From an uncultured Planctomycetales bacterium (lineage in GTDB: Bacteria; Planctomycetota; Phycisphaerae; UBA1845; PWPN01), in NCBI GenBank assembly GCA_964617875.1, contig CAZUAI010000006.1:42877-106876 (forward strand): 64,000 nucleotides of DNA. Direction: 5' to 3'. A program made the translations under genes and the position numbers. The notes under the pieces are model-generated. The model had not been told where the DNA came from. It saw only the letters and a list, made by a program, of their open reading frames with translations, and searched no databases. Shown piece by piece: positions 1 through 64,000 of the stretch (the first letter of the stretch is position 1; every line of letters begins with the position of its first letter).

Positions 1-398
1 GCCAGAACCGACTGGGCCTCCTCGACCGCCGCACGGGCCTTGGCCCGCTGGGCTTCGGCGATTCTGTCATCGAGCCGGAGGATCTCCTCCGTCTTGTGAA
101 CCGCCTGGCCCTCGACCACGGAAACGGTCCGCACCTGCCCGGCCACCTGGGCGGTCAGGATGGCGACCCGCTCGGGTATCGCCTCCAATACCCCGACCAG
201 ATCGATCGAGGGCTGCAGGGTCTCGACCGTGGCCGCGGCCGCGCGAACGGGCACCGGGGTTGCCGACGCGGCCTCTTCCGCCGATCCCTCCGTTTGCTTC
301 TGCTTGCAGCCGGCAAGGCCGCCGATCATGACGGCCAGAAGCAGACTCAGGAGGCGAACGCCGACCTGGCGAAACGACGACTTCACGTGCTCATTCAT
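1..398 (-). CDS. RND efflux membrane fusion protein (periplasmic adaptor, HlyD family), N-terminal part; 3' end lies beyond window start
   Basis: Minus-strand translation from ATG at 398 gives MNEHVKSSFRQVGVRLLSLLLAVMIGGLAGCKQ...VPVRAAAATVETLQPSIDLVGVLEAIPERVAILTAQVAGQVRTVSVVEGQAVHKTEEILRLDDRIAEAQRAKA. That is a lipobox signal followed by the typical MFP lipoyl/coiled-coil start. Its ATG overlaps the RND stop in ATGA. Confidence 0.6.
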   Translation of the reverse strand, partial: MNEHVKSSFRQVGVRLLSLLLAVMIGGLAGCKQKQTEGSAEEAASATPVPVRAAAATVETLQPSIDLVGVLEAIPERVAILTAQVAGQVRTVSVVEGQAVHKTEEILRLDDRIAEAQRAKARAAVEEAQSVL

Positions 399-3300
399 TG
401 CTTGCTCCAGGGCATTCCACTGCGGGGTTCCGCATGGGCGGCCGCCACCGACATGCCGGCGGCGGCCGGCGATCCGGCCCGCCCGAACAGCCTCGTGGCG
501 ATGTAGTAGAACACGGGCGTGGCGACCAACGAAAGGGCCAACGATATACACAACGCGCCGATGACGCCGACGGCGAGCGGTTGAAGCATCTGGGCTCCCG
601 TGCCCACGCCATACGCCAACGGCAACAGACCCAGGAATGTGGTCATCGAAGTCATGAGAACCGGCCGGAGGCGGCGCCGCCCCGACTGCACAAGGGCTTC
701 GGAAAGCGGCAGGCCGCGCGCCCTGAGATGCTCGACGAAGTCCAGCATCAGGATTCCGTTCTTGGCGACGATGCCGACCCCGATGATCGCTCCGAGGAAC
801 GACACGATATTGAAGGAGATGCCGGTGATCCACAGGGCCGCGGTGACGCCCGAGAGAGCGAGAACCGCTCCGGCCACGATCGCCAGGGGCTGAATGATGG
901 AGCGGAACTCGAGGAGCAATACCGCATACACGAGCAGGACCGCCACGATGAGCACGATGGTCAGGTTCCGGAAGGACTCCTGCTGCTGCTGGTACAGGCC
1001 CCCGTATTCGATGGAGGCGTCGGATGGAAGCTTCAGTGTCTCGGCCAGCCGGGCCCTGATCGCCGCCACGCCGCTGCCGAGATCCCGACCGGCAAAGCGG
1101 GCCGAGACCGCCGTGCACTGCCGCAGGTCTTCGCGGCGCATTTCGAGCAGCCCGGGGTGGTGGCTGACATCCGCCACATCGCCCAGCGTCACGCGCGCGC
1201 CGTTGGGCGACCGGATCGGAAGAAGGCTGATCGCCGCTTCGCGGTCCTGGCCCTCGCGTGCGAGCAGGACCCGAATGCCCAGCGTGCGGTCGCCCTGCAG
1301 TGCGTAGGAAGAGACCGTGCCCAGCAGTCCGGTTTCGATCGCGGCGCCGATCTGATCCACCGTGAGGCCCGCGCGGGCCGCTTCTTCGTTACGAACCCGG
1401 AAGCTCAGTGACGGACCGGCGACCACCAGTCCGTTGTTGACATCGACGATGCCCGGGATCTTTTCGATGGTCTCCGCGATCTCGGCCGCTTTCTGTTTCA
1501 CGAGGGCGGTATTGGTCGAGAATATCTTGATCTCGATCGGCTTGGGCGACCAGGTCAGGTCACCGATCAGGTCGCTGAGCACGCCGGGGAACTCTGTGTG
1601 GAGCGCCGGCTCGGCCGCCTGGATCTTCCCGCGAAGCTCGTCGATCACCTCTTCCGTGCTGCGTTTCCGGTCCGGCCGCAGCTTCACCAGGAAGTCCCCG
1701 GTGTTCGGCTCGGCGATCGCCAGGGCCAGACGGGCACCCGTGCGCCGCGAGAAGCTCTCGACCTCGGGGGCGCCGGCAAGGATCTGCTCCACGTGACGCA
1801 GCATCCGGTCGGTTTCGGAGAGGCTTGTTCCCGGCCGGGAGAAGTAGTCCAGCACGAACGCCCCCTCGTCCTGTTTCGGCAGGAAATCGGTTTCGACCTG
1901 GAAGTACAGGGCGATTCCGCCGGCAATGACCAGGACGATCACCGCAATCGAGACGCCCGGATGACGGAGCGCGCGGCGGACGGTCCATTCGTACCCGCCA
2001 ATCAGCCTCCGGAGGATGGGCCCTCCCTGTTCGAGTTCGTCCTGCGTGGGACCGGAACGGGGTCGAATCAGCAGCGCCGCCAGCGTGGGCGTCAGCGTGA
2101 CGGCGAGCAGGAGCGACCCGAGCAGCGAGATCACCATGGTCATGGCGAGCGCCCGGAAGAACACGCCCGGCACGCCGTCCAGATAGGCCAGCGGGATGAA
2201 GACCACGACGGGGGTAAGCGTGCTGCCGATGAGCGGCAGGCCGAGTTCATGAATGGCGACACGGACGGCCTGGCGTGGCGGAATGCCTGCGCAGATCTTC
2301 GCATGGATGGTCTCCACGACGACGATGGCGTCGTCGATGACCAGCCCGACCGCCGCGGCAATGCCGCCCAGGGTCATGAGGTTGAAGCTCATCCGGAAGA
2401 TCCGCATGCCCACCAGGGCCATCAGGATCGTCACGGGAATGGCCAGGGCGGTCACCACGGTCGTCGCGGTGTTCCGAAGGAACAGGTACAGCACGATGAT
2501 CGAGAGCGCCAGGCCGAAGATGATGCTCTCCCAGACGCTGCCGACGGCCTCCCGGACGAAGAGCGACTGATCGTAGAAGAAGGCCATCCGCATGTCCGGC
2601 GGCAGATCACGCTTCAGCGCCCGCATTTCGTCCTTCAGGGCGTCGGCGATGGCCACGGTGTTGCCGTCGGGCTGGCTGCGGATGTTCAGCAGGACGGCGG
2701 CCACGCCGTCGGCCGTGACGATGTTGAACTGGGGAGCCGCCCCGGCCCGAACGGTGGCAACGTCGCGGACGCGAACCGGCGACGCTCCCGCCGACGTGAC
2801 GACGACATCGCCGATCTCCTCCGGCGTACTGACCCGGCCATCGACCAGTGTCAGGTAGAGCTGATGCTTCTCTTCGTGCAACCCGGCCGCGGTGAACTTG
2901 TTGGTCCTGGCCAGCGCGTCGCTGACCTGCTCCAGGCTGAGGTGGTAGGCCTCCAGCCGCGCGGGGTCCACAACCACGTGGTATTCGGGCTCACGGCCTC
3001 CCACCAGATCCACGCGTGCCACGCCCCGGATTCGCAGGAAGCGCGGCTTGATCTGGTAGCGCGCCGCCTCCCACAAGTCCGTGATGCTTCGGGTCTTGCT
3101 CGTGAGACTGATGCCGATGATCGGAAACGCCGAGAACGTCAGGCGATGCACCGTGGTTTCGGCGGTTGCCGGCAAGGTGCTGCGGATCTGGGACAGGCGG
3201 CTCAACACATACAACTCCGCCTGGATCATGTCGGTTCGCCAGGTGAAGAACACGTTGACTTCGGCGGAGCCGCGTCCGGTCGAGGATCGGATGTTGACCG

Positions 3301-3586
3301 CGCCGGGGATGTCCTTCATGGCCTCTTCGATCGGCCGCGTGATCGTCGCCATCATTTCGTCGGCCGGCATGACGCCGTTGTCGATCAGGATGACCACCCG
3401 CGGGAAGTCCGTCTGGGGAAACACCGAGGAGGGCATCCGGTACGCGCAGTAGGCGCCGCCAAGGCACAAGACGATCGTCAGGAAGAGGATGGCCTTGCGA
3501 TGCCGCACGACGAAACCATCGTCGGCCGGCGCCGGAACATGCCCTTTGTCGGTCACGCCATGTTGGGAAGTACTCTGTCCTGTCAC
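395..3586 (-). CDS. RND family efflux pump inner-membrane permease (AcrB/CzcA/CusA superfamily, 1063 aa)
   Basis: Uninterrupted 1063-aa ORF with the 12-TM/two-large-periplasmic-loop layout and RND motifs (FLPKQDEG, GLPLSEALVQSG, MTSMTTFLGLLPLA). The codon at 3586 is GTG. The true start may be an internal GTG about 26 codons downstream. Confidence 0.9.
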   Translation of the reverse strand: MTGQSTSQHGVTDKGHVPAPADDGFVVRHRKAILFLTIVLCLGGAYCAYRMPSSVFPQTDFPRVVILIDNGVMPADEMMATITRPIEEAMKDIPGAVNIRSSTGRGSAEVNVFFTWRTDMIQAELYVLSRLSQIRSTLPATAETTVHRLTFSAFPIIGISLTSKTRSITDLWEAARYQIKPRFLRIRGVARVDLVGGREPEYHVVVDPARLEAYHLSLEQVSDALARTNKFTAAGLHEEKHQLYLTLVDGRVSTPEEIGDVVVTSAGASPVRVRDVATVRAGAAPQFNIVTADGVAAVLLNIRSQPDGNTVAIADALKDEMRALKRDLPPDMRMAFFYDQSLFVREAVGSVWESIIFGLALSIIVLYLFLRNTATTVVTALAIPVTILMALVGMRIFRMSFNLMTLGGIAAAVGLVIDDAIVVVETIHAKICAGIPPRQAVRVAIHELGLPLIGSTLTPVVVFIPLAYLDGVPGVFFRALAMTMVISLLGSLLLAVTLTPTLAALLIRPRSGPTQDELEQGGPILRRLIGGYEWTVRRALRHPGVSIAVIVLVIAGGIALYFQVETDFLPKQDEGAFVLDYFSRPGTSLSETDRMLRHVEQILAGAPEVESFSRRTGARLALAIAEPNTGDFLVKLRPDRKRSTEEVIDELRGKIQAAEPALHTEFPGVLSDLIGDLTWSPKPIEIKIFSTNTALVKQKAAEIAETIEKIPGIVDVNNGLVVAGPSLSFRVRNEEAARAGLTVDQIGAAIETGLLGTVSSYALQGDRTLGIRVLLAREGQDREAAISLLPIRSPNGARVTLGDVADVSHHPGLLEMRREDLRQCTAVSARFAGRDLGSGVAAIRARLAETLKLPSDASIEYGGLYQQQQESFRNLTIVLIVAVLLVYAVLLLEFRSIIQPLAIVAGAVLALSGVTAALWITGISFNIVSFLGAIIGVGIVAKNGILMLDFVEHLRARGLPLSEALVQSGRRRLRPVLMTSMTTFLGLLPLAYGVGTGAQMLQPLAVGVIGALCISLALSLVATPVFYYIATRLFGRAGSPAAAGMSVAAAHAEPRSGMPWSKQ

Positions 3587-3598
3587 GGATCACCGGCC

Positions 3599-3778
3599 TC
3601 AAAAAAAGTACGCCGCCAGAACCTGCCGCGCGAAGTCGCCGGCGAACACGACCAGCGATTGGGCCGTCGAATCCAGAGACAGCTGCGCCGCCTCTTCCTG
3701 ACAGCCGACCAGCCCCGGCAATGCGACCGCACAACCCATCATCGCCAGGCGATACCAATGGTGATGAGTCCTCTTCAT
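3599..3778 (-). CDS. small lipoprotein/lipopeptide (59 aa precursor, ~33-aa mature part) conserved next to OMF genes
   Basis: MKRTHHHWYRLAMMGCAVALPGLVGCQEEAAQLSLDSTAQSLVVFAGDFARQVLAAYFF, with an LVGC lipobox. Its ATG overlaps the upstream OMF stop (ATGA). AAGGAG lies about 13 nt upstream. A paralogue with the same C-terminal DFARQxLAAxxF sits at 60.7-60.96 kb. Confidence 0.45.
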   Translation of the reverse strand: MKRTHHHWYRLAMMGCAVALPGLVGCQEEAAQLSLDSTAQSLVVFAGDFARQVLAAYFF

Positions 3779-5355
3779 GGCTGGTTCCCGTCTCCTTCTG
3801 ACCGTGTGGCCGGAGCCGAAGTCGGTTGCGTGGCCGACATCGGGGGCAGACGGCCGCCGACGGCTCGCTCCAGCTCGGCCATCGCAATGGCGTAATCGCG
3901 CCACACCCCGACATAGGCCTGGCGCTGAACGATCAGCGACTTCTGGGCGTCAATCAGTACGAGGATGTCCTTCTCGCCGGCCCGATACGTCCGCCGGGCG
4001 GATTCCACGTTTTCGTCGGCCTGAGGCAACGCCTGATCCCGATAGAACCGCACCTGTTCGTCGGCGATTCGTGCGACGATGATGGCGTCCTGAACCTGCC
4101 GCGCGACGGAGTCCAGCAGCGTTTCGTAGTCCTTGCGTTGCTGCTCCGCCTTGTACCCGGCCCTGGCGATCTGCGCCTGATTCTGGTCCCAGATCGGGAG
4201 CGTGATCTGCAGGGAAGGACCGAGCAGCGAATCCACAATCGCCCGCCGCTCCGCATCGCGCTGGGCCCTGGACTGAATGGATGGCGCGGTGAGCCGGCCG
4301 TTCGCCACGGACTCCCGGGCCGTGTCGGCGAGGACGTTGCGCCCCGGCAGCGCCTTGCGGTCGGGCCGCTCCCACTCCACGCCCGCCGCCACGCTGGGAA
4401 AAACCTTGAGATACTGCTGCCGGACTTCATCTTCCGCGGCCTGGACCCGCAGTGCGGCAGCGCGGGCATCCAGCCGTTCGGTCATGGCGAAGAGGAGCAA
4501 GGCCCGCTCGTCCTGGCCAAGCGGAAACGCCGTCGGCAGATTGTCTCGCAGGGTCCACGGCTTCTCCCAACGGCTCAAGCCCAGCGTGTTCGCGAGGGCT
4601 GTTTCGGCCAGGCGCCGCTGCCGTTGAACGTCCATCTGCTGCAGCCTGGTTTCCAGCAGACTTGTCCGTACGAGGTTGACATCGAGCTTGCCGGTCTCGC
4701 CGGCGTTGAACCGATCCTGGGCGAGCTGGAGCGACTTTTCCACCAGGGCGACGTTCTCGTTCGCAATCGCCTCCGCCTGCTGAAGCGCCAGAAGCCGGTA
4801 GGTCTGGGACTTGGTGTCCGCCGCCAGGTCCACGGCCTGCTGCACGACCTTCAGGATCGTCTGCTCCAACTGTGCTTCGGCGATCTTCTTGCGGACCGGG
4901 ATCTGCCAGAGGTCCACCAGTTCCTGCCCGAAACCCATGGTCAGCTTTGTCCGCCCGCCCCCTTCGGGAAACTGAGCCACGAGCGAGAACGATGGATTGG
5001 TCAGCAGGCCCGCCTGAACCAGGTCGGCGCGGGATGCGCCGATTTCCTGAAAGGCGGACTGCAGCGCGGGGCTCTTCAGCAGGGCCAGTCGGACGGCTTC
5101 ATCGACGGTCAGCCCGTCGGCCAGCAGTGCGTCCAGCTTGTCCTTCACAAGGGCGTCGGCCGAGGGTTCGTACACGTCGGGCGTGCCCGTCCGCTCCGTG
5201 ACCGACTGCGACGCCCGGCGGAAATCCTGCGCGGGATCAACGGCCGCGCAGCCGATGGCCAGCATGGGAATGGAGATCGTGCAGACGGCAACGAGCGCGA
5301 TCCGGCCGGCGCCGGGACGATTCTTCAATGTCCTAATCATGGTTGGCGCGATCAA
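3775..5355 (-). CDS. outer membrane efflux protein (TolC/CzcC/NodT-type OMF lipoprotein)
   Basis: 526 aa with an LAIGC lipobox and two OEP repeats. AGGAGG lies 9 nt upstream of ATG 5355. The gene at 58.4-59.9 kb is a paralogue. Confidence 0.85.
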   Translation of the reverse strand: MIAPTMIRTLKNRPGAGRIALVAVCTISIPMLAIGCAAVDPAQDFRRASQSVTERTGTPDVYEPSADALVKDKLDALLADGLTVDEAVRLALLKSPALQSAFQEIGASRADLVQAGLLTNPSFSLVAQFPEGGGRTKLTMGFGQELVDLWQIPVRKKIAEAQLEQTILKVVQQAVDLAADTKSQTYRLLALQQAEAIANENVALVEKSLQLAQDRFNAGETGKLDVNLVRTSLLETRLQQMDVQRQRRLAETALANTLGLSRWEKPWTLRDNLPTAFPLGQDERALLLFAMTERLDARAAALRVQAAEDEVRQQYLKVFPSVAAGVEWERPDRKALPGRNVLADTARESVANGRLTAPSIQSRAQRDAERRAIVDSLLGPSLQITLPIWDQNQAQIARAGYKAEQQRKDYETLLDSVARQVQDAIIVARIADEQVRFYRDQALPQADENVESARRTYRAGEKDILVLIDAQKSLIVQRQAYVGVWRDYAIAMAELERAVGGRLPPMSATQPTSAPATRSEGDGNQP

Positions 5356-6568
5356 CTCGTCCTCCTGCCAGATACAGCATGAAGCCTGCTCCGGCGATCA
5401 TCAGAACCAAGGCGTACATGACGCCGAACTTGATGCCGAAGACCGTCCACAGCCAGCCCACCAGGATGCTGCTGATCAGATCGCCCATGCCGGTCACCAC
5501 GGCCAGCGCCCCGAACCCGCTGCCCCGGATGCTTGCGGGCAGGAGTTCGGCCGCGACGGCGTCCTCGACGGCCTCATACAGGCCGACGCCGGTGCCGCCG
5601 AGCGCGAACATGAGCGCCAGGCCGATGTAGCTGTCGACGCCCGCCATCATGCAGACGGCCGCCAGGGCCGCGGCCAGATAACCGGCCACGAGAAGCATCC
5701 GCTTGTTCGTGCGATCCGCCATCCATCCGCCGAGGTACGACCACGAGGCGTACAGCACGTTGTGCAGCGTGTAACCGGCCACGGAGAGGGTGGCGGCTTC
5801 GGCGGGTCCGATCCTGGGGGAAAGAACCGTCACCGTATACAGGATGTAGAAGGTGTCGGCAAAATCGCCCAGGCCGAACAGGCCGACGGCGCCGAGGAAC
5901 TCCTTGAATCGTGAGCCGAAGCCACCGAAGCTCTTGAGGAAAGGGGTGCTGACCGGCGTGCGGTCGGTCCGCTCGCGGACGAGGAATGCGATCGCGAGGA
6001 CCGCCACGATCGCCGGGAAGACGGAAAGCAGGATTACGCTGCGATGAGTGAGCCCCGCTCGCAAGAGGAACAGGACGGCCACCGGCGCCGCGATGGCACC
6101 GGTCGTATCCATCGCCCGCTCCAGCCCGAAGGCCCGGCCGTAGGTGGCCGGCGTCACGGCGTCGGCGAGCAACGCCTTTCGCGCCGGGGTGCGCAGGCCG
6201 CGTGAGACCCACGCCAGGACCCGGCCGCCCAGCACCACGAACCAGTTGCCTGCCAGGGCGATCACCACCGGGGAGAACGCCATGAAGCCGTAACCGCCGG
6301 CACAGAGGACCTTCCGGCGGCGGAGCCGATCCGCCAGCCAGCCGCCGTAGAGTTTCGCGAGGCTCGAGAAGCCGTCGGCGAAGCCCTCGATCGTCCCCAG
6401 GGCCCCGGCGGCAGCGCCCATGGAGGCCAGGAAGGCCGGCAGCGTGGACGTCACAGCCTCATGGCTCATGTCGCTGAACAGCGACGCAAGGCCGATGCCC
6501 ACGACAGTCCGATTCAGCCAATGTATGCCGGAACCGCGCGCCGTCCTGTCAGCGGCTGGATGACTCAT
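5333..6568 (-). CDS. MFS transporter
   Basis: About 411-421 aa with 12 predicted TM segments and a GxLaDrxGrR-like motif (GGWLADRLRRRK). The ATG at 6568 overlaps the upstream stop (ATGA). An alternative start is 6598. The 3' end overlaps the OMF start by 23 nt. Confidence 0.75.
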   Translation of the reverse strand: MSHPAADRTARGSGIHWLNRTVVGIGLASLFSDMSHEAVTSTLPAFLASMGAAAGALGTIEGFADGFSSLAKLYGGWLADRLRRRKVLCAGGYGFMAFSPVVIALAGNWFVVLGGRVLAWVSRGLRTPARKALLADAVTPATYGRAFGLERAMDTTGAIAAPVAVLFLLRAGLTHRSVILLSVFPAIVAVLAIAFLVRERTDRTPVSTPFLKSFGGFGSRFKEFLGAVGLFGLGDFADTFYILYTVTVLSPRIGPAEAATLSVAGYTLHNVLYASWSYLGGWMADRTNKRMLLVAGYLAAALAAVCMMAGVDSYIGLALMFALGGTGVGLYEAVEDAVAAELLPASIRGSGFGALAVVTGMGDLISSILVGWLWTVFGIKFGVMYALVLMIAGAGFMLYLAGGRVDRANHD

Positions 6569-7839
6569 TTGCGTTGTATTGGATCGGGTCGCGGACATGA
6601 GGGCAAGGCGGCCTCCGCTTCCTCCACGCGCAGCCATCCCGCGTGCAGGCACCACGCCATCGTCAGCCCCATGACAAACCCAAGGGCCACGTTGTTCAAC
6701 GCCAGGCAGGCGGCGGCGGTCAGCAGCATGGCGAACGCATCGGTCCGGCGGGTCTGATCGCGACACACGAGCGAAAGCTCCATGCCGCTGAATGCCAGCA
6801 TGACCCCGAGAATGCTGGCGGGGAAGGCACTGCACAGGGTCATGAGCGATGCGCCGACGAGTATGGCAAGGGTGATCTTCACGGCGCCAAGGAACAGGAT
6901 TGCACCGTTGGTTCGTGCTCCAAACCGATACTGTCCGGCCAGTCCGCCGGCTCCGTGGCACATCGGCATGCCGCCAAACCAGCAGGCCACGAGATTCATG
7001 ATGCCCACGGAAACGGCGACCTTGCGCGGCGCGGCCTGTCGTCCCGGGAACAGGTCCGCCGACAAGGCGGTTACCGCGATGACCGAGTTCAACGTCGTGA
7101 GGGGAATCTGCGGCAGGGCGACCTTCGGAAAGGCCGCGACGAAGTCCGCCCGGGCCGGCGGTTGCCAACCCGGCCATGTGAAACCGATGCCGAGCGACCC
7201 CAACACCTCCGGATGTGTCCATATCGCGACGGCCAGGCCCGCCGCAAACAGGAGAAGCGCCGCCGGGATCGTTCGCGAGAAGAAGAGCAGGAGGACCAGC
7301 AGCGCGGCCAGCAGGCCCGTCAGGCAGCTATCACCCGCGAACCACGTGCCGGTGCCGGCGACCATCTGGATGCCCTTGATCATCAGCGACAGGCCCAGCG
7401 CGAGCTGCAAGCCGCGGACTACGCTGCGGGGCACGACCCGGTTCAGCCAGTCGATCAGCCCGGTCAGCCCGAGCAGCAGCACCACCAGGCTGACTGTCGC
7501 GCCGGCGGCCAGGATCTGCGGCACGGTCAGCCCCTGGGTGATCGCCACGGTTGCGATGGCCTTCATGGGCTGCACGGCCATCGGGATGCTGAAGGTCAGG
7601 CCGGTGACGACGTTAAACAACCCGGAGAAGAACAACGCCGAGGCGAAGTTGAGCCCGTTCTGCGCCGCCATGCCGACAAGCAGCGGCAGGAACGTGCCCA
7701 GGTCGCCGAGGCTGCCGGCAATCTCATGCCGGTCGATTCGCGCGCACCCCAACGGCTGGAGAAACCGCGGCCATCCGGGCCGCGCCGTCTCAATCGCCGC
7801 GCGGGCCTCTACCGCACTGGACAAGAAGGCTGCCGCCAT
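6565..7839 (-). CDS. MOT1-family (MFS-related) putative sulfate/molybdate transporter
   Basis: HEIAGSLGDLGTFLPLLVGMAAQNGLNFASALFFSGLFNVVTGLTFSIPMAVQPMKAIATVAI matches the MOT1/PF16983 signature, as I recall it. Start is ATG 7839; a TTG at 7863 is the alternative. Confidence 0.7.
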   Translation of the reverse strand: MAAAFLSSAVEARAAIETARPGWPRFLQPLGCARIDRHEIAGSLGDLGTFLPLLVGMAAQNGLNFASALFFSGLFNVVTGLTFSIPMAVQPMKAIATVAITQGLTVPQILAAGATVSLVVLLLGLTGLIDWLNRVVPRSVVRGLQLALGLSLMIKGIQMVAGTGTWFAGDSCLTGLLAALLVLLLFFSRTIPAALLLFAAGLAVAIWTHPEVLGSLGIGFTWPGWQPPARADFVAAFPKVALPQIPLTTLNSVIAVTALSADLFPGRQAAPRKVAVSVGIMNLVACWFGGMPMCHGAGGLAGQYRFGARTNGAILFLGAVKITLAILVGASLMTLCSAFPASILGVMLAFSGMELSLVCRDQTRRTDAFAMLLTAAACLALNNVALGFVMGLTMAWCLHAGWLRVEEAEAALPSCPRPDPIQRK

Positions 7840-7916
7840 GACACCGCAGCCAGTCCACGACAAGCCTGCTCAACGTCGCCGCAATCACGGCCGCTCCGGG
7901 GGCTTGTCCGTCCCCG

Positions 7917-9203
7917 TCAGGCCTTGCCGGCAAACGGATTTCCGAAAACGGCCGCCTTGCCCAGTTCCGCCTCGATCTCCAGCAGCCGGTTGTACTTGGC
8001 GATCCGCTCGCTGCGGCACGCGGAACCGGTCTTGATCTGGCCGCCGCCCATCGCCACGGCGAAGTCGGCCATGAAGGCATCTTCGGTCTCGCCCGAGCGG
8101 TGCGACACGACGAAGCCCCAGCCGGCCTTGCGGCACATATCGATGGCCTCGATGGTCTCGGTCACCGTGCCGATCTGATTCAGCTTGATCAGCACGGCGT
8201 TGGTGGACTGTTCCTTGATGCCCCGCTCGATGAACTTCGTATTCGTGACGTACAGGTCGTCGCCGACGATCTGGATGCGCGAGCCCAGCGCGGCCGTGTG
8301 CTGTTTGAACCCGGCCCAGTCGTTCTCGGCCAGGCCGTCTTCGATCGAGACGATCGGGTACTTCTCCACCCAGCCCTTGTACAACGCCGTCATCTCGGCG
8401 CTGTTCTTCCTGCCCTGGCCCGACTTCGAAAGCTGGTAGGCCCCGTCCTCGAAGAAGGAGCTGGCCGCCGGGTCGAGCGCGATGGCCACGTCCTTGCCGG
8501 GTTTGTAGCCGGCGGCCTGGATGGCCTCCACGATTACCTCGCAGGCCTCGTCGTTGCTCTTGAGGTTGGGCGCGAACCCGCCCTCGTCGCCGACGCTTGT
8601 CGCGTAGCCTTTCTTGTGCAGGATGGACTTGAGGGCGTGGAAGGTCTCCGCGCCGTAGCGAAGGGCCTCGGCGAACGTCGGGGCGCCGACGGGCATGCAC
8701 ATGAACTCCTGGAAGTCCACGCTGTTGTCGGCGTGCTTGCCGCCGTTCAGGATGTTCATCATGGGCACCGGGATGCGGACCGCGCCCGTTCCGCCGAGGT
8801 AGGCGTAAAGGGGAAGATCCGCCGCCATCGCGGCCGCGCGGGCCACCGCCATGGACACGCCGAGGATGGCGTTCGCCCCCAGCTTGCCCTTGTTGGGCGT
8901 GCCGTCCAGTTCGATCATCAGGCGATCGATCTGGGCCTGGCGGTTCGGAGCCATGCCCACGATCTTCGGGGCAATGAGGTCATTGACGTTGGCGACGGCC
9001 TTGAGCACGCCCTTGCCGCCGTAGCGCTTCTTGTCGCCGTCCCGCAGTTCGACGGCCTCGTTCTCGCCGGTGGAGGCGCCGGACGGGACACAGGCCGCGG
9101 CCGTGATCCCGTTGTCCAGGGTCACCGAGACCCGCAACGTCGGATTGCCGCGAGAATCCAGAATCTCCAGGGCCCGTACCGATGCGATATTGCTGTTCAT
9201 CAT
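7917..9203 (-). CDS. eno: enolase (phosphopyruvate hydratase)
   Basis: 428 aa, [32 protein letters not shown]...[51 protein letters not shown] lies 3-4 nt upstream of ATGATG at 9203. No stop separates it from the upstream ORF. Confidence 0.95.
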
Positions 9204-9632
9204 TAACTCCTTTCTTGAATCATGACGCATTGTCATTGTGCGTAAACCAACAGATGCCGCAAGAGCCGCCTTGCGGATCATCGGATTCGGATGAAGCCTG
9301 AGTCCGGCCAGACACCGCCGGGCGGCGGCGGTTCCGATCCGGCCCAGGGCGGCGATGGCCGCCTGCGCCACGAACACCGCCTGCATGTCCCGCGTGTCCC
9401 GGGTCCGTTCGACCAGTTCGATCAACGGCGCGACGGCCCGGCGTTCCTTCCGCTGCCCCAGCAGGAGGGCGCATCGCTCGGGCGTGGTGGGCTCCGGATG
9501 GCGCAGCGAGACCATGAGCTTCTCCGGGTAGCTGAGCGAGCCCCAGTATTCCCTCAGGTTCAGGCCGCAGCGAGGGCAGCATTCGAGGTCCTCGGCAAAG
9601 TCGTCCCAGCAGCGGGGACAGAAGAACCGCAT
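9204..9632 (-). CDS. zinc-ribbon + HEAT-repeat (PBS-lyase-like) protein, in frame with eno and no stop codon between
   Basis: [30 protein letters not shown] (CPRC-x9-CPRC) followed by HPEP...LIELVE...ALGRIG...[18 protein letters not shown]-like repeats. The ORF reads ...RHDSRKEL directly into MMNSN of enolase. Confidence 0.55.
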
Positions 9633-9633
9633 C

Positions 9634-10344
9634 TCAGTCCATTCTCGCCCGTTGAAGCATCCGGGCCAGGTCCTCCCGAATCGGGGCCTCCACCGGCAAC
9701 GCACCGATGGCCTCCAGGGCGGGGGTCCGGTCGTATTCCGCCCGCCGGCTCTGAACCGCGCCGTCCTCCCACAGCGCATACGGCGCCCGCGCATCACCAT
9801 CCAGCGGCTGACCGAGCGAGCCGGGATTGACGATCTGCAGGGTTCCGTGGCGGCGGATCAGCGGGAGGTGCGTGTGGCCCGCCACGAGTAGGTCGGCCAG
9901 AACCCTGCCGGCGACGTCGTCGAGGATCGCATCGCATCCCTGGGGGGTCAGGCGGTAGTCGTACAGAGGGTCGATGGGCGTCGCATGCGTCACGGCGAAC
10001 GGAACGCCGCCGATTTCGCATCGCAGGCTCAGCGGAAGCCGGCCCAGCCACGCCAGGTCGTCCGGGCCCAGCTGCGCGCGGGTCCAGTCCCGCATGGCCA
10101 GGGCCAGGGGCTGCTTGGCCGGGCTGGCCTTGGGATCGGCCAGGAAGGCGACGGCATGGTCATGGTTGCCGCGCACGGCGATCGCCTCGTGCTGCCGAAG
10201 CCACGCCACCGCAGCCCCGGGGGCCGGACCGTAGTTCACCGTGTCGCCGGCGCAGATGACGTGGTCGAACCGCCCGGCGTCGCGTTCCACGGCGGCGAGG
10301 GCCCAGGGGTTGGCATGGATATCAGAAAGCATCAGAATCCGCAT
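9634..10344 (-). CDS. metallophosphoesterase (calcineurin-like, YfcE-type)
   Basis: [12 protein letters not shown]...GDTVNYGP...GNHD...GHTH motifs. Start is uncertain; the ORF extends to 10413, and 10344 is the first Met of the phosphoesterase fold. The stop lies 1 nt from the ZnR/HEAT ATG. Confidence 0.7.
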
Positions 10345-10536
10345 CGCCCAAACCATCTCCGAACCCGTGACCCATGGCGTCATCGTCGCCGTCGGCCCCC
10401 GGCCGGGACGCATCGCGTCCGCAGTATATCAAGGGGGACCGGGCGGCTGGGCATACCCGTACACGAACCCGGCCGGTTTTCGCTTCCGGTGGGGTTGCTT
10501 GCTGCCGCGCTCAGTCGGTGCGGACCCCCACCCAGG

Positions 10537-10603
10537 ACAGCGGGTAGGAGTCATCAGGCTCCCCGACGGGGAACCAATTCACGGCGGACTCCATCGCCCG
10601 CCG
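10537..10603 (-). ncRNA. fluoride riboswitch (crcB RNA motif), copy 1
   Basis: Minus-strand RNA GGGCGAUGGAGUCCGCCGUGAAUUGGUUCCCCGUCGGGGAGCCUGAUGACUCCUACCC matches the GGCGAUGGAGUyCGCC...CUGAUGAyUCCUrC consensus, with an inserted hairpin. It is one of three near-identical copies in the window. Confidence 0.8.
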
Positions 10604-10604
10604 G

Positions 10605-10633
10605 ATCTTAGCGTGAACGCTGTGGGGCCGCAA
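10605..10633 (-). promoter_or_regulatory. sigma70-like promoter for riboswitch copy 1 (-35 TTGCGG, 17-nt spacer, -10 TAAGAT)
   Basis: Minus strand reads CCTTGCGGccccacagcgttcacgcTAAGATccggcGGGCGAUGG. The same TTGCxx-17-TAxxAT architecture precedes copies 2 and 3. Confidence 0.5.
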
Positions 10634-10855
10634 GGACGCCTTCAGGGCGAGACGGGGCGCCGCGAAGGCCGAGCGGACGCCCGCCTTCGGTTGCCGGGCA
10701 GGCTTGACTTTGGACGCGCCCGGCGTACCGTGCCCGGTTTGCCGAGGCCGGGCGGTTGTGCGGCGCGTGATGATCTGCACGCCCCGGTTCGATGGAGCCT
10801 GCTTGCGGAACGAGACGACAGCCCCGAGTCGTACTGATCCCGGGATCCTCGCGCC

Positions 10856-13483
10856 ATGCCGATTCTGCCCAGCATCATACTGCCCAAGAACCTGGTGGCC
10901 GCCCTGAAACGTCACTCGTCGGACATCCGTGTTGCGCCGCTTCTGCTGGAAACGGCCTCCGTTGCGGCGCCTCTGGCTCTTGACAAGCTGGGGACAACAG
11001 CGAACGGGCTAAGCGAAGAAGCGGCTCAGGCGCGCCTGGAAGAGCACGGTCCGAATGTCGTTGCGCAGGAGCATCGGCACGGCAAGCTCGTCCTCCTGGG
11101 CAAGGCACTGATCAATCCCCTGGTGATCCTGCTGCTCATTCTGGCCGCGGTGTCGTTCCTCACCGGCGATAACCGCGCGGGAACCGTCATGTCGTTGATG
11201 GTCGTCCTCGGCGTGGTGCTGCGATTCGTTCAGGAATCGCGGGCCGATACCGCCGCGGCCAGACTGAAGTCCATGATCAGCGTAACCGCAACGGTCGTCC
11301 GCGAGGGGCGGACGCGAGAGATTCCGCTGGCCGATCTGGTGCCGGGCGATGTGGTCAGGCTTGCCGCCGGGGACATGATCCCGGCCGATCTTCGGCTCAT
11401 TTCCGCCAAGGATCTGTTTATCATACAGGCAAGCCTGACCGGCGAGTCGCTTCCCATTGAGAAGTTCGAGGTGACGGAATCGAACGGAAAACCAGCTCTT
11501 GAACTCCGGAATCTTTGCTTCCTGGGCACCAGTGTGGAGAGCGGAACGGCCACCGGGGTAGTCGTGGCCACCGGCTTGCAGACCTACCTGGGAACCATGG
11601 CCAGAGCCTTGGCCGGCGAGCAGGCACAAACCAGCTTCGACAAGGGGGTCAGTCGATTCACGTGGCTCATGATCCGCTTCATCGCCGTGATGGTGCCGCT
11701 GGTGTTTGTTATCAACGGCCTCACCAAGCATGACTGGCACGAAGCATTCTTCTTTGCGGTGGCGGTCGCGGTAGGCATGACGCCCGAGATGCTGCCGATG
11801 ATCGTGACCGTCTGCCTGTCGAAGGGCGCTCTGGCCATGTCCCGTCGCAAGGTCATCGTCAAGCGGCTCAACTCCATCCAGAATCTTGGTGCGATGGACG
11901 TGCTCTGCACCGACAAGACCGGCACGCTCACCATGGACCACGTGATTCTGGAGAAACATTGCGACGTCTTTCGGCGGGAGGATGATGGCGTCCTGATCCT
12001 GGCGTATCTCAACAGCCACTTCCAGACCGGCCTCAAGAATGTGCTGGACCGAGCCATCCTGGACCATCGGGAAGTCCACGACATGGTCTCCATCGCTGAC
12101 CACCTGAAAGTGGACGAGATCCCGTTCGATTTCTCGCGCAAGCTGATGTCCGTCGTCGTGCAGTTGCCGGAAGGAGGCCGTCGGCTCATCTGCAAGGGCG
12201 CGCCCGAAGTCGTCTTCCAGAGATGCAGCCAGTTTGAGGTTAAGGACCGGACGTACCCCATGCGGCAGGTCTACATTGACGATCTTCGCGAAGAGTACGA
12301 CGAACTCAGCGCCGATGGCTTCCGTGTGCTGGCCATTGCTCACAAGGATCTGGAGCCGAAGGCCGCCTATTCCCGAGAGGATGAGTACGACCTGACGTTG
12401 AATGGCTACGTGGCCTTTCTTGATCCTCCGAAGGATTCCGCCGGGCCCGCGATCGAGGCGCTTGGCAAGCACGGCGTCGCCGTCAAGGTTCTCACGGGAG
12501 ACAACGATCTGGTCAGCCGAAAGATCTGTCATGAGGTCGGCATCCCGAGCGAGGAGGTATTGCTTGGCCCGCAAGTCGAGGCCATGTCCGATGCCGAGCT
12601 GGCGCATGCCGCGGAGCACACGTCCCTGTTTGCCCGCCTTTCTCCGGCCCACAAACAGCGGATTATCCGTGCGCTGCAGGGGAACGGACACGTGGTCGGT
12701 TTTCTGGGCGACGGAATCAATGACTCGCCCGCCCTCCGCACCGCCGATGTGGGAATCTCCGTCGATACCGCCGTCGATATCGCCAAGGAAGCCGCCGACG
12801 CCATCCTGCTCGAAAAGAGCCTCATGGTGCTGGAGGAAGGCGTCCTCGAAGGACGCAAGGTCTTCGCCAACATCCTCAAGTACATCCGCATGGGAGCCAG
12901 CTCGAACTTCGGCAACATGTTCAGCGTGCTGGGGGCGAGCGTCTTTCTGCCGTTCGTGCCAATGGCCCCGATCCAGATCCTTACCAATAACCTGCTGTAT
13001 GACTTCTCGCAGGTTCCCATTCCGACGGACAACGTGGACCCCGAACAGATTGCCAAGCCCCGACCATGGTCGATGAATGAGATTACTCGGTTCATCCTCT
13101 TCATTGGCCCGTGCAGTTCGATTTTCGATTACACGACCTATTTCATCATGCTTTACGTCTTCCGTTGCTGGAGCCCCGACCGTGCGTCGTTGTTCCAAAC
13201 CGGCTGGTTCGTGGAATCCCTTATGACGCAGACGCTCATCATTCACATCATCCGGACCAACCGGATCCCGTTCCTGCAGAGCCGCGCCAGCCTGCCTCTC
13301 TCGATTACTACGCTGTTGATCATGGGTATCGGGATGTGGCTGCCGTTTTCACCTGTTGCATCTTCACTGGGCTTTACGCCACTGCCCGGTCTGTACTGGC
13401 CGCTGCTCTTCCTGACGTTGCTCTGCTACGGTTTGCTCACGCAGGCCGCCAAGACCTGGCTTCTGCGTAAGGCGTGGATCTGA
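10856..13483 (+). CDS. mgtA: magnesium-translocating P-type ATPase
   Basis: 875 aa with DKTGTLT, TGDN and GDGINDSPAL motifs and the typical MgtA N-terminus. Confidence 0.9.
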   Translation: MPILPSIILPKNLVAALKRHSSDIRVAPLLLETASVAAPLALDKLGTTANGLSEEAAQARLEEHGPNVVAQEHRHGKLVLLGKALINPLVILLLILAAVSFLTGDNRAGTVMSLMVVLGVVLRFVQESRADTAAARLKSMISVTATVVREGRTREIPLADLVPGDVVRLAAGDMIPADLRLISAKDLFIIQASLTGESLPIEKFEVTESNGKPALELRNLCFLGTSVESGTATGVVVATGLQTYLGTMARALAGEQAQTSFDKGVSRFTWLMIRFIAVMVPLVFVINGLTKHDWHEAFFFAVAVAVGMTPEMLPMIVTVCLSKGALAMSRRKVIVKRLNSIQNLGAMDVLCTDKTGTLTMDHVILEKHCDVFRREDDGVLILAYLNSHFQTGLKNVLDRAILDHREVHDMVSIADHLKVDEIPFDFSRKLMSVVVQLPEGGRRLICKGAPEVVFQRCSQFEVKDRTYPMRQVYIDDLREEYDELSADGFRVLAIAHKDLEPKAAYSREDEYDLTLNGYVAFLDPPKDSAGPAIEALGKHGVAVKVLTGDNDLVSRKICHEVGIPSEEVLLGPQVEAMSDAELAHAAEHTSLFARLSPAHKQRIIRALQGNGHVVGFLGDGINDSPALRTADVGISVDTAVDIAKEAADAILLEKSLMVLEEGVLEGRKVFANILKYIRMGASSNFGNMFSVLGASVFLPFVPMAPIQILTNNLLYDFSQVPIPTDNVDPEQIAKPRPWSMNEITRFILFIGPCSSIFDYTTYFIMLYVFRCWSPDRASLFQTGWFVESLMTQTLIIHIIRTNRIPFLQSRASLPLSITTLLIMGIGMWLPFSPVASSLGFTPLPGLYWPLLFLTLLCYGLLTQAAKTWLLRKAWI

Positions 13484-13787
13484 AATGAAGCGGCCGGCGA
13501 TGAATGCCGTATGACCGCGAGCGGGGCGGCATCACCATAGTGTTGCGGATCCCGACCAGATCACATAGAATCGGGTTGGCGATGGGGTTCGCCAGCGTCC
13601 CGACCCGCCGTGGCTCGGACCAACCGCCTGCCCGACGACAGGCTGATAACCCCTGCTGAACTGCGTGCTACGTTCCGGCAGGGTATCAGCCGCTCAATCT
13701 CAACTCTGTCGAACGACGACGCAGCCAGAAGGATCGCTCCGGCCGTTCTGCTTCGCGCTCGGGACGGAGCCTTCGGAGAGCGAGCGG

Positions 13788-15902
13788 ATGAACGAACATC
13801 ATCAACGGTGTATCGCCACCACACTGCGTCATATCGACGGCGTGTTCGCCGAGATCGAGGGGATTCTGGCCGCCATCGGCACGGGTTCGCCGCTGTCCCA
13901 GTACGCCCTGGACCTGGAGCCGATGCAGCGTGGGGTCGTCGAGGACCACCTGCACCGGATTCGGGAGGAGATGGTGGAGGCGATGAAACGGCTCGGCATT
14001 CCGCTGGACGGGCGTCGGACCAGCGCCTGCTGGTCCATCCGCAATCGCCTGCTCGGGGCGTCGATCGCGATCGCCGAGATGGAGCCGCCTCATCTTCGGG
14101 GGTACGGGGCACTGGATGCGCACGACAAGGCCGAGATCACGCGGGTCTGTGCGGAAATGGAACGGCTGATCGGCCGGGTCGATTCGTATCTGGCCCGCGT
14201 GCACGGCGGCGACCTGGCGCAACGAATCGCGCATCTGGAAGGTACGCCGGTGGATCGCGACTTGCTCACCACCCTGGAGCAGATCATCGGCAGGCACCAT
14301 CTGATCGAGCTGCGGCCCGCGCTCGACGTGATCCTCCATCGCCTGGAATCACCCCAGTTCGAGATCGCCTTTTTCGGTCGCGTCAGCTCCGGGAAATCCT
14401 CGCTGCTCAACCACATCCTCGGCGAAAGCGTCCTGCCCGTGGGCATTACCCCGGTGACCGCGGTGCCGACCCGGCTGCGACGCGGGGAGCGGCCGGAGAT
14501 GGTGGTTCACTTCGAGATCTCGTCGCCCGCCCGCCTGCCCATCGATCAGGTCGCCGAATTCGTGACGGAAGAAGGCAATCCGCGAAACCGTCGCCGGGTG
14601 AAGTGGGTTGAGGTGACGGTCTCCACGGCGCAGTGCTCCGAGGGCGTCGTGTTCGTGGACACTCCCGGCGTCGGATCGCTGGCCACCGTCGGCGCGGCCC
14701 AGACCATGGCGTACCTGCCGCGATGCGATCTCGGAGTCCTGTTGCTCGACGCCGGTTCGACCCTGCACCAGGAAGACCTCCGGATCCTGCAGGGTTTCGA
14801 GGAAGCGGCCATTCCGGCGATGGTCCTGCTCAGCAAGTGCGACCTGCTCCGCGCGGATGACCGGCAACGCATGATTCACTACGTCGAACAGCAGGTTCAC
14901 GAGGCCTTGGGGCTTTCGATCGTCGTGGCGCCGGTGAGTACCGTCGGCCCGGATGCGCATCTGGCCCACGAATGGTTCGAGGCGCATGTCCGTCCGATCA
15001 TGCGGAGGCACCGGGAGCTGACGGCCGCTTCGATTCGGCGAAAGGTCGGAGCGCTCCAGGAAACGCTTATCGCGACGTTGAGCAGTATGCTCCGCCGGAG
15101 AAGCGGCCGCTCCGCACCCGTAGCGCGTGACAGCGCCGAGGCGGCCCGGCTTCTGGAGGAGGCCGCGACGCGCATCGCCCGGTTCACGGAATGGGCCGCG
15201 GATTTCGATGCCCGCCGGACTTCGGAGGATGTGGCGCGGCTGATCGAAGACGCCGCCGTGCAGATGGTGCCGGGGCGGGGCGGCGGCCAGACCCCGCCGG
15301 TCGGTCTTCGCGACGTTCTGCTGACGCGGCTGGCGACCGAGGCGTCGTCGTTCCGGGACGGCGTCATCGGGTTGCAGGCCGACCTGACGAACACGTTGAT
15401 TCAGCTGGGCGAAAAGGTCGGCAGCATCGGAGGCCCTGAGGCCCGGAGGCTGGAGATGTCCCTGACCCCGCTTCCGCCGGCCCGCGAGGAGAATCTGGCC
15501 GCGATTCCCGACATTCGTCCGTCGAAGTTGCTCATGTCGTGGCGATGGCTTGCGCGGGCAAGGCTGCGTGCGGGCCTGCGTCGTCACTGCCGTTGGCCGA
15601 TCGAGACGGCGCTTGGCGATCATCGTCGCGAGTTGCGAACGTGGTTGAAAACCAACCTGGACCGCCTCGTGGAGGCCTACGAAACCCATGCCGGTGTGTA
15701 CCGGGAGGAACTGCGCCGCGCCACCGAGGCGTCGGGAGACGGCGGACGCGCCGAAGATTCCTCACTGGAAGAGGATCTGGACAGGTTGCAACGGCTCGCG
15801 GGACGGTTCCGCGAGCCGCAAAGCCCGTCCACCGCGGGCGAGCCGGCAGAGTCGGCCCCGACCGGACAGGGCGACGGGACGGTTCCGGTGCAGGCCTGTT
15901 GA
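13788..15902 (+). CDS. dynamin-like GTPase (DLP-C) with ~190-aa helical N-terminal extension
   Basis: P-loop GRVSSGKSSLLN, G3 DTPGVGS, G4 SKCD. cGGAGAG lies 7 nt before ATG 13788. The ORF is open from 13665. Confidence 0.7.
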   Translation: MNEHHQRCIATTLRHIDGVFAEIEGILAAIGTGSPLSQYALDLEPMQRGVVEDHLHRIREEMVEAMKRLGIPLDGRRTSACWSIRNRLLGASIAIAEMEPPHLRGYGALDAHDKAEITRVCAEMERLIGRVDSYLARVHGGDLAQRIAHLEGTPVDRDLLTTLEQIIGRHHLIELRPALDVILHRLESPQFEIAFFGRVSSGKSSLLNHILGESVLPVGITPVTAVPTRLRRGERPEMVVHFEISSPARLPIDQVAEFVTEEGNPRNRRRVKWVEVTVSTAQCSEGVVFVDTPGVGSLATVGAAQTMAYLPRCDLGVLLLDAGSTLHQEDLRILQGFEEAAIPAMVLLSKCDLLRADDRQRMIHYVEQQVHEALGLSIVVAPVSTVGPDAHLAHEWFEAHVRPIMRRHRELTAASIRRKVGALQETLIATLSSMLRRRSGRSAPVARDSAEAARLLEEAATRIARFTEWAADFDARRTSEDVARLIEDAAVQMVPGRGGGQTPPVGLRDVLLTRLATEASSFRDGVIGLQADLTNTLIQLGEKVGSIGGPEARRLEMSLTPLPPAREENLAAIPDIRPSKLLMSWRWLARARLRAGLRRHCRWPIETALGDHRRELRTWLKTNLDRLVEAYETHAGVYREELRRATEASGDGGRAEDSSLEEDLDRLQRLAGRFREPQSPSTAGEPAESAPTGQGDGTVPVQAC

Positions 15903-15914
15903 ATCGGCAGATCG

Positions 15915-17705
15915 TCAACCGGGCAGAAAGGCTGCCTCCGGGCGCCAGGGGAAACACAGACTCCGTTGGCCGACAAGCTGCGTCAATGCGCGTCGATGGG
16001 CCTCGGTCTCGTCGCGGTTTTCGAGGCTGCGCCGCAGGGCGTCGTGCTTTATCGCGAAGCTCTGCATGTCCTCGGCCAGCGCGCCGAGGTGTCGTGCGGC
16101 TTCCCGCAGCAGGAACCGGCGTGTTTCGCCGTCCGGCACCAAGACGATGAGAGGTGCCAGATGCCGCAGGCAGACGCCGGAAGACCGGGCATAAGCCTCG
16201 CGGCCTCCTGCATCGGCCAACAGGGTCGCCAGCCGCTGCGTGCCGTCGCGCTCGTGGTCCGCCAGCAGCCGGCAGACACGGCAGGCGGCCTGCCGGCCGG
16301 TGAGTTCGTCGAACGCGGCCTCCGGCCCGTTCTCGTTTGCCGCGAAAGCCGACAGGGCGGTCGTCCGTTTCTCCAGCAACGCGAAGTAGCCCACGCTCAG
16401 GCCCCGGGGCGAGGAGATGCCGGCGAGCTGCCAGGTGTGCAACGGGCAGAAGCCGCCCTCTTCGGCGAAGGACTGCTGAGCGGCTTCATCGGTCGCGAGA
16501 GCGTGCTGCCATCGTCGGAGGAAATCGAAGGCCGCTTCGGTCAGGTGGTTGCAGACGGGGCAGGTTCCCGCACGGAGCGCGGCCACGATCTCCGATTCTT
16601 CGATGGGTTCGGCCGGTTTCGTCCGCGGCGTCGGCGATGAACACGGCGGACCTCCCCGCGCCGCGGCCGGAGGCGTCGGCGTCGCGTCAACCTGACCCGC
16701 GAGAATCCCCTCGCGCAGCCGTTGAATGGCGGTTCGCCGCTCGACGGCTTCCGGGTGCTGCTGGCCTGCGATAAGTCCCTCGGCACGATCCAGGATCGCG
16801 GCCAGGAACGTCGTGGTCCGCTGGTCGGTCAGGAAATCCGCCAGCGCCGCCTCCAGGGCCGGAAGCCCGCTCTGTGCCAATCCGTGTGCGTCCCGCGCGG
16901 CTCGGGCCGCCAGCGCCGCCCGCGACGACAGGGGAAACAGGGGCGGCCGCGCCGCGCCCATCCGACGGGAGAGATTGTCGCCGATGAACCGCAGGGCAGC
17001 CTCCCGCTCCGCGTTCGCCAGCAGGTCCATCTTGTTGACGACGAAGAAGACCTTGCGGACATGCGCGCGGAGGCGGTCCAGGAACTCCAGTTCCGTCGCG
17101 GCCAGCGGACCGTCGGCGCTGGTCACGAACAGAACCGCATCGCACTGGGGGACGAAGGCATACGTCGTTGCGGTGTTCGCTTCGATGGCCGAGCCGATGC
17201 CGGGCGTATCCACGAACTCCAATCCACGCCGCAGGAAGGGCGACGGGAACTCCACGTATACCGCCTTGATTCGCTTCCGGTTGGCCGGATTGCCCGTCTC
17301 CGTCACGTACTCGGGCAGCGCCGAAATCGGGGCTTCGTCATCGAACGACCGGTTCTGACGGGAAATGACCAGCCGTTCCTCCGGACCGAACCGCAGGATG
17401 GTAATGGCGGACGTGAGCGGCAGGATGCCCGTCGGCAGAAGCTCCCGGCCGACGATGGCGTTCATGAGCGAACTCTTGCCGCGTTTGAACTGGCCCACAA
17501 CGGCCAGGGTGAAGCGGTCTTCGGCCAGCTTGACCATCAATTCATGGCAGGCGGCGACCCGGTCATCCCCGCCGTGCCGGCCGAGCCAATGGTCCAGGGC
17601 GCGAACCTGCCGTGCCACCGCCTGCCTGGCCCGCACGTAGGCCCTCAGACGCGACGAATCGGACTCGAGCGGGGACACCGCCGGACTCGTGGGCGACGGC
17701 ATCAT
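15915..17705 (-). CDS. dynamin-like GTPase (DLP-B) with Cys-rich C-terminal domain
   Basis: GQFKRGKSSLMN, DTPGIGS, NKMD. The C-terminus carries CPVC...CPLH...CRVC...CLRH. Its ATG overlaps the DLP-A stop (ATGA). Confidence 0.8.
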   Translation of the reverse strand: MMPSPTSPAVSPLESDSSRLRAYVRARQAVARQVRALDHWLGRHGGDDRVAACHELMVKLAEDRFTLAVVGQFKRGKSSLMNAIVGRELLPTGILPLTSAITILRFGPEERLVISRQNRSFDDEAPISALPEYVTETGNPANRKRIKAVYVEFPSPFLRRGLEFVDTPGIGSAIEANTATTYAFVPQCDAVLFVTSADGPLAATELEFLDRLRAHVRKVFFVVNKMDLLANAEREAALRFIGDNLSRRMGAARPPLFPLSSRAALAARAARDAHGLAQSGLPALEAALADFLTDQRTTTFLAAILDRAEGLIAGQQHPEAVERRTAIQRLREGILAGQVDATPTPPAAARGGPPCSSPTPRTKPAEPIEESEIVAALRAGTCPVCNHLTEAAFDFLRRWQHALATDEAAQQSFAEEGGFCPLHTWQLAGISSPRGLSVGYFALLEKRTTALSAFAANENGPEAAFDELTGRQAACRVCRLLADHERDGTQRLATLLADAGGREAYARSSGVCLRHLAPLIVLVPDGETRRFLLREAARHLGALAEDMQSFAIKHDALRRSLENRDETEAHRRALTQLVGQRSLCFPWRPEAAFLPG

Positions 17706-19555
17706 CGCTGATCCTGTTCTCGGGCGGCCGTTGTCGCAAGACGCTCCTTGAGCCCCCGCAGGCCGGCGACCGCCGCCTCGAGCCGCGCGATTTCCGGGGC
17801 AACCGTCGCCGAGTCTTCCGTGCGACGTCGTCGAGCGGCGCCAAGGGCCCGGCGAGTCGCTTCAATCGTCTGCCGAAGGCTGTCTTCCAGGGCGTCACGG
17901 AAGTCCTGGATGCTTGTCCTGAGATTCTCCAGGGTACTCCATCGAAGATCTCCGATGTTGCGAGTCACGAGGTACTCCACCTGGTCCGCGAGTCGCCGCC
18001 GAATGCGGGAATGCCGCAAGCGCCGCGGAAGCACTCTGTCGATCCAGTCCGTGGGAATCGAGCCGGGTCCCTGAATCGCCCACTTGTGAACGCGCCAGCA
18101 GGGCTGTTCCACCTTCGCCAGGGCGATCTCGCGGTGCTGCGGCTCATACGGAACGTCGAAGACCTTCGCAATGGAGGCGTGAACCGCGGCGACCAGTTCG
18201 GCCGCCCGGCGCTGATGGGGCCGCAGGGCCTCGTGCAGTTCGCGCTCGCAAAGCTGATGGGCGGCACCGAACTCCCGCTCGAAAAAACCGGGGATGGCCG
18301 CGGCAATGGCCTCGCGGGCGGTCTCCTCCGACCACCGGTTCCCGTCCCGAATCTCGCATTCGCGGAGGACTTTCGTGAAGAACTCGATGCTTCCGGGCAG
18401 CATCGCATCGGCGCGCATCTTGACGGCTTCCGCCAGACGCTGTTCGTCCCTGGCAAGGCGGTCGAGGGCCACGATGCGCCGTTCCTCGATTTCGGTCAGG
18501 CTGTTCTCGAAGCGACCGATGCGGTCGTCGAGGTCGGCCAGCGGCATCTGCAGGGACCGCAGAGTCAGTTCCAGGCGATGCTGGACATCGGCGAGAATGT
18601 CCCCCGCCTGGCGGGCCACCGCGCGGCTGAGCACGTCTTTCTTCTCGGTGAGCAGGAAGCTGACGATCTGCTCTTCGATCGCCGCCACGCCGCTCCGTTC
18701 CCAGGCGGCGTCATCCTGCCCCTGGCGAGCCGCCAGGCCCTGGCGGGCCGAGGCGCAGAAGATCGGCGGCGGCGAGGTGAACCCGACGTGCTCGCAGAGC
18801 GCCCGCTGGAGAAACCGTACGGCCTCGTCCCGCTCGGCCGCGTCGAGGTAATCCACCTTGTTCAGGATGAAGAACAGGCGGGCCAGTTTGCGGCGCGCGA
18901 GCTTGAGAAACTCCACCTCGACCTCGGTGATCGGCGGATCCGCGGACACCACGAACATCGCCGCATCGCACTGCGGGAGAAAGTTGACGGTCGCCTCGGT
19001 GTTGTGGCGAAAGGTCGAACCGATGCCGGGCGTATCGATCAGCGAGAGGCCCCGACGCAGCACCGGCGCGGGATACGCGGCTTCGATCAACCGGACCCCC
19101 AGGTGGTTGCGCGGGTTCGCGCTTTCGGCGACAAAACGCGCGAGGAAACCCGCCAGGGCCGCGGCGTCCGGCCCGAGGAGCCGCTCTTCCGGCTTCCCGT
19201 TTTCGAATACCACCCGGGCCGCCGGCTGCTCGCCGCCGTGCAGAAACGTCGGGATGGACGTGACCGGCACAACGGCGGCAGGCAGGACGGGGGCTCCCAG
19301 CAACGCATTGATCAACGTGCTCTTGCCGCGTTTGAACTGGCCGAGCACGGCCAGATGACAGCGTTCCTCCCGCAGACGTTCGTGCAGAGCGAGAATGCGA
19401 TGCCGGTCGGCCCCGAATTCCTCGCCCATCGCCCCCACCTGACCGGCGGCTTCCTGCAGGAGGGTTGGCAGTTGGACGGACTCCGCGACATGCCGGGCCG
19501 TCGTCTCCGGCCGGTTGTCCGAATCCGCGTCGGCATGGAGGACGAAATCAGTCAT
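17702..19555 (-). CDS. dynamin-like GTPase (DLP-A)
   Basis: GQFKRGKSTLINALLG, DTPGIGS, NKVD, and a long coiled-coil stalk. Overlaps the TPR gene's stop by 8 nt. Confidence 0.8.
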   Translation of the reverse strand: MTDFVLHADADSDNRPETTARHVAESVQLPTLLQEAAGQVGAMGEEFGADRHRILALHERLREERCHLAVLGQFKRGKSTLINALLGAPVLPAAVVPVTSIPTFLHGGEQPAARVVFENGKPEERLLGPDAAALAGFLARFVAESANPRNHLGVRLIEAAYPAPVLRRGLSLIDTPGIGSTFRHNTEATVNFLPQCDAAMFVVSADPPITEVEVEFLKLARRKLARLFFILNKVDYLDAAERDEAVRFLQRALCEHVGFTSPPPIFCASARQGLAARQGQDDAAWERSGVAAIEEQIVSFLLTEKKDVLSRAVARQAGDILADVQHRLELTLRSLQMPLADLDDRIGRFENSLTEIEERRIVALDRLARDEQRLAEAVKMRADAMLPGSIEFFTKVLRECEIRDGNRWSEETAREAIAAAIPGFFEREFGAAHQLCERELHEALRPHQRRAAELVAAVHASIAKVFDVPYEPQHREIALAKVEQPCWRVHKWAIQGPGSIPTDWIDRVLPRRLRHSRIRRRLADQVEYLVTRNIGDLRWSTLENLRTSIQDFRDALEDSLRQTIEATRRALGAARRRRTEDSATVAPEIARLEAAVAGLRGLKERLATTAAREQDQR

Positions 19556-19976
19556 GGCACTCCGAATCTGTCGGGAAATCGGCGGGGACGGAATCCGCTT
19601 GCGTCATGCCGGCCGAATCTGCCTCCGGCTCAGGGGGCTCCTGCCCCGGCCAGAAGTGGCGCCACATGCGGCGAACTGTGGCATCGTCCCGGCGTTCGCG
19701 AAAGAGCTGGGCCAGCAGGGCGCGGGCTTCGTCCATGCGGTTCAGATGGGTCAACGCAACGGCCCAGTGAACCTTGAACGACGGCTCAAAGGGGTTTACG
19801 TATACGGCGCGTCGGAATTGGGACTCGGCCAGTTCGAAGGCCTCGCGCTGGAGGAAATAGCAACCCATATCGTCGCGGTCGTAGCCCAGATAGTGGCTGG
19901 GCCGCAGGACTTCCTCGCGGATGATCTGCGGGTCGCGAGTGCGGTGTCGCCTTTTCGGCTCGTCCGGGAGGCTCAT
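19548..19976 (-). CDS. small TPR-repeat protein
   Basis: MSLPDEPKRRHRTRDPQIIREEVLRPSHYLGYDRDDMGCYFLQREAFELAESQFRRAVYVNPFEPSFKVHWAVALTHLNRMDEARALLAQLF. The ORF is open to 20030; the start was chosen at the first Met after the terminator. Confidence 0.55.
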   Translation of the reverse strand: MSLPDEPKRRHRTRDPQIIREEVLRPSHYLGYDRDDMGCYFLQREAFELAESQFRRAVYVNPFEPSFKVHWAVALTHLNRMDEARALLAQLFRERRDDATVRRMWRHFWPGQEPPEPEADSAGMTQADSVPADFPTDSECHD

Positions 19977-20018
19977 GGTCCGCCATACCTCCGTGCCGCA
20001 GGCCGACGGCCTGCCAAC

Positions 20019-20058
20019 AGAAAACCCCACACAGGAATCGTCCTGGCGGGGTTCCCGT
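20019..20058 (-). terminator. intrinsic terminator forming the expression platform of fluoride riboswitch copy 2
   Basis: Minus-strand RNA CCCCGCCAGGACGAUUCCUGUGUGGGGUUUUCUG: GC stem plus U tract between the aptamer and the TPR start. Confidence 0.5.
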
Positions 20059-20085
20059 TACACGATGGCCCCTACCCAGGTCGAT

Positions 20086-20139
20086 TCGGGCAGGAGTCAT
20101 CAGGTCGGCAGGACCGCTTAACGGCGGACTCCATCGCCA
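20086..20139 (-). ncRNA. fluoride riboswitch (crcB RNA motif), copy 2
   Basis: UGGCGAUGGAGUCCGCCGUUAAGCGGUCCUGCCGACCUGAUGACUCCUGCCC, followed by a conserved CCUGCCCGaAUCGACCUGGGuAGG hairpin. Confidence 0.8.
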
Positions 20140-20144
20140 TAGAT

Positions 20145-20173
20145 ATTTTAGGCCCGGCGGGCGTCGTGTGCAA
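20145..20173 (-). promoter_or_regulatory. sigma70-like promoter for riboswitch copy 2 (-35 TTGCAC, 17 nt, -10 TAAAAT)
   Basis: Minus strand reads CCTTGCACacgacgcccgccgggccTAAAATatctaUGGCGAUGG. Confidence 0.55.
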
Positions 20174-20188
20174 GGGCCGTCTTTTGTC

Positions 20189-20539
20189 TCAGGCCTTTGC
20201 GCCCACGCCGTTCGCCCGGTACTTGATCACGCGGACTTTTTCCAGCGTGATGAGTCCTTCCACCACCATCTCATCGATGTAGGGCAGGAGCAGATTGACC
20301 TTCTCCTCGCTGTCCACGATCTCGATGATAAAGGGGAGGTCTTCCGACAGCCGCAGGATCTTCGTCGTGTGCAGCCGGCTGTGGGCGCCGAAGCCCATCG
20401 GGCCGCGAAGCACCGTCGCCCCGGCCAGATGAAGCTCGCGGGCCTTCATCACGATGGCCTCGTACAGCGGCTTGCCGTGCCACTTGTCGTTCTCGCCGAT
20501 GAAGATGCGCAGCAACTGCGCTTCGCCTTCCAGTTTCAT
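20189..20539 (-). CDS. DUF190 (PII-like) protein, common CrcB neighbour
   Basis: MKLEGEAQLLRIFIGENDKWHGKPLYEAIVMKARELHLAGATVLRGPMGFGAHSRLHTTKILRLSEDLPFIIEIVDSEEKV. Confidence 0.75.
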   Translation of the reverse strand: MKLEGEAQLLRIFIGENDKWHGKPLYEAIVMKARELHLAGATVLRGPMGFGAHSRLHTTKILRLSEDLPFIIEIVDSEEKVNLLLPYIDEMVVEGLITLEKVRVIKYRANGVGAKA

Positions 20540-20542
20540 TCA

Positions 20543-20956
20543 TCACCTCACCACCGTCACGGTGCACGGCGCGTAACTCAGGACCCGCTTGGAGACCGAA
20601 CCCAGCAGCCAGCGCTGGAACCGGCTCTTGCCTCGATGGCCCATCACGATCATGTCGGCCTGGCGCTCGGCGGCCTGATGGACGATCTGATCGGCCGGAT
20701 GGCCTACCACGACGGCCGTTTCGAGAGGAATCCCTGCCGCCTTCGCGGCCTCGCGAAAGACGACGAAGTCCTTCTCGAAGTGCTCCGTCGCCGCATCCAG
20801 CAGGGCGGGTGTCTCCACCGACGTGGGCGGTTCCGACGGCTGGGCTACCGACACGACGGTCACGCTGGCACCGAATGCCCTGGCCAGTTCCAGCGCGAAC
20901 TGGAATGCCCGTTTCGCCGACTCGGATCCGTCATGAGCTGCAAGAATGGTTTTCAT
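20543..20956 (-). CDS. universal stress protein (UspA family)
   Basis: 137 aa, MKTILAAHDGSESAKRAF...ADMIVMGHRGKSRFQRWLLGSVSKRVLSYAPCTVTVV. Confidence 0.85.
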   Translation of the reverse strand: MKTILAAHDGSESAKRAFQFALELARAFGASVTVVSVAQPSEPPTSVETPALLDAATEHFEKDFVVFREAAKAAGIPLETAVVVGHPADQIVHQAAERQADMIVMGHRGKSRFQRWLLGSVSKRVLSYAPCTVTVVR

Positions 20957-20965
20957 GGTTACCTC

Positions 20966-22219
20966 TCACGATTCAGAAGGGACGGGCTCACCATCCGCCG
21001 TCGCGGTTGCCACAGCCGCCTGGCCGCCGGCCGATGCCGTGCCCTGTCCTGTGACTCCAGTGCGTTTCGACAGCAGGTCCCGCGGAATGAAGAAGGCATT
21101 GGCGATCAGCGTCGGGATCACGGCGCTGGCCACCACCGCCGCAACGAGATACGAGTACTGGCTCTGCGTGATGACATTGTGCGTCAGCCCGAAGAGCGCG
21201 GAGATCGTCCCGAACGTCAGCCCCGTGGACATGAGCAGCGTGGTGTACACGGCCTGGCGGTACTCGTAGCGAAACGCCCTGGTGGTGGGGTACACGCCCA
21301 CGCACTTGCTCACCACCTTGGCGACCAGCAGGATCAGGAAGGTCGCCGGGGCCGCAAGCAGGGCCGGAACCGAAACGAAGGAACCGGCCCGGATGAAGTA
21401 GAACGGCGTCAGCATTCCGAACGTCAGCGTGCGCAGCCGGCGAACCAGGACGTGATCCTTGCCCACGGTGCCAGCGAGGACCATGCCGATCATGTACGCG
21501 GGCAAGACCGCCTCGCTGTCGGCCCACGCCGCCAGGGCTCCCATGCTGAACAGCAGCAGCAGCAGGTACTTCGCCTCCAGTTCCGAGGGGCGGTTGCCGT
21601 ATCGTTTGAAGAACCACGGCGTCAGAAAGGGGATGACGGCGAAGACCACGACGCTCGATCCGACGAACACGCCCGTGCGCATCGTGAACGGCGAGAAGAT
21701 CAGACCGAGAGCAATCACCGTGCCGAGGTCGTTGATGAAGCAGGCGGCCAAAACGGCCTTGCCGAAATCCGTCTTGTTGAAGCCCAGTTCGAGCATGACC
21801 GCATAGACGACGGCGACCGAGGTTGTGGACAGGGCCACCCCCGCCAGCCAGCTCGCCATCGGGGTCCAGTGCAGCACATAGTACGCCACGGCCGCGCACC
21901 CCAGGAACGGCGCGAAAAAAGCGACCAGGCCGACGACGGTGGCCTCCTTCCACTTGGCGCGGAACACCGTCGGGTCCAACTCGGCCCCGGCCAGAAACGT
22001 CAGGACGATGGCACCCGTCCCCGACAGGAACTTGATCCAGGGTTCGTGTGCTCCCAGCGCCGCCGTTCCGGCGAGAGCACCGATGATCAGTTGGGCGACC
22101 GTGCCCACCACGATCTCGGAGAGGGCCGTCGCCACGCGAAGCCAGATCGAAAGGAGCGTGGCGAGCAGGGCGAGTCCCAGCCACAACGCCGCCGTAAGCC
22201 AGACGTCGGTCATGTGCAT
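20966..22219 (-). CDS. cation:proton (Na+/H+) antiporter, CPA family
   Basis: 417 aa, 12-13 TM, typical NhaP/Kef-type membrane domain. Confidence 0.8.
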   Translation of the reverse strand: MHMTDVWLTAALWLGLALLATLLSIWLRVATALSEIVVGTVAQLIIGALAGTAALGAHEPWIKFLSGTGAIVLTFLAGAELDPTVFRAKWKEATVVGLVAFFAPFLGCAAVAYYVLHWTPMASWLAGVALSTTSVAVVYAVMLELGFNKTDFGKAVLAACFINDLGTVIALGLIFSPFTMRTGVFVGSSVVVFAVIPFLTPWFFKRYGNRPSELEAKYLLLLLFSMGALAAWADSEAVLPAYMIGMVLAGTVGKDHVLVRRLRTLTFGMLTPFYFIRAGSFVSVPALLAAPATFLILLVAKVVSKCVGVYPTTRAFRYEYRQAVYTTLLMSTGLTFGTISALFGLTHNVITQSQYSYLVAAVVASAVIPTLIANAFFIPRDLLSKRTGVTGQGTASAGGQAAVATATADGEPVPSES

Positions 22220-22289
22220 CGACCTCCTGCCGCAGCCTTCCCCTCCGCCTGACCGCCCTCGACGGCCTTCCGGTCCGCATTCGTGGCCG

Positions 22290-22676
22290 TCACATGATTC
22301 CGAACCATCTCTCTGCCGCCCGGTAGCCCACCAGGACGGCGCAGAAGCCCAGGGTCACGCTCAGCAACAGGTTCATAATCGCCCGAAGGCCCTGCCCGTC
22401 GTTGGCCATCGCGAAGGTCTCCCACCCGAACGAGGAAAACGTCGTGAAGCCGCCCAGCACGCCGACGGTCAGACCGATGCGATAATCCTGGCGAATCAGA
22501 ATCGGACCGCTGAAGACGTAGTTCAGGAAACCAATCACCAGACATCCGATAATATTGACCGTCAGGGTCCCCACCGGAAAGGAACCATTGGACAGCCTCT
22601 GGCCCCAGCCCTGAACCAGGTAACGAAGCACGGAACCGAAGCCGCCGCCCATGGCCACCATCACGATCTTCACCAT
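22290..22676 (-). CDS. crcB: fluoride ion channel CrcB/Fluc
   Basis: MVKIVMVAMGGGFGSVLRYLV...TLTVNIIGCLVIGFL...GLTVGVLGGFTTFSSFGWET. GAGGAAG lies 8 nt upstream of ATG 22676. The ORF is open to 22706. Confidence 0.9.
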   Translation of the reverse strand: MVKIVMVAMGGGFGSVLRYLVQGWGQRLSNGSFPVGTLTVNIIGCLVIGFLNYVFSGPILIRQDYRIGLTVGVLGGFTTFSSFGWETFAMANDGQGLRAIMNLLLSVTLGFCAVLVGYRAAERWFGIM

Positions 22677-22706
22677 CCAACGCTTCCTCGCATGCCGGTC
22701 CGCCAA

Positions 22707-22760
22707 ACAAGAAACCCTACGCAGGCATTCGGCCCGGCAGGGTTCATCTACAAGGTCTCC
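22707..22760 (-). terminator. candidate terminator-type expression platform of riboswitch copy 3
   Basis: Minus-strand RNA CCCUGCCGGGCCGAAUGCCUGCGUAGGGUUUCUUGUUU: stem with one G-U, then a U-rich tract, placed between the aptamer and the crcB SD. Confidence 0.45.
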
Positions 22761-22782
22761 GTGGCGCGGACCCTGCCCAGGT

Positions 22783-22842
22783 CGATGCGGGCAGGAGTCA
22801 TCAGGTCAGCGCGACCGGTTAAGGGCGGACTCCATCGCCGCC
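22783..22842 (-). ncRNA. fluoride riboswitch (crcB RNA motif), copy 3, canonical position upstream of crcB
   Basis: CGGCGAUGGAGUCCGCCCUUAACCGGUCGCGCUGACCUGAUGACUCCUGCCC. Confidence 0.85.
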
Positions 22843-22845
22843 GCT

Positions 22846-22874
22846 ATACTATCCTCTGGCACGACAAGTTGCAA
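22846..22874 (-). promoter_or_regulatory. sigma70-like promoter for riboswitch copy 3/crcB operon (-35 TTGCAA, 17 nt, -10 TAGTAT)
   Basis: Minus strand reads CTTGCAActtgtcgtgccagaggaTAGTATagcggcGGCGAUGG. Confidence 0.55.
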
Positions 22875-22970
22875 GGGCGGCGGTTGGCCGGTCTTCACGT
22901 GCCCTTAAGGTTCGCTTCGGTACTCTGGGATCGGCGAACGACCGCGCAGCGAAGATAATCGAGGCATTCG

Positions 22971-23624
22971 ATGCGGGTGCTGGTCATTGAAGACGAGCCC
23001 GATCTGTTGGAGGCACTGGTCCAGGCGCTCCGGGAGGCCGGGTATGCCGTGGACCAGGCCTCCGACGGACCGGACGGCCTGTTCAAGGCGGCCGGGACGG
23101 GGTACGACGCGATTGTGCTCGATCTGATGCTGCCGGGCATGAGCGGGTGGGACGTCCTGCGCGAACTCCGAAAGACCATGTCGACGCCCGTTCTCATCCT
23201 GACGGCCCGCGATACGCTGCCCGACCGGGTGAGGGGCCTCGACGCCGGGGCCGACGACTACCTCACCAAGCCGTTCGAACTGCCCGAATTGAAGGCCCGC
23301 CTGCGGGCACTGATTCGTCGTGGGGCCGGCCAGGCGGCGCCGGTGATTGCGATCGGAGATGTGACGGTCCATACGGCCGAGCGCACCGTCCGCAAGGCCG
23401 GGCAGGTGGTGGCCCTCACGCCGACGGAATATGCCCTGGTGGAACTCCTCGCGCTGCACAAAGGAAAGCTGGTCACACGAACGATGATCTACGAGCACCT
23501 GTTCGACGAGGAGAGCGACACCCTGTCCAACCTCGTCGATGTTCACGTCGCCAATGTGCGAAAGAAGCTTGGCCGGGATTTCATCACGACCCGCCGGGGC
23601 GAAGGGTACCAGGTTCATGTTTAG
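22971..23624 (+). CDS. OmpR-family response regulator
   Basis: 217 aa, receiver domain (DLMLPGMSGWDV, LTKPF) plus a winged-helix C-terminus. Confidence 0.9.
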   Translation: MRVLVIEDEPDLLEALVQALREAGYAVDQASDGPDGLFKAAGTGYDAIVLDLMLPGMSGWDVLRELRKTMSTPVLILTARDTLPDRVRGLDAGADDYLTKPFELPELKARLRALIRRGAGQAAPVIAIGDVTVHTAERTVRKAGQVVALTPTEYALVELLALHKGKLVTRTMIYEHLFDEESDTLSNLVDVHVANVRKKLGRDFITTRRGEGYQVHV

Positions 23625-25095
23625 GTCCATCCAATGGACGCTCCAGCTGTGGCACGCGGGCCTGCTGGCCGTCGTGCTGATCGGTTTCGGCGTGGCCTCG
23701 TTCTTCGGCATTTCCCGATCCCGGTTTCAGGAACTGGACGCCGAGCTTGAGCGAGCGGTTCAGCTGCTGGCGGCCGGTTTTCGCCCGCCCAAGCTGCCGG
23801 GCCCGCAGTCGCGGCCGACGGCCCCGTCCGATGCGGCGGACGACGGCGCGTGCGACGCGTGGCGGGAACTCCCGATGCCGGAGTTCGAACTGCCCGCCGC
23901 TCTGGCAGCGCGGTTCGCGAACGGGCGGCCGGAATCGGACTACTACGTGATCTGGGACTTCGAAGGCAAGGTCCTGATGTCGTCGAGCGATCGCGCCGCG
24001 ATTGACGTGCCGTACCCCGGGCCGCGTCCCGAGAGGTCCGCGCGGCCGCCGGCGCCCGGCCCGCCTCAGATCCGGGGGCGGGGCGAGTTTCGCGAGGCGT
24101 ACGTGAACGGTCCCCTGTGGACGCGGATCCTGATCGGCACGTCCACGCGTCCGACGCAGACCGAATTACGGCGCCTGGCCTTCCTGCTGGCGGCGATCGG
24201 CGCCGGCGTGCTGGTCGTCGGGTTGGCAGGCGGGTGGCTGGTCTCTCTGCGCGCCGTGAGGCCGATCCGCGCGATCACAAGGGTGGCGCGGGAGATCTCC
24301 GCGTCGAACCTGTCCCGCCGCATCCCCGCCGACAAGCTCCAAAGCGAACTCGGGAGCCTCGCCGCCGTTCTGAACGAGATGTTTGCCCGGCTTGACGCGG
24401 CGTTTCAGCAGCAGGTCCGCTTCACGGCCGACGCGTCCCACGAGCTTCGCACGCCGCTGTCCGTCATCCACACCCATGCCCAGCTGGCCCTTTCGCGGGA
24501 GCGATCGGCCGACGAGTACCGCAAGACGATTGAGACGTGCCAGCGGGCATCCAGCCGGATGAAGGATCTCGTGGACTCGCTCCTGCTCCTGGCCGGTGCC
24601 GACGCCGGCCGGCTCTCGCTGAACCGGCAGCGTGTCGACCTGCGGACCGTTGTGGAAAACTGCATCGCCATGGTGGCCCCTCTGGCCGACGCCAGGGGCG
24701 TTGTCATCGAAGGCGACTTGCGTCCCGCGGAGCTGAGCGTTGACGCGTCTCGGGTCACCCAGGTCACCACGAACCTTCTTACCAATGCAATCCGGTACAA
24801 CCGCAGGGACGGTCGTGTCGCCGTCTCACTGAAGATGAACGACGCCGGGGCGGTGCTGACGATCAGCGATACGGGTCTCGGGATCCCCGTCGAGAACCAA
24901 CCGCATATCTTCGAGCGCTTCTACCGCGTCGACAAGGCCCGGAGCCGCGAAGAAGGCGGCAGCGGCCTGGGGCTGGCCATCTGCAAGGCCATCGTCGAGG
25001 CGCACGGCGGGGCGATTTCGTTTCGCAGCGAACCCGGCCGGGGGACCACGTTCGAAGTCCGGCTGCCGCGTGGTGCCTCTTCGGGCCCGGATTGA
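23617..25095 (+). CDS. sensor histidine kinase (HAMP-HisKA-HATPase)
   Basis: Two TMs, H-box SHELRTPLS, G-boxes DTGLGIP and GGSGLGLAI. The start overlaps the regulator's stop. Confidence 0.85.
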   Translation: MFRSIQWTLQLWHAGLLAVVLIGFGVASFFGISRSRFQELDAELERAVQLLAAGFRPPKLPGPQSRPTAPSDAADDGACDAWRELPMPEFELPAALAARFANGRPESDYYVIWDFEGKVLMSSSDRAAIDVPYPGPRPERSARPPAPGPPQIRGRGEFREAYVNGPLWTRILIGTSTRPTQTELRRLAFLLAAIGAGVLVVGLAGGWLVSLRAVRPIRAITRVAREISASNLSRRIPADKLQSELGSLAAVLNEMFARLDAAFQQQVRFTADASHELRTPLSVIHTHAQLALSRERSADEYRKTIETCQRASSRMKDLVDSLLLLAGADAGRLSLNRQRVDLRTVVENCIAMVAPLADARGVVIEGDLRPAELSVDASRVTQVTTNLLTNAIRYNRRDGRVAVSLKMNDAGAVLTISDTGLGIPVENQPHIFERFYRVDKARSREEGGSGLGLAICKAIVEAHGGAISFRSEPGRGTTFEVRLPRGASSGPD

Positions 25096-25243
25096 CCCCG
25101 TCGCCGAGACGATCCAGCGTCAAGCCGCATTTCTGTGACCCATCTTCATCTCGCCTTAAGGTTCGCCGTGGTAGGATCCGGTGGAACGATCGAGCGATGC
25201 GTTGGCGGGAGTTGCGCGAAGAGCCGACGGCTCGGGACTGACG

Positions 25244-26626
25244 ATGAAAAAGATCCTGGCGTTCATCCTTCTCGCGGGTTTGCTCGTCGGGGGCGGCGCG
25301 GGCTACTGGCGCCGCGGCAGCACCACGGCCGTGTCCTTTCGCACGGAGCCGGTCCGGCGGGGAGACATGGTCGTCTGCATCAGCGCCACCGGCACCGTGG
25401 AGCCGGAGGAGGTCATCGACGTCGGCGCGCAGGTCGCCGGCCAGATCCTGTCGTTCGGCAAGGACGCCAACGGGCGAACGGTGGACTACGGTTCTCCGGT
25501 CGAAGCGGGCACCGTCCTGGCGAGAATCGATGATGCCCTTTACACCTCCGAGGTGACGCAGGCCGGGGCGCAGGTCTTGTCGGCGCAGGGGGGGCTGAGG
25601 CGCGCCGAGGCCGACCTGGAGCAGGCGAAGGCCAGGCTCTTCCAGGCCGAGCGAAACTGGGAGCGCGCTCAGCAGCTCGGTTCCTCGTCGGCCCTGGCAG
25701 GCACGGAGTATGACAATTACAGGGCGGGCTACGACTCGGCAAAGGCGAGTGTCGAGATTGCCGAGGCGGCGATCGTTCAGGCCAGGGGCGGCCTTGCCCA
25801 GGCCGAGGGCATGCTGGACCGCGCGAAGCGCAATCTCGGCTACACCACGATCACGTCGCCGGTCAAGGGCGTCATCATCGATCGGCGCGTCAACATCGGC
25901 CAGACCGTCGTCGCGAGCCTGAACGCCCCCAGCCTTTTCCTGATCGCCAAGGACCTCACCCGCATCCAGGTCTGGGTGGCCGTGAACGAGGCGGACATCG
26001 GCCGCCTGCGTCCCGGCCAGCCCGTGACATTCACGGTGGATGCGTTTCCGGGCGAGTCATTCAAGGGGCAGGTTGGCAAGATCCGTCTGAATGCCTCCAT
26101 GACACAGAACGTCGTCACCTACACGGTGGAGGTGGTGGCCGACAATCCCGACGGACGACTGCTGCCGTACCTCACGGCGAACGTCAAGTTCGAACTGAGT
26201 CGCCATGACAACGTGCTGATGGTGCCCGCCGCCGCGTTGCGATGGACGCCCGCCCGGGAGCAGGTCTCGCCGGAGGCTCGCCGGGCCCTCGAGGAGCCGC
26301 GTGCCGCTGCCGTGTCGGCAGTCGTTTCGCCATCCGCACTGCTCGCGGCGCCGTCGTCCGGAGCGGCCTCGCAGCCTGCATCCGTGCCGGGCGACGGACA
26401 GGAGCAGGGCGTGGTCTGGGTTCCGGATGGACCGTATGTGCGGCCCGTCTTCGTCCGCGTGGGCCTGACCGACGACGTCATGACGGAGGTTCAGGGCGCC
26501 GGCGTGGCGGAAGGCGTAAACGTCGTGACGGGTCAGGACGAGGGCGAGACCGCCTCGACCGGCAGCAACCCGTTCCTGCCCAAGATACCAAGGGGCGGAA
26601 AGGGCGGGCCGCCGCCGCCCATGTAG
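25244..26626 (+). CDS. efflux periplasmic adaptor (MacA/HlyD family)
   Basis: MKKILAFILLAGLLVGG signal, coiled-coil hairpin, YTTITSPVKGVI. Confidence 0.8.
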   Translation: MKKILAFILLAGLLVGGGAGYWRRGSTTAVSFRTEPVRRGDMVVCISATGTVEPEEVIDVGAQVAGQILSFGKDANGRTVDYGSPVEAGTVLARIDDALYTSEVTQAGAQVLSAQGGLRRAEADLEQAKARLFQAERNWERAQQLGSSSALAGTEYDNYRAGYDSAKASVEIAEAAIVQARGGLAQAEGMLDRAKRNLGYTTITSPVKGVIIDRRVNIGQTVVASLNAPSLFLIAKDLTRIQVWVAVNEADIGRLRPGQPVTFTVDAFPGESFKGQVGKIRLNASMTQNVVTYTVEVVADNPDGRLLPYLTANVKFELSRHDNVLMVPAAALRWTPAREQVSPEARRALEEPRAAAVSAVVSPSALLAAPSSGAASQPASVPGDGQEQGVVWVPDGPYVRPVFVRVGLTDDVMTEVQGAGVAEGVNVVTGQDEGETASTGSNPFLPKIPRGGKGGPPPPM

Positions 26627-26638
26627 GCGGGTCGCCGA

Positions 26639-27406
26639 TTGCCGTGGCCGTACCCGATGCCAATGATCCGGCTTCATGACATCTGCAAGACGTACCACAT
26701 CGGCGAAATCAGCCTGCCGGTGCTGAAGAATGTCTCCCTGAGCGTCGAGCGCGGCGAGCTGGTTGCCCTTATGGGCGCCTCCGGCTCGGGCAAGAGCACG
26801 TTGATGAACATCCTGGGCTGCCTCGACCGGCCGACTTCCGGCCGGTACTGGCTTGACGGCCGGGACGTGTCGGGGCTCTCGGTCGTCGAGCGGGCGATGG
26901 AAAGGAACCGGAGGATCGGCTTCGTCTTTCAGAATTTCAACCTTCTGCCGCGTACGAGCGCATTGGACAATGTGGCCATGCCGCTTTCTTACGCGGCTGA
27001 GCACCTTTCCGAGCGCGAGTGCCGCCGCCGCGCACAGGAGATGCTTTGCCGGTTCGGCCTGCAGGATCGACTGCATCACGAGCCGTCGCAGCTCTCGGGC
27101 GGCCAGCAACAGCGGGTGGCCATCGCCCGCGCGCTGATTCACCGGCCTCCTCTGCTGTTCGCCGACGAGCCGACCGGCAACCTGGACTCCCGAACGAGCG
27201 TCGAGGTCCTTCGCATGTTTCAGCGTCTGAACGAGGAAGACGGTCTGACCATCATCCTGGTGACGCACGACGCGAACGTGGCCAGGTTCGCCCGGCGGGT
27301 CATTCATATTCGCGACGGCACGATCTCCGACGGATCCTTCTCCGACGACGGCCCCGTGCAGCCGGTTTCCGGAGCGGAGTGCGTGGAGGGAGGAGCCTGC
27401 ATATGA
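26639..27406 (+). CDS. ABC transporter ATP-binding protein (MacB/LolD type)
   Basis: GASGSGKST Walker A, LSGGQQQRVAIARAL signature. An alternative start is 26663. Confidence 0.85.
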   Translation: MPWPYPMPMIRLHDICKTYHIGEISLPVLKNVSLSVERGELVALMGASGSGKSTLMNILGCLDRPTSGRYWLDGRDVSGLSVVERAMERNRRIGFVFQNFNLLPRTSALDNVAMPLSYAAEHLSERECRRRAQEMLCRFGLQDRLHHEPSQLSGGQQQRVAIARALIHRPPLLFADEPTGNLDSRTSVEVLRMFQRLNEEDGLTIILVTHDANVARFARRVIHIRDGTISDGSFSDDGPVQPVSGAECVEGGACI

Positions 27407-28770
27407 GAATCCTGCGTACCACCCGGACCGCCCTGCGGGCGCTGCGGCGGAACCCGATGCGGGCGACGCTGACGACGCTGGGGATCGTGATCGGCGTCGG
27501 GGCGGTGATCGCCATGATGGAAATCGGCGCGGGCTCCGCGGCGCAGATCCAGAAGGGCATCTCCAGCATGGGGGCCAACGTGTTGCTCATCATGCCGGGG
27601 ACCGCGTCCACGGCCGGCGTGAGCACCGGCAGCGTGACCACGCTCACCCCGCAGGACTGCGACGCCATTGTCCGCGAGTGCCCGGCCATCCGGACGGCTG
27701 CCCCGGTCGTGCGGGCCCGCACGCAGGTGGTCTGCGGCAGTCGCAACTGGCAACCCAATTCGATCTACGGGACGACGGCGGCCTTTCTGGAAGTGAGGCA
27801 ACTGGGCCCCATGGCGCAAGGGAGCATGTTCACGGACCGGGACATTCTCAATGGGAACCGCGTGTGCGTCATCGGAAAGACGCTGGTGCGGGAGCTGTTC
27901 CAGGGCCAATCGCCCATCGGGAGGGAGATCCGCGTCAAGAACGTGACGTTTCGGGTCATCGGGGTGCTGCGGAGCAAAGGGGCCAACATGATGGGGATGG
28001 ACCAGGACGACATCCTGATTGCGCCCTGGTCCACGATCAGGTCCCGCGTGACCGGTTCCACGCTGGAGAACGCCAGCCAGAGCATCAGCAGCGGGTCCGG
28101 CAGCAGTTCCGTCAACACCCTGAGCAACCTTTACCCCAGCGGCCAGACGAGCCTGTATCCCCAGCGCAGCGAGGCCCAGATCGCCAACTACCCGATGCCG
28201 GTGCGCTTCACGAACGTCGATCAGATTCTTGCGACCGCCCGGAACACCCAATCCATTCCCGCGGCCATGCGGCAGGTGAGGGACGTGCTGCGCCGCCGTC
28301 ATCGCCTCGGCGCTGAAGACGCCGACGATTTCGACCTGCGCGACATGACGGAGATGAGCAACGTGCTCACCTCCACGACCACGCTGATGACCAACCTGCT
28401 GCTGTGCGTGGCGACGATCTCGCTCGTCGTCGGCGGCGTCGGGATCATGAATATCATGCTGGTCTCGGTGACGGAGCGCACCCGCGAAATCGGGCTGCGC
28501 ATGGCCGTGGGCGCCCAGCCGCGCGACATTCTGCGACAGTTTCTGGTCGAGGCCGTCGTCCTGTGCCTGCTCGGCGGGGCAATCGGGATTTCGCTGGGGC
28601 GGGGAGCCTCGACACTGGTCCGGCTGCTGCTCGGCTGGCCGACGGCAATCTCCGTGGGAGCGATCCTCGCGGCGGTGCTGGTTTCCGCGAGCGTCGGGAT
28701 GCTGTTCGGCTATTACCCGGCATGGAAGGCCTCCCGTCTCGATCCGATCGAGGCGCTGCGCTACGAATGA
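27403..28770 (+). CDS. ABC transporter permease (FtsX/MacB-type)
   Basis: MRILRTTRTALRALRRNPMRATLTTLGIVIGVGAVIAM... with a C-terminal FtsX domain. ATGA overlap with the ATPase. Confidence 0.85.
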   Translation: MRILRTTRTALRALRRNPMRATLTTLGIVIGVGAVIAMMEIGAGSAAQIQKGISSMGANVLLIMPGTASTAGVSTGSVTTLTPQDCDAIVRECPAIRTAAPVVRARTQVVCGSRNWQPNSIYGTTAAFLEVRQLGPMAQGSMFTDRDILNGNRVCVIGKTLVRELFQGQSPIGREIRVKNVTFRVIGVLRSKGANMMGMDQDDILIAPWSTIRSRVTGSTLENASQSISSGSGSSSVNTLSNLYPSGQTSLYPQRSEAQIANYPMPVRFTNVDQILATARNTQSIPAAMRQVRDVLRRRHRLGAEDADDFDLRDMTEMSNVLTSTTTLMTNLLLCVATISLVVGGVGIMNIMLVSVTERTREIGLRMAVGAQPRDILRQFLVEAVVLCLLGGAIGISLGRGASTLVRLLLGWPTAISVGAILAAVLVSASVGMLFGYYPAWKASRLDPIEALRYE

Positions 28771-28780
28771 GGAATGCAAG

Positions 28781-30406
28781 ATGGCGGATACAGATGCGCG
28801 ACGTGTCGCACTCCGTGCCGCAGGGCTCGGTCTGCTCTGCGCCCTGGCTTCCGGATGCGCCGTCGGACCGGATTACAGGCGCCCGGACCTGCCCGTGCCG
28901 GCCGGGTGGACCGGCCTGCGATCGGACGCGGCAGCGACGCAGCCCGCAACCCCGACGACCCGGCCGACCGGCGAGCCTTGTGATGTCGCCGCGTGGTGGA
29001 AGAGGCTGAACGATCCGACGCTGGACTCGCTGATCGACCGGGCCGTCCGGTCCAACCTGGACCTGAAGATCGCCACCGCTCGTGTCCGCGAGGCAAGGGC
29101 ACAGCGCAACGTGGCGGCCTCCGCCCTCTGGCCGCAGATCGCCTCGTCGGGCCACTACAACTACAGCGGGGCCAGCCTGAACGCCGGTCCCGAGTCCTCA
29201 GGCAACACCAGCGTGCTCAAGGACGCGCGGAACACGGCCATCAACGCGGCCGTCCGGTCACTGACGTCCGGCCAGGGGATCGACCCCGCACAGATCGCTT
29301 CAAGCACGGCCAACCAGGTTGTCTCGCAGGTCATCAACAGGAAGCTCACGGACGACGCCGGGACTTCGCACCGCGGCCAGAACATGTTTCAGGCGGGGTT
29401 CGACGCGAGTTGGGAGCTGGATGTCTTCGGCGGCACGCGTCGCGGAGTCGAGGCGGCCGACGCGGATGCCACGGCCGCCGCCGATGATCGACGGGGTGTG
29501 ATCGTGTCGCTGGTATCGGAGGTGGCGCTCAACTATGCGCAGTTGAGGGGATACCAGAAACGATTGGCGATCGCCCTGCAGAACGTCGAGGCGCAGCGCA
29601 AGACGGTCGAGCTGACACAGGAGCGGCTCTCGGCCGAATTCGCGAGCAGGTTGGAGGTGGCGCAGGCCCGAACGCAGCTCGCCACCACGGCATCGCAGGT
29701 CCCCGTCCTGGAGGATGCCATTCGTCAGACCATCTACCGCCTGGGCGTCCTGCTTGGGCTCCCGCCGGGCGCGCTCCTGCCCGAACTGGAGAAGGCGGCG
29801 GCGCTTCCCGCGAACCCGCCCGACGTGCCCATCGGCCTGCCTTCGGACCTGCTTCGCCGCCGACCGGACGTGTGTTCCGCCGAACGCCAACTGGCGGCGG
29901 CCACCGCGCGGATCGGGGAGGCCGTCGCCGATCTGTTCCCGAAGTTCTCTCTCACGGGCGCCTTCGGAACCCAGAGTCGGGATGCCCGCTACGTGCTCGA
30001 TCGCAACAGCCTCACGTGGTCGGTCGGACCGGCGGTCTCCTGGCCGATCTTCCAGGGCGGCCGGATCGTGGCGAACATCGAGATACAGAACGCCCGCCAG
30101 GAGCAGGCTCTGGCTGCATACGAGCAGACGGTGTTGAACGCGCTGAAAGAAGTGGAGACCGCGCTCTCCGCCTACTCGAATGAACAGCTGCGCCGCCAGA
30201 CGCTTCAGGAAGCCGTTCAGACGAGCCGGCAGGCGACCGAGTTGAGCATGCAGCTCTACGTCCGCGGAATGACGGCGTTTCTGAACGTGCTCGAAGCGCA
30301 ACGCGCGACGTACGTGTCCGAGGAGGCCCTCGTTCAGAGCGACACGGCCATCATCACCAGCCTGATCGCCCTGTACAAGGCCCTCGGCGGGGGGTGGGAG
30401 GGCTGA
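28781..30406 (+). CDS. efflux outer membrane lipoprotein (NodT/TolC family)
   Basis: [14 protein letters not shown] lipobox followed by the NodT signature, and two OEP repeats. Confidence 0.85.
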
Positions 30407-30515
30407 AGACGCTCCATCGCCGCGGCCGCGTTCCGGGCGACGGCCGCGTTGCCGCCGGCGGGGGCCGCGCCATGCGGACCCATCCGGAGTCCCTCCGGAG
30501 GGATCGCGGCGGGGG

Positions 30516-31982
30516 TCACACGCGCGGCAGGTCGCCGGGGCCCTTGGTCGGCAGTTCGGTGTGGCCCATGAGGAAGCGGTCCACGCCGCGGGCCGCCTCG
30601 CGGCCTTCGCTGATCGCCCAGACGACGAGCGACTGGCCCCGCCGCATGTCGCCCGCCGCGAAGACGCCCGGCACGTTCGTCATGTATTCGGCGTCCGTCG
30701 CGACGTTGCCCCGCGCGTCGAGCTTCACGCCGAGCTGCGCGATCGGGCCGCCGGGCTCCGGTCCGACGAAGCCCATCGCCAGCAGCACGAGGTCCGCCGG
30801 CCAGTCGCGGTCGCTGCCGGCCACCTCGCGCATCTGCGGCCCCCGGCCGTCGGGGGCCGGCACGAACTCGACGTCCACCGTGTGGAGCCGCCGGACGCGG
30901 CCGCCCGCACCCGCAAACTCCTTCGTCAGGATGCTCCAATACCGCTCGCAGCCTTCTTCGTGCGAGCTGCTTGTGCGGAGCTTCATCGGCCAGTAGGGCC
31001 ACGGCTGGCCCGGCGGCCGGCCTTCGGGCGGCCTGGGCAGCAGCTCGAACTGTGTGACCGACCTCGCCCCGTGCCGGTTCGACGTCCCGACGCAGTCGCT
31101 GCCGGTGTCGCCGCCGCCGATGACGATCACGTGCTTGTCCGTTGCGAGGATCGGCCGTGCGTCCGCCAGGGTGTCGCCGGCGACGCGGCGGTTCTGCTGC
31201 GTGAGGAAGTCCATCGCAAAGTGGATGCCGTCGAGGCCGCGGCCCGGAATCGGCAGGTCGCGCGGCTTCGTGGCCCCGCCGCAAAGCACGATTGCGTCGA
31301 ACGGCTCGAGCTGCGAAACGGGGAAGTCCCGCCCGACGTCGACGCCCGGCCGGAAGAGGATGCCCTCGTCCTCCAGGATCTTCAGGCGCCGATCGAGAAC
31401 CCACTTCTCGAGCTTGAAGTCGGGGATGCCGTACCGCAGCAGGCCGCCGATGCGGTCCGCCCGTTCGAACACGACGACGGAGTGCCCGGCGCGGTTGAGC
31501 TGCTGCGCGCAGGCGAGGCCCGCCGGCCCGGAGCCGATCACCGCGACCATCTTGCCCGTGCGGTGCTTCGGCGGCTCGGGGCGGATCCAGCCGGCCTCGA
31601 AGGCGTGCTCGGCGACGGCGTACTCGATCCGCTCGATCGTCACCGGCGGTTCGTTGATGCCCAGCACGCACGCCTCTTCGCACGGCGCGGGGCAGACGCG
31701 GCCGGTGAACTCGGGGAAGTTGTTCGTCGCGTGCAGCTCGGCGATCGCCGGCTCCCACAGGCCGCGGTAGACGAAGTCGTTCCAGTCGGGGATGAGGTTT
31801 CCCAGCGGACAGCCCGGGTGGCAGAACGGCACGCCGCAGTCCATGCACCGCGCCGCCTGGCGTCGCAGCCGCTCCTCGGGAAAGGGCATGTAGACGTCAA
31901 GCGAGTCGCGGAGGCGCTCCTCGACCGGACGCCGTTCGGGCGTTTCACGCGGGTATTCACGGAAACCGGTGGGCTTACCCAT
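30516..31982 (-). CDS. gltD: glutamate synthase small subunit
   Basis: [10 protein letters not shown]...[10 protein letters not shown]...[17 protein letters not shown]...[10 protein letters not shown]. Confidence 0.9.
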
Positions 31983-32107
31983 TCGTGACACCGTCCTTCC
32001 TCTTCCAGGCGCGACTCCGGCCCCCGGACCCGGCCGGCGGGCGAACCTTCGCCGCCGCGGGCACGCCGCCCCGGAGAACCGCCCGCCCCCCGCGCTCCCG
32101 TACGTCG

Positions 32108-35100
32108 CTATGCATACGCCGGCACCGGTCCTTTCTGGTGCGGTCGGCCCTCGGCCGCCAGCCGCTGCAGCGCCCGCTTGTAGTCGGTCGGCATCACCTT
32201 TACGAAGTCCTCGAGCGCCTCGTCCCAATGGTCGAGCACGGCCTTCGCCCGCGCGCTCTCCGTGTACAGGAAGTGATTCTCGATCAATTCCCGCAGGTCG
32301 GCGATGTCGTCCGCGTCGGTCACCTTCTCCAGCTCCACCATTTCGAGGTTGCACCGGACCCGGCCGAAGTCGCCGGCCTCGTCCAGTACGTAGGCGATGC
32401 CGCCGCTCATGCCCGCGGCGAAGTTCCGCCCCGTCGGGCCCAGGACCGCCACGCGCCCGCCGGTCATGTACTCACACCCGTGGTCGCCCACGCCCTCGAC
32501 GACCGCCCGCGCGCCGCTGTTGCGGACGCAGAACCGTTCGCCCGCCAGCCCGCGGATGTACGCCTCGCCGCCGGTCGCGCCGTAGAGGGCGACGTTGCCG
32601 ATGAGGATGTTCTCCTCCGCGACGAAGGTCGCCTCGCGCGGCGGGCGGATGATGAGCTTCGCCCCCGAGAGCCCCTTGCCGAAATAGTCGTTCGCGTCGC
32701 CCTCGACGCGCATCGTCAGACCCCGCGCGCCGAACGCGCAGAAGCTCTGCCCGGCCGAGCCGCGGCAGCGGACCACGATGGTGTCGTCCGGCAGGCCGTC
32801 CGCGCCGTGCCGCCGCGAGATCTCGCTGCTGAGCATCGTGCCGACCGTGCGGTGGACGTTGCGGATCGGCAGGTCGATCTCGACCCGTTCGCCGCGTTCC
32901 AGCGCCGGCCGGGCCCTCTCGATCAGGCCGTGGTCGAGCGCCGCCTCGAGCCCGTGCTCCTGCTGCGTGAGGCAGTGCTTGCCGACATAGGCCGGCACCT
33001 CGGGCTGGTACAGGATGTTCGAGAGGTCGAGCCCCCGGGCCTTCCAGTGATCGACGGCCTTGCGCGGCTCCAGCTTGTCCGACCGTCCCACCATCTCGTG
33101 GATCGTCCGGAAGCCGAGGCTCGCCATGATCTGCCGCAGCTCCTCCGCGACGAAGTAGAGGAAGTTGATCACGTACTCCGGTTTGCCGGTGAACTTCCGG
33201 CGCAGCTCGGGATCCTGCGTCGCGACGCCGACGGGGCACGTGTTCAGGTGGCACTTCCGCATCATGACGCAGCCGGAGACGACCAGCGGGGCCGTCGCGA
33301 AGCCGAACTCCTCGGCCCCGAGGAGGCAGGCGATCGCGACGTCGCGGCCGGTCTTGAGCTGCCCGTCGCACTCGACGACGATGCGGCTCCGCAGATCGTT
33401 CAGCACGAGCGTCTGGTGCGTTTCGGCGAGGCCCAGCTCCCACGGCAGGCCGGCGTGCTTGATCGACGACTGCGGCGAGGCGCCCGTGCCCCCGTCGTGT
33501 CCGCTGATGAGCACGACGTCGGCCTTGCCCTTTGCCACGCCCGCCGCCACGATCCCCACGCCGACCTCGGCGACCAGCTTCACGCTGATCCGCGCCCTGG
33601 GGTTGGCGTTCTTCAGGTCGTGGATGAGCTGCGCGAGATCCTCGATCGAGTAGATGTCGTGGTGCGGCGGCGGGGAGATGAGCTGGACGTACGGCGTCGA
33701 GTGGCGGACCCTGGCGATCCAGGGGTAGACCTTCTCGGCCGGAAGCTGGCCGCCCTCGCCCGGCTTGGCGCCCTGGGCCATCTTGATCTGCAGCTCGTTC
33801 GCGTTGACGAGGTAGTGGTTCGTCACGCCGAAGCGCGCCGACGCCACCTGCTTGATCGCGCTGTTTCGCCAGGTACCGTCCGGCTCCGGCGTGAAGCGGG
33901 CGGGGTCCTCGCCGCCTTCGCCGCTGTTGCTCCGGCCGCCGATGCGGTTCATCGCGATCGCCAGCGTCTCGTGCGCCTCCTGGCTGATCGAGCCGTACGA
34001 CATCGCGCCGGTCTTGAACCGTTTGACGATCTCCGTCCACGGCTCGACCTCGTCGAGCGGGATCGGCTTGTCCAGCGTCTTGAACTCGAGCAGGCCGCGG
34101 AGCGTGCACAGCGCCCGGCTCTGGTCGTTGATCAGCGCGGCGTATTCGGCGTAGGTCTTCGCGTTGTTTTCGCGCGTGGCCTGCTGCAACCGGGCGATCG
34201 TGAGCGGGTTGAAGAGGTGGCGTTCGCCGTTCCGCCGCCACTGGTACTGCCCGCCGACGTCCAGATCGAGCACGGCGGCGACCTCCCGCGGCGGGTAGGC
34301 CCGCTCGTGCCGCCGCCGGGCCTCGAGCGCGACCGTCTCGAGGCCGATCCCCCCGATGCGCGACGGGGTCCAGGGGAAGTACGTGCGGATCAGCTGTTCG
34401 CTCAGGCCGACGGCCTCGAACACCTGCGCCCCGCGGTAGCTCTGGAGCGTCGAGATGCCCATCTTCGACATCGTCTTGAGGACGCCCTTGTCGGCCGCCT
34501 TCACGTAGTTCTTCTTCGCCGTCTCGGCCGAGACCTCCGTCAACTGTCCCGTGGCGACCATGTCCTCGATGCTCTCGAAGGCGAGATACGGGTTGATCGC
34601 CCCGGCGCCGTAGCCGAACAGCAGACAGAAGTGATGCACCTCGCGCGGCTCGCCGCTCTCGATCACCAGGCCGCACTGCGTCCGGCGACCCTCGCGGACG
34701 AGGTGATGGTGCACCGCGGACGTCGCCAGCAGCGCCGGAATCGGGGCATTGTCGCGGTCCGCGGGCCGGTCGGAGAGGATCAGGATCGAGTAGCCGTTCC
34801 GCACCGCCCACGACGCCCGGGCACAGAGTTCGTCCAGCGCCGCCTCCATCGCCCCCGCGCCGCCCCGCGCCTCGAACACGATCGGCAGCGTGATCGAGGC
34901 CAGCCCCTCGGCCTTCAGCGCCCGGATCCGCTCCAGTTCTTCGTTGGTGAGGATGGGCCGGTCCACCCGGAGCTGGCGGCAGTGGCGCGGCGTCTCCTGG
35001 AACAGGTCCTGCTCCGCGCCCAGCGTCGAAATGTACGACGTCACCAGTTCCTCGCGGATGGCGTCGAGCGGCGGGTTCGTCACCTGGGCGAAGAGCTGCT

Positions 35101-36664
35101 TGAAGTAGTCGTAGAGCAGCCGCGGCCCGTCGGACAGCACGGCCAGCGGCGTGTCGTTTCCCATCGAGCCGACCGGCTCCTGCCCCTGCCGGGCCATGGG
35201 GCCGATCAGGATCTTCAGGTCCTCGAGCGTGTAGCCGAAGGCCCGCTGCCGTGTCCTGAGCGGCTCGGACGGCGCCGGGGCCGGAGCGGCCTGCGGCAGA
35301 CCGTCGAGCCGGACAAGGTTCTCGTTCAGCCAGGCACGGTAGGGCTTGCGCCGGGCCATCGCGTCCTTGATTTCGGCGTCGTCGATGATGCGGTGCTGCT
35401 CCATGTCCACCAGGAACATGCGCCCCGGCTGAAGGCGGCCCTTCTGGAGCACGTTTGCCGGGTCGATGTCGAGCACGCCGGTCTCGGAGCCCATGACGAC
35501 GAGCCCGTCCTTCGTCACCGTGTAGCGCGACGGACGCAGGCCATTGCGATCGAGCACGGCGCCGATGCAGCGCCCGTCGGTGAACGGGATCGACGCCGGG
35601 CCGTCCCACGGCTCCATCAGGCACGCGTGGTATTCGTAGAACGCCCGCTTCTCGTCGCTCATCGTCTCGTGGTTCTGCCACGCCTCGGGGATGAGCATCA
35701 TGATGGCGTGCGGCAGCGACCGCCCGGTGTGGTAGAGCAGCTCCACCGCGTTGTCGAGGATGGCCGAGTCGCTCGCGCCGGGCGTGAGGATCGGGAAGAG
35801 CTTCTCCATGTCGTGGCCGAAGGCGTCGGAGCGGAACATCGTCTGCCGCGCGTGCATCCAGTTGATGTTGCCGCGCAGCGTGTTGATCTCCCCGTTGTGA
35901 CAGAGGAAGCGGAACGGGTGCGCGAGGTCCCACGTCGGGAACGTGTTCGTGCTGTACCGCTGGTGAACGAGGGCCAGCCCGCTGGCCAGGAGCGGATCGG
36001 ACAGGTCGGGGAAGTACGTCTCGACCTGGTCGGCCAGCAGCAGGCCCTTGTAGACCATCGTGCGGCACGACAGGCTCGGGATGTAGAAGAACTTCTTTTC
36101 GGGCAGGCCCGATTCGCGTATCGCCCGCTCGACGACCTTGCGGATGACGTAGAGCACGCGCTCGAACTGTGCCGCGTCCCGGACGCCCGCCCCCCGGCCG
36201 ATGAAGACCTGCCGGATGAACGGTTCGACGGCGCGGGCCGTCGTCCCGAGCGGGGCGTTGTTCGTCGGCACGTCCCGCCAGCCGAGGAACTGCTGTCCTT
36301 CGCGACGGACCACCTCTTCCACGGCGTCCGTGCAGAACTTGCGCTGGTCGCGGTCCCGGGGCAGGAACACGAGCCCGGCACCGTACTCCTGCGGATCGGG
36401 CAGGCGGATGCCCACGTCGCCCGCGCGGGCCTTCAGGAAGGCGTGCGGGGTCTGCATCAGGATGCCGGCCCCGTCGCCCGTCTTCGGGTCGCAGCCGCAG
36501 GCCCCGCGGTGCGTCAGATTCACCAGGATCCGCAGCGCTTTCTCGATGATGTCGTGCGATGCTTCGCCGCTCAGCCGGCAGACGAGCCCCACCCCGCACG
36601 CATCGCGCTCGAACTGCGGGTCGTAGAGTCCCTGTTTCGGCGGCATGCCTGCGTGTCCGGTCAT
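32108..36664 (-). CDS. gltB: glutamate synthase large subunit
   Basis: [15 protein letters not shown] amidotransferase N-terminus, FMN/Fe-S central domain, GxxGG C-terminal domain. The start could be 36646. Confidence 0.9.
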
Positions 36665-37608
36665 GGTCGCACCACCGCCCCCGCCAGCACGGCGTCGCGC
36701 CGCTCCGTCCGCCGATCGTCGGCCACCCCGTTCGGGCTCGTCAGCATCTCGATGAAGCCGGTCATCACCGGCGTCAGCACCTTGCCCCGACGCCGGATGA
36801 TGCACAGCGGCCGCACCAGCTCCAGACCGTCCACCGGAACCACCATCAACGCCCCCGTCTCGACCTCGCGCCGCACCGTCGGCTCCGGCAGGATCGACAC
36901 GCCCGCCCCGATCTCGACGCCGCGCTTGATCGCCTCGATGTTGTCAAACTCCATCACCACGTGGACGTGGACCTTCGATTCACGCAGGTAGCGGTCCACG
37001 TGCCGACGAACCGCCAGGTCCGAGTCGAACGCGACAAAGTTCTCGCCCTGCAACTGGCTCAGGTGGATGCGTCCTTGTCGCACGAAGGGATGCCCCGGGT
37101 GGCACACCAGGACCATCGGCTCATCCCGCCAGGGCACCGCGATGAACTCCCGCGGCGCCCGCGGACAGGAGATCAACCCCAGGTCGGCCTCGTCGTTGAG
37201 CACCCTTTCGCACACCTTGTCCGGGTGGGTGTAATCCAGCCGGATCGTCCCGCTCGGCCACCGCGCCTGAAACTCGTGCACGTACCGCTGCATGTCGTAC
37301 AGGCCGACGGAGTAGATGGACGCCACAATGAGACGACCGGCGACATCCGCCTGAAACGACTTCGTGCGGGCTTCGAGCGCCGCGTAACGCTCGACCAGGT
37401 CCCGGCAGCCCTCGTAGTACACGCGGCCTTCGGGCGTCAGTTCGAGCGGCCGCTTCGACCGGTCGATCAACCGCACGCCCAGACGCTTCTCGATCTGGAG
37501 AACCGCCTGGCTCGCCGCCGACTGCGTGATCCCCGCAGCGGACGCCCCGCGCGAGAAACTTCGCTGCCGAACCACGTCGCAGAAGATCTTCATGCATTCA
37601 AACGTCAT
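36661..37608 (-). CDS. LysR-family transcriptional regulator, co-directional with gltBD
   Basis: HTH ...[34 protein letters not shown] with a LysR substrate domain. Its stop overlaps the gltB start (ATGA). A start at 37593 is possible. Confidence 0.8.
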
Positions 37609-38014
37609 GACCCAACGCCCACCCGCCCGTGATGAACACGCCAGCGGCACACAGTATTCTAATTAGTGATATCAATGCACGCAAGAGCCTTCTATGAATG
37701 AATCTGATGAAGAGGGCGGAACGTTTGGTACGCTCTTACCCGGAAGAAATCAGATAAGCCCTTTTATGGCAATACCTTATACGAATAGTGGCTGTTCGCA
37801 TGGCCAGGCGGCGATAAGATCCATGGCTCGCAATGCTCATCCTCAATACGCTGGACCAGGCACCCGGGGGCCGCCTGGCCGGGCGGCGTCTATCGCGGTC
37901 TGACCGTCCGGACGGCTGTGGCAAGGCCGCCGTCGGGGGTGCGGCGGGGGCCCCGTGGATCGTTGACGAAACGGGCATTTCCTAGTACAAGGTACTGCGG
38001 CAGTCTGGGGGAGG

Positions 38015-40405
38015 GTGCCTGCCGGCGGCGGGTGTGAACGTAACCGACAAGGACTGGACCACGCTGGGCATTCCGTGAAACGCTACTGGCCTATTATTGT
38101 TGCGGCAGCCGCACCGGCGGTCGTCGTGTTCTTGATCTACCTCACGGCACCGGCAAGCGAGGGCGCGCGTGCCAAGCTCCAGCAGGATATCGATCAGGAG
38201 CTGGCCAAGGCCCGCCGGCTGCTGGCGGCCTATGAGCCGACGCAGCAGATGCTCCTGGCCGGCGAGCAGCGGCTCACCGGCAAGGAGGGGCCGTTCGAGA
38301 TCACGGATGCGCGGCTGCAGAAGATGTCGTCTGCGTGGGACAAGTCATCTTCGTACGTCGAGCAGGAGAGCCCGATCAAGCCGGTCTCGGCGGACCTGCA
38401 GCGGGCACTTGGCGAGGCGGCCGATCTTTGCCGGCGGCGCGTGGGGGGGGCCGAGAAGCAGCCCTCGGCGGAGGCGGCGAATGACGCGGCCGGCGCCCGC
38501 CGTCTCGTGACGGACTGGCTCCAGGCCAACGAGAGCCGGCTCAAGGACGCGATCCGGATCGTGGATGCGGCGATGGGCCTGAGCACGTCTTCCGGCGAGG
38601 AGACGTTGTCGGGCCGCGAGGACGTCGAGGCGAACCGGCTGCGGGCGATCCTCGCGTATCACTACGCCGAGTCGCTCCGAAGGGAGGCGCTGCTGGATCG
38701 CAGCCGGGTCGAACGGCTGAGCGAACGGCTTCTGAGCCTCCACGGCGACTGGATCGGCGTGACGGCGGATATCGCCGTCGCCGAGCGTGCCCTGGAGGGC
38801 TCATCGGATGCGATGCCCGCCTCGGGCGCGGCGACGGCGGCATCGGCGTCGGCCCCGGCCACGGCGAAGGCGAGAGAGACGGCGAAGGCGCAAGGCGGGG
38901 CTCCGGCAGAGTCCAGGGGCACTGCGGCCGCGCCGGCGAAAAGCAGTAAAGTCCTCGGCAAGGTTTTCGGCGCGATCCGCGGCACGGTATCCGACGCGCT
39001 GCCGGGCGGAAAGATCGCGGCCGCTTCCGAACCGGCGAAGGCGGCCCCGACGCCCGCAGCCGAAGAACCCGCCGCCGAGCCGTCAGCTCCGATTGCCGTG
39101 GAACTCGAGCCGCTCCAGCGGATCCAGCCGCTGCGCGACCGGATTGCCGACCTCGAACGCCAGAAGGCCGAGGCCCTCAAGCGGGCCAAGGGGCTCGAGA
39201 CGAAGATCACGGAGGAACTCACGCCGCCGCGCGACAGACTGGCCGGTGAGATCCGGCAGAGACGAGAAGCCGCCGCCGCCGCCGAGACGAAGATGGCGGA
39301 GATGGAGAACAAGGGCTTCGATCCCAGGAACGCCGGGGCGCTGAACCAGCGGACCGCCGAATACGAGGCCCAGTCGAAGATCGCCCGCGAGGCCTCGCGG
39401 CAGGCCGATCTGCTTGAATTCGGCGGCTACACGAACGCGACGCTCGTCACGGAGACCGAGGACTGGCACACCGCGCGGATCGCGCCCGCCAGGGCGGGGG
39501 AGCCGCTCGCGGCACAGAAGTGCCTGCGCCAGTACGATCAGGAAATCCGCCTCGCGACGGCCGCGATCCAGGGCGAGCAGAGGGCCGTCGAGGTCCTGGA
39601 CAAGCGGCTTCAGACGCTGCGGACGCTGCAGGCTTACTACGACGCGCAACTGAAGGGCGGGGCCATGCCGGCCTCGACGCAACCGGCGGCCACGCAGATG
39701 GTCGTGCCCGGACTCCGCGGCCGTCACGACGAGATTGTCGGCGAGGCGAAGTCGCTGGTCGCGCTCCTCGATGCCGCCGCCAAGGCCGCCGACGCGAACG
39801 ACGATGCGGCGATCGCCGAGCTGGGCCGCGGCATCAGTGCCGCGAAACAGGCGCGGCAGAGCGCCGAGAAGCGAACTCGCGAGGCGCAAGGCGCGCAACC
39901 CCAGGGCGGCGAGCCAAACCCGCGGCTGCAGAGAATCGAGCAGGAAGACTGGCGCGCCGGCGATGCCGATGCCATCCTCGGCGATCTCCAACTGCTGCTG
40001 GCAACCGTGCATTACCAGCGGGCCCTGGCGAGGGAGCGGCTCGCGGCCGTCCTCGACTCGGTGGCACGAATGGGCCTGACCGTGGATGCGGCGGCGGCGC
40101 GGACGGCGGCCGCCGCGGACAAGCCCGCGGCCCTGAACGCGGCGCAGGACGCCCAGAAGGCCTACACGGACGCTGAGCCCCGGTTGAAGAAGGACTGGAC
40201 CGTGCACATGAACCTGGCGGCCGCCTACTACCTTCTCTCGCAGCTTACCCAGGGCCCGCAGGCGAGCCAGTTTCTCGAAAGCGCCCGCAAGGAGTACGCC
40301 GCCGGCACCAGCGGGGCCGATGAAAAGAACCCGGACCGCAAGCCCTACGCGGATCGCGCCGAGGCCATCCGAAAGGCCCAGGCGAAGCCCAAACGCCCGG
40401 GATGA
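38015..40405 (+). CDS. membrane-anchored Ala/Glu/Arg/Gln-rich coiled-coil protein, hypothetical
   Basis: 796-aa ORF. One N-terminal TM (YWPIIVAAAAPAVVVFLIYL), then long low-complexity helical sequence. GTG start with adjacent GGGGGAGG; the start is uncertain. Confidence 0.55.
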   Translation: MPAGGGCERNRQGLDHAGHSVKRYWPIIVAAAAPAVVVFLIYLTAPASEGARAKLQQDIDQELAKARRLLAAYEPTQQMLLAGEQRLTGKEGPFEITDARLQKMSSAWDKSSSYVEQESPIKPVSADLQRALGEAADLCRRRVGGAEKQPSAEAANDAAGARRLVTDWLQANESRLKDAIRIVDAAMGLSTSSGEETLSGREDVEANRLRAILAYHYAESLRREALLDRSRVERLSERLLSLHGDWIGVTADIAVAERALEGSSDAMPASGAATAASASAPATAKARETAKAQGGAPAESRGTAAAPAKSSKVLGKVFGAIRGTVSDALPGGKIAAASEPAKAAPTPAAEEPAAEPSAPIAVELEPLQRIQPLRDRIADLERQKAEALKRAKGLETKITEELTPPRDRLAGEIRQRREAAAAAETKMAEMENKGFDPRNAGALNQRTAEYEAQSKIAREASRQADLLEFGGYTNATLVTETEDWHTARIAPARAGEPLAAQKCLRQYDQEIRLATAAIQGEQRAVEVLDKRLQTLRTLQAYYDAQLKGGAMPASTQPAATQMVVPGLRGRHDEIVGEAKSLVALLDAAAKAADANDDAAIAELGRGISAAKQARQSAEKRTREAQGAQPQGGEPNPRLQRIEQEDWRAGDADAILGDLQLLLATVHYQRALARERLAAVLDSVARMGLTVDAAAARTAAAADKPAALNAAQDAQKAYTDAEPRLKKDWTVHMNLAAAYYLLSQLTQGPQASQFLESARKEYAAGTSGADEKNPDRKPYADRAEAIRKAQAKPKRPG

Positions 40406-40408
40406 CCT

Positions 40409-42292
40409 ATGGCAGACGAGCCGAAGCGGTTGCCGCCGGCCGGACCCCCATGGTGGTCGTCTCCTCTCGCACGTTTCCACGTTCCGGCCTTCCCACTTGT
40501 GAGGTCTTCGCGGCTCCCGACGCGGCGATACGCCGCATGGGGGTTGGTCGTCCTGCTGATCGCCGCATCCCCCGTCGCCGCTCACCCCCTGGGCAACGAC
40601 ACCATCACGCACTTCAGCGTTCTGTTCATCAATCCGAATCGCATCGAGCTGGACTTCCATCTGGATTTCGCCGAGATCCCCGCGAACGCCGCCCGCGAGT
40701 CGGAGATCGACGCCGACCGCGACGGCATCGACACGGCCGACGAACAACGGGCGTGGCTGGACCGAAAGGCCGTCGAGCACCTGCGCGACCTGCGCCTGGA
40801 GCTTGACGGCAGCGCCCTCGCGATCCGGCTGCTCGGCGAGGCACCGGCCTCGGGCCCGGCGTCCGCCCCGGCCGGCCCGCCGACGACGGGCGTCACGCGG
40901 ACGATCATGTCGATCGCGGGCGTCGCCGGGATGCCGACGTACCGGCTGATGATCCGCTACGTCGCCGACCTGCCCGCGGACCTGGGGACACGGCCGCACA
41001 CGCTCACGTACCTTGATGCGAGCTATCCGAGGAACCCCGGCCTGAAGCGTGTGCTCATCGGGCGTTCCGACGCCATCGTCATCGACGAGAAGGACCGCCA
41101 ATACCTGGACGAACCGCCCGACCCGTTTCTCTACGAACTCTACGACCCGTCCCGGATGCCGCAGGAACGCGAGGGCCGGGTGGTCTTCCGCATCGTCGCC
41201 CGGCCGGTCGAGACGCCGCGCCAGGACTCGTGGGCCCGATTCACGGACCCGCGCAACGACCCGGCGCGGACCGACCAGTACCGGCGGCAGGCAAAGCGAA
41301 TCGAAGGTCTCTTCGCCGGCGGCCTGTCGTTGCCGGTGCTTGCCCTGGTGGCCGCGCTCTGTTTCGGCTACGGCGCCTATCACGCCCTGATGCCCGGCCA
41401 CGCCAAGACGATCGTTGCCGCCTACCTGATCTCGATGCGCGGCACATGGCTGCACGCCGTCGCGCTGGCCGTCATCGTCACGCTGACGCACACGGCCCTG
41501 GTGATCGTCGTCGGCCTCGTGTTTCTCAAGGTCAGCGCGCCGGCCGGTTCGCGCCTCCAATTGTGGCTCGGGCTCTCCGCCGGCCTGATGATCGCCGGCA
41601 TGGGCGCGTGGCTCCTGTTCCGCGCCGTCAGCGGCCGGCTGCGGCTTCACCACGCCCACGCAACGGGCCACGACCATCATGAGCATGACCACCACGATCA
41701 TCACCACGCACACAGCCACGAGCACGGCCACTCCCACCACCACCACGCCGGCGCCCACGATCACGGCCGCAGTGGGCCCCAGACCCGGCGCGGCTGGCTC
41801 CGGACGCTGTTCACGCACAGCCACCCGCCGCCCCCGGTCGGCACGCACGGCCATGCCCACGACCACGATCACGAACACGCACACGGCCCGCCGGGTTCGG
41901 CCGGCACCGCTTCGGCAACCGCGGCGGTCGGCCCGCAGTTGACCTGGCGGCTGCTGGTGTGGCTGGGCGTCAGCGGCGGGATCGTGCCGTGCCCGGCGGC
42001 CGTCTGGATCATGCTCCTCGGCATCGCCCAGGGGAAGCCCGGCGCCGGCCTGTTCGCGGTTCTCATGTTCGGCGCGGGGCTGGCCTTGACCCTCATGCTG
42101 ATCGGCCTTCTGGCCCTGTCCAGCCGCCGTTTCGCCGAGCGGCTCATGGGCACGGAGGGTTCGCAGCGATGGCTGCTGGGCGTGCTCCCGGCGATGGGCG
42201 GTCTGGTGGTCCTGGCCCTGGGGGGCGTCATCACGGCCAACTACGCCATGATCATGGCGCGGGGCGAGCCGCTCATCGCGGGCTTCGGCTGA
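40409..42292 (+). CDS. DUF1007-like periplasmic domain fused to NicO/RcnA-family Ni/Co transporter with His-rich loop
   Basis: Signal peptide ...LVVLLIAASPVAA/HPLGND, HAxMPGHAK motif, the loop HHAHATGHDHHEHDHHDHHHAHSHEHGHSHHHHAGAHDHG, and a second half with GIVPCPAA. The start may be an internal GTG near 40499. Confidence 0.75.
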   Translation: MADEPKRLPPAGPPWWSSPLARFHVPAFPLVRSSRLPTRRYAAWGLVVLLIAASPVAAHPLGNDTITHFSVLFINPNRIELDFHLDFAEIPANAARESEIDADRDGIDTADEQRAWLDRKAVEHLRDLRLELDGSALAIRLLGEAPASGPASAPAGPPTTGVTRTIMSIAGVAGMPTYRLMIRYVADLPADLGTRPHTLTYLDASYPRNPGLKRVLIGRSDAIVIDEKDRQYLDEPPDPFLYELYDPSRMPQEREGRVVFRIVARPVETPRQDSWARFTDPRNDPARTDQYRRQAKRIEGLFAGGLSLPVLALVAALCFGYGAYHALMPGHAKTIVAAYLISMRGTWLHAVALAVIVTLTHTALVIVVGLVFLKVSAPAGSRLQLWLGLSAGLMIAGMGAWLLFRAVSGRLRLHHAHATGHDHHEHDHHDHHHAHSHEHGHSHHHHAGAHDHGRSGPQTRRGWLRTLFTHSHPPPPVGTHGHAHDHDHEHAHGPPGSAGTASATAAVGPQLTWRLLVWLGVSGGIVPCPAAVWIMLLGIAQGKPGAGLFAVLMFGAGLALTLMLIGLLALSSRRFAERLMGTEGSQRWLLGVLPAMGGLVVLALGGVITANYAMIMARGEPLIAGFG

Positions 42293-42337
42293 TCGGCGGG
42301 GGGGCATGGCCGACCTGCGTACGAGGCGGGGCCGCCC

Positions 42338-42366
42338 GTTGTGCAAACGAAGGTTATCGGGTATAC
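42338..42366 (+). promoter_or_regulatory. candidate sigma70 promoter (TTGTGC-17-TATACT) ahead of the zinc-ribbon ORF and trpE
   Basis: Reads ccgTTGTGCaaacgaaggttatcgggTATACTgcaa. It would give a ~160-nt leader. Confidence 0.4.
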
Positions 42367-42534
42367 TGCAATACGGAAGCTGACGGCAACGGCCTTCGGC
42401 AGTTCGACATGATGTCCGGAACGAGCACGCCGTCAGGTGACCTTCTCGGCGATGGTGCCGGTGACCTTCGGCGAGGCGTTGTTGCCTGAGCCCCCAGGAG
42501 GGGGCCGTGCGGGCGAGGCACAGGAGGTAGGCCC

Positions 42535-42720
42535 GTGAGCAAACGCATCGTCAACAACTCCAAGCCGGATCCCTTTGCCGGCCAGACCGCCCGCACCCGC
42601 ATCTGCCTTGTCTGCGACCGAACGTTCCTCTCCAGCGGCCCCGGGAACCGGATCTGCCCGCGGTGTTCGCACCGCCGCCGTTCCGACACGCCGATCCACA
42701 CGCACACGATGCGGGGCTGA
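42535..42720 (+). CDS. small C4 zinc-ribbon protein (61 aa)
   Basis: GTG start with GGAGG 8 nt upstream. ICLVCDRTF-x13-ICPRCSH is a C-x2-C-x13-C-x2-C arrangement. Confidence 0.5.
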   Translation: MSKRIVNNSKPDPFAGQTARTRICLVCDRTFLSSGPGNRICPRCSHRRRSDTPIHTHTMRG

Positions 42721-42802
42721 GGAACCGGAACCCGCGCCGTTGCGCTGCGGCGCACCAGGAGCGGCTTGACCCCTTTTCCCCGCGGCCGATACCATACCCG
42801 GC

Positions 42803-44305
42803 ATGCCGAAGTTCTTTCCCGCGTTCGACGAGTTCACGCGCCTGGCGGCCCAGGGCAACATGATCCCCGTGTATGCCCAGCTGATCGGGGACCACCTGAC
42901 GCCCGTGACGGCCTTCGCCAACATCGCGCGGACGACCGACCACGCCTTTCTGCTCGAGAGCGTTGTCGGCGGCGAGAAGATCGCGCGGTATTCGTTTATC
43001 GCGGCCTCGCCGTACGCCGTCTTTGAGGCCACGCGCGAGAACGTGCGCATCAGCATGGAGCGGGGCGTCCGCAAGCTGACGACGGCCGACCCGCTCACCG
43101 AACTCGAGAAGCTGCTGAAGGACTGCCGCGCGGTTCACCTGCCGCGGCTGCCGCGGTTCGTCGGCGGGGCGGTGGGGTACGCGGCGTACGACATGGTGCG
43201 GTACTATGAGCGCCTGCCGGACGCCCCGGCGGACGACCGCAACCTTCCCGACCTGCTCTTCGGGCTTTACGACACGATGGTCATCTTCGACCACGTGCAG
43301 AAGACGATCCTCGTCGTCAGCCACGCGCACATCGACCGCGAGGGGGACCGGCTCGGCTACGAAAACGCGTGCGCCCGCATCGAGCAGACGATCGAGACGC
43401 TGTCGCAGCCGGCCGACATGAGCATCGGGCACATCGCCGTCACGGGCGATCCGACGCTCGGCTTCCAGAGCAACTTCACCCGGGCCGCCTTCGAGAAGGC
43501 CGTCGGTTCGTGCAAGGAGTACATACGCGCGGGCGACATCTTCCAGGTCGTGCTGTCGCAGCGGCTGGACCTCGAGACGCAGGCCGACCCGTTCAACATC
43601 TACCGCGCGCTGCGGATCGTGAACCCGTCGCCGTTCATGTTCTACCTCAAGAGCCCGAAGGTCGTGCTCGTCGGCTCGTCGCCGGAGATCATGTGCCGTG
43701 TCGAGGACGGCGTCATCACGAACCGCCCGCTGGCCGGCACCCGGCGCCGCGGACGGACGGACGAGGAGGACCTGGCCCTCGAGCACGAGCTGCTCGCCGA
43801 CCCGAAGGAGCGGGCCGAGCACATCATGCTCGTGGACCTCGGCCGCAACGACGTCGGCCGCGTGGCCGAGCTGGGCAGCGTGGAGCTGAGCGACGTGATG
43901 ACCATCGAGCGTTACAGCCATGTGATGCACATCTGCAGCAACGTGAGCGGGCGCCTCGCCCGGGGCCGGACGTGCTTCGACGCCCTGCGGGCGGCTCTGC
44001 CTGTCGGCACGGTGAGCGGGGCGCCGAAGATCCGCGCCATGGAGATCATCGACGAGTTCGAGCCGACGCGGCGAGGGCCGTACGCGGGCGCCGTCGGCTA
44101 CATCGACTTCGCCGGCAACATGGACACCTGCATCGCGCTGCGGACGATGGTGATTACCCCCGGCGAGCGCGGCAACCGCGTCTACATCCAGGCCGGCGCG
44201 GGCATCGTCGCCGACTCCGAACCCGCGCTCGAGTACGAAGAGACGATCAACAAGGCCAAGGGCATGCTGCGGGCCGTCGAGATCGCCGAGAAGGGCTTCC
44301 AGTAA
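42803..44305 (+). CDS. trpE: anthranilate synthase component I
   Basis: 500 aa with LLESVVGGEKIARYSF, chorismate-binding domain, GAVGYIDFAGNMDTCIALRT. Confidence 0.95.
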   Translation: MPKFFPAFDEFTRLAAQGNMIPVYAQLIGDHLTPVTAFANIARTTDHAFLLESVVGGEKIARYSFIAASPYAVFEATRENVRISMERGVRKLTTADPLTELEKLLKDCRAVHLPRLPRFVGGAVGYAAYDMVRYYERLPDAPADDRNLPDLLFGLYDTMVIFDHVQKTILVVSHAHIDREGDRLGYENACARIEQTIETLSQPADMSIGHIAVTGDPTLGFQSNFTRAAFEKAVGSCKEYIRAGDIFQVVLSQRLDLETQADPFNIYRALRIVNPSPFMFYLKSPKVVLVGSSPEIMCRVEDGVITNRPLAGTRRRGRTDEEDLALEHELLADPKERAEHIMLVDLGRNDVGRVAELGSVELSDVMTIERYSHVMHICSNVSGRLARGRTCFDALRAALPVGTVSGAPKIRAMEIIDEFEPTRRGPYAGAVGYIDFAGNMDTCIALRTMVITPGERGNRVYIQAGAGIVADSEPALEYEETINKAKGMLRAVEIAEKGFQ

Positions 44306-44532
44306 ACCCACTTCCTTCAAGGCGGCGAACCGGCCGCATTGCCGGGGACGTTCGACCGGGTCAAGGGCGGCCGGCCGGCTGTCACACATGGATGCCCCTG
44401 GGATTTGCTTATCTTGGGGCTGGCCGGACGAGCGGCGTGAGCGTATCATAATCCGTCAGACGCCATCGGCGATTGCGCGTTGTGTGACGAGGTGTCACAG
44501 GCCCGCGGGCGGGCGCGTTCCGGAGTCGCGTT

Positions 44533-45054
44533 ATGGACAATCAGGAATCGGCTGCAGTCGGCCAGGCCCCGCTCGCCGAACGGCGCTGCCCGGTAACCGG
44601 CCGGGAGACAGTTCACCGCGACAGATTCGTGGAACGTCTGGTTCGCGTCATTCGCTGGGCGGTCCGGGTGCTGGCCGTCCTGATGGTCTTCGTGATCATC
44701 ATGGGCGTGATCGACGTGATCTGGGTCCTTTACCAGCGACTCGTCGCTCCGCCGTTCATGCTCCTCGAGATCAGCGACATCCTGGGAACCTTCGGCGCCT
44801 TCATGGCCGTGCTGATCGCCATCGAGATCTTCGTCAACATCACCATTTATCTGCGCGAGGACGTGATCCACATCCGGATCGTCATGGCGACCGCCCTGAT
44901 GGCGATTGCCCGGAAGGTGATCATCCTGGACATGAAAGAGGTGAGCATGCATGAGATGCTCGGCCTGGCCGCCGTTACCCTGGCGATGAGCATCGGTTAC
45001 TGGCTGGTCGTGGGAAACCCGTTTGCGTCCAGGGCTCCGGCAGACAATCATTGA
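44533..45054 (+). CDS. psiE: PsiE-family membrane protein (phosphate-starvation-inducible)
   Basis: 173 aa, 4 TM, DILGTFGAFMAVLIAIEIFVNITIYL. Confidence 0.7.
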   Translation: MDNQESAAVGQAPLAERRCPVTGRETVHRDRFVERLVRVIRWAVRVLAVLMVFVIIMGVIDVIWVLYQRLVAPPFMLLEISDILGTFGAFMAVLIAIEIFVNITIYLREDVIHIRIVMATALMAIARKVIILDMKEVSMHEMLGLAAVTLAMSIGYWLVVGNPFASRAPADNH

Positions 45055-45159
45055 TCGGCGTCGCGCCGGCGGCTCGCGGCGCGAGACGGAACAGGGTATA
45101 GTCGATCGCAGGCGGTCACGAAGCAACGTGACGGCGTTTCATCCTGGCGAGGTGCTCTG

Positions 45160-46059
45160 ATGAAGAATCTCAAGAAACTCGGCGTGTACCTGAGTGACGA
45201 ACCGGGCGACAGGGAGGCCCTGGCGTTCGCCAGCCTGCTCGCGAAGCTGGGGAAACCCGAGTCGATCGATTGCCTGCACGTGCGCGGCATCGAGGATCCG
45301 GTGGAGACGCCGCCTCCGGCGCCCGAGATCCTGCGCCAGAACGTTCTGGAGGTCTTCTCCGAGGATCTGGCCAAGGGCGTCCAGGTCCACGTGTCCGAGG
45401 CGACCGGTCTTCAGGAGATGCTTCGTACGGCGCGGGACCACGATCTGGACATGATTGTCGTCGGACGCCGCCTGCCGCACGATCAGCTGGCGGTGGGGAC
45501 GGCTTTCTACCGGCTGGCGCGGAAGACACCGTGCGACGTGCTGGTTGTTCCCGCCGGTGCGCACCCCCATCTCAGCCGTCTGCTGGTTCTGGTGGACGGT
45601 TCCGAGCACTCCCGGATGGCGCTGGAGACGGCGCTCTACATCGCAAGGCTCAGCAGGAGCAAATCGCAGGTGCTGGCGCAGTCCGTGTACGGCGTCCCCT
45701 ACGGCCACCAGTATACCGGGATGAACATCGAGCAGGCACAGCGTCACCGGGAAGCACTGCAGCGGAAGAGGATCGAAGAGTCTCTGGCGAATATCGACAC
45801 CAGCGGCGTGGCTTTCGACATCGTCTACACCTGCTCCATGAACACGGCCGCCGCCGCCCACGATATGGCTTCGGCAAGAAGCATGGACGTCATTGTGGTC
45901 GGAAGCCGCGGAGCGACGCTGCCGGCCATCGCCCTGCTCGGGGGCACGACCGAACGGGTTCTGCTGGAGGCCCCCGTTCCGGTGCTGGTGGTCAAGCGCA
46001 AGGGCGAGACCTTCCGGTTCCTCGACGCGCTCCTCGAGAACTTCCAGCCCGGGTCGTGA
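45160..46059 (+). CDS. tandem-domain universal stress protein
   Basis: Two UspA domains (DMIVVGRRL...CDVLVVP and DVIVVGSRGATL...VPVLVV). Confidence 0.85.
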   Translation: MKNLKKLGVYLSDEPGDREALAFASLLAKLGKPESIDCLHVRGIEDPVETPPPAPEILRQNVLEVFSEDLAKGVQVHVSEATGLQEMLRTARDHDLDMIVVGRRLPHDQLAVGTAFYRLARKTPCDVLVVPAGAHPHLSRLLVLVDGSEHSRMALETALYIARLSRSKSQVLAQSVYGVPYGHQYTGMNIEQAQRHREALQRKRIEESLANIDTSGVAFDIVYTCSMNTAAAAHDMASARSMDVIVVGSRGATLPAIALLGGTTERVLLEAPVPVLVVKRKGETFRFLDALLENFQPGS

Positions 46060-46285
46060 GACGGGCGGTTCATGCCGCCCGGAGGGAAGGTGCCGGGCGC
46101 AACACGGGGCAGGATCAACCCGGTTCGGCACGCTGGTCGCGCGGACCGCGCGGGGGACGGCGGCCGGCATCGCGTCGTCCACAACCCTCGCAACGACGGA
46201 CCGCCTGAAAGCGAGCGGGCAACGCGAGAGTGTCCTTGCGTCTTGCAGGGGCCGGCGAGGAATCCGACGGCCCGGGTCCGCCGCG

Positions 46286-47539
46286 TCAGCCGTTGAACTC
46301 GTGTACGGCGTCGATCATCGCCACGATGTTGGCCACGGGCGTGCGGGCCTGGACGTTGTGAATCGCGTCGAAGACGAACCCGCCGCCCTTCGCGAAGATC
46401 TCGCACCGTTCCAGCACCTGCCGGCGGACCTCGGCGGGCGTGCCGAACGGCAGGACCTTCTGCGTGTCCACGCCGCCGCCCCAGAACGTCAGCCGGTCGC
46501 CGTAGGCCTTCTTGAGGTGCGCGGCGTCCATGCCCGCCGCCGAGCACTGCACCGGGTTGAACACGTCGAAGCCGGCCTCGATGAACTGGTTCAGGAACTT
46601 CTCGACCGCGCCGCACGAGTGCTTGAACGACTTCCATGTCGTGTTCGTGTGGATCCAGTCGTTCACCCGCTTGTAGTAGGGCATGTAGAGTTCGGCGAAC
46701 GTCGCCTCGGAGCAGAATGCCGACGTCTGCGTGCCGAAGTCCGTGCCGCAGACGAAGACGCAATCCACCGCGTTGCCGACGCGGGCGTGGATCTTCGCGA
46801 GGTTTGCCAGGGCCATCTCGCACTGCCTGGCGAACACCGTGTGGATGTAGTCCTGCCGCGTGACGGTCGAGACGTACCATTCCTCGATGTCGCGGATGCC
46901 CTTCGGGTGCTTGAGGAACGGGGCCGGGACGAGGGCGATGTCGCCGAAGGCCGTGCCGCCGAACGTGGCGACGACGCCGCGTCCGGTGGCGGACGCCCGT
47001 TTGACCTCGCGCTCGAAATGCACAAGGTCGGCATCGGCGATCGGGCCGAACTCTTCGAGGTTGTCTTCGGGGTCGAGCCGGCTGTCGTCGATGGGCGGCT
47101 GGCGGACGATCGTGTCGAAGAAATAGCTGCCGGCGGGCATCCGGCCGCTCGGCGGCGCGGACCGGTCTCCGCCCGGGTAGATGAACACGTCGCCCTTGGC
47201 GTCGGTCGTGGTCTCGAACCGCCCGGGGACGAGCACGTCCAGCCCGAACGGCGTCCGCCACTCCTTCCAGTCCGTGTTCGGGAAGCCGAACATGTTGTTG
47301 CGCGGCACGACGCCGGCGAGGTCGAGTCCCATCGCATCGGCCAGGTCATCATCCACCCAGCCGAGCATCTGATAGGGCTCGTGCACCTTCACGAGCTGCT
47401 TCGCGAGGCCGTAGTGCTCCCGCAGCGCGGCGACGGCCGTCACGTGCATCCCGGTGACGGCGGTCCCGCCGAAATCCATGGGCACCCTGTCCGGCTGCCG
47501 GTGATTCAGCGCCGCAACCACGCGTTCCTTGCTGGTCAT
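46286..47539 (-). CDS. uroporphyrinogen decarboxylase (URO-D)-family protein
   Basis: MTSKERVVAALNHRQPDRVPMDFGGTA... matches the URO-D/MtaA-like fold. Confidence 0.75.
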   Translation of the reverse strand: MTSKERVVAALNHRQPDRVPMDFGGTAVTGMHVTAVAALREHYGLAKQLVKVHEPYQMLGWVDDDLADAMGLDLAGVVPRNNMFGFPNTDWKEWRTPFGLDVLVPGRFETTTDAKGDVFIYPGGDRSAPPSGRMPAGSYFFDTIVRQPPIDDSRLDPEDNLEEFGPIADADLVHFEREVKRASATGRGVVATFGGTAFGDIALVPAPFLKHPKGIRDIEEWYVSTVTRQDYIHTVFARQCEMALANLAKIHARVGNAVDCVFVCGTDFGTQTSAFCSEATFAELYMPYYKRVNDWIHTNTTWKSFKHSCGAVEKFLNQFIEAGFDVFNPVQCSAAGMDAAHLKKAYGDRLTFWGGGVDTQKVLPFGTPAEVRRQVLERCEIFAKGGGFVFDAIHNVQARTPVANIVAMIDAVHEFNG

Positions 47540-47787
47540 GTCCGAAGTCCCTCGTATGGCCGATCGAGGATTATCGTGCAGGATTACCCGCGGGACAAGC
47601 GGCGGAACGGGATGGCGGCTGAGGCGTCGTAAGCCGTCCGGCCATTCGCATACGGCACGCGCTCACCGTCAGGGCAGCGCCGCACGCCGGCGCCCTGCGG
47701 GACGCCGGCGGTCGTGCCCACGGCGCTTCGATCGCCCGCGGCGATTCGGCAGGTCGATTCTTCCCCCGGAAGCCGCTGATGCGGCGG

Positions 47788-49200
47788 TCAGTCCCTGGGA
47801 CACTCGTTCTTGAACCACCAGATCGCCGACGGGATGCCGATCACGGCACCGCCGACGTGCGTGATGCCCTGGCCCGGGCGGCCGATCGGGTGGAACCGCA
47901 GCCAGTCGCCCGCGCCCGCCGCCTTGAACGTGTTGTACGTCATCTCCGAGTTCGCGTACGGCACGCAGTCGTCGTCGGGCGATGCCATCATCAGCATCGG
48001 CCGTTCCGGGAACCAGCCCGACCACAGGTTGTTCGCCGTCAGGATCCGGCCGACTTCGCTCGTCTCGTAGACGGCATCCTCGAGCTGCTGCGCCACCCAG
48101 CTCGCGTTCATCATGCTCCGCGGGTTGACCTGGCCTGCTCCGACGCCCATCCGCTGCTCGATGAGCGTGTCGGCGTCGTCGCCCGTCAAGGAGCCGTCCA
48201 TCCACGTCACGAGGTCCGGCAGCAGCAACGAGTTGATGGACGCGTTCGGGTCGAACGGGCCGTCGGGATAGACCGCGTGATACCCCAGGATCATGTACGG
48301 CAGGAAGAACGGCCGTGCGAAGTGCAGATCGCGGTCCAGCATCATGTGCCGCATGGCCCCGGTCAGGTCGAACGGCCCCGCCATGCACGCCGAGCCCGTA
48401 AGCCGCAGCCCGGGATACCGGTCCGCGTTGAGCTGCAGCTCTTTGACGGTCGCCATCGCGGCGTAGCCGCCCTCGGAATAACCGAGAATGTAGAGGCGGC
48501 CGTCCCACTGGTAGCGAAGGCTGAGTTCCCAGTCGAAGGCTTCGTTGACGGCCCGGATCATGTCCGTGACGGCATACGCCAGAGACTTCTCATGGCAGTA
48601 GGGGTGGTAGGCATTCGGGTCCGCCCCGCCCATGCCGGGCAGGTCGGGCATCGCGACGGCGAACCCGCCGAACAATGCCCCCGCCGCGCCGAAGACCCAT
48701 TCGTCGCCCCTGTTGCGGGACGGCACGCGGTCCCGCTCGAGTTCCGTTCCGTGCGGATACGCGATGAGCGAGACCGATCGCCGCCGCCACTCAAACAGGC
48801 CCGGCCGCGGCAGGTACAACATGCCCGTCAGCGTGATCGGCCGGCCGTTCGCGTCGCGCGAACGGTACGTGACGGGGTAATGCACCACCGAATGGGCGAG
48901 CGCCGTCTGCAGCAACTCCAGCCACTTGTCGTACCACGCGCCGACCTGATCGATCTCGTCGCCGATCCGGTTGCTGACCTCCTCCGGCGGGAAGCCGAGC
49001 TTGTCGGTGACGAGCGGGTCGTGCGTCTGCCGAACCTCCTCCGGCGACTCGCAATCCCACTGTCCCAGATTCACCAGATATTGGTGCCCTTCCGGCGGCG
49101 GCAGCGGGATCGGGATGTCTCCGCATCCTCCATCGAGGACGGCGGCGGTGAGAATGGCCCAGAGCATGATGGTGCGGGCGTAACGCCGCTCCTGTGGCAT
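47788..49200 (-). CDS. secreted alpha/beta-hydrolase (lipase-like, GYSEGG nucleophile elbow)
   Basis: Signal peptide TIMLWAILTAAVLDGGCGD, GxSxG motif GYSEGG. The ORF is open to 49248. Confidence 0.65.
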   Translation of the reverse strand: MPQERRYARTIMLWAILTAAVLDGGCGDIPIPLPPPEGHQYLVNLGQWDCESPEEVRQTHDPLVTDKLGFPPEEVSNRIGDEIDQVGAWYDKWLELLQTALAHSVVHYPVTYRSRDANGRPITLTGMLYLPRPGLFEWRRRSVSLIAYPHGTELERDRVPSRNRGDEWVFGAAGALFGGFAVAMPDLPGMGGADPNAYHPYCHEKSLAYAVTDMIRAVNEAFDWELSLRYQWDGRLYILGYSEGGYAAMATVKELQLNADRYPGLRLTGSACMAGPFDLTGAMRHMMLDRDLHFARPFFLPYMILGYHAVYPDGPFDPNASINSLLLPDLVTWMDGSLTGDDADTLIEQRMGVGAGQVNPRSMMNASWVAQQLEDAVYETSEVGRILTANNLWSGWFPERPMLMMASPDDDCVPYANSEMTYNTFKAAGAGDWLRFHPIGRPGQGITHVGGAVIGIPSAIWWFKNECPRD

Positions 49201-49366
49201 GAGAGGTGCTCCCACGAAGGCTTGACCCGCACGGCGATTGCGTGACACTTCGTGCCTGGATTATCGGCCGGTGCCGGGTCCTCCTTGATGCGGGAAACGG
49301 ATTTCGGCGGCCGGAAACGGCAGCACGTCGCGGCGGGGGCGACGGCCGATAATCGCCGCCGTCTCG

Positions 49367-51229
49367 TCAGTTCTTCGACGTCGTCGGGGAGCTTTTCCGC
49401 AGCACGACCGGGTGCATGTAGAGGCGCTGCAACGGGTCTTCCTCGAAGCAGACCTGTACGTAGCGCAGCCCTTCGACGACGTCGGGCAGCGACAGCCTTA
49501 CCGGCAGGTCCACGCTTCTGGCCGGCGGCAGTGAGATCGGCCCCGCGGGCGTTTCGCTCGTGCCGGCGATCAGCGTCTGGCCGTTCAGCCGTACAATGGG
49601 ATGCAGCGTCAACGGCTCCGCCGACGTGTTGCGCAGCCGCACGAGGAGCTTCCCGCCGGACACCAGCGGCGCGGCGCGTGATCCGACGCCGACGGCGTCG
49701 AACCGCAACTCATCGTCGGCGTCGAACTCGACCGACACCGGGAGCGGCGCGGGCAAGTCGCGGTCCGTGGATGCGGCAATCCGCACGCCGCCGCGGTCGG
49801 GCACATCCGCGCCGATCTCACAGAGCCAGTACGCACCGGCGTCCACGGCCTGCACCAGCCGGCCGCCGGCGATGCGCGGGCTTGAGCCGTGCGCCTTGGC
49901 GAGCCGCAGCGTCACCCGGCAGTCGGCAAACGGCTGGTTGAGCGAATTGCGCACAACGGCGGTGGCGTTGGCGGGGATGCGGCCGCCGTCGCCGGTGATG
50001 GTCACGCCGAGCCCGCCGGCGGCGACGGAGTGTTGGACGGCCCCCTCCGCATGGTCGGCGGGATACACGTACGAGACCTGCTCGCCGTTCACCTCGATGA
50101 CGCGGTAGTGGCTCGTGCCGGAGGCCCGGCCCAGGCGGCACGTGCTCGCCGGGTGCGTGCGAATGTAGTGAACGCCCGGCAGTTCCGCGAGCGCGGCGGC
50201 GTGCTCGCGGCCGTCCCAGTCGCTGTCGCCGCCGCACAGCAGCATGCGGATGCGGTGCGTCCGCACGAACCGGTCGGGCGGTTCCGTGCCCGCGAACAGG
50301 TGCAGCACCTTCGGATCGTCGCCGTTCATCGCGAGGAACGCGAACGTGCTCTCGGGGCGGTCGGCGAGGTCGCGCCGCACGAAATCGAGCTGGCCGGCGT
50401 CCGGCGGGCGGGTTCGGTCGCTCCACAGGAGAACGCCGTGATACGCCCCATAGTCGAACGCTCCGATCGGCGAGACGCCCATCGCAGAAGCCAGGCGTGC
50501 CTCGTCGTCGCGGCCGGCGAAGACCAGGTAGGCCGGCGCGTGGAAACGGGCGAAGTAGTCGAGCACGCGAGCGCTGCGTTTTGTTTCGTCGCCGGCCGGG
50601 TCCGGCGCCAGATAATCGCCCGTGGCAATGATGAACTCCGGCGCGAGCAGGTTGATCTCCTCCGGCAAACGCGGGTCGAAGTCCGGCGCCGTCGGATCGC
50701 TGACGTTCATGCTCGACAGGTGGACGAAGCGGAACCGGGTCTTGAACTCCCGCACGACTTTCACGCACCGCCGGCTCGTGAGCGTGCCGTCGGCGCTCCG
50801 CAGACGCAGGTCGTAGAGGCCCTCGGGCGCGTTCGGCGGGACCTGCAGCACGGTGGAGGCGTTCCGCTGCGGCTGCACGGCCAGTTGTTCGGCCGACGCG
50901 AACGGGATCGACACCTCCGGGGCCTGTGCGTGCACGAGCGAGACGTAGACGTCGCCGCCGAATGCGTCGCCCAGACGGAGGAGGAAGTAGAAGCGGTCGC
51001 CGGGCCGCACGATGATCGGCCGTGCCTGCGAGGGCTCGAGGATGGCCGCTCCGCCGGGCCCGCCGCTCGCGGGCTGCGATGTCAACGTCCGCGCGGCCGT
51101 CACTGCGGCCGGGGCCGGGGCGGTCGTGGGTCTGTGACTGCCGCCCGCACGGCCCATCGGTCCCGCCGACATGTCGCAGCCGACGAAGAGCAGGCAGAGA
51201 GCACAACCGACGTGACGTCGCAGTGTCAT
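49367..51229 (-). CDS. exported metallophosphoesterase lipoprotein
   Basis: Lipobox LLFVGC, calcineurin-like motifs (GDYLAPD, FAGRDDE), C-terminal beta-rich domain. Confidence 0.7.
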   Translation of the reverse strand: MTLRRHVGCALCLLFVGCDMSAGPMGRAGGSHRPTTAPAPAAVTAARTLTSQPASGGPGGAAILEPSQARPIIVRPGDRFYFLLRLGDAFGGDVYVSLVHAQAPEVSIPFASAEQLAVQPQRNASTVLQVPPNAPEGLYDLRLRSADGTLTSRRCVKVVREFKTRFRFVHLSSMNVSDPTAPDFDPRLPEEINLLAPEFIIATGDYLAPDPAGDETKRSARVLDYFARFHAPAYLVFAGRDDEARLASAMGVSPIGAFDYGAYHGVLLWSDRTRPPDAGQLDFVRRDLADRPESTFAFLAMNGDDPKVLHLFAGTEPPDRFVRTHRIRMLLCGGDSDWDGREHAAALAELPGVHYIRTHPASTCRLGRASGTSHYRVIEVNGEQVSYVYPADHAEGAVQHSVAAGGLGVTITGDGGRIPANATAVVRNSLNQPFADCRVTLRLAKAHGSSPRIAGGRLVQAVDAGAYWLCEIGADVPDRGGVRIAASTDRDLPAPLPVSVEFDADDELRFDAVGVGSRAAPLVSGGKLLVRLRNTSAEPLTLHPIVRLNGQTLIAGTSETPAGPISLPPARSVDLPVRLSLPDVVEGLRYVQVCFEEDPLQRLYMHPVVLRKSSPTTSKN

Positions 51230-51443
51230 GAAACGCCTCCGTGCCGATCACGATTCGCCGGGCTTCCGGCGCCAGAGATTAGACGAGGCGGGGCACAAGA
51301 GTGCAAATCCGGCACGGGTCCTTGTCTGCCACGCTGCCGAAGCGGAACCACGTCTGCCTGCCATTCGCAAATGCGGAGGGTGTTGCGCACGGGTGGCGAT
51401 GGGAGAAGGCGGATCGTGGCGATCCGCGCCTTCCGGTCGCGGT

Positions 51444-53078
51444 CTACCGATCCGGCAGGGCGCTACCGGCCGGATCGATGCGCGCGAGACACTCGTCGCC
51501 GCTCCGGAGCAGCACCGCCAGCCGTCCGGGGTAGTTGTCGCGGGCGATTGCCAGCGGCGCTTTGCCGCAGAGGAGGAAGACGGCGGGTCGCGGGTGGTTC
51601 GCAAAGTCCACGACATCGACCGCGTGTTCGATGAACTTCACCCCGAGCGGCCGCGCGAGGTACCACGACAGCGCGTACCGGTCGCCGGGGCCGATCACCA
51701 GCAGGTCGGCGTCAGGAGCCTTCTCCGCCACGACGGCCGCGAACCGCTGCGTCGATGACCGGCGGCATAACGCCGGCCCTTCAAGGAACGCCGCGTCGGC
51801 CGCCAGCACCCCGGCGCCAAGCACCAGTGCGGACCACGCGGCATTCGCCCGCCGCCGCGTCATCAGCCATGCGGCGAGCACGATGAGGACCGCCAGCCCT
51901 GCCGATCGCTCCGCCAGTGTTGCCCACGGCCGGGTGTCAGGCAGTTGCCGGTTGATCAGCGACAGCGTGAGCAGCGAAACGGCCATGACCGCGAGCGTCG
52001 TCCCGAGGATCCACCACACCTCGGCCGTCCGCTCGCGATTCAGGACCCGATCAAGGTACTCCCCGCTGATGAGGGCCAGGGCGGGGAAGGCCGGCAAGAC
52101 ATACACCGGCAACTGCGTGTGCGAGAACACGAACGGGACCACGCCGAAGCCCGCCCACCACAGGCAGAGCTGCGTCCCGGGCGATACGGGCCGATCCGTG
52201 TTTCTCCTCAGGGGAAGCCGGCGAATCAGCGCCGCGGCCAGGACCGCCGTCCACGGCACGAAACCGCCCAGCGCAATCGCCGGTGGGTACAGCACCATCC
52301 CTGTTCGGCCATACAGATCCGTCGAAGCTCGCAGGACGTGATGCCGCCAGAAGAACGCGGTCAGATAGCCGGGATTTCGGGCACCCATGTAGGCAAACCA
52401 CGGCGCCGCCATCGCCACGACCAGCAACAATCCGGCCGGCAGCCCGCTCCGGCGAATGGCCGCCCAGTCCCGCCGGACGGCCAAGAATGCCCCGATTGCC
52501 CCCAGCGGTAGCAGCAGCCCGATCAAGCCCTTCGTCAGCACCGCCGCCGCGAGACACGCGTAGCCGGCGAGCAGGTTCCACCGCGACGCTCGGGCGAAGT
52601 GAACGCGGCACCAGAAGAACACCGCGCCGGTGATGAACGCGGTCAGCCACATGTCCATCCTCACGAAACGGCCGGCCACGACCATGACAACCGATGTCGC
52701 CAGCATGCCGGCGGCGAGCCAGGCCGCGCGCCCGGACAGAAGCGTTCGTCCCAGACCGTACGTCAGGCCGACGACCGACGCCCCGGCGACGGCCGCCAGC
52801 AACCGGCCTGCCGTCTCCGTCTGGCCGAACACGCGAAAGGCGGCCGCCAGCATCCAGAAATACAGGATCGGCTTGTCGAAGTACGGTTCGTTCGTCAGCG
52901 GCCGGCGCGGCACGAGCCAGTCGCCGCTCGTCAGCATCGTCCGCGCGATCCACGCACAGCGCGATTCGTCGGGATCGACGAAAACCATGCCGCCTGCGTT
53001 GAGGGCGTAAAGAGCGCATGCCCCGATCACGAGGAGCATGCACACCATCGCGGACGAGCGCCGTTCAGGCATGGTCAC
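51444..53078 (-). CDS. glycosyltransferase family 39 (ArnT/PMT-like, undecaprenyl-phosphate-sugar dependent)
   Basis: Multi-TM with the FVDPDESRCAWIARTM...YFDKPILYFW motif region. Confidence 0.8.
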   Translation of the reverse strand: MTMPERRSSAMVCMLLVIGACALYALNAGGMVFVDPDESRCAWIARTMLTSGDWLVPRRPLTNEPYFDKPILYFWMLAAAFRVFGQTETAGRLLAAVAGASVVGLTYGLGRTLLSGRAAWLAAGMLATSVVMVVAGRFVRMDMWLTAFITGAVFFWCRVHFARASRWNLLAGYACLAAAVLTKGLIGLLLPLGAIGAFLAVRRDWAAIRRSGLPAGLLLVVAMAAPWFAYMGARNPGYLTAFFWRHHVLRASTDLYGRTGMVLYPPAIALGGFVPWTAVLAAALIRRLPLRRNTDRPVSPGTQLCLWWAGFGVVPFVFSHTQLPVYVLPAFPALALISGEYLDRVLNRERTAEVWWILGTTLAVMAVSLLTLSLINRQLPDTRPWATLAERSAGLAVLIVLAAWLMTRRRANAAWSALVLGAGVLAADAAFLEGPALCRRSSTQRFAAVVAEKAPDADLLVIGPGDRYALSWYLARPLGVKFIEHAVDVVDFANHPRPAVFLLCGKAPLAIARDNYPGRLAVLLRSGDECLARIDPAGSALPDR

Positions 53079-53086
53079 GACCCCGC

Positions 53087-54100
53087 TCAGGGGACCTTCC
53101 GTTGTTCCTTCACGGCCACCAGACCCTGACGCAGGAACGTCGTCACCAGGTCATTGAACACGGCCGGCTGGTCCACCATCACCTCATGGGCCGCGTCGGG
53201 CACGATGACAAGACGCGCATCCGGCAGGCCCTGGCGAAGGCTTCGGGCCTCGCTGTGCAGGTGAATGCAGTCACGCGCGCCCCAGATCAGCAAGGTCGGC
53301 TGTCGCACACGGCCGAGCCGATCCAGGCACGAGTGGAAGAAGATGCTCCGCAGGGCGCGGCTGGAGGCCCGCCCCTCCGGCGCATAGCGAGCCGCGTCGG
53401 CCCGGACCGCCATCTGGTATCGGAACATCGCCTGCGTGACCGGCGTCTGCCGGATGAACATCTTCGAGTAGATGTCGGGCCAGTTCCGCCGCAGGTGGTC
53501 GGTGACGACGGCGTCGTTCCACAGGGCGTACAGGCCGCCGGCCAGCAGGAAGCCCGGCGGCGGCCACGCCCCGCTCGATCCCATGAGGACCAGCTTGTCC
53601 ACGCGCTCCGGCTGCTCCAGTGCGATCAGCAGGGCCAGGTGGCCGCCCAGCGACCCGCCGATCAGGCTCGTCCGGCGAATCCCCTTCGCGTCCATGAACG
53701 ACAACAGCCGGTCCCGCATCCAGAGCAGATCGTACGAGACATCGGGCTTGTCCGACTTGCCGAAGCCCGGCGGATCGACCGCGATGACGTGGTACTGTTC
53801 CGCCAGCACGGGGACGTTCAACTGCCAGAAATCGATCGACGTTGCCAGGCCGGGGAGGATCAGGACCGTCTCCCCCTGCCCGCGCTCCTGGTAGCACAGC
53901 CGCAGGCCGTCAACGTCGATGTACTTTTCGCCCAGCGCGTATTTGTGGCCGGCCAGAAGGGCGTCGTCGCGATAGGGCGCGACCTGCAGCTCCGTGCAGC
54001 CGCTCAGTACCGCGACGGCCGTCCCGGCTCCGAAGACAGCCAGGCGCCATCGGCGGCGTGAGCCATTGAATCTCCGCAGTCCATGCTCGAGGCTTGTCAC
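53087..54100 (-). CDS. alpha/beta-hydrolase fold lipoprotein
   Basis: Lipobox VLSGC, GGSLGG nucleophile motif, HEVMVDQP. Confidence 0.8.
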   Translation of the reverse strand: MTSLEHGLRRFNGSRRRWRLAVFGAGTAVAVLSGCTELQVAPYRDDALLAGHKYALGEKYIDVDGLRLCYQERGQGETVLILPGLATSIDFWQLNVPVLAEQYHVIAVDPPGFGKSDKPDVSYDLLWMRDRLLSFMDAKGIRRTSLIGGSLGGHLALLIALEQPERVDKLVLMGSSGAWPPPGFLLAGGLYALWNDAVVTDHLRRNWPDIYSKMFIRQTPVTQAMFRYQMAVRADAARYAPEGRASSRALRSIFFHSCLDRLGRVRQPTLLIWGARDCIHLHSEARSLRQGLPDARLVIVPDAAHEVMVDQPAVFNDLVTTFLRQGLVAVKEQRKVP

Positions 54101-54524
54101 TTTCTCGCTCTTCGACTTTCCTGCCTGCGGCAGGCACGCTCAATTTCCCACGTTCTTAACGTTGTTGATCGCGCCCCGGCCCCCGGTCGCGGGCATAGTA
54201 GCAAATCTCACGACCGCGGCAATCGCACGCTTGAGGCAGGCGGCCGTTTTCGATCGTGTTGACAGCGGCCGAAACCGTCATTCCGGGTCAAAGGATCGAA
54301 GGCATCATCGCGCAGGAAATGTTCGCCGGGAGTTTGGGCGACCTGAACGCGGGGGAGTGCGGGGCGGGCCTGGTGCACGGTCCGAGGAGCCCCCGGAGGG
54401 GCCCGGCCGAGTCGGCCCGGCCTGAGACATTTGCCAACCCGGGCGGGTGGGGCGACAATACCACCGCGGTAGTTCATGGCGTGGTTCCGATCCTCGTTTC
54501 CCCGAAAGGTGCGCAGGGAGTCGC

Positions 54525-55313
54525 GACATGTCGATCGAGCTGCTGGCGATCATGCCGAATCTCTTCGCCTGGTACAACGTCGTCTTCATCGCGTGCTTCG
54601 GCATCGGTCTGTTCTTCACGCTCATCCAGTTGATCGGCCTCGGCCACAGCGATGTGGGGGCCGACCACGACATGGACCACGACATCGGTCACGATCCGGA
54701 TCACGACGTCGACCACGGCGTCGATGTTCATCCGCACGTGGAGGCGTCCGGCGATCCGGACGCTCACGCGGACATCCACGGCGACGCCCATGCCGATGCC
54801 CACACGGACGCCCCGGAGCACGCGGCGGACGGAGCCGGCGAGGCGATCGGCGCTGCCCAGGCCGTCTCGCAGTTCGTCGGCGTCGGGCGGGTGCCCATGT
54901 CGGCGATCTTCATGACGCTGTTCTACACGGTCGGGATCACGGGCTGGATCTCCAATGCGATGCTTCGCTCGCAGTACCGGTCCGACCGGGCGCTCTTCTT
55001 CACGAGCCTCGCTTTGGCGCTGATCGCCGGGATCCTCGTGATGCGGATCGCCAGCGGCCTGCTGGGCCGGTATCTGCCGGCCGTGTTGACCAGCGCGTTG
55101 AATCGTCGTCAGATGGTGGGGCTTCTGGGCGAGGCCGCGCTGCCGATCAGCGAGCGTTTCGGGCGTGCGTCCGTCAAGGACAAGTACGGGACGCTGCATC
55201 AGGTGAACTGCAAGGTGCCCGCGGGGGTGGAGCCGATCCCCAAGGGCACCCGGGTCGTGTTAACCAAGTACCTGCCGGGCGAGGATATGTACTTCGTCGG
55301 GCGGGCCGGCTGA
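54525..55313 (+). CDS. NfeD-like membrane protein with Asp/His-rich insert and C-terminal OB domain
   Basis: AGGGAG lies 8 nt upstream of the start. TM1, then HSDVGADHDMDHDIGHDPDHDVDHGVDVHPHVEASGDPDAHADIHGDAHADAHTD, two more TMs, and an NfeD OB-fold (GTLHQVNCKVP...GTRVVLTKY). Confidence 0.7.
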   Translation, partial: DMSIELLAIMPNLFAWYNVVFIACFGIGLFFTLIQLIGLGHSDVGADHDMDHDIGHDPDHDVDHGVDVHPHVEASGDPDAHADIHGDAHADAHTDAPEHAADGAGEAIGAAQAVSQFVGVGRVPMSAIFMTLFYTVGITGWISNAMLRSQYRSDRALFFTSLALALIAGILVMRIASGLLGRYLPAVLTSALNRRQMVGLLGEAALPISERFGRASVKDKYGTLHQVNCKVPAGVEPIPKGTRVVLTKYLPGEDMYFVGRAG

Positions 55314-55331
55314 GAAAGGGAGGTTGCCGTC

Positions 55332-57284
55332 ATGGGAACCGCGTTGCTGTTCATCGTGATCGGGTTGGGTCTGGTGGCCGGGGGCGTGATGGGCACGGGG
55401 CAGCTCAGCCCGGGCGTGTGTGCTGCGATGACGGCCGTCGGCGGCGCGATCGTCGTGTTCACGTCGCTCGGGATGGCCTATTCGCGGCTCTATCGCAAGC
55501 CGACGGCCAACCAGGCCTTCGTGCGGACCGGCTCCGGCCGGGCCCGGGTGATCCTCGACGGCGGCATGTTCGTGATCCCGATCATGCACCGTGTCGTCGA
55601 GGTGAGCCTGGAGACGATGCGGCTCGACGTGAAGCGGGCCGGGCCCGACGCCCTGATCACGAAGGACAACCTGCGCGTGGACATTGCGAGCGAGTTCTAC
55701 ATCCGGGTCGCGCCGACGGAGGACGACATCCTCGCGGCGGCCCGCTCGCTCGGCGAGAAGAGCGTCAGCGCGCAGGCCGTCAGCGAGCTGGTCTACGAGA
55801 AGCTCGTCAGCGCGCTGCGGTCGGTCGCGGCGACGAAGGAACTGCTGGAGCTGCACGTCAAGCGGGACGAGTTCGCCGGGTCGGTGCAGGAGAACCTGGC
55901 CAACGACCTCCGGCAGAACGGCCTGACGCTCGAGACGGTCACGATCAGCCAGCTCGACCAGACGCCGCCGGAGAACCTGAACGCGAACAACGTGTTTGAT
56001 GCGCAGGGACTCCGCAAGATCACGGAGGTCACGCAGACGCAGAACATCGAGCGGAACCGGATCGAGCGCGACGCCCAGCGGGCGATCAAGGAGAAGGACG
56101 TCAACACGCGCAAGGAGATCCTGTCGCTGGAGCGCGATCAGGCGGAGGCCGAGGCCGCCCAGGCGACCGAGGTCGCGAACGTTCGCGCGGCGAAGCAGCG
56201 GGAGCAGGAGCAGTACGCGATTGAGCAGCGCAAACAGGTCGAGCTGGCCGCCGTCGCCAAGGACGAAATGGTCAAGAAGGCCGAGATCGCCAAGAACCAG
56301 CAGATCCAGGCGGCCGACGTGGCCCGCGAGCGCGTCGTGAAGACCGCATCCGTCGAACGCGACAAGGCCGTGCAGGAGGCCGAGATCGCCAAGGAGAAGG
56401 CCATCGAGGTCGCCCGCCGCCAGGTCGAGATCGCCGTGGCCGAGCAGGAGGCGGTGCGCGCCGCCGCCGAGGCCAAGGCCAAGGCCGCCGATGCCGAGCG
56501 CGAGGCCCAGGCGCAGAAGGTCCAGACGGTCGCCGTCACCGCCGAGGCCGATCGCGAGGCCCAGAGAAAGATGATCGAGCAGCGGCAGGCGGTGGACATC
56601 GACAAGTACCGCCAGCAGACCGAGGCGGACGTCCGGGCGTACGAGCAGGTGAAGAAGGCCGAGGGCGAGGTCCAGGCCGCGGAGAAGCAGAAGCAGGCCC
56701 GGCTCGTCCTCGCCGAGGCCGACGCCAAGGCCTCGCAATTGCGCGCCGGCGGCGACCAGGCGGTCAAGATGGTGGACGTCAACGTCGATCGCGAGCGCGT
56801 GGCCGTCGAGCAGGCGCGGGTGAACGTCGAACGGCAGGAGCTGGAGAACAGGCAGACGTTCAGCGAGGCCGCCCTCAAGTTCGAGGTGCAGAAGCTCGAG
56901 ATCCAGGCGAGCGCGGAGGTGCAGAAGGCGTTCGCCCAGGCGATCGGCGAGATGCTCAGCAAGGCCCAGATGCAGATCTTCGGCGACCCGTCCACGTTGA
57001 CGGCGATGACCAGCCGGTTCATGACGGCGGTGGGCTACGGCCAGATGTTCAACGGCCTGCGGGCGTCGCTGCCGGCCGAGGCGAAGGACGTGATCGCGCA
57101 GCACCTCGGCGGCCTGGCGCCGTCGCTGGCCGGCGCGCTTCGCAAGGCGACGGGCCACGACATCGACGCGGCCACGCTCGCCGAGGCCATCCAGTCGGTC
57201 GTGGAGACGCAGGCCGCCAGGCCGACCGCCGGCGACGGGCACGAAAAGGCGCAGACCCCGGCGGCTCCGGGCAAGAAGGCGTAG
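55332..57284 (+). CDS. flotillin (SPFH/band-7 family)
   Basis: N-terminal TM, SPFH domain, long EA-rich coiled coil, C-terminal flotillin tail. Confidence 0.85.
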   Translation: MGTALLFIVIGLGLVAGGVMGTGQLSPGVCAAMTAVGGAIVVFTSLGMAYSRLYRKPTANQAFVRTGSGRARVILDGGMFVIPIMHRVVEVSLETMRLDVKRAGPDALITKDNLRVDIASEFYIRVAPTEDDILAAARSLGEKSVSAQAVSELVYEKLVSALRSVAATKELLELHVKRDEFAGSVQENLANDLRQNGLTLETVTISQLDQTPPENLNANNVFDAQGLRKITEVTQTQNIERNRIERDAQRAIKEKDVNTRKEILSLERDQAEAEAAQATEVANVRAAKQREQEQYAIEQRKQVELAAVAKDEMVKKAEIAKNQQIQAADVARERVVKTASVERDKAVQEAEIAKEKAIEVARRQVEIAVAEQEAVRAAAEAKAKAADAEREAQAQKVQTVAVTAEADREAQRKMIEQRQAVDIDKYRQQTEADVRAYEQVKKAEGEVQAAEKQKQARLVLAEADAKASQLRAGGDQAVKMVDVNVDRERVAVEQARVNVERQELENRQTFSEAALKFEVQKLEIQASAEVQKAFAQAIGEMLSKAQMQIFGDPSTLTAMTSRFMTAVGYGQMFNGLRASLPAEAKDVIAQHLGGLAPSLAGALRKATGHDIDAATLAEAIQSVVETQAARPTAGDGHEKAQTPAAPGKKA

Positions 57285-57344
57285 GGCGGCCCCGGCGGCG
57301 GCCCACGGCAGTGCGGGCTCCTGCCTGCCGTGCGTTCAGCGATA

Positions 57345-58238
57345 TCACCAGCCCAGACGGGCCATCAGGCTTCGGAGCGGGTCGCTGCCGCCGTAGAAGA
57401 ACGGGTGGATCCAGGGAATCACGATGATGTAGCTGATGTTGAACCAGGCGACGACGTCGTACGGGACCGAACCGCGGGGGAAGCGCCAGGGGGCGAGGTG
57501 CTTCCACGGCGGGGGCAGCGGGCCGCGGTTGGCCGGGGCGCCGCCGGCGGCTTTCGCGGCGAGTTCGGCCCGCGTGTAGAGGATCCGCCGGAGGACGGTG
57601 AAGGCCGGGAGCGTCGCCTGCTGCCAGAGAAGGCCGGGGATATGGCAGAACGTCATGCCGATGAGCAGCCCGACGCAGCGTTCGCCGCGAAGCCACCAGC
57701 CGACGGAACAGTCGTCGATGAGTTCCTCGGCACGGGCCTTCACGTAGCTGATGAGGAACGTGTTGCACAAGGCCGCGACGGAGAGGGCGACATAGGTGGC
57801 GTTGCCGGCCAGGGCGAAGTGGGCGGCGCAGGCGAAGTAGATCGCGCAGTCGCTGAACCGGTCGAGCGTCGAGTCGAGGACGCCGCCGAACGGCGTGGCC
57901 ATACGGCCGATGCGGGCGACCGCGCCATCGAGCATGTCAAACGCGCAGGCCGCGAAAAGAAAAACGAACGCGGCCACGGGCCACCCGCTCGAAGGTGTCG
58001 GCGCGCCGGGGTGCGCCTCCCACGGCGCACGGTGGCCGGCGCCGAAGAACAGACAGATCGCCGAACCCACGGTGACGAGGAAACCGGCGACCGTCAGCCG
58101 GTTCGGCGTGGCGCCGCACCGGACGCACGCCCGGGCCACCTGGTCGCGGGCGGCGGCCACCGTGGCCCCGATGGCCCACGTGCTCCCCCGCGCGTCGCCG
58201 CGCTGATGAAGGGCCGCGAAGTCCTTGCTTTCACCCAC
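57345..58238 (-). CDS. CDP-alcohol phosphatidyltransferase family protein
   Basis: DMLDGAVARIGRMATPFGGVLDSTLDRFSD matches D-G-x2-AR-x8-G-x3-D-x3-D. Confidence 0.8.
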   Translation of the reverse strand: MGESKDFAALHQRGDARGSTWAIGATVAAARDQVARACVRCGATPNRLTVAGFLVTVGSAICLFFGAGHRAPWEAHPGAPTPSSGWPVAAFVFLFAACAFDMLDGAVARIGRMATPFGGVLDSTLDRFSDCAIYFACAAHFALAGNATYVALSVAALCNTFLISYVKARAEELIDDCSVGWWLRGERCVGLLIGMTFCHIPGLLWQQATLPAFTVLRRILYTRAELAAKAAGGAPANRGPLPPPWKHLAPWRFPRGSVPYDVVAWFNISYIIVIPWIHPFFYGGSDPLRSLMARLGW

Positions 58239-58401
58239 GGCAAACGTACTCCATTGCGGCGTATTCTACCGATTTTGTGCCGCCCGCAAAACCTCATCGA
58301 GGGCCGTCGGGCCCCCGCCCACCGCGCGCGGGCGGCCCATGCGCGTGCGGCCGCTCACGGTTGTGACACCGGATCGTCCATCGGGTACCATCAGGGCCAC
58401 T

Positions 58402-59946
58402 ATGCGATGCTTGGCCCGCGGCGCGTGGCGATACCTGGGCATGGCACTGCCGGTTGTGATGGCCGGCTGCGCCACGGTCGATCCGAAGCCGGATTTCACG
58501 CGCGCGGCCGACCTCGTTGCCGAGCGCACCGGCGCGGGCGAGGTGTACGATCCCGACCCCCGGGCGGAGGACCTCATTGCCGAACGGACGCAGCAGCTTC
58601 TTCAGGACGGCCTGTCCGTCGATGAGGCTGTGCAGGTCGCGCTCCTGAATCACAGGGGCTTTCAGGCCATGTTCCAGGAGATCGGCGCCTCCCGGGCGGA
58701 CGTCGTCCAGTCGCAACTCATCTCGAACCCTGCCGTATCGCTTCTGTTCAAGTTTCCGGAAGGCGGGGGCCGGTCGAGGATCGAGTTCGGTCTCGCCCAG
58801 GAACTGGTCGATCTGTGGCAGATCCCCGTGCGACGGAAGATCGCCGAGGCCCACCTGCAACGGACGATCGCCGCCGTCGTGCAACGCGGGGTGGAAATCG
58901 CCGGCGAGGCGAAAACGCAGTATTACCGGGTGCTGGGCCTGGAGGCCGGCGAGAAGGCCGCCGGCGAGAGCCTTGCGATCGCCGAAAAGTCGGCCGCTTT
59001 TGTGGAGACGCAGCACAAGGCCGGAGCGGCCAGCCAGCTTGACGCCGATCTCGCCAGGGCGGGCGTGATGGACGTGCGGCTCGACCTCATGGCGATCGAG
59101 AAGGACCGCCGGTCGGCGCAGGTTGACCTGGCCCGGGTGCTTGGCCTCATCGACGCCGATCGTGGCTGGCGCCTGCGGGACAACCTGCCCGCACCCGTGC
59201 AACTCCCTTCTCTCGAACGTCTGATCGCGACCGCGCGCCTGGAGAGGATGGACCTTCGAATCGCCTCGTTCGAGCTGGAACAGGCCGAGAACGAGCTGAT
59301 CCAGACGCACCTCCAGGTGTTCCCGAGCGTCTCTCTCGGCCTGACCATGGAGCGGCCCGAAGGCCGCGCCAGTCCGGGCCGCAAGATCCTGGCCGACACC
59401 GCCCGCGAGTCGGTCGCCGCGGGCGGCCTGACGGCGCCGGGCATCCAGAGCCGGGCCGAGCGAGCCCAGGCGCGGCGGGAAATCATCGACCTCGTGATGG
59501 GGCCTTCGCTGGACGTCACGATTCCGATCTGGGACCAGAATCAGGCCCAGATGGCCAGGGCGCGCTTCCAGGTGGCCAGGGCGCGGAAACAGCTCGAGGA
59601 GGTGTCTCAGGCCGCCCGGCACGACGTCGAGCACGCCTGGACGGCCGCCGAGCAGGCCGCGACGCTTATCCAGTTTTTCGAGCAGGAAGCTTTGCCGCTC
59701 GCCGAGCGGACCGCCCGCGGGGCAAGAGTGTTGTACGAGAAAGGCGATCAGAGCCTCCTCGTGCTTCTTCAGGCACAGGCGTCGCTCATCGAGCGGCGAC
59801 GCGCCTACATCAACGGCCTCAGCGAGTATGCGGCCGCGCTTGCCGCCCTGGAAAAGGCCGTCGGTGTCCGTCTGGCCTCGATCCCCGGGAGCCTGCCGAT
59901 AAGGACCGACAAGGCGGCCCCGGCTTCGTCCCAACCCGCGCCCTGA
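58402..59946 (+). CDS. outer membrane efflux protein, paralogue of the gene at 3775-5355
   Basis: Lipobox VVMAGC. Long identical stretches with OMF1 (QEIGASRAD, FPEGGGR, QELVDLWQIPVRRKIAEA). The ORF is open from 58225. Confidence 0.8.
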   Translation: MRCLARGAWRYLGMALPVVMAGCATVDPKPDFTRAADLVAERTGAGEVYDPDPRAEDLIAERTQQLLQDGLSVDEAVQVALLNHRGFQAMFQEIGASRADVVQSQLISNPAVSLLFKFPEGGGRSRIEFGLAQELVDLWQIPVRRKIAEAHLQRTIAAVVQRGVEIAGEAKTQYYRVLGLEAGEKAAGESLAIAEKSAAFVETQHKAGAASQLDADLARAGVMDVRLDLMAIEKDRRSAQVDLARVLGLIDADRGWRLRDNLPAPVQLPSLERLIATARLERMDLRIASFELEQAENELIQTHLQVFPSVSLGLTMERPEGRASPGRKILADTARESVAAGGLTAPGIQSRAERAQARREIIDLVMGPSLDVTIPIWDQNQAQMARARFQVARARKQLEEVSQAARHDVEHAWTAAEQAATLIQFFEQEALPLAERTARGARVLYEKGDQSLLVLLQAQASLIERRRAYINGLSEYAAALAALEKAVGVRLASIPGSLPIRTDKAAPASSQPAP

Positions 59947-60028
59947 AGCCGCGGATCGTGCCGGTCAACTGCTGCGGCCGCGCAGCCCTGCGGCCGGGAC
60001 CGGCGGAACCGGGCATGACCGCATGCCG

Positions 60029-60548
60029 TCACCGTTCCGCGCGGAAAAGCGAGTGGCAGGCGTTGCACGTGGAATATACCGTGGCGATCTGCTGTTCGGC
60101 CTGCTCGACGTTCGAGAGGGGCCCCTGGCCGAGCGCGGCGGCTTCGTCCGAGAGCTTCTTCGCGAGATTGAGGTAGACGTCCTTCTCCTGCGCGTTCAGA
60201 CCGAGACCGTCCGCGGTCGCCGGAAGCGCGGCGGCCGACGCCGCCATGTCCCTGGCCAGTGATCGGATCTCCTCGAAGTAGCGTTCGCGCCCCCTGGGGG
60301 AGTCGATATGCTCAACGGGCGCGTGGTAGCGCATTTTCTGCATGATCTGCCGCACGCCCTGGCTGCTCACGGCGTGCATCGCCGGCGTACCGGTACGGAC
60401 GAGCCGTTGTCGTTCCCGCGGGGGCGGCCCGCCGCACGAGCAGACGGCAACGGCCATCAGCCCGGAAATGGCAAGCCCGCCGATAACGATCATCGCGTGA
60501 CCGCGAACGGCCGGCCGATCCGCTGCCGAGGGGTTGGCGGCGCCCATG
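60029..60548 (-). CDS. cytochrome c family lipoprotein (cytochrome c'-like; C-terminal CNACH heme motif)
   Basis: Signal/lipobox MIVIGGLAISGLMAVAVCSC, helical body, single CxxCH near the C-terminus. The start may be 60493. Confidence 0.5.
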
Positions 60549-60755
60549 ATTTCGAGTCTATCGGCGCGGCCGCCCCGGGTCAACGCGGCGTGCGGTGCGG
60601 AAGACGCCGGGCGAAACCCGTTCCGGGCGGTTGACGTGCGGCACTCGCGTGCTATGATCCGCTCACCTGCCGCCGTATCAGGAAGACCGGCAGGTCCGCG
60701 CTCGCAAGGGAGGCCGCAAGTGGAGTCTTGTCGTCGAAGCCCCGTCCGGCGCAGT

Positions 60756-60956
60756 CTGTCCGCACGGACGAAGAAGCCCGTCCGCTTTCCGCACGGTCCG
60801 TTCGCGATCGTCGGAATCCTCGCCGTCCTGGCGGCAGCGGGCTGCGAAGCTGCGCAGGACGGCCTCGATCCGTCGCAGCTTCTGCCGACATTCAACGACC
60901 TGATCACGTTCGTCGAGGACTTCGCACGGCAGGCGCTGGCGGCGTTTCTCTTCTGA
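60756..60956 (+). CDS. small lipoprotein/lipopeptide, paralogue of 3599-3778
   Basis: ...FAIVGILAVLAAAGCEAAQDGLDPSQLLPTFNDLITFVEDFARQALAAFLF. No in-frame ATG near the signal; a CTG at 60756 or an upstream ATG at 60654 is possible. Confidence 0.4.
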   Translation: MSARTKKPVRFPHGPFAIVGILAVLAAAGCEAAQDGLDPSQLLPTFNDLITFVEDFARQALAAFLF

Positions 60957-60995
60957 CGCGTGCAGTACGTCGAACCCCCGGGGGCGTACCGGACA

Positions 60996-62375
60996 TCATG
61001 GCGGCGAAAGGCGGATGCGAATCCCCGTATCCGTCGGCTGCCTGTCTCTTTCGTCCGCATCACGATCGACGTCGCCGCCGTCGTCGGTTCCGTTCTCGCC
61101 CACGCTGTACACGACATACGCCTTGTCGTCCGCCCGGTACAGAAGCGGCCTGCCTGTGAACGGGTCGGACGGGATCGTTTCGGCAAACTGCGGAACCATC
61201 ACGTCAAGGCCCGGCGGCACGCAGCCGTGCGTTCGGCGATACCGCTCGATCATGACGGCCACGGCGGCGCACCGGGTATCCGCCACGCTTCGCGCTGTCA
61301 GGACGGCCAGCCGCGTCAACGCCGGCGTAAGGAGCTGACCGAACATCGACTTCGCCGACTCGTTCGTACCTGCGTCACGCAGGGACTCGTGCAGCGGCTT
61401 GCGGGAGTCCTGCACCTGCTTGCCCATGTCACGCAGATAACCGACGGCCCAGTGCTTCGCCAGGGGGCGGCTCCAGAAGCCCGAGGCCGGCCATTGTCCC
61501 TCCAGGTTTGCGCCGCCTTCCTCCGGCAGGCGCGAGCCCACGGCGCCGGCAACCAGGTCGCGCATCATCTCGACGCCGTAGACACGCTCGGCCAGTATCA
61601 CCCGCTCGAGCGGTCGCGGTACGTCTGTTGCCGTCAACGCCTCCTGCAGGCGAGCCAACGCAGCGTCCGAAGGCCGATTCGTTTCCAGGACAATCCTGGT
61701 GTCCCAACAGGCGAGGCCCGCAATCGACACTCTGTTCAGGTGGGCAATCAGGATCGGCTGCCGGTCGAACACCCGCTGCATCCGGATCAGGCCGATCAAT
61801 GAGTTCACCGCCCCGTCGCCGTCGCCGTCGGCAGCGCGGACCAGCGCGCGCAGGCCGAGGGGCTTCGCCACGGCCCGCACCCGGCTGAGCCGTTCGAGGC
61901 TGCCCCCGATGCCGCACTGCACGCCGATCTTGAAGCCGCAGGCCGGCCGCTCGGCCCCGCGGTCGAGCATGTCCAGAGCCAGGGCGTTGTCGGCCAGGTG
62001 TCGCTCGATCCGTTGGGTGACGTCCGAAGCCGGGCGGCTCGTCGGCGACTTCCGGAGGGCGTTCCCGTAGGCCTCGTAGGCGTCCCACAACTCGCTCGCC
62101 GTTCTCCCACGCACAAGCGCAAGGGCCGCTTCGTAAAACGGCCCGGCGTCGTCTTCCTCGCTCACCTCGGGCCAGCCCGCGTCGAGGTCCCTGAACGTCA
62201 GCGGCTCTCCGGCCGCCTTGATCGCGGCAATCTCCGCGTTCAGCCGCCTCGTTTCGACGTATCCCCAGATCACGTTGGCCGTGAACGCGATCACGCCGAG
62301 CATGCCCAGGACGATCCCTAGACGACGCGCGATGCGTCGCCACCTTGGTTTCGTTCCGTTCGGCCCTGTGTTCAT
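60996..62375 (-). CDS. membrane-anchored hypothetical protein downstream of the ECF sigma/anti-sigma pair
   Basis: N-terminal TM RLGIVLGMLGVIAFTANVIWGY, large extracytoplasmic domain. The ORF is open to 62645. Confidence 0.5.
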   Translation of the reverse strand: MNTGPNGTKPRWRRIARRLGIVLGMLGVIAFTANVIWGYVETRRLNAEIAAIKAAGEPLTFRDLDAGWPEVSEEDDAGPFYEAALALVRGRTASELWDAYEAYGNALRKSPTSRPASDVTQRIERHLADNALALDMLDRGAERPACGFKIGVQCGIGGSLERLSRVRAVAKPLGLRALVRAADGDGDGAVNSLIGLIRMQRVFDRQPILIAHLNRVSIAGLACWDTRIVLETNRPSDAALARLQEALTATDVPRPLERVILAERVYGVEMMRDLVAGAVGSRLPEEGGANLEGQWPASGFWSRPLAKHWAVGYLRDMGKQVQDSRKPLHESLRDAGTNESAKSMFGQLLTPALTRLAVLTARSVADTRCAAVAVMIERYRRTHGCVPPGLDVMVPQFAETIPSDPFTGRPLLYRADDKAYVVYSVGENGTDDGGDVDRDADERDRQPTDTGIRIRLSPP

Positions 62376-62758
62376 CGGTTGCCTCCCCATACGCTCGCAG
62401 GGGCGTCCTGACGCAGACGGCGTGCGGCCCGCGCGCCGTCGCAGGCAAGCGCCAGTTCGAAATAGCGACGGCCGGAACCATGGCCGTCGAGCATCTGCGC
62501 GGCTTCCTCGGCCTCGGCCGTCCAGCCGATCGTTCCCACGCCGAGGGCCGCCGCCGTCTCGCGATTCAGACGCTCGCCGGCCAGATACAGCCCGCAACTC
62601 AGCACCAGCATGGCCGCCATCGACAGCCAGCCGGCCATTCTCCACCGCGACCGACGGGGCCGATCGCCCTCCAGCATGCGCGCCCGCAACCCGGCAGGCG
62701 GTCCTGCCGGCCGGTAACGGGCCAGCAGCGCCTCGATGCCCTGATCGTCATATTCCAT
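62372..62758 (-). CDS. putative anti-sigma factor (single TM)
   Basis: Overlaps the sigma gene's end. Single TM (WLSMAAMLVLSCGLYLA). This is the position typical of an anti-sigma gene. Confidence 0.5.
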   Translation of the reverse strand: MEYDDQGIEALLARYRPAGPPAGLRARMLEGDRPRRSRWRMAGWLSMAAMLVLSCGLYLAGERLNRETAAALGVGTIGWTAEAEEAAQMLDGHGSGRRYFELALACDGARAARRLRQDAPASVWGGNR

Positions 62759-63323
62759 AAGAGCCTCCGTCGGCGGCGCGTTCGGCGCCCAGTCGCTCGC
62801 GGAGCTTCTCGATCGCGTAGCGATACCGGCTCGCCGCCGTGTTGATGGAGACGCCCAGCCAATCGGCGATCTCCTGAAACGTCCTGTCTTCGTAAACCTT
62901 CAAGTGAACCACCTCGCGTTGCTCCGCGGGCAGCGCCCGCAGGGCCGCTTCAAGCCGCCGGCGCTCGTCGTCGTCGATCCCGCCGGGGGTCGTCGCCTCC
63001 AGCATCGCGGCCGCAGAGGCCGCCTCGATCGGCTCCGGCCGTCGCCGCCGCTGGTCCAGTAGTCGCCAGCACTCGTTCCGTACGGCCGTTCGCAGGTACT
63101 CGCGGCACGACTCGATCGCGAGCACGCGCCGCCCCATGCCCGCCAGTTTCACGAAGGCCTGCTGAACCGCATCCTCGGCCGCGGTCGGGTCCGCCAGGAC
63201 CATCAGGGCGTAGCGGTACAGGTCGTTCGCGCAGGCGTCGTAGGCCGCCGCAAGAAACGCGCGAGGATCGCGGGCCCGCAGGCTCGGCGACAGTCCCCCG
63301 GCCTGTACGTGCCCGTCGCTCAT
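62748..63323 (-). CDS. ECF (sigma-70 group 4) RNA polymerase sigma factor
   Basis: Region 2 (LYRYALMVLADPTAAEDAVQQAFVKL) and region 4 (EQREVVHLKVYEDRTFQEIADWLGVSINTAASRYRYAIEKLR). Confidence 0.85.
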   Translation of the reverse strand: MSDGHVQAGGLSPSLRARDPRAFLAAAYDACANDLYRYALMVLADPTAAEDAVQQAFVKLAGMGRRVLAIESCREYLRTAVRNECWRLLDQRRRRPEPIEAASAAAMLEATTPGGIDDDERRRLEAALRALPAEQREVVHLKVYEDRTFQEIADWLGVSINTAASRYRYAIEKLRERLGAERAADGGSYGI

Positions 63324-63568
63324 GCCTTCCTGACTATAGACCTGACACATGGCCCGTTTTGTCTACGCCGCCGTTGTTGATGACGCGGCATGGCCGGCGG
63401 GCAAGAACGGCTCGGCGGATGCCCCGCCGTCGTCGCGTGCCGTGTCCCTCGCCTGCGCTTCGGGCTCAATGGGTGCCTTGTCGGCCATGCACACATTGTC
63501 CGGGCGCCGGCCGCAACCCCGCAACCAGTCCGGCGGGCACGGCGCGGGTGTCCGGGGGTACGGCGCGG

Positions 63569-64000
63569 GTGTCAGGAACCTTCGGCGGCGTCGGCGGCCG
63601 ATCCGTCGGTACCGCGTTGGCAGCGAAGGCTCCGCGGGATCGGGGCGCGGTTCCTGACACCCTTGCTGCCGGCGTGGCGTGCGAACGAAGTGTCAGGAAC
63701 CCGCGGCGGCGTCGGCGGCCGATCCGTCGGTACCGCGTTGGCAGCGAAGGCTCCGCGGGATCGGGGCGCGGTTCCTGACACCCTTGCTGCCGGCGTTGCG
63801 TGCGAACGAAGTGTCAGGAACCCTCGGCGGCGTCGGCGGCCGATCGGTCGGTACCGCGTTGACAGCGAAGGCCCCGCGGGATCGGGGCGCGGTTCCTGAC
63901 ACCCTTGCTGCCGGCGTGGCGTGCGACCGAAGTGTCAGGAACCCTCGGCGGCGTCGGCGGCCGATCCGTCGGTACCGCGTTGGCAGCGAAGGCTCCGTGG
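63569..64000. repeat. tandem array of 121-bp repeats (at least 3.5 copies, continues past window end), each with 12-bp inverted-repeat arms
   Basis: Unit: GTGTCAGGAACC-N68-GGTTCCTGACAC-CCTTGCTGCCGGCGTGGCGTGCGAACGAA. Copies start at about 63569, 63690, 63811 and 63932, with more than 95% identity. 121 is not a multiple of 3. Confidence 0.85.

Follow-up and report, generated by a model that had tools for sequence, protein, structure and literature searches.

Dynamin-like GTPase genes behind a fluoride riboswitch in an uncultured planctomycete

Results

Organization of the locus

The window, i.e. the whole 64,000-nucleotide stretch of DNA analysed here, comes from an uncultured Planctomycetales bacterium. 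It contains a fluoride riboswitch, called copy 2 below, followed on the minus strand by genes for a TPR-like protein and two dynamin-like proteins, DLP-A and DLP-B. The features of this locus are as follows.

20145-20173, minus strand: sigma-70-like promoter of riboswitch copy 2, with -35 TTGCAC (20173-20168), 17-nt spacer and -10 TAAAAT (20150-20145); read from the sequence and partly from a scan
20084-20147, minus strand: fluoride riboswitch aptamer, copy 2 (crcB motif, RF01734); Rfam covariance-model match
20016-20096, minus strand: expression platform of copy 2; folding and paralogue comparison
19548-19976, minus strand: TPR-like protein, 142 aa, first gene of the operon; Pfam matches below cut-offs and homologues
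17702-19555, minus strand: DLP-A, 617 aa, dynamin-like GTPase of the BDLP/IniA type, consisting of G domain, neck and trunk; Pfam, AlphaFold2 model and Foldseek
15915-17705, minus strand: DLP-B, 596 aa, with dynamin-type G domain, short helical bundle, linker and Cys/His-rich DUF6062; Pfam and model

The TPR and DLP-A genes overlap by 8 nt (ATGACTGA) and the DLP-A and DLP-B genes by 4 nt (ATGA), so the three genes form one operon. An independent gene caller (same contig, Logan contigs) called them identically. The gene coordinates and both overlaps agree with a preliminary description of this DNA. A generic scan found no further promoter-like site between the copy 2 terminator and the TPR-DLP genes.

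Promoter and aptamer of copy 2

The copy 2 aptamer matches RF01734 with 49.5 bits (gathering score 34, E = 1.1e-10), and model positions 1-64 are all covered. All pairings are present: P1 (GGCG/CGCC), P2 (GGUC/GACC) and the pseudoknot, in which GGAGU of the P1 loop pairs with ACUCC of the 3' tail. At the level of sequence, the crcB-motif riboswitch proposed in the preliminary description, scoring far over the gathering score, is confirmed as a genuine fluoride riboswitch, with fluoride sensing as the predicted function. Of the P1, P2 and pseudoknot cells in 94 aptamers taken from DLP loci, 98.4% are paired. Double changes affect 11 of the 13 aptamer pairs (pseudoknot 3/5, P1 4/4, P2 4/4). None of 500 shuffles matched the observed values, and slid controls pair 37-59%. 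P1, P2 and the pseudoknot, the last of which was left out of the model, covary across these 94 related aptamers.

The TTGCAC-17-TAAAAT promoter earlier assigned to copy 2 is present. GGCGATGG, at 20138, lies 6 nt past its -10 element. The register TTGC(A/G)N-17-TA(A/G)NAT-6-GGCGATGG is common to all four riboswitches in the window, with identical spacing. In a generic promoter scan, the copy 2 promoter is one of only two sites in 14.5 kb, where 1.7 are expected, and is therefore not significant on the scan alone. Promoter and terminator scans being uninformative by themselves, they were replaced by the four-way register comparison, folding and comparison of paralogues.

Expression platform of copy 2

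Three mutually exclusive hairpins are predicted 3' of the aptamer.

20096-20069, minus strand: anti-antiterminator, CUCCUGCCCG paired with CCUGGGUAGGGG; unconstrained fold
20080-20042, minus strand: antiterminator, CCUGGGUAGGGG paired with CCCCGCCAGG; nascent fold with the aptamer constrained
20056-20020, minus strand: terminator hairpin GGGAACCCCGCCAGGACGAUUCCUGUGUGGGGUUUUC, then U-tract UUUUCUGUU at 20024-20016

The fold of the copy 2 leader is 5.4 sd better than those of shuffled versions; without constraint it contains the anti-antiterminator and the terminator. An interrupted U-tract follows the terminator hairpin, whose folding energy is -24 to -25.6 kcal/mol. A simple terminator scan missed the hairpin because of a one-base bulge in the stem. 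The leader of copy 1 (rs1), which precedes crcB, is a paralogue of that of copy 2 (rs2); the two are 78% identical along about 170 nt. The copy 1 leader preserves the terminator, with two compensatory changes and one one-sided change relative to copy 2. The terminator that had been placed after copy 2 is thus upheld by both its energy and its retention in the crcB leader.

The antiterminator was seen only in nascent RNAs of 100-112 nt folded with the aptamer constrained. Its energy (-16.9 kcal/mol) is weaker than that of the terminator (-24.2 kcal/mol). A simple equilibrium switch was rejected, since constraining the aptamer in the full-length leader still leaves the terminator as the minimum-energy structure; the copy 2 switch must therefore be kinetic. 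As modelled, the anti-antiterminator uses the aptamer tail, and the platform is predicted to compete with the ligand-bound aptamer.

The fluoride island

The RF01734 model identified four aptamers in the window, all within a 12-kb island. Besides the copy 2 operon, the island comprises the following features.

22785-22848, minus strand: fluoride riboswitch copy 1, heading the crcB operon; RF01734
22290-22706, minus strand: crcB, under copy 1; Pfam
20966-22219, minus strand: Na+/H+ exchanger, under copy 1; Pfam
20543-20956, minus strand: USP, under copy 1; Pfam
20189-20539, minus strand: DUF190, under copy 1; Pfam
13569-13662, plus strand: fluoride riboswitch copy 3, with an insertion of about 25 nt between P1 and P2; RF01734, 44.3 bits
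13788-15902, plus strand: DLP-C, third dynamin-like gene, under copy 3 and convergent with DLP-B; Dynamin_N, 2.1e-22
10538-10607, minus strand: fluoride riboswitch copy 4; RF01734, 37.9 bits
9634-10413, minus strand: metallophosphoesterase, under copy 4; Pfam
7917-9800, minus strand: HEAT-enolase, under copy 4; Pfam
6565-7863, minus strand: MFS_MOT1 transporter, under copy 4; Pfam

A P-type ATPase is also encoded in the island. Two riboswitch units are arranged in series, the crcB operon of copy 1 lying directly upstream of copy 2. Copy 2 starts 41 nt past the DUF190 stop, and a scan found no terminator between the crcB operon and copy 2. The pseudoknot of copy 3 (GGGGU/ACCCC) represents a compensatory change relative to copy 2. 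The dynamin-like pair earlier noted behind copy 2 is confirmed, its control by the riboswitch being predicted; the window also holds a third such gene, DLP-C, with its own fluoride riboswitch.

DLP-A has the fold of IniA and BDLP

DLP-A matches Pfam Dynamin_N with 86.5 bits (cut-off 27, E = 2.8e-24). Motifs G1-G4 are intact, and GQFKRGKST, T99, DTPG and NKVD show no variation among 23 homologues. The AlphaFold2 model (pLDDT 78) was compared with known structures using Foldseek. It aligns over its full length with IniA (6j72; E = 5.6e-23, TMq 0.60, 609 columns) and with BDLP (2j68; TMq 0.67, 684 columns; range for BDLP 0.65-0.67). The nearest solved relatives of both DLP-A and DLP-B are IniA, BDLP, Cj-DLP1/2 and mitofusins. 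[quoted passage not shown] Its initial assignment as dynamin-like agrees with the Dynamin_N match and with the similarity to IniA and BDLP (TM 0.60-0.67). No family in NCBIfam scored over its cut-off for DLP-A, DLP-B, DLP-C or the TPR protein.

Neither a hydrophobic paddle nor a transmembrane segment was found in DLP-A or DLP-B, and the top KD19 peaks fall in the G domain. The tip loop of DLP-A (residues 477-500) has low pLDDT; P485 and W487 are invariant and W492 nearly so. Membrane binding by DLP-A might involve this low-confidence loop, with its conserved P485 and W487.

DLP-B, as modelled, carries DUF6062 in place of a trunk

DLP-B matches Dynamin_N (102 bits, 4.1e-29) and DUF6062 (3.2e-8). 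Its G motifs are GQFKRGKSS, DTPG and NKMD. In the model, only the G domain and the first bundle superpose on mitofusin or BDLP (mini-mitofusin, TMt about 0.5). Full-length superposition on BDLP or IniA is poor (TMq 0.38-0.44, rmsd about 30 Å). The trunk is missing in the model and the C-terminal half corresponds to DUF6062. Residues C382, C385, C420, H423, C475, C478, C512 and H515 are invariant. The DUF6062 domain would be expected to bind Zn. The earlier classification of DLP-B as dynamin-like therefore holds for the G domain and, on the model, not for a full BDLP architecture, the protein consisting of G domain, first bundle and DUF6062.

An HMM of the DLP-B C-terminus was searched over 80 loci containing DLP-A homologues. 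A DUF6062 partner as constant companion of DLP-A was rejected, the DUF6062 ORF following DLP-A directly in 3 of these loci. Neomoorella has a DUF6062 ORF beside DLP-A.

The TPR-like gene

The 142-aa ORF does not reach the Pfam gathering scores (TPR_19, 22.8 bits for a cut-off of 25; TPR_16, 22.4 bits for a cut-off of 32.7). Homologues with 35-54% identity are found in 13 other fluoride-island loci, where they adjoin DLP-A or DLP-B. From these comparisons the ORF is best described as TPR-like only, yet a real conserved gene; of the earlier TPR call, the gene is retained and the family match is not.

Conservation of the riboswitch-DLP linkage

The 80 DLP-A homologue loci represent about 17 bacterial lineages and Methanomicrobia. 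The nearest relatives of DLP-A suggest Planctomycetota as the source taxon. A same-strand aptamer lies upstream of the DLP-A homologue within 300 nt in 58 loci, within 1 kb in 66 and within 3 kb in 71. Rfam at gathering threshold verified the aptamer in 20/20 loci checked. Our own covariance model, R1, recovered all 25 Rfam matches in these 20 loci at identical or near-identical coordinates. DLP-A is the first downstream ORF for 59 of 129 aptamers, and the aptamer-DLP-A succession is found in the cultured genomes of Neomoorella glycerini and Moorella sulfitireducens. In N. glycerini (CP046244.1, locus L163) the aptamer, at 4867-4931, precedes the DLP-A homologue by 70 nt. Several designs of expression platform occur among the DLP-A loci, with a classical terminator overlapping the aptamer in loci L007, L056, L061 and L047 and very short leaders at others. 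The linkage is not confined to DLP-A: the DLP-B and DLP-C clades likewise lie within riboswitch operons, and a further, more divergent clade of DLPs is riboswitch-linked too.

Judged by gene order in these genomes, the conserved unit is the riboswitch followed by DLP-A. A conserved order of TPR then DLP-A was rejected, because the aptamer directly precedes DLP-A in most loci; the TPR-like homologues elsewhere are located after DLP-A or before DLP-B. The position of the TPR gene between riboswitch and DLP-A is specific to the present lineage. Thus, within the riboswitch-TPR-DLP-DLP order of the preliminary description, the riboswitch-DLP-A linkage is conserved and the intervening TPR gene is not. 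Most DLP-A homologues are single genes rather than pairs, so the pair and TPR protein seen here may not be the functional core. Because the linkage extends across many phyla and to methanogens, it is not a peculiarity of one metagenome-assembled genome. This GTPase family therefore seems to take part in the fluoride response of a wide range of microbes.

Discussion

A probable fluoride-activated operon

We consider it probable that region 20016-20173 of the minus strand is a self-contained fluoride-activated unit driving TPR, DLP-A and DLP-B, with the DLPs perhaps maintaining or remodelling the cytoplasmic membrane under fluoride stress. Its parts would be the promoter, an aptamer of the crcB motif and a terminator/antiterminator platform that acts kinetically. 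In the absence of fluoride, the aptamer 3' tail CUCCUGCCCG would pair with CCUGGGUAGGGG, the terminator would form and transcription would end ahead of the TPR gene. When fluoride is present, the pseudoknot GGAGU:ACUCC would hold the tail, leaving CCUGGGUAGGGG free to form the antiterminator with CCCCGCCAGG. The polymerase would then enter the translationally coupled TPR, DLP-A and DLP-B operon. Since no terminator separates the two units, transcripts of the upstream crcB operon must also pass the copy 2 gate. The products would be a small TPR adaptor, the BDLP/IniA-type DLP-A and an atypical DLP-B combining a G domain with DUF6062.

All tests of the earlier interpretation that could be run in silico, i.e. 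the RF01734 score, the dynamin assignment and the conserved synteny, were favourable. With the aptamer, the operon structure, the protein folds and the deep riboswitch-DLP conservation in hand, fluoride-induced expression of the TPR-DLP operon is a well-supported prediction. For copy 2 itself, we infer fluoride-dependent read-through. IniA/IniC and DynA, which are induced by stress, suggest by analogy that the DLPs might maintain or remodel the cytoplasmic membrane when fluoride is the stress. We know of nothing in fluoride toxicity that points directly at membranes.

Other readings of the DLPs

In an alternative that we judge unlikely, regulation is unchanged and the DLPs are replacement or buffering GTPases, or metal-fluoride sinks, instead of membrane-repair machines. 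Here fluoride would act on the GTPases themselves, trapping them in GDP-MgF3- or GDP-AlF4- complexes, and they would be grouped with enolase, pyrophosphatase and phosphatases. In line with this, enzyme classes inhibited by fluoride or metal fluorides (enolase, metallophosphoesterase, P-type ATPase) dominate the island. The association of fluoride riboswitches with phosphatases, interpreted as defensive (PMC9971707), favours the same idea, as do dynamin-family G domains crystallised with GDP.AlF4 or transition-state mimics, two of which (3w6p, 5gom) are among the structural matches. However, the DLP clades are nearly always found behind a riboswitch and so look dedicated to the fluoride response rather than spare housekeeping copies. 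Moreover, the full neck and trunk are conserved in DLP-A, and a mere nucleotide or fluoride sink needs neither.

Metal-fluoride transition-state mimicry is exploited by biochemists in vitro. A speculative extension, to which we give a low probability, is that clades DLP-A, DLP-C and the DUF6062-bearing DLP-B together form an ancient machine of Bacteria and Archaea, dedicated to the fluoride response. GDP with Mg- or Al-fluoride would lock the G domains in the dimerised transition state, so that fluoride would be sensed directly and the membrane tethered, sealed or vesiculated in proportion to intracellular fluoride. If true, this would be the first physiological use of such mimicry.

It is very unlikely that copy 2 serves chiefly to terminate the crcB operon, or that it is a duplicate of recent origin without function, with the DLPs expressed from another promoter regardless of fluoride. 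Copy 2 does begin 41 nt past the DUF190 stop as a paralogue of the crcB leader, and its terminator would also end upstream transcripts. Yet a promoter of its own, with the conserved register, serves copy 2, the scan shows no other site before the TPR-DLP genes, and these genes overlap one another. Furthermore, riboswitch and DLP-A adjoin in 58-66 of 80 loci, with a variety of platforms, which neither chance nor a local duplication can account for.

The idea that the DLPs form an anti-phage module (Eleos/LeoABC type or DynA-like) hitch-hiking in a mobile fluoride island is most unlikely: DynA has a phage-defence role (PMC8844932) and the LeoA and LeoBC models of PADLOC match weakly and in part, with no score over 63 bits, but these matches are superfamily-level only, and the NCBIfam LeoA, DynA and CrfC models are nowhere near cut-off (DLP_LeoA_gen, 16.8 bits for 325). 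Membership of Eleos (LeoABC) was rejected, no full-length LeoA or LeoBC match being found. In addition, an aptamer immediately upstream on the same strand in most lineages argues for regulation rather than shared neighbourhood.

Significance of the fluoride-activated reading

To our knowledge, bacterial and archaeal dynamin-like proteins are widespread, and few of their physiological triggers are known. The searchable literature, including the Weinberg 2010 supplement and with the gene tables of Baker et al. 2012 outside its scope, contained no link of fluoride riboswitches to dynamins, such GTPases or DUF6062; within everything searched, dynamin-like GTPases are new to the fluoride regulon. 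A whole set of DLP clades would thus come with a built-in, chemically defined inducer. Because NaF should turn these DLPs on, what they do can be put to a direct test, for instance in Moorella and Neomoorella, which are in culture. The linkage suggests that microbes answer fluoride with more than exporters and extra copies of the enzymes it inhibits. A large GTPase machine would take part, along with several uncharacterised partners, namely the TPR protein, DUF6062, HEAT proteins and a metallophosphoesterase. This would point to an as yet undescribed site of damage or means of coping.

Comparison with known systems

Fluoride riboswitch-crcB/eriC(F) units were reportedly described by Baker et al. 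2012. Compared with such crcB-motif (RF01734) units (Weinberg et al. 2010, PMC2864571), copy 2 has the same aptamer class, conserved core and pseudoknot. The ON logic through a transcription terminator, predicted for copy 2, is also alike, and a canonical unit of crcB, Na+/H+ exchanger, USP and DUF190 is located directly upstream in the window. In contrast, the copy 2 targets are dynamin-like GTPases and a TPR protein, with no exporter or fluoride-inhibited metabolic enzyme. Its platform is made of three hairpins and a spacer, whereas in the known units the terminator overlaps the aptamer tail. The present locus also differs by its two riboswitch units in series.

IniA, encoded by mycobacterial iniBAC, is a dynamin-like protein induced by envelope stress (PMC6715688), and its structure 6j72 is the best structural match of DLP-A. 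In both cases a DLP set is encoded in an operon whose expression is turned on by chemical stress, as predicted for the present one. The Ini genes answer cell-wall inhibitors via protein regulators, whereas here an inorganic anion would be sensed by an RNA. The sequences are only about 20% identical, and IniC lacks the DUF6062 found in DLP-B.

We know of no inducing signal for BDLP or Cj-DLP1/2. DLP-A shares the G domain, neck and trunk fold of Nostoc punctiforme BDLP (2j68) but not its hydrophobic paddle, and the DLP-B model shows no trunk. Paired DLP operons are known from Campylobacter jejuni DLP1/DLP2 (5owv; PMC6104087). The tandem, translationally coupled gene pair is alike in the two cases and typical of bacterial DLPs.

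Finally, Bacillus subtilis DynA is likewise a bacterial DLP. It is induced by envelope stress and carries out membrane surveillance under pore-forming antibiotic and phage stress (PMC8844932, PMC12998192). The NCBIfam DynA model gives 58-68 bits on the DLPs described here, for a cut-off of 1600. DynA has two G-domain modules working together in a single fused polypeptide without riboswitch control, whereas DLP-A and DLP-B are separate, translationally coupled products of an operon behind a fluoride riboswitch.

A fluoride island with four aptamers

The window contains a 12-kb fluoride island (10538-22848) with four aptamers matching RF01734, the Rfam fluoride riboswitch (crcB motif). Together they are predicted to control crcB, a Na+/H+ exchanger, USP, DUF190, three dynamin-like GTPases (DLP-A, DLP-B and DLP-C), a metallophosphoesterase, an enolase and transporters.

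Features of the fluoride island (window positions)
22785-22848, minus strand, riboswitch 1 (RF01734), heads crcB
20173-20168, minus strand, -35 hexamer TTGCAC, read from the sequence
20150-20145, minus strand, -10 hexamer TAAAAT, 17 nt from TTGCAC
20084-20147, minus strand, riboswitch 2 (RF01734)
19548-19976, minus strand, TPR gene, 142-aa ORF
17702-19555, minus strand, DLP-A gene, Dynamin_N 2.8e-24
15915-17705, minus strand, DLP-B gene, Dynamin_N 4.1e-29, C-terminal DUF6062
13788-15902, plus strand, DLP-C gene, 704 aa with a roughly 190-aa N-terminal extension, behind riboswitch 3
13569-13662, plus strand, riboswitch 3 (RF01734), heads DLP-C
10856-13483, plus strand, P-type cation ATPase
10538-10607, minus strand, riboswitch 4 (RF01734)
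9634-10413, minus strand, calcineurin-like metallophosphoesterase, first gene after riboswitch 4
7917-9800, minus strand, HEAT-enolase ORF under riboswitch 4, N-terminal HEAT_2 extension (residues 94-182)

In riboswitch 3, roughly 25 nt are inserted between P1 and P2, and the pseudoknot, GGGGU/ACCCC, is compensatory. Aptamers with a long insert are likewise present in other Planctomycetota loci (L003 7814-7903, L004 5344-5445; L numbers denote homologue loci from other genomes). DLP-B and DLP-C are convergent, with 12 nt between their stop codons (15903-15914) and no terminator, so that fluoride-induced transcription from both sides would collide. The P-type ATPase gene, situated between riboswitches 3 and 4 and divergent from the latter, has no aptamer of its own. 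Its homologues are found in other fluoride islands (L061, 52% identity; L026, L041, L062, L164). Calcineurin-like phosphoesterases are classical fluoride-inhibited enzymes. The gene for the one encoded here is overlapped by the enolase ORF over 167 nt. The order aptamer, (DUF190), phosphoesterase, enolase, DLP-B recurs in L083, L111, L118, L119, L123-L125, L141 and L142, and stand-alone HEAT-repeat proteins follow fluoride aptamers elsewhere, as in L032 (7561, minus strand) upstream of a DLP-B homologue.

Aptamer, promoter and terminator of riboswitch 2

The preliminary description placed a fluoride riboswitch at 20019-20173 on the minus strand, with a TTGCAC-17-TAAAAT promoter and a terminator. 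The aptamer scores 49.5 bits in the RF01734 search of the window, over the full 64-position model, against a gathering score of 34 bits. Both hexamers are confirmed; 6 nt separate the end of the -10 hexamer from the aptamer GGCGAUGG. A generic promoter scan gave 2 sites for 1.7 expected and is by itself uninformative for this promoter. The arrangement TTGC(A/G)N / 17 nt / TA(A/G)NAT / 6 nt / GGCGATGG occurs in identical register in 4/4 window riboswitches. An agreement this exact is good evidence from within the window for a separate promoter at each aptamer.

The terminator is also upheld. Folded without constraint, the leader (z = -5.4) forms P1, a tail hairpin and a terminator hairpin. In this fold the 3' tail of the aptamer, CUCCUGCCCG, pairs with CCUGGGUAGGGG (-16.6 kcal/mol), and the terminator hairpin GGGAACCCCGCCAGGA-CGAU-UCCUGUGUGGGGUUUUC (-24.2 kcal/mol) is followed by UUUUCUGUU. 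A simple terminator scan missed this hairpin because its stem has a one-base bulge. Riboswitch 1, in front of crcB, has a paralogous leader (78% identity over about 170 nt) that forms the same set of hairpins. Its terminator stem differs from that of riboswitch 2 by two compensatory double changes (U-A to C-G and C-G to A-U) and one one-sided change, none of which breaks a pair.

With the P1, P2 and pseudoknot strands held in their ligand-bound arrangement, CCUGGGUAGGGG pairs with CCCCGCCAGG in nascent RNAs of 100-112 nt, and the terminator's 5' arm is thereby sequestered. In the full-length leader the terminator is again the minimum-energy structure, even with the aptamer constrained. We infer from these models that the switch must be kinetic.

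The TPR-DLP-A-DLP-B operon and its proteins

The proposed minus-strand operon of TPR, DLP-A and DLP-B stands: the genes overlap by 8 nt (TPR/DLP-A) and 4 nt (DLP-A/DLP-B), and an independent gene caller made identical calls on two Logan contigs with the same region. In the interval from the DUF190 stop (20189) to riboswitch 2 the scan found no terminator, so a transcript begun at the crcB promoter would have to pass both riboswitches before reaching the DLPs.

The description of the products is retained in part. The first gene is conserved in 13 other fluoride-island loci, but its product is only TPR-like, under Pfam cut-offs. Both GTPases carry Dynamin_N. DLP-A has intact G1-G4 motifs, and among proteins of solved structure IniA, BDLP and Cj-DLP1/2 are nearest to it in sequence. 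Its AlphaFold2 model (pLDDT 78) superposes over the full length on IniA (E = 5.6e-23, TMq 0.60) and BDLP (TMq 0.67). No hydrophobic paddle was found in its sequence. The tip loop (residues 477-500) is modelled with low confidence; P485 and W487 are invariant among homologues. In DLP-B, by contrast, the C-terminal half is DUF6062, and likeness of the model to mitofusin/BDLP is limited to the G domain and first bundle. NCBIfam gave no family at cut-off for the window DLPs or TPR, and Eleos defence models matched these DLPs at superfamily level only.

DUF6062 (DLP-B residues 370-580) is all-helical with two invariant CxxC...CxxH sets (C382, C385, C420, H423 and C475, C478, C512, H515) and is probably metal-binding. 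Stand-alone DUF6062 proteins are encoded directly behind fluoride aptamers or after DLP-A. Beyond the window, DUF6062 occurs at L055 5493-6600, L027 5447-6560 and L163 6817-7536.

The riboswitch-DLP-A link across lineages

With a homologue alignment, 80 DLP-A loci were retrieved from a one-genome-per-species collection in which at least 587 species have a relative. They span Planctomycetota, Thermodesulfobacteriota, Bacillota, Pseudomonadota, Nitrospirota, Chloroflexota, Acidobacteriota, Spirochaetota, Thermotogota, Armatimonadota and several candidate phyla, and include archaeal Methanomicrobia (Methanoregula, Methanospirillum, Methanolinea). R1, a custom covariance model derived from the aptamers of the window, detected about 130 aptamers in 1.1 Mb. 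All 25 Rfam gathering-threshold matches, spread over all 20 re-examined loci, coincide with R1 matches. A same-strand aptamer lies upstream of the DLP-A match within 300 nt in 58/80 loci, within 1 kb in 66/80 and within 3 kb in 71/80; one of the 80 loci has no upstream DNA. Of 129 aptamers, 59 have DLP-A as the first ORF behind them. Covariation is seen in P1, P2 and also the pseudoknot, which the covariance model leaves out (98.4% of cells paired; double changes in 11 of 13 pairs; 0/500 shuffles reach the observed values).

In four loci (L007, L056, L061, L047) the aptamer tail doubles as the 5' arm of a classical terminator; at many other loci the leader is too short for a terminator. As platforms differ between lineages, the link was kept while the mechanism was rebuilt. 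In the complete genome of Neomoorella glycerini, an aptamer lies 70 nt upstream of the DLP-A homologue, followed by a DUF6062 gene. The aptamer is similarly positioned in the Moorella sulfitireducens assembly, where crcB adjoins the locus. MutS-like and MFS genes are near both.

Chloroflexota loci carry sub-threshold aptamer variants at the equivalent spot. Those of L034 (7819-7894) and L068 (7850-7926 and 6881-6953), at 25-34 bits just under the gathering score, lie just upstream of the DLP-A homologue. In a single alignment among these variants, L068 6881-6953 has an altered pseudoknot, GAGGC/GCCUC. In L017, a sub-threshold Rfam match (259-334) lies ~7.7 kb upstream of the DLP-A homologue, and the expected spot has a weak match by R1 only (14.2 bits, E 0.41). 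The Chloroflexota form may be a lineage variant. L077 (Malonomonas), among the few DLP-A loci without a fluoride aptamer, has a SAM-I riboswitch (4297-4415, 86 bits).

Variation in gene order

The synteny expected from the window is thus kept for riboswitch and DLP-A, but the interposed TPR gene is found in this lineage only. In the closest relatives (L003, L004) the aptamer directly precedes DLP-A. TPR homologues follow DLP-A in L010, L012 and L013 and precede DLP-B in L084, L086 and L090. L023 (11490-13107), from a Terriglobia genome, has a fluoride aptamer, then a bona fide TPR protein (TPR_1, 3.5e-19) and then a DLP-C homologue, an independent repeat of the window's aptamer-TPR-DLP order with different family members.

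In metagenomes, DLP-B homologues are usually last in operons of riboswitch, DUF190, metallophosphoesterase, (HEAT-)enolase and DLP-B; in L112, L139 and L135 they directly follow the aptamer. DUF6062 directly after DLP-A is rare (3/80 loci). DLP-C, the third dynamin-family gene, has its own aptamer in the window, L004, L027, L055, L127 and L131. Aptamer linkage extends to a further DLP clade (L145-L155) that shares only 28-30% identity with DLP-A.

In methanogen loci (L044 1690, L057 3727, L076 4951), an aptamer precedes a protein with a prenyltransferase-like alpha-alpha toroid domain, to our knowledge not a recognized fluoride regulon member. MutS-like (MutS_V) genes lie behind fluoride aptamers or adjoin DLP-A (L056 2928, L072 5856, L032 1764) and are paired in Moorella/Neomoorella loci (L163 7565-10599, L164 6746-9831). 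This matches the mutS association of Weinberg 2010 (PMC2864571), whose listed genes also include K+/Cl- transport and formate hydrogen lyase.

Possible role of the DLPs under fluoride

The DLPs had been proposed as new members of the fluoride regulon. No link between fluoride riboswitches and dynamin-like proteins, nor any mention of DUF6062, appears in the literature searched, which included Weinberg 2010 with its supplement, McCown 2017 and the Breaker-lab reviews of 2020 and 2022; for the former, an unremarked listing in the gene tables of Baker et al. 2012 is possible. Here an established riboswitch class and an established protein superfamily come together in a regulon relationship that is conserved and apparently undescribed.

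That fluoride would switch on TPR, DLP-A and DLP-B is well supported by the sequence analysis. Dynamin G domains bind GDP-AlF4-. Since, in addition, the rest of the island largely encodes enzyme classes inhibited by fluoride or metal-fluorides (enolase, metallophosphoesterase, P-type ATPase; PMC9971707), the DLPs might be present as fluoride targets, buffers or direct sensors, which is a serious rival explanation. The best-supported reading is that they would have a stress-induced role in membrane maintenance or remodelling, because DLP-A has the BDLP/IniA architecture and there is precedent among known DLPs. Drugs induce IniA, a mediator of membrane fission (PMC6715688), DynA serves in the surveillance of membranes against antibiotics and phage (PMC8844932, PMC12998192), and operon-encoded paired DLPs act as hetero-oligomers (PMC6104087).
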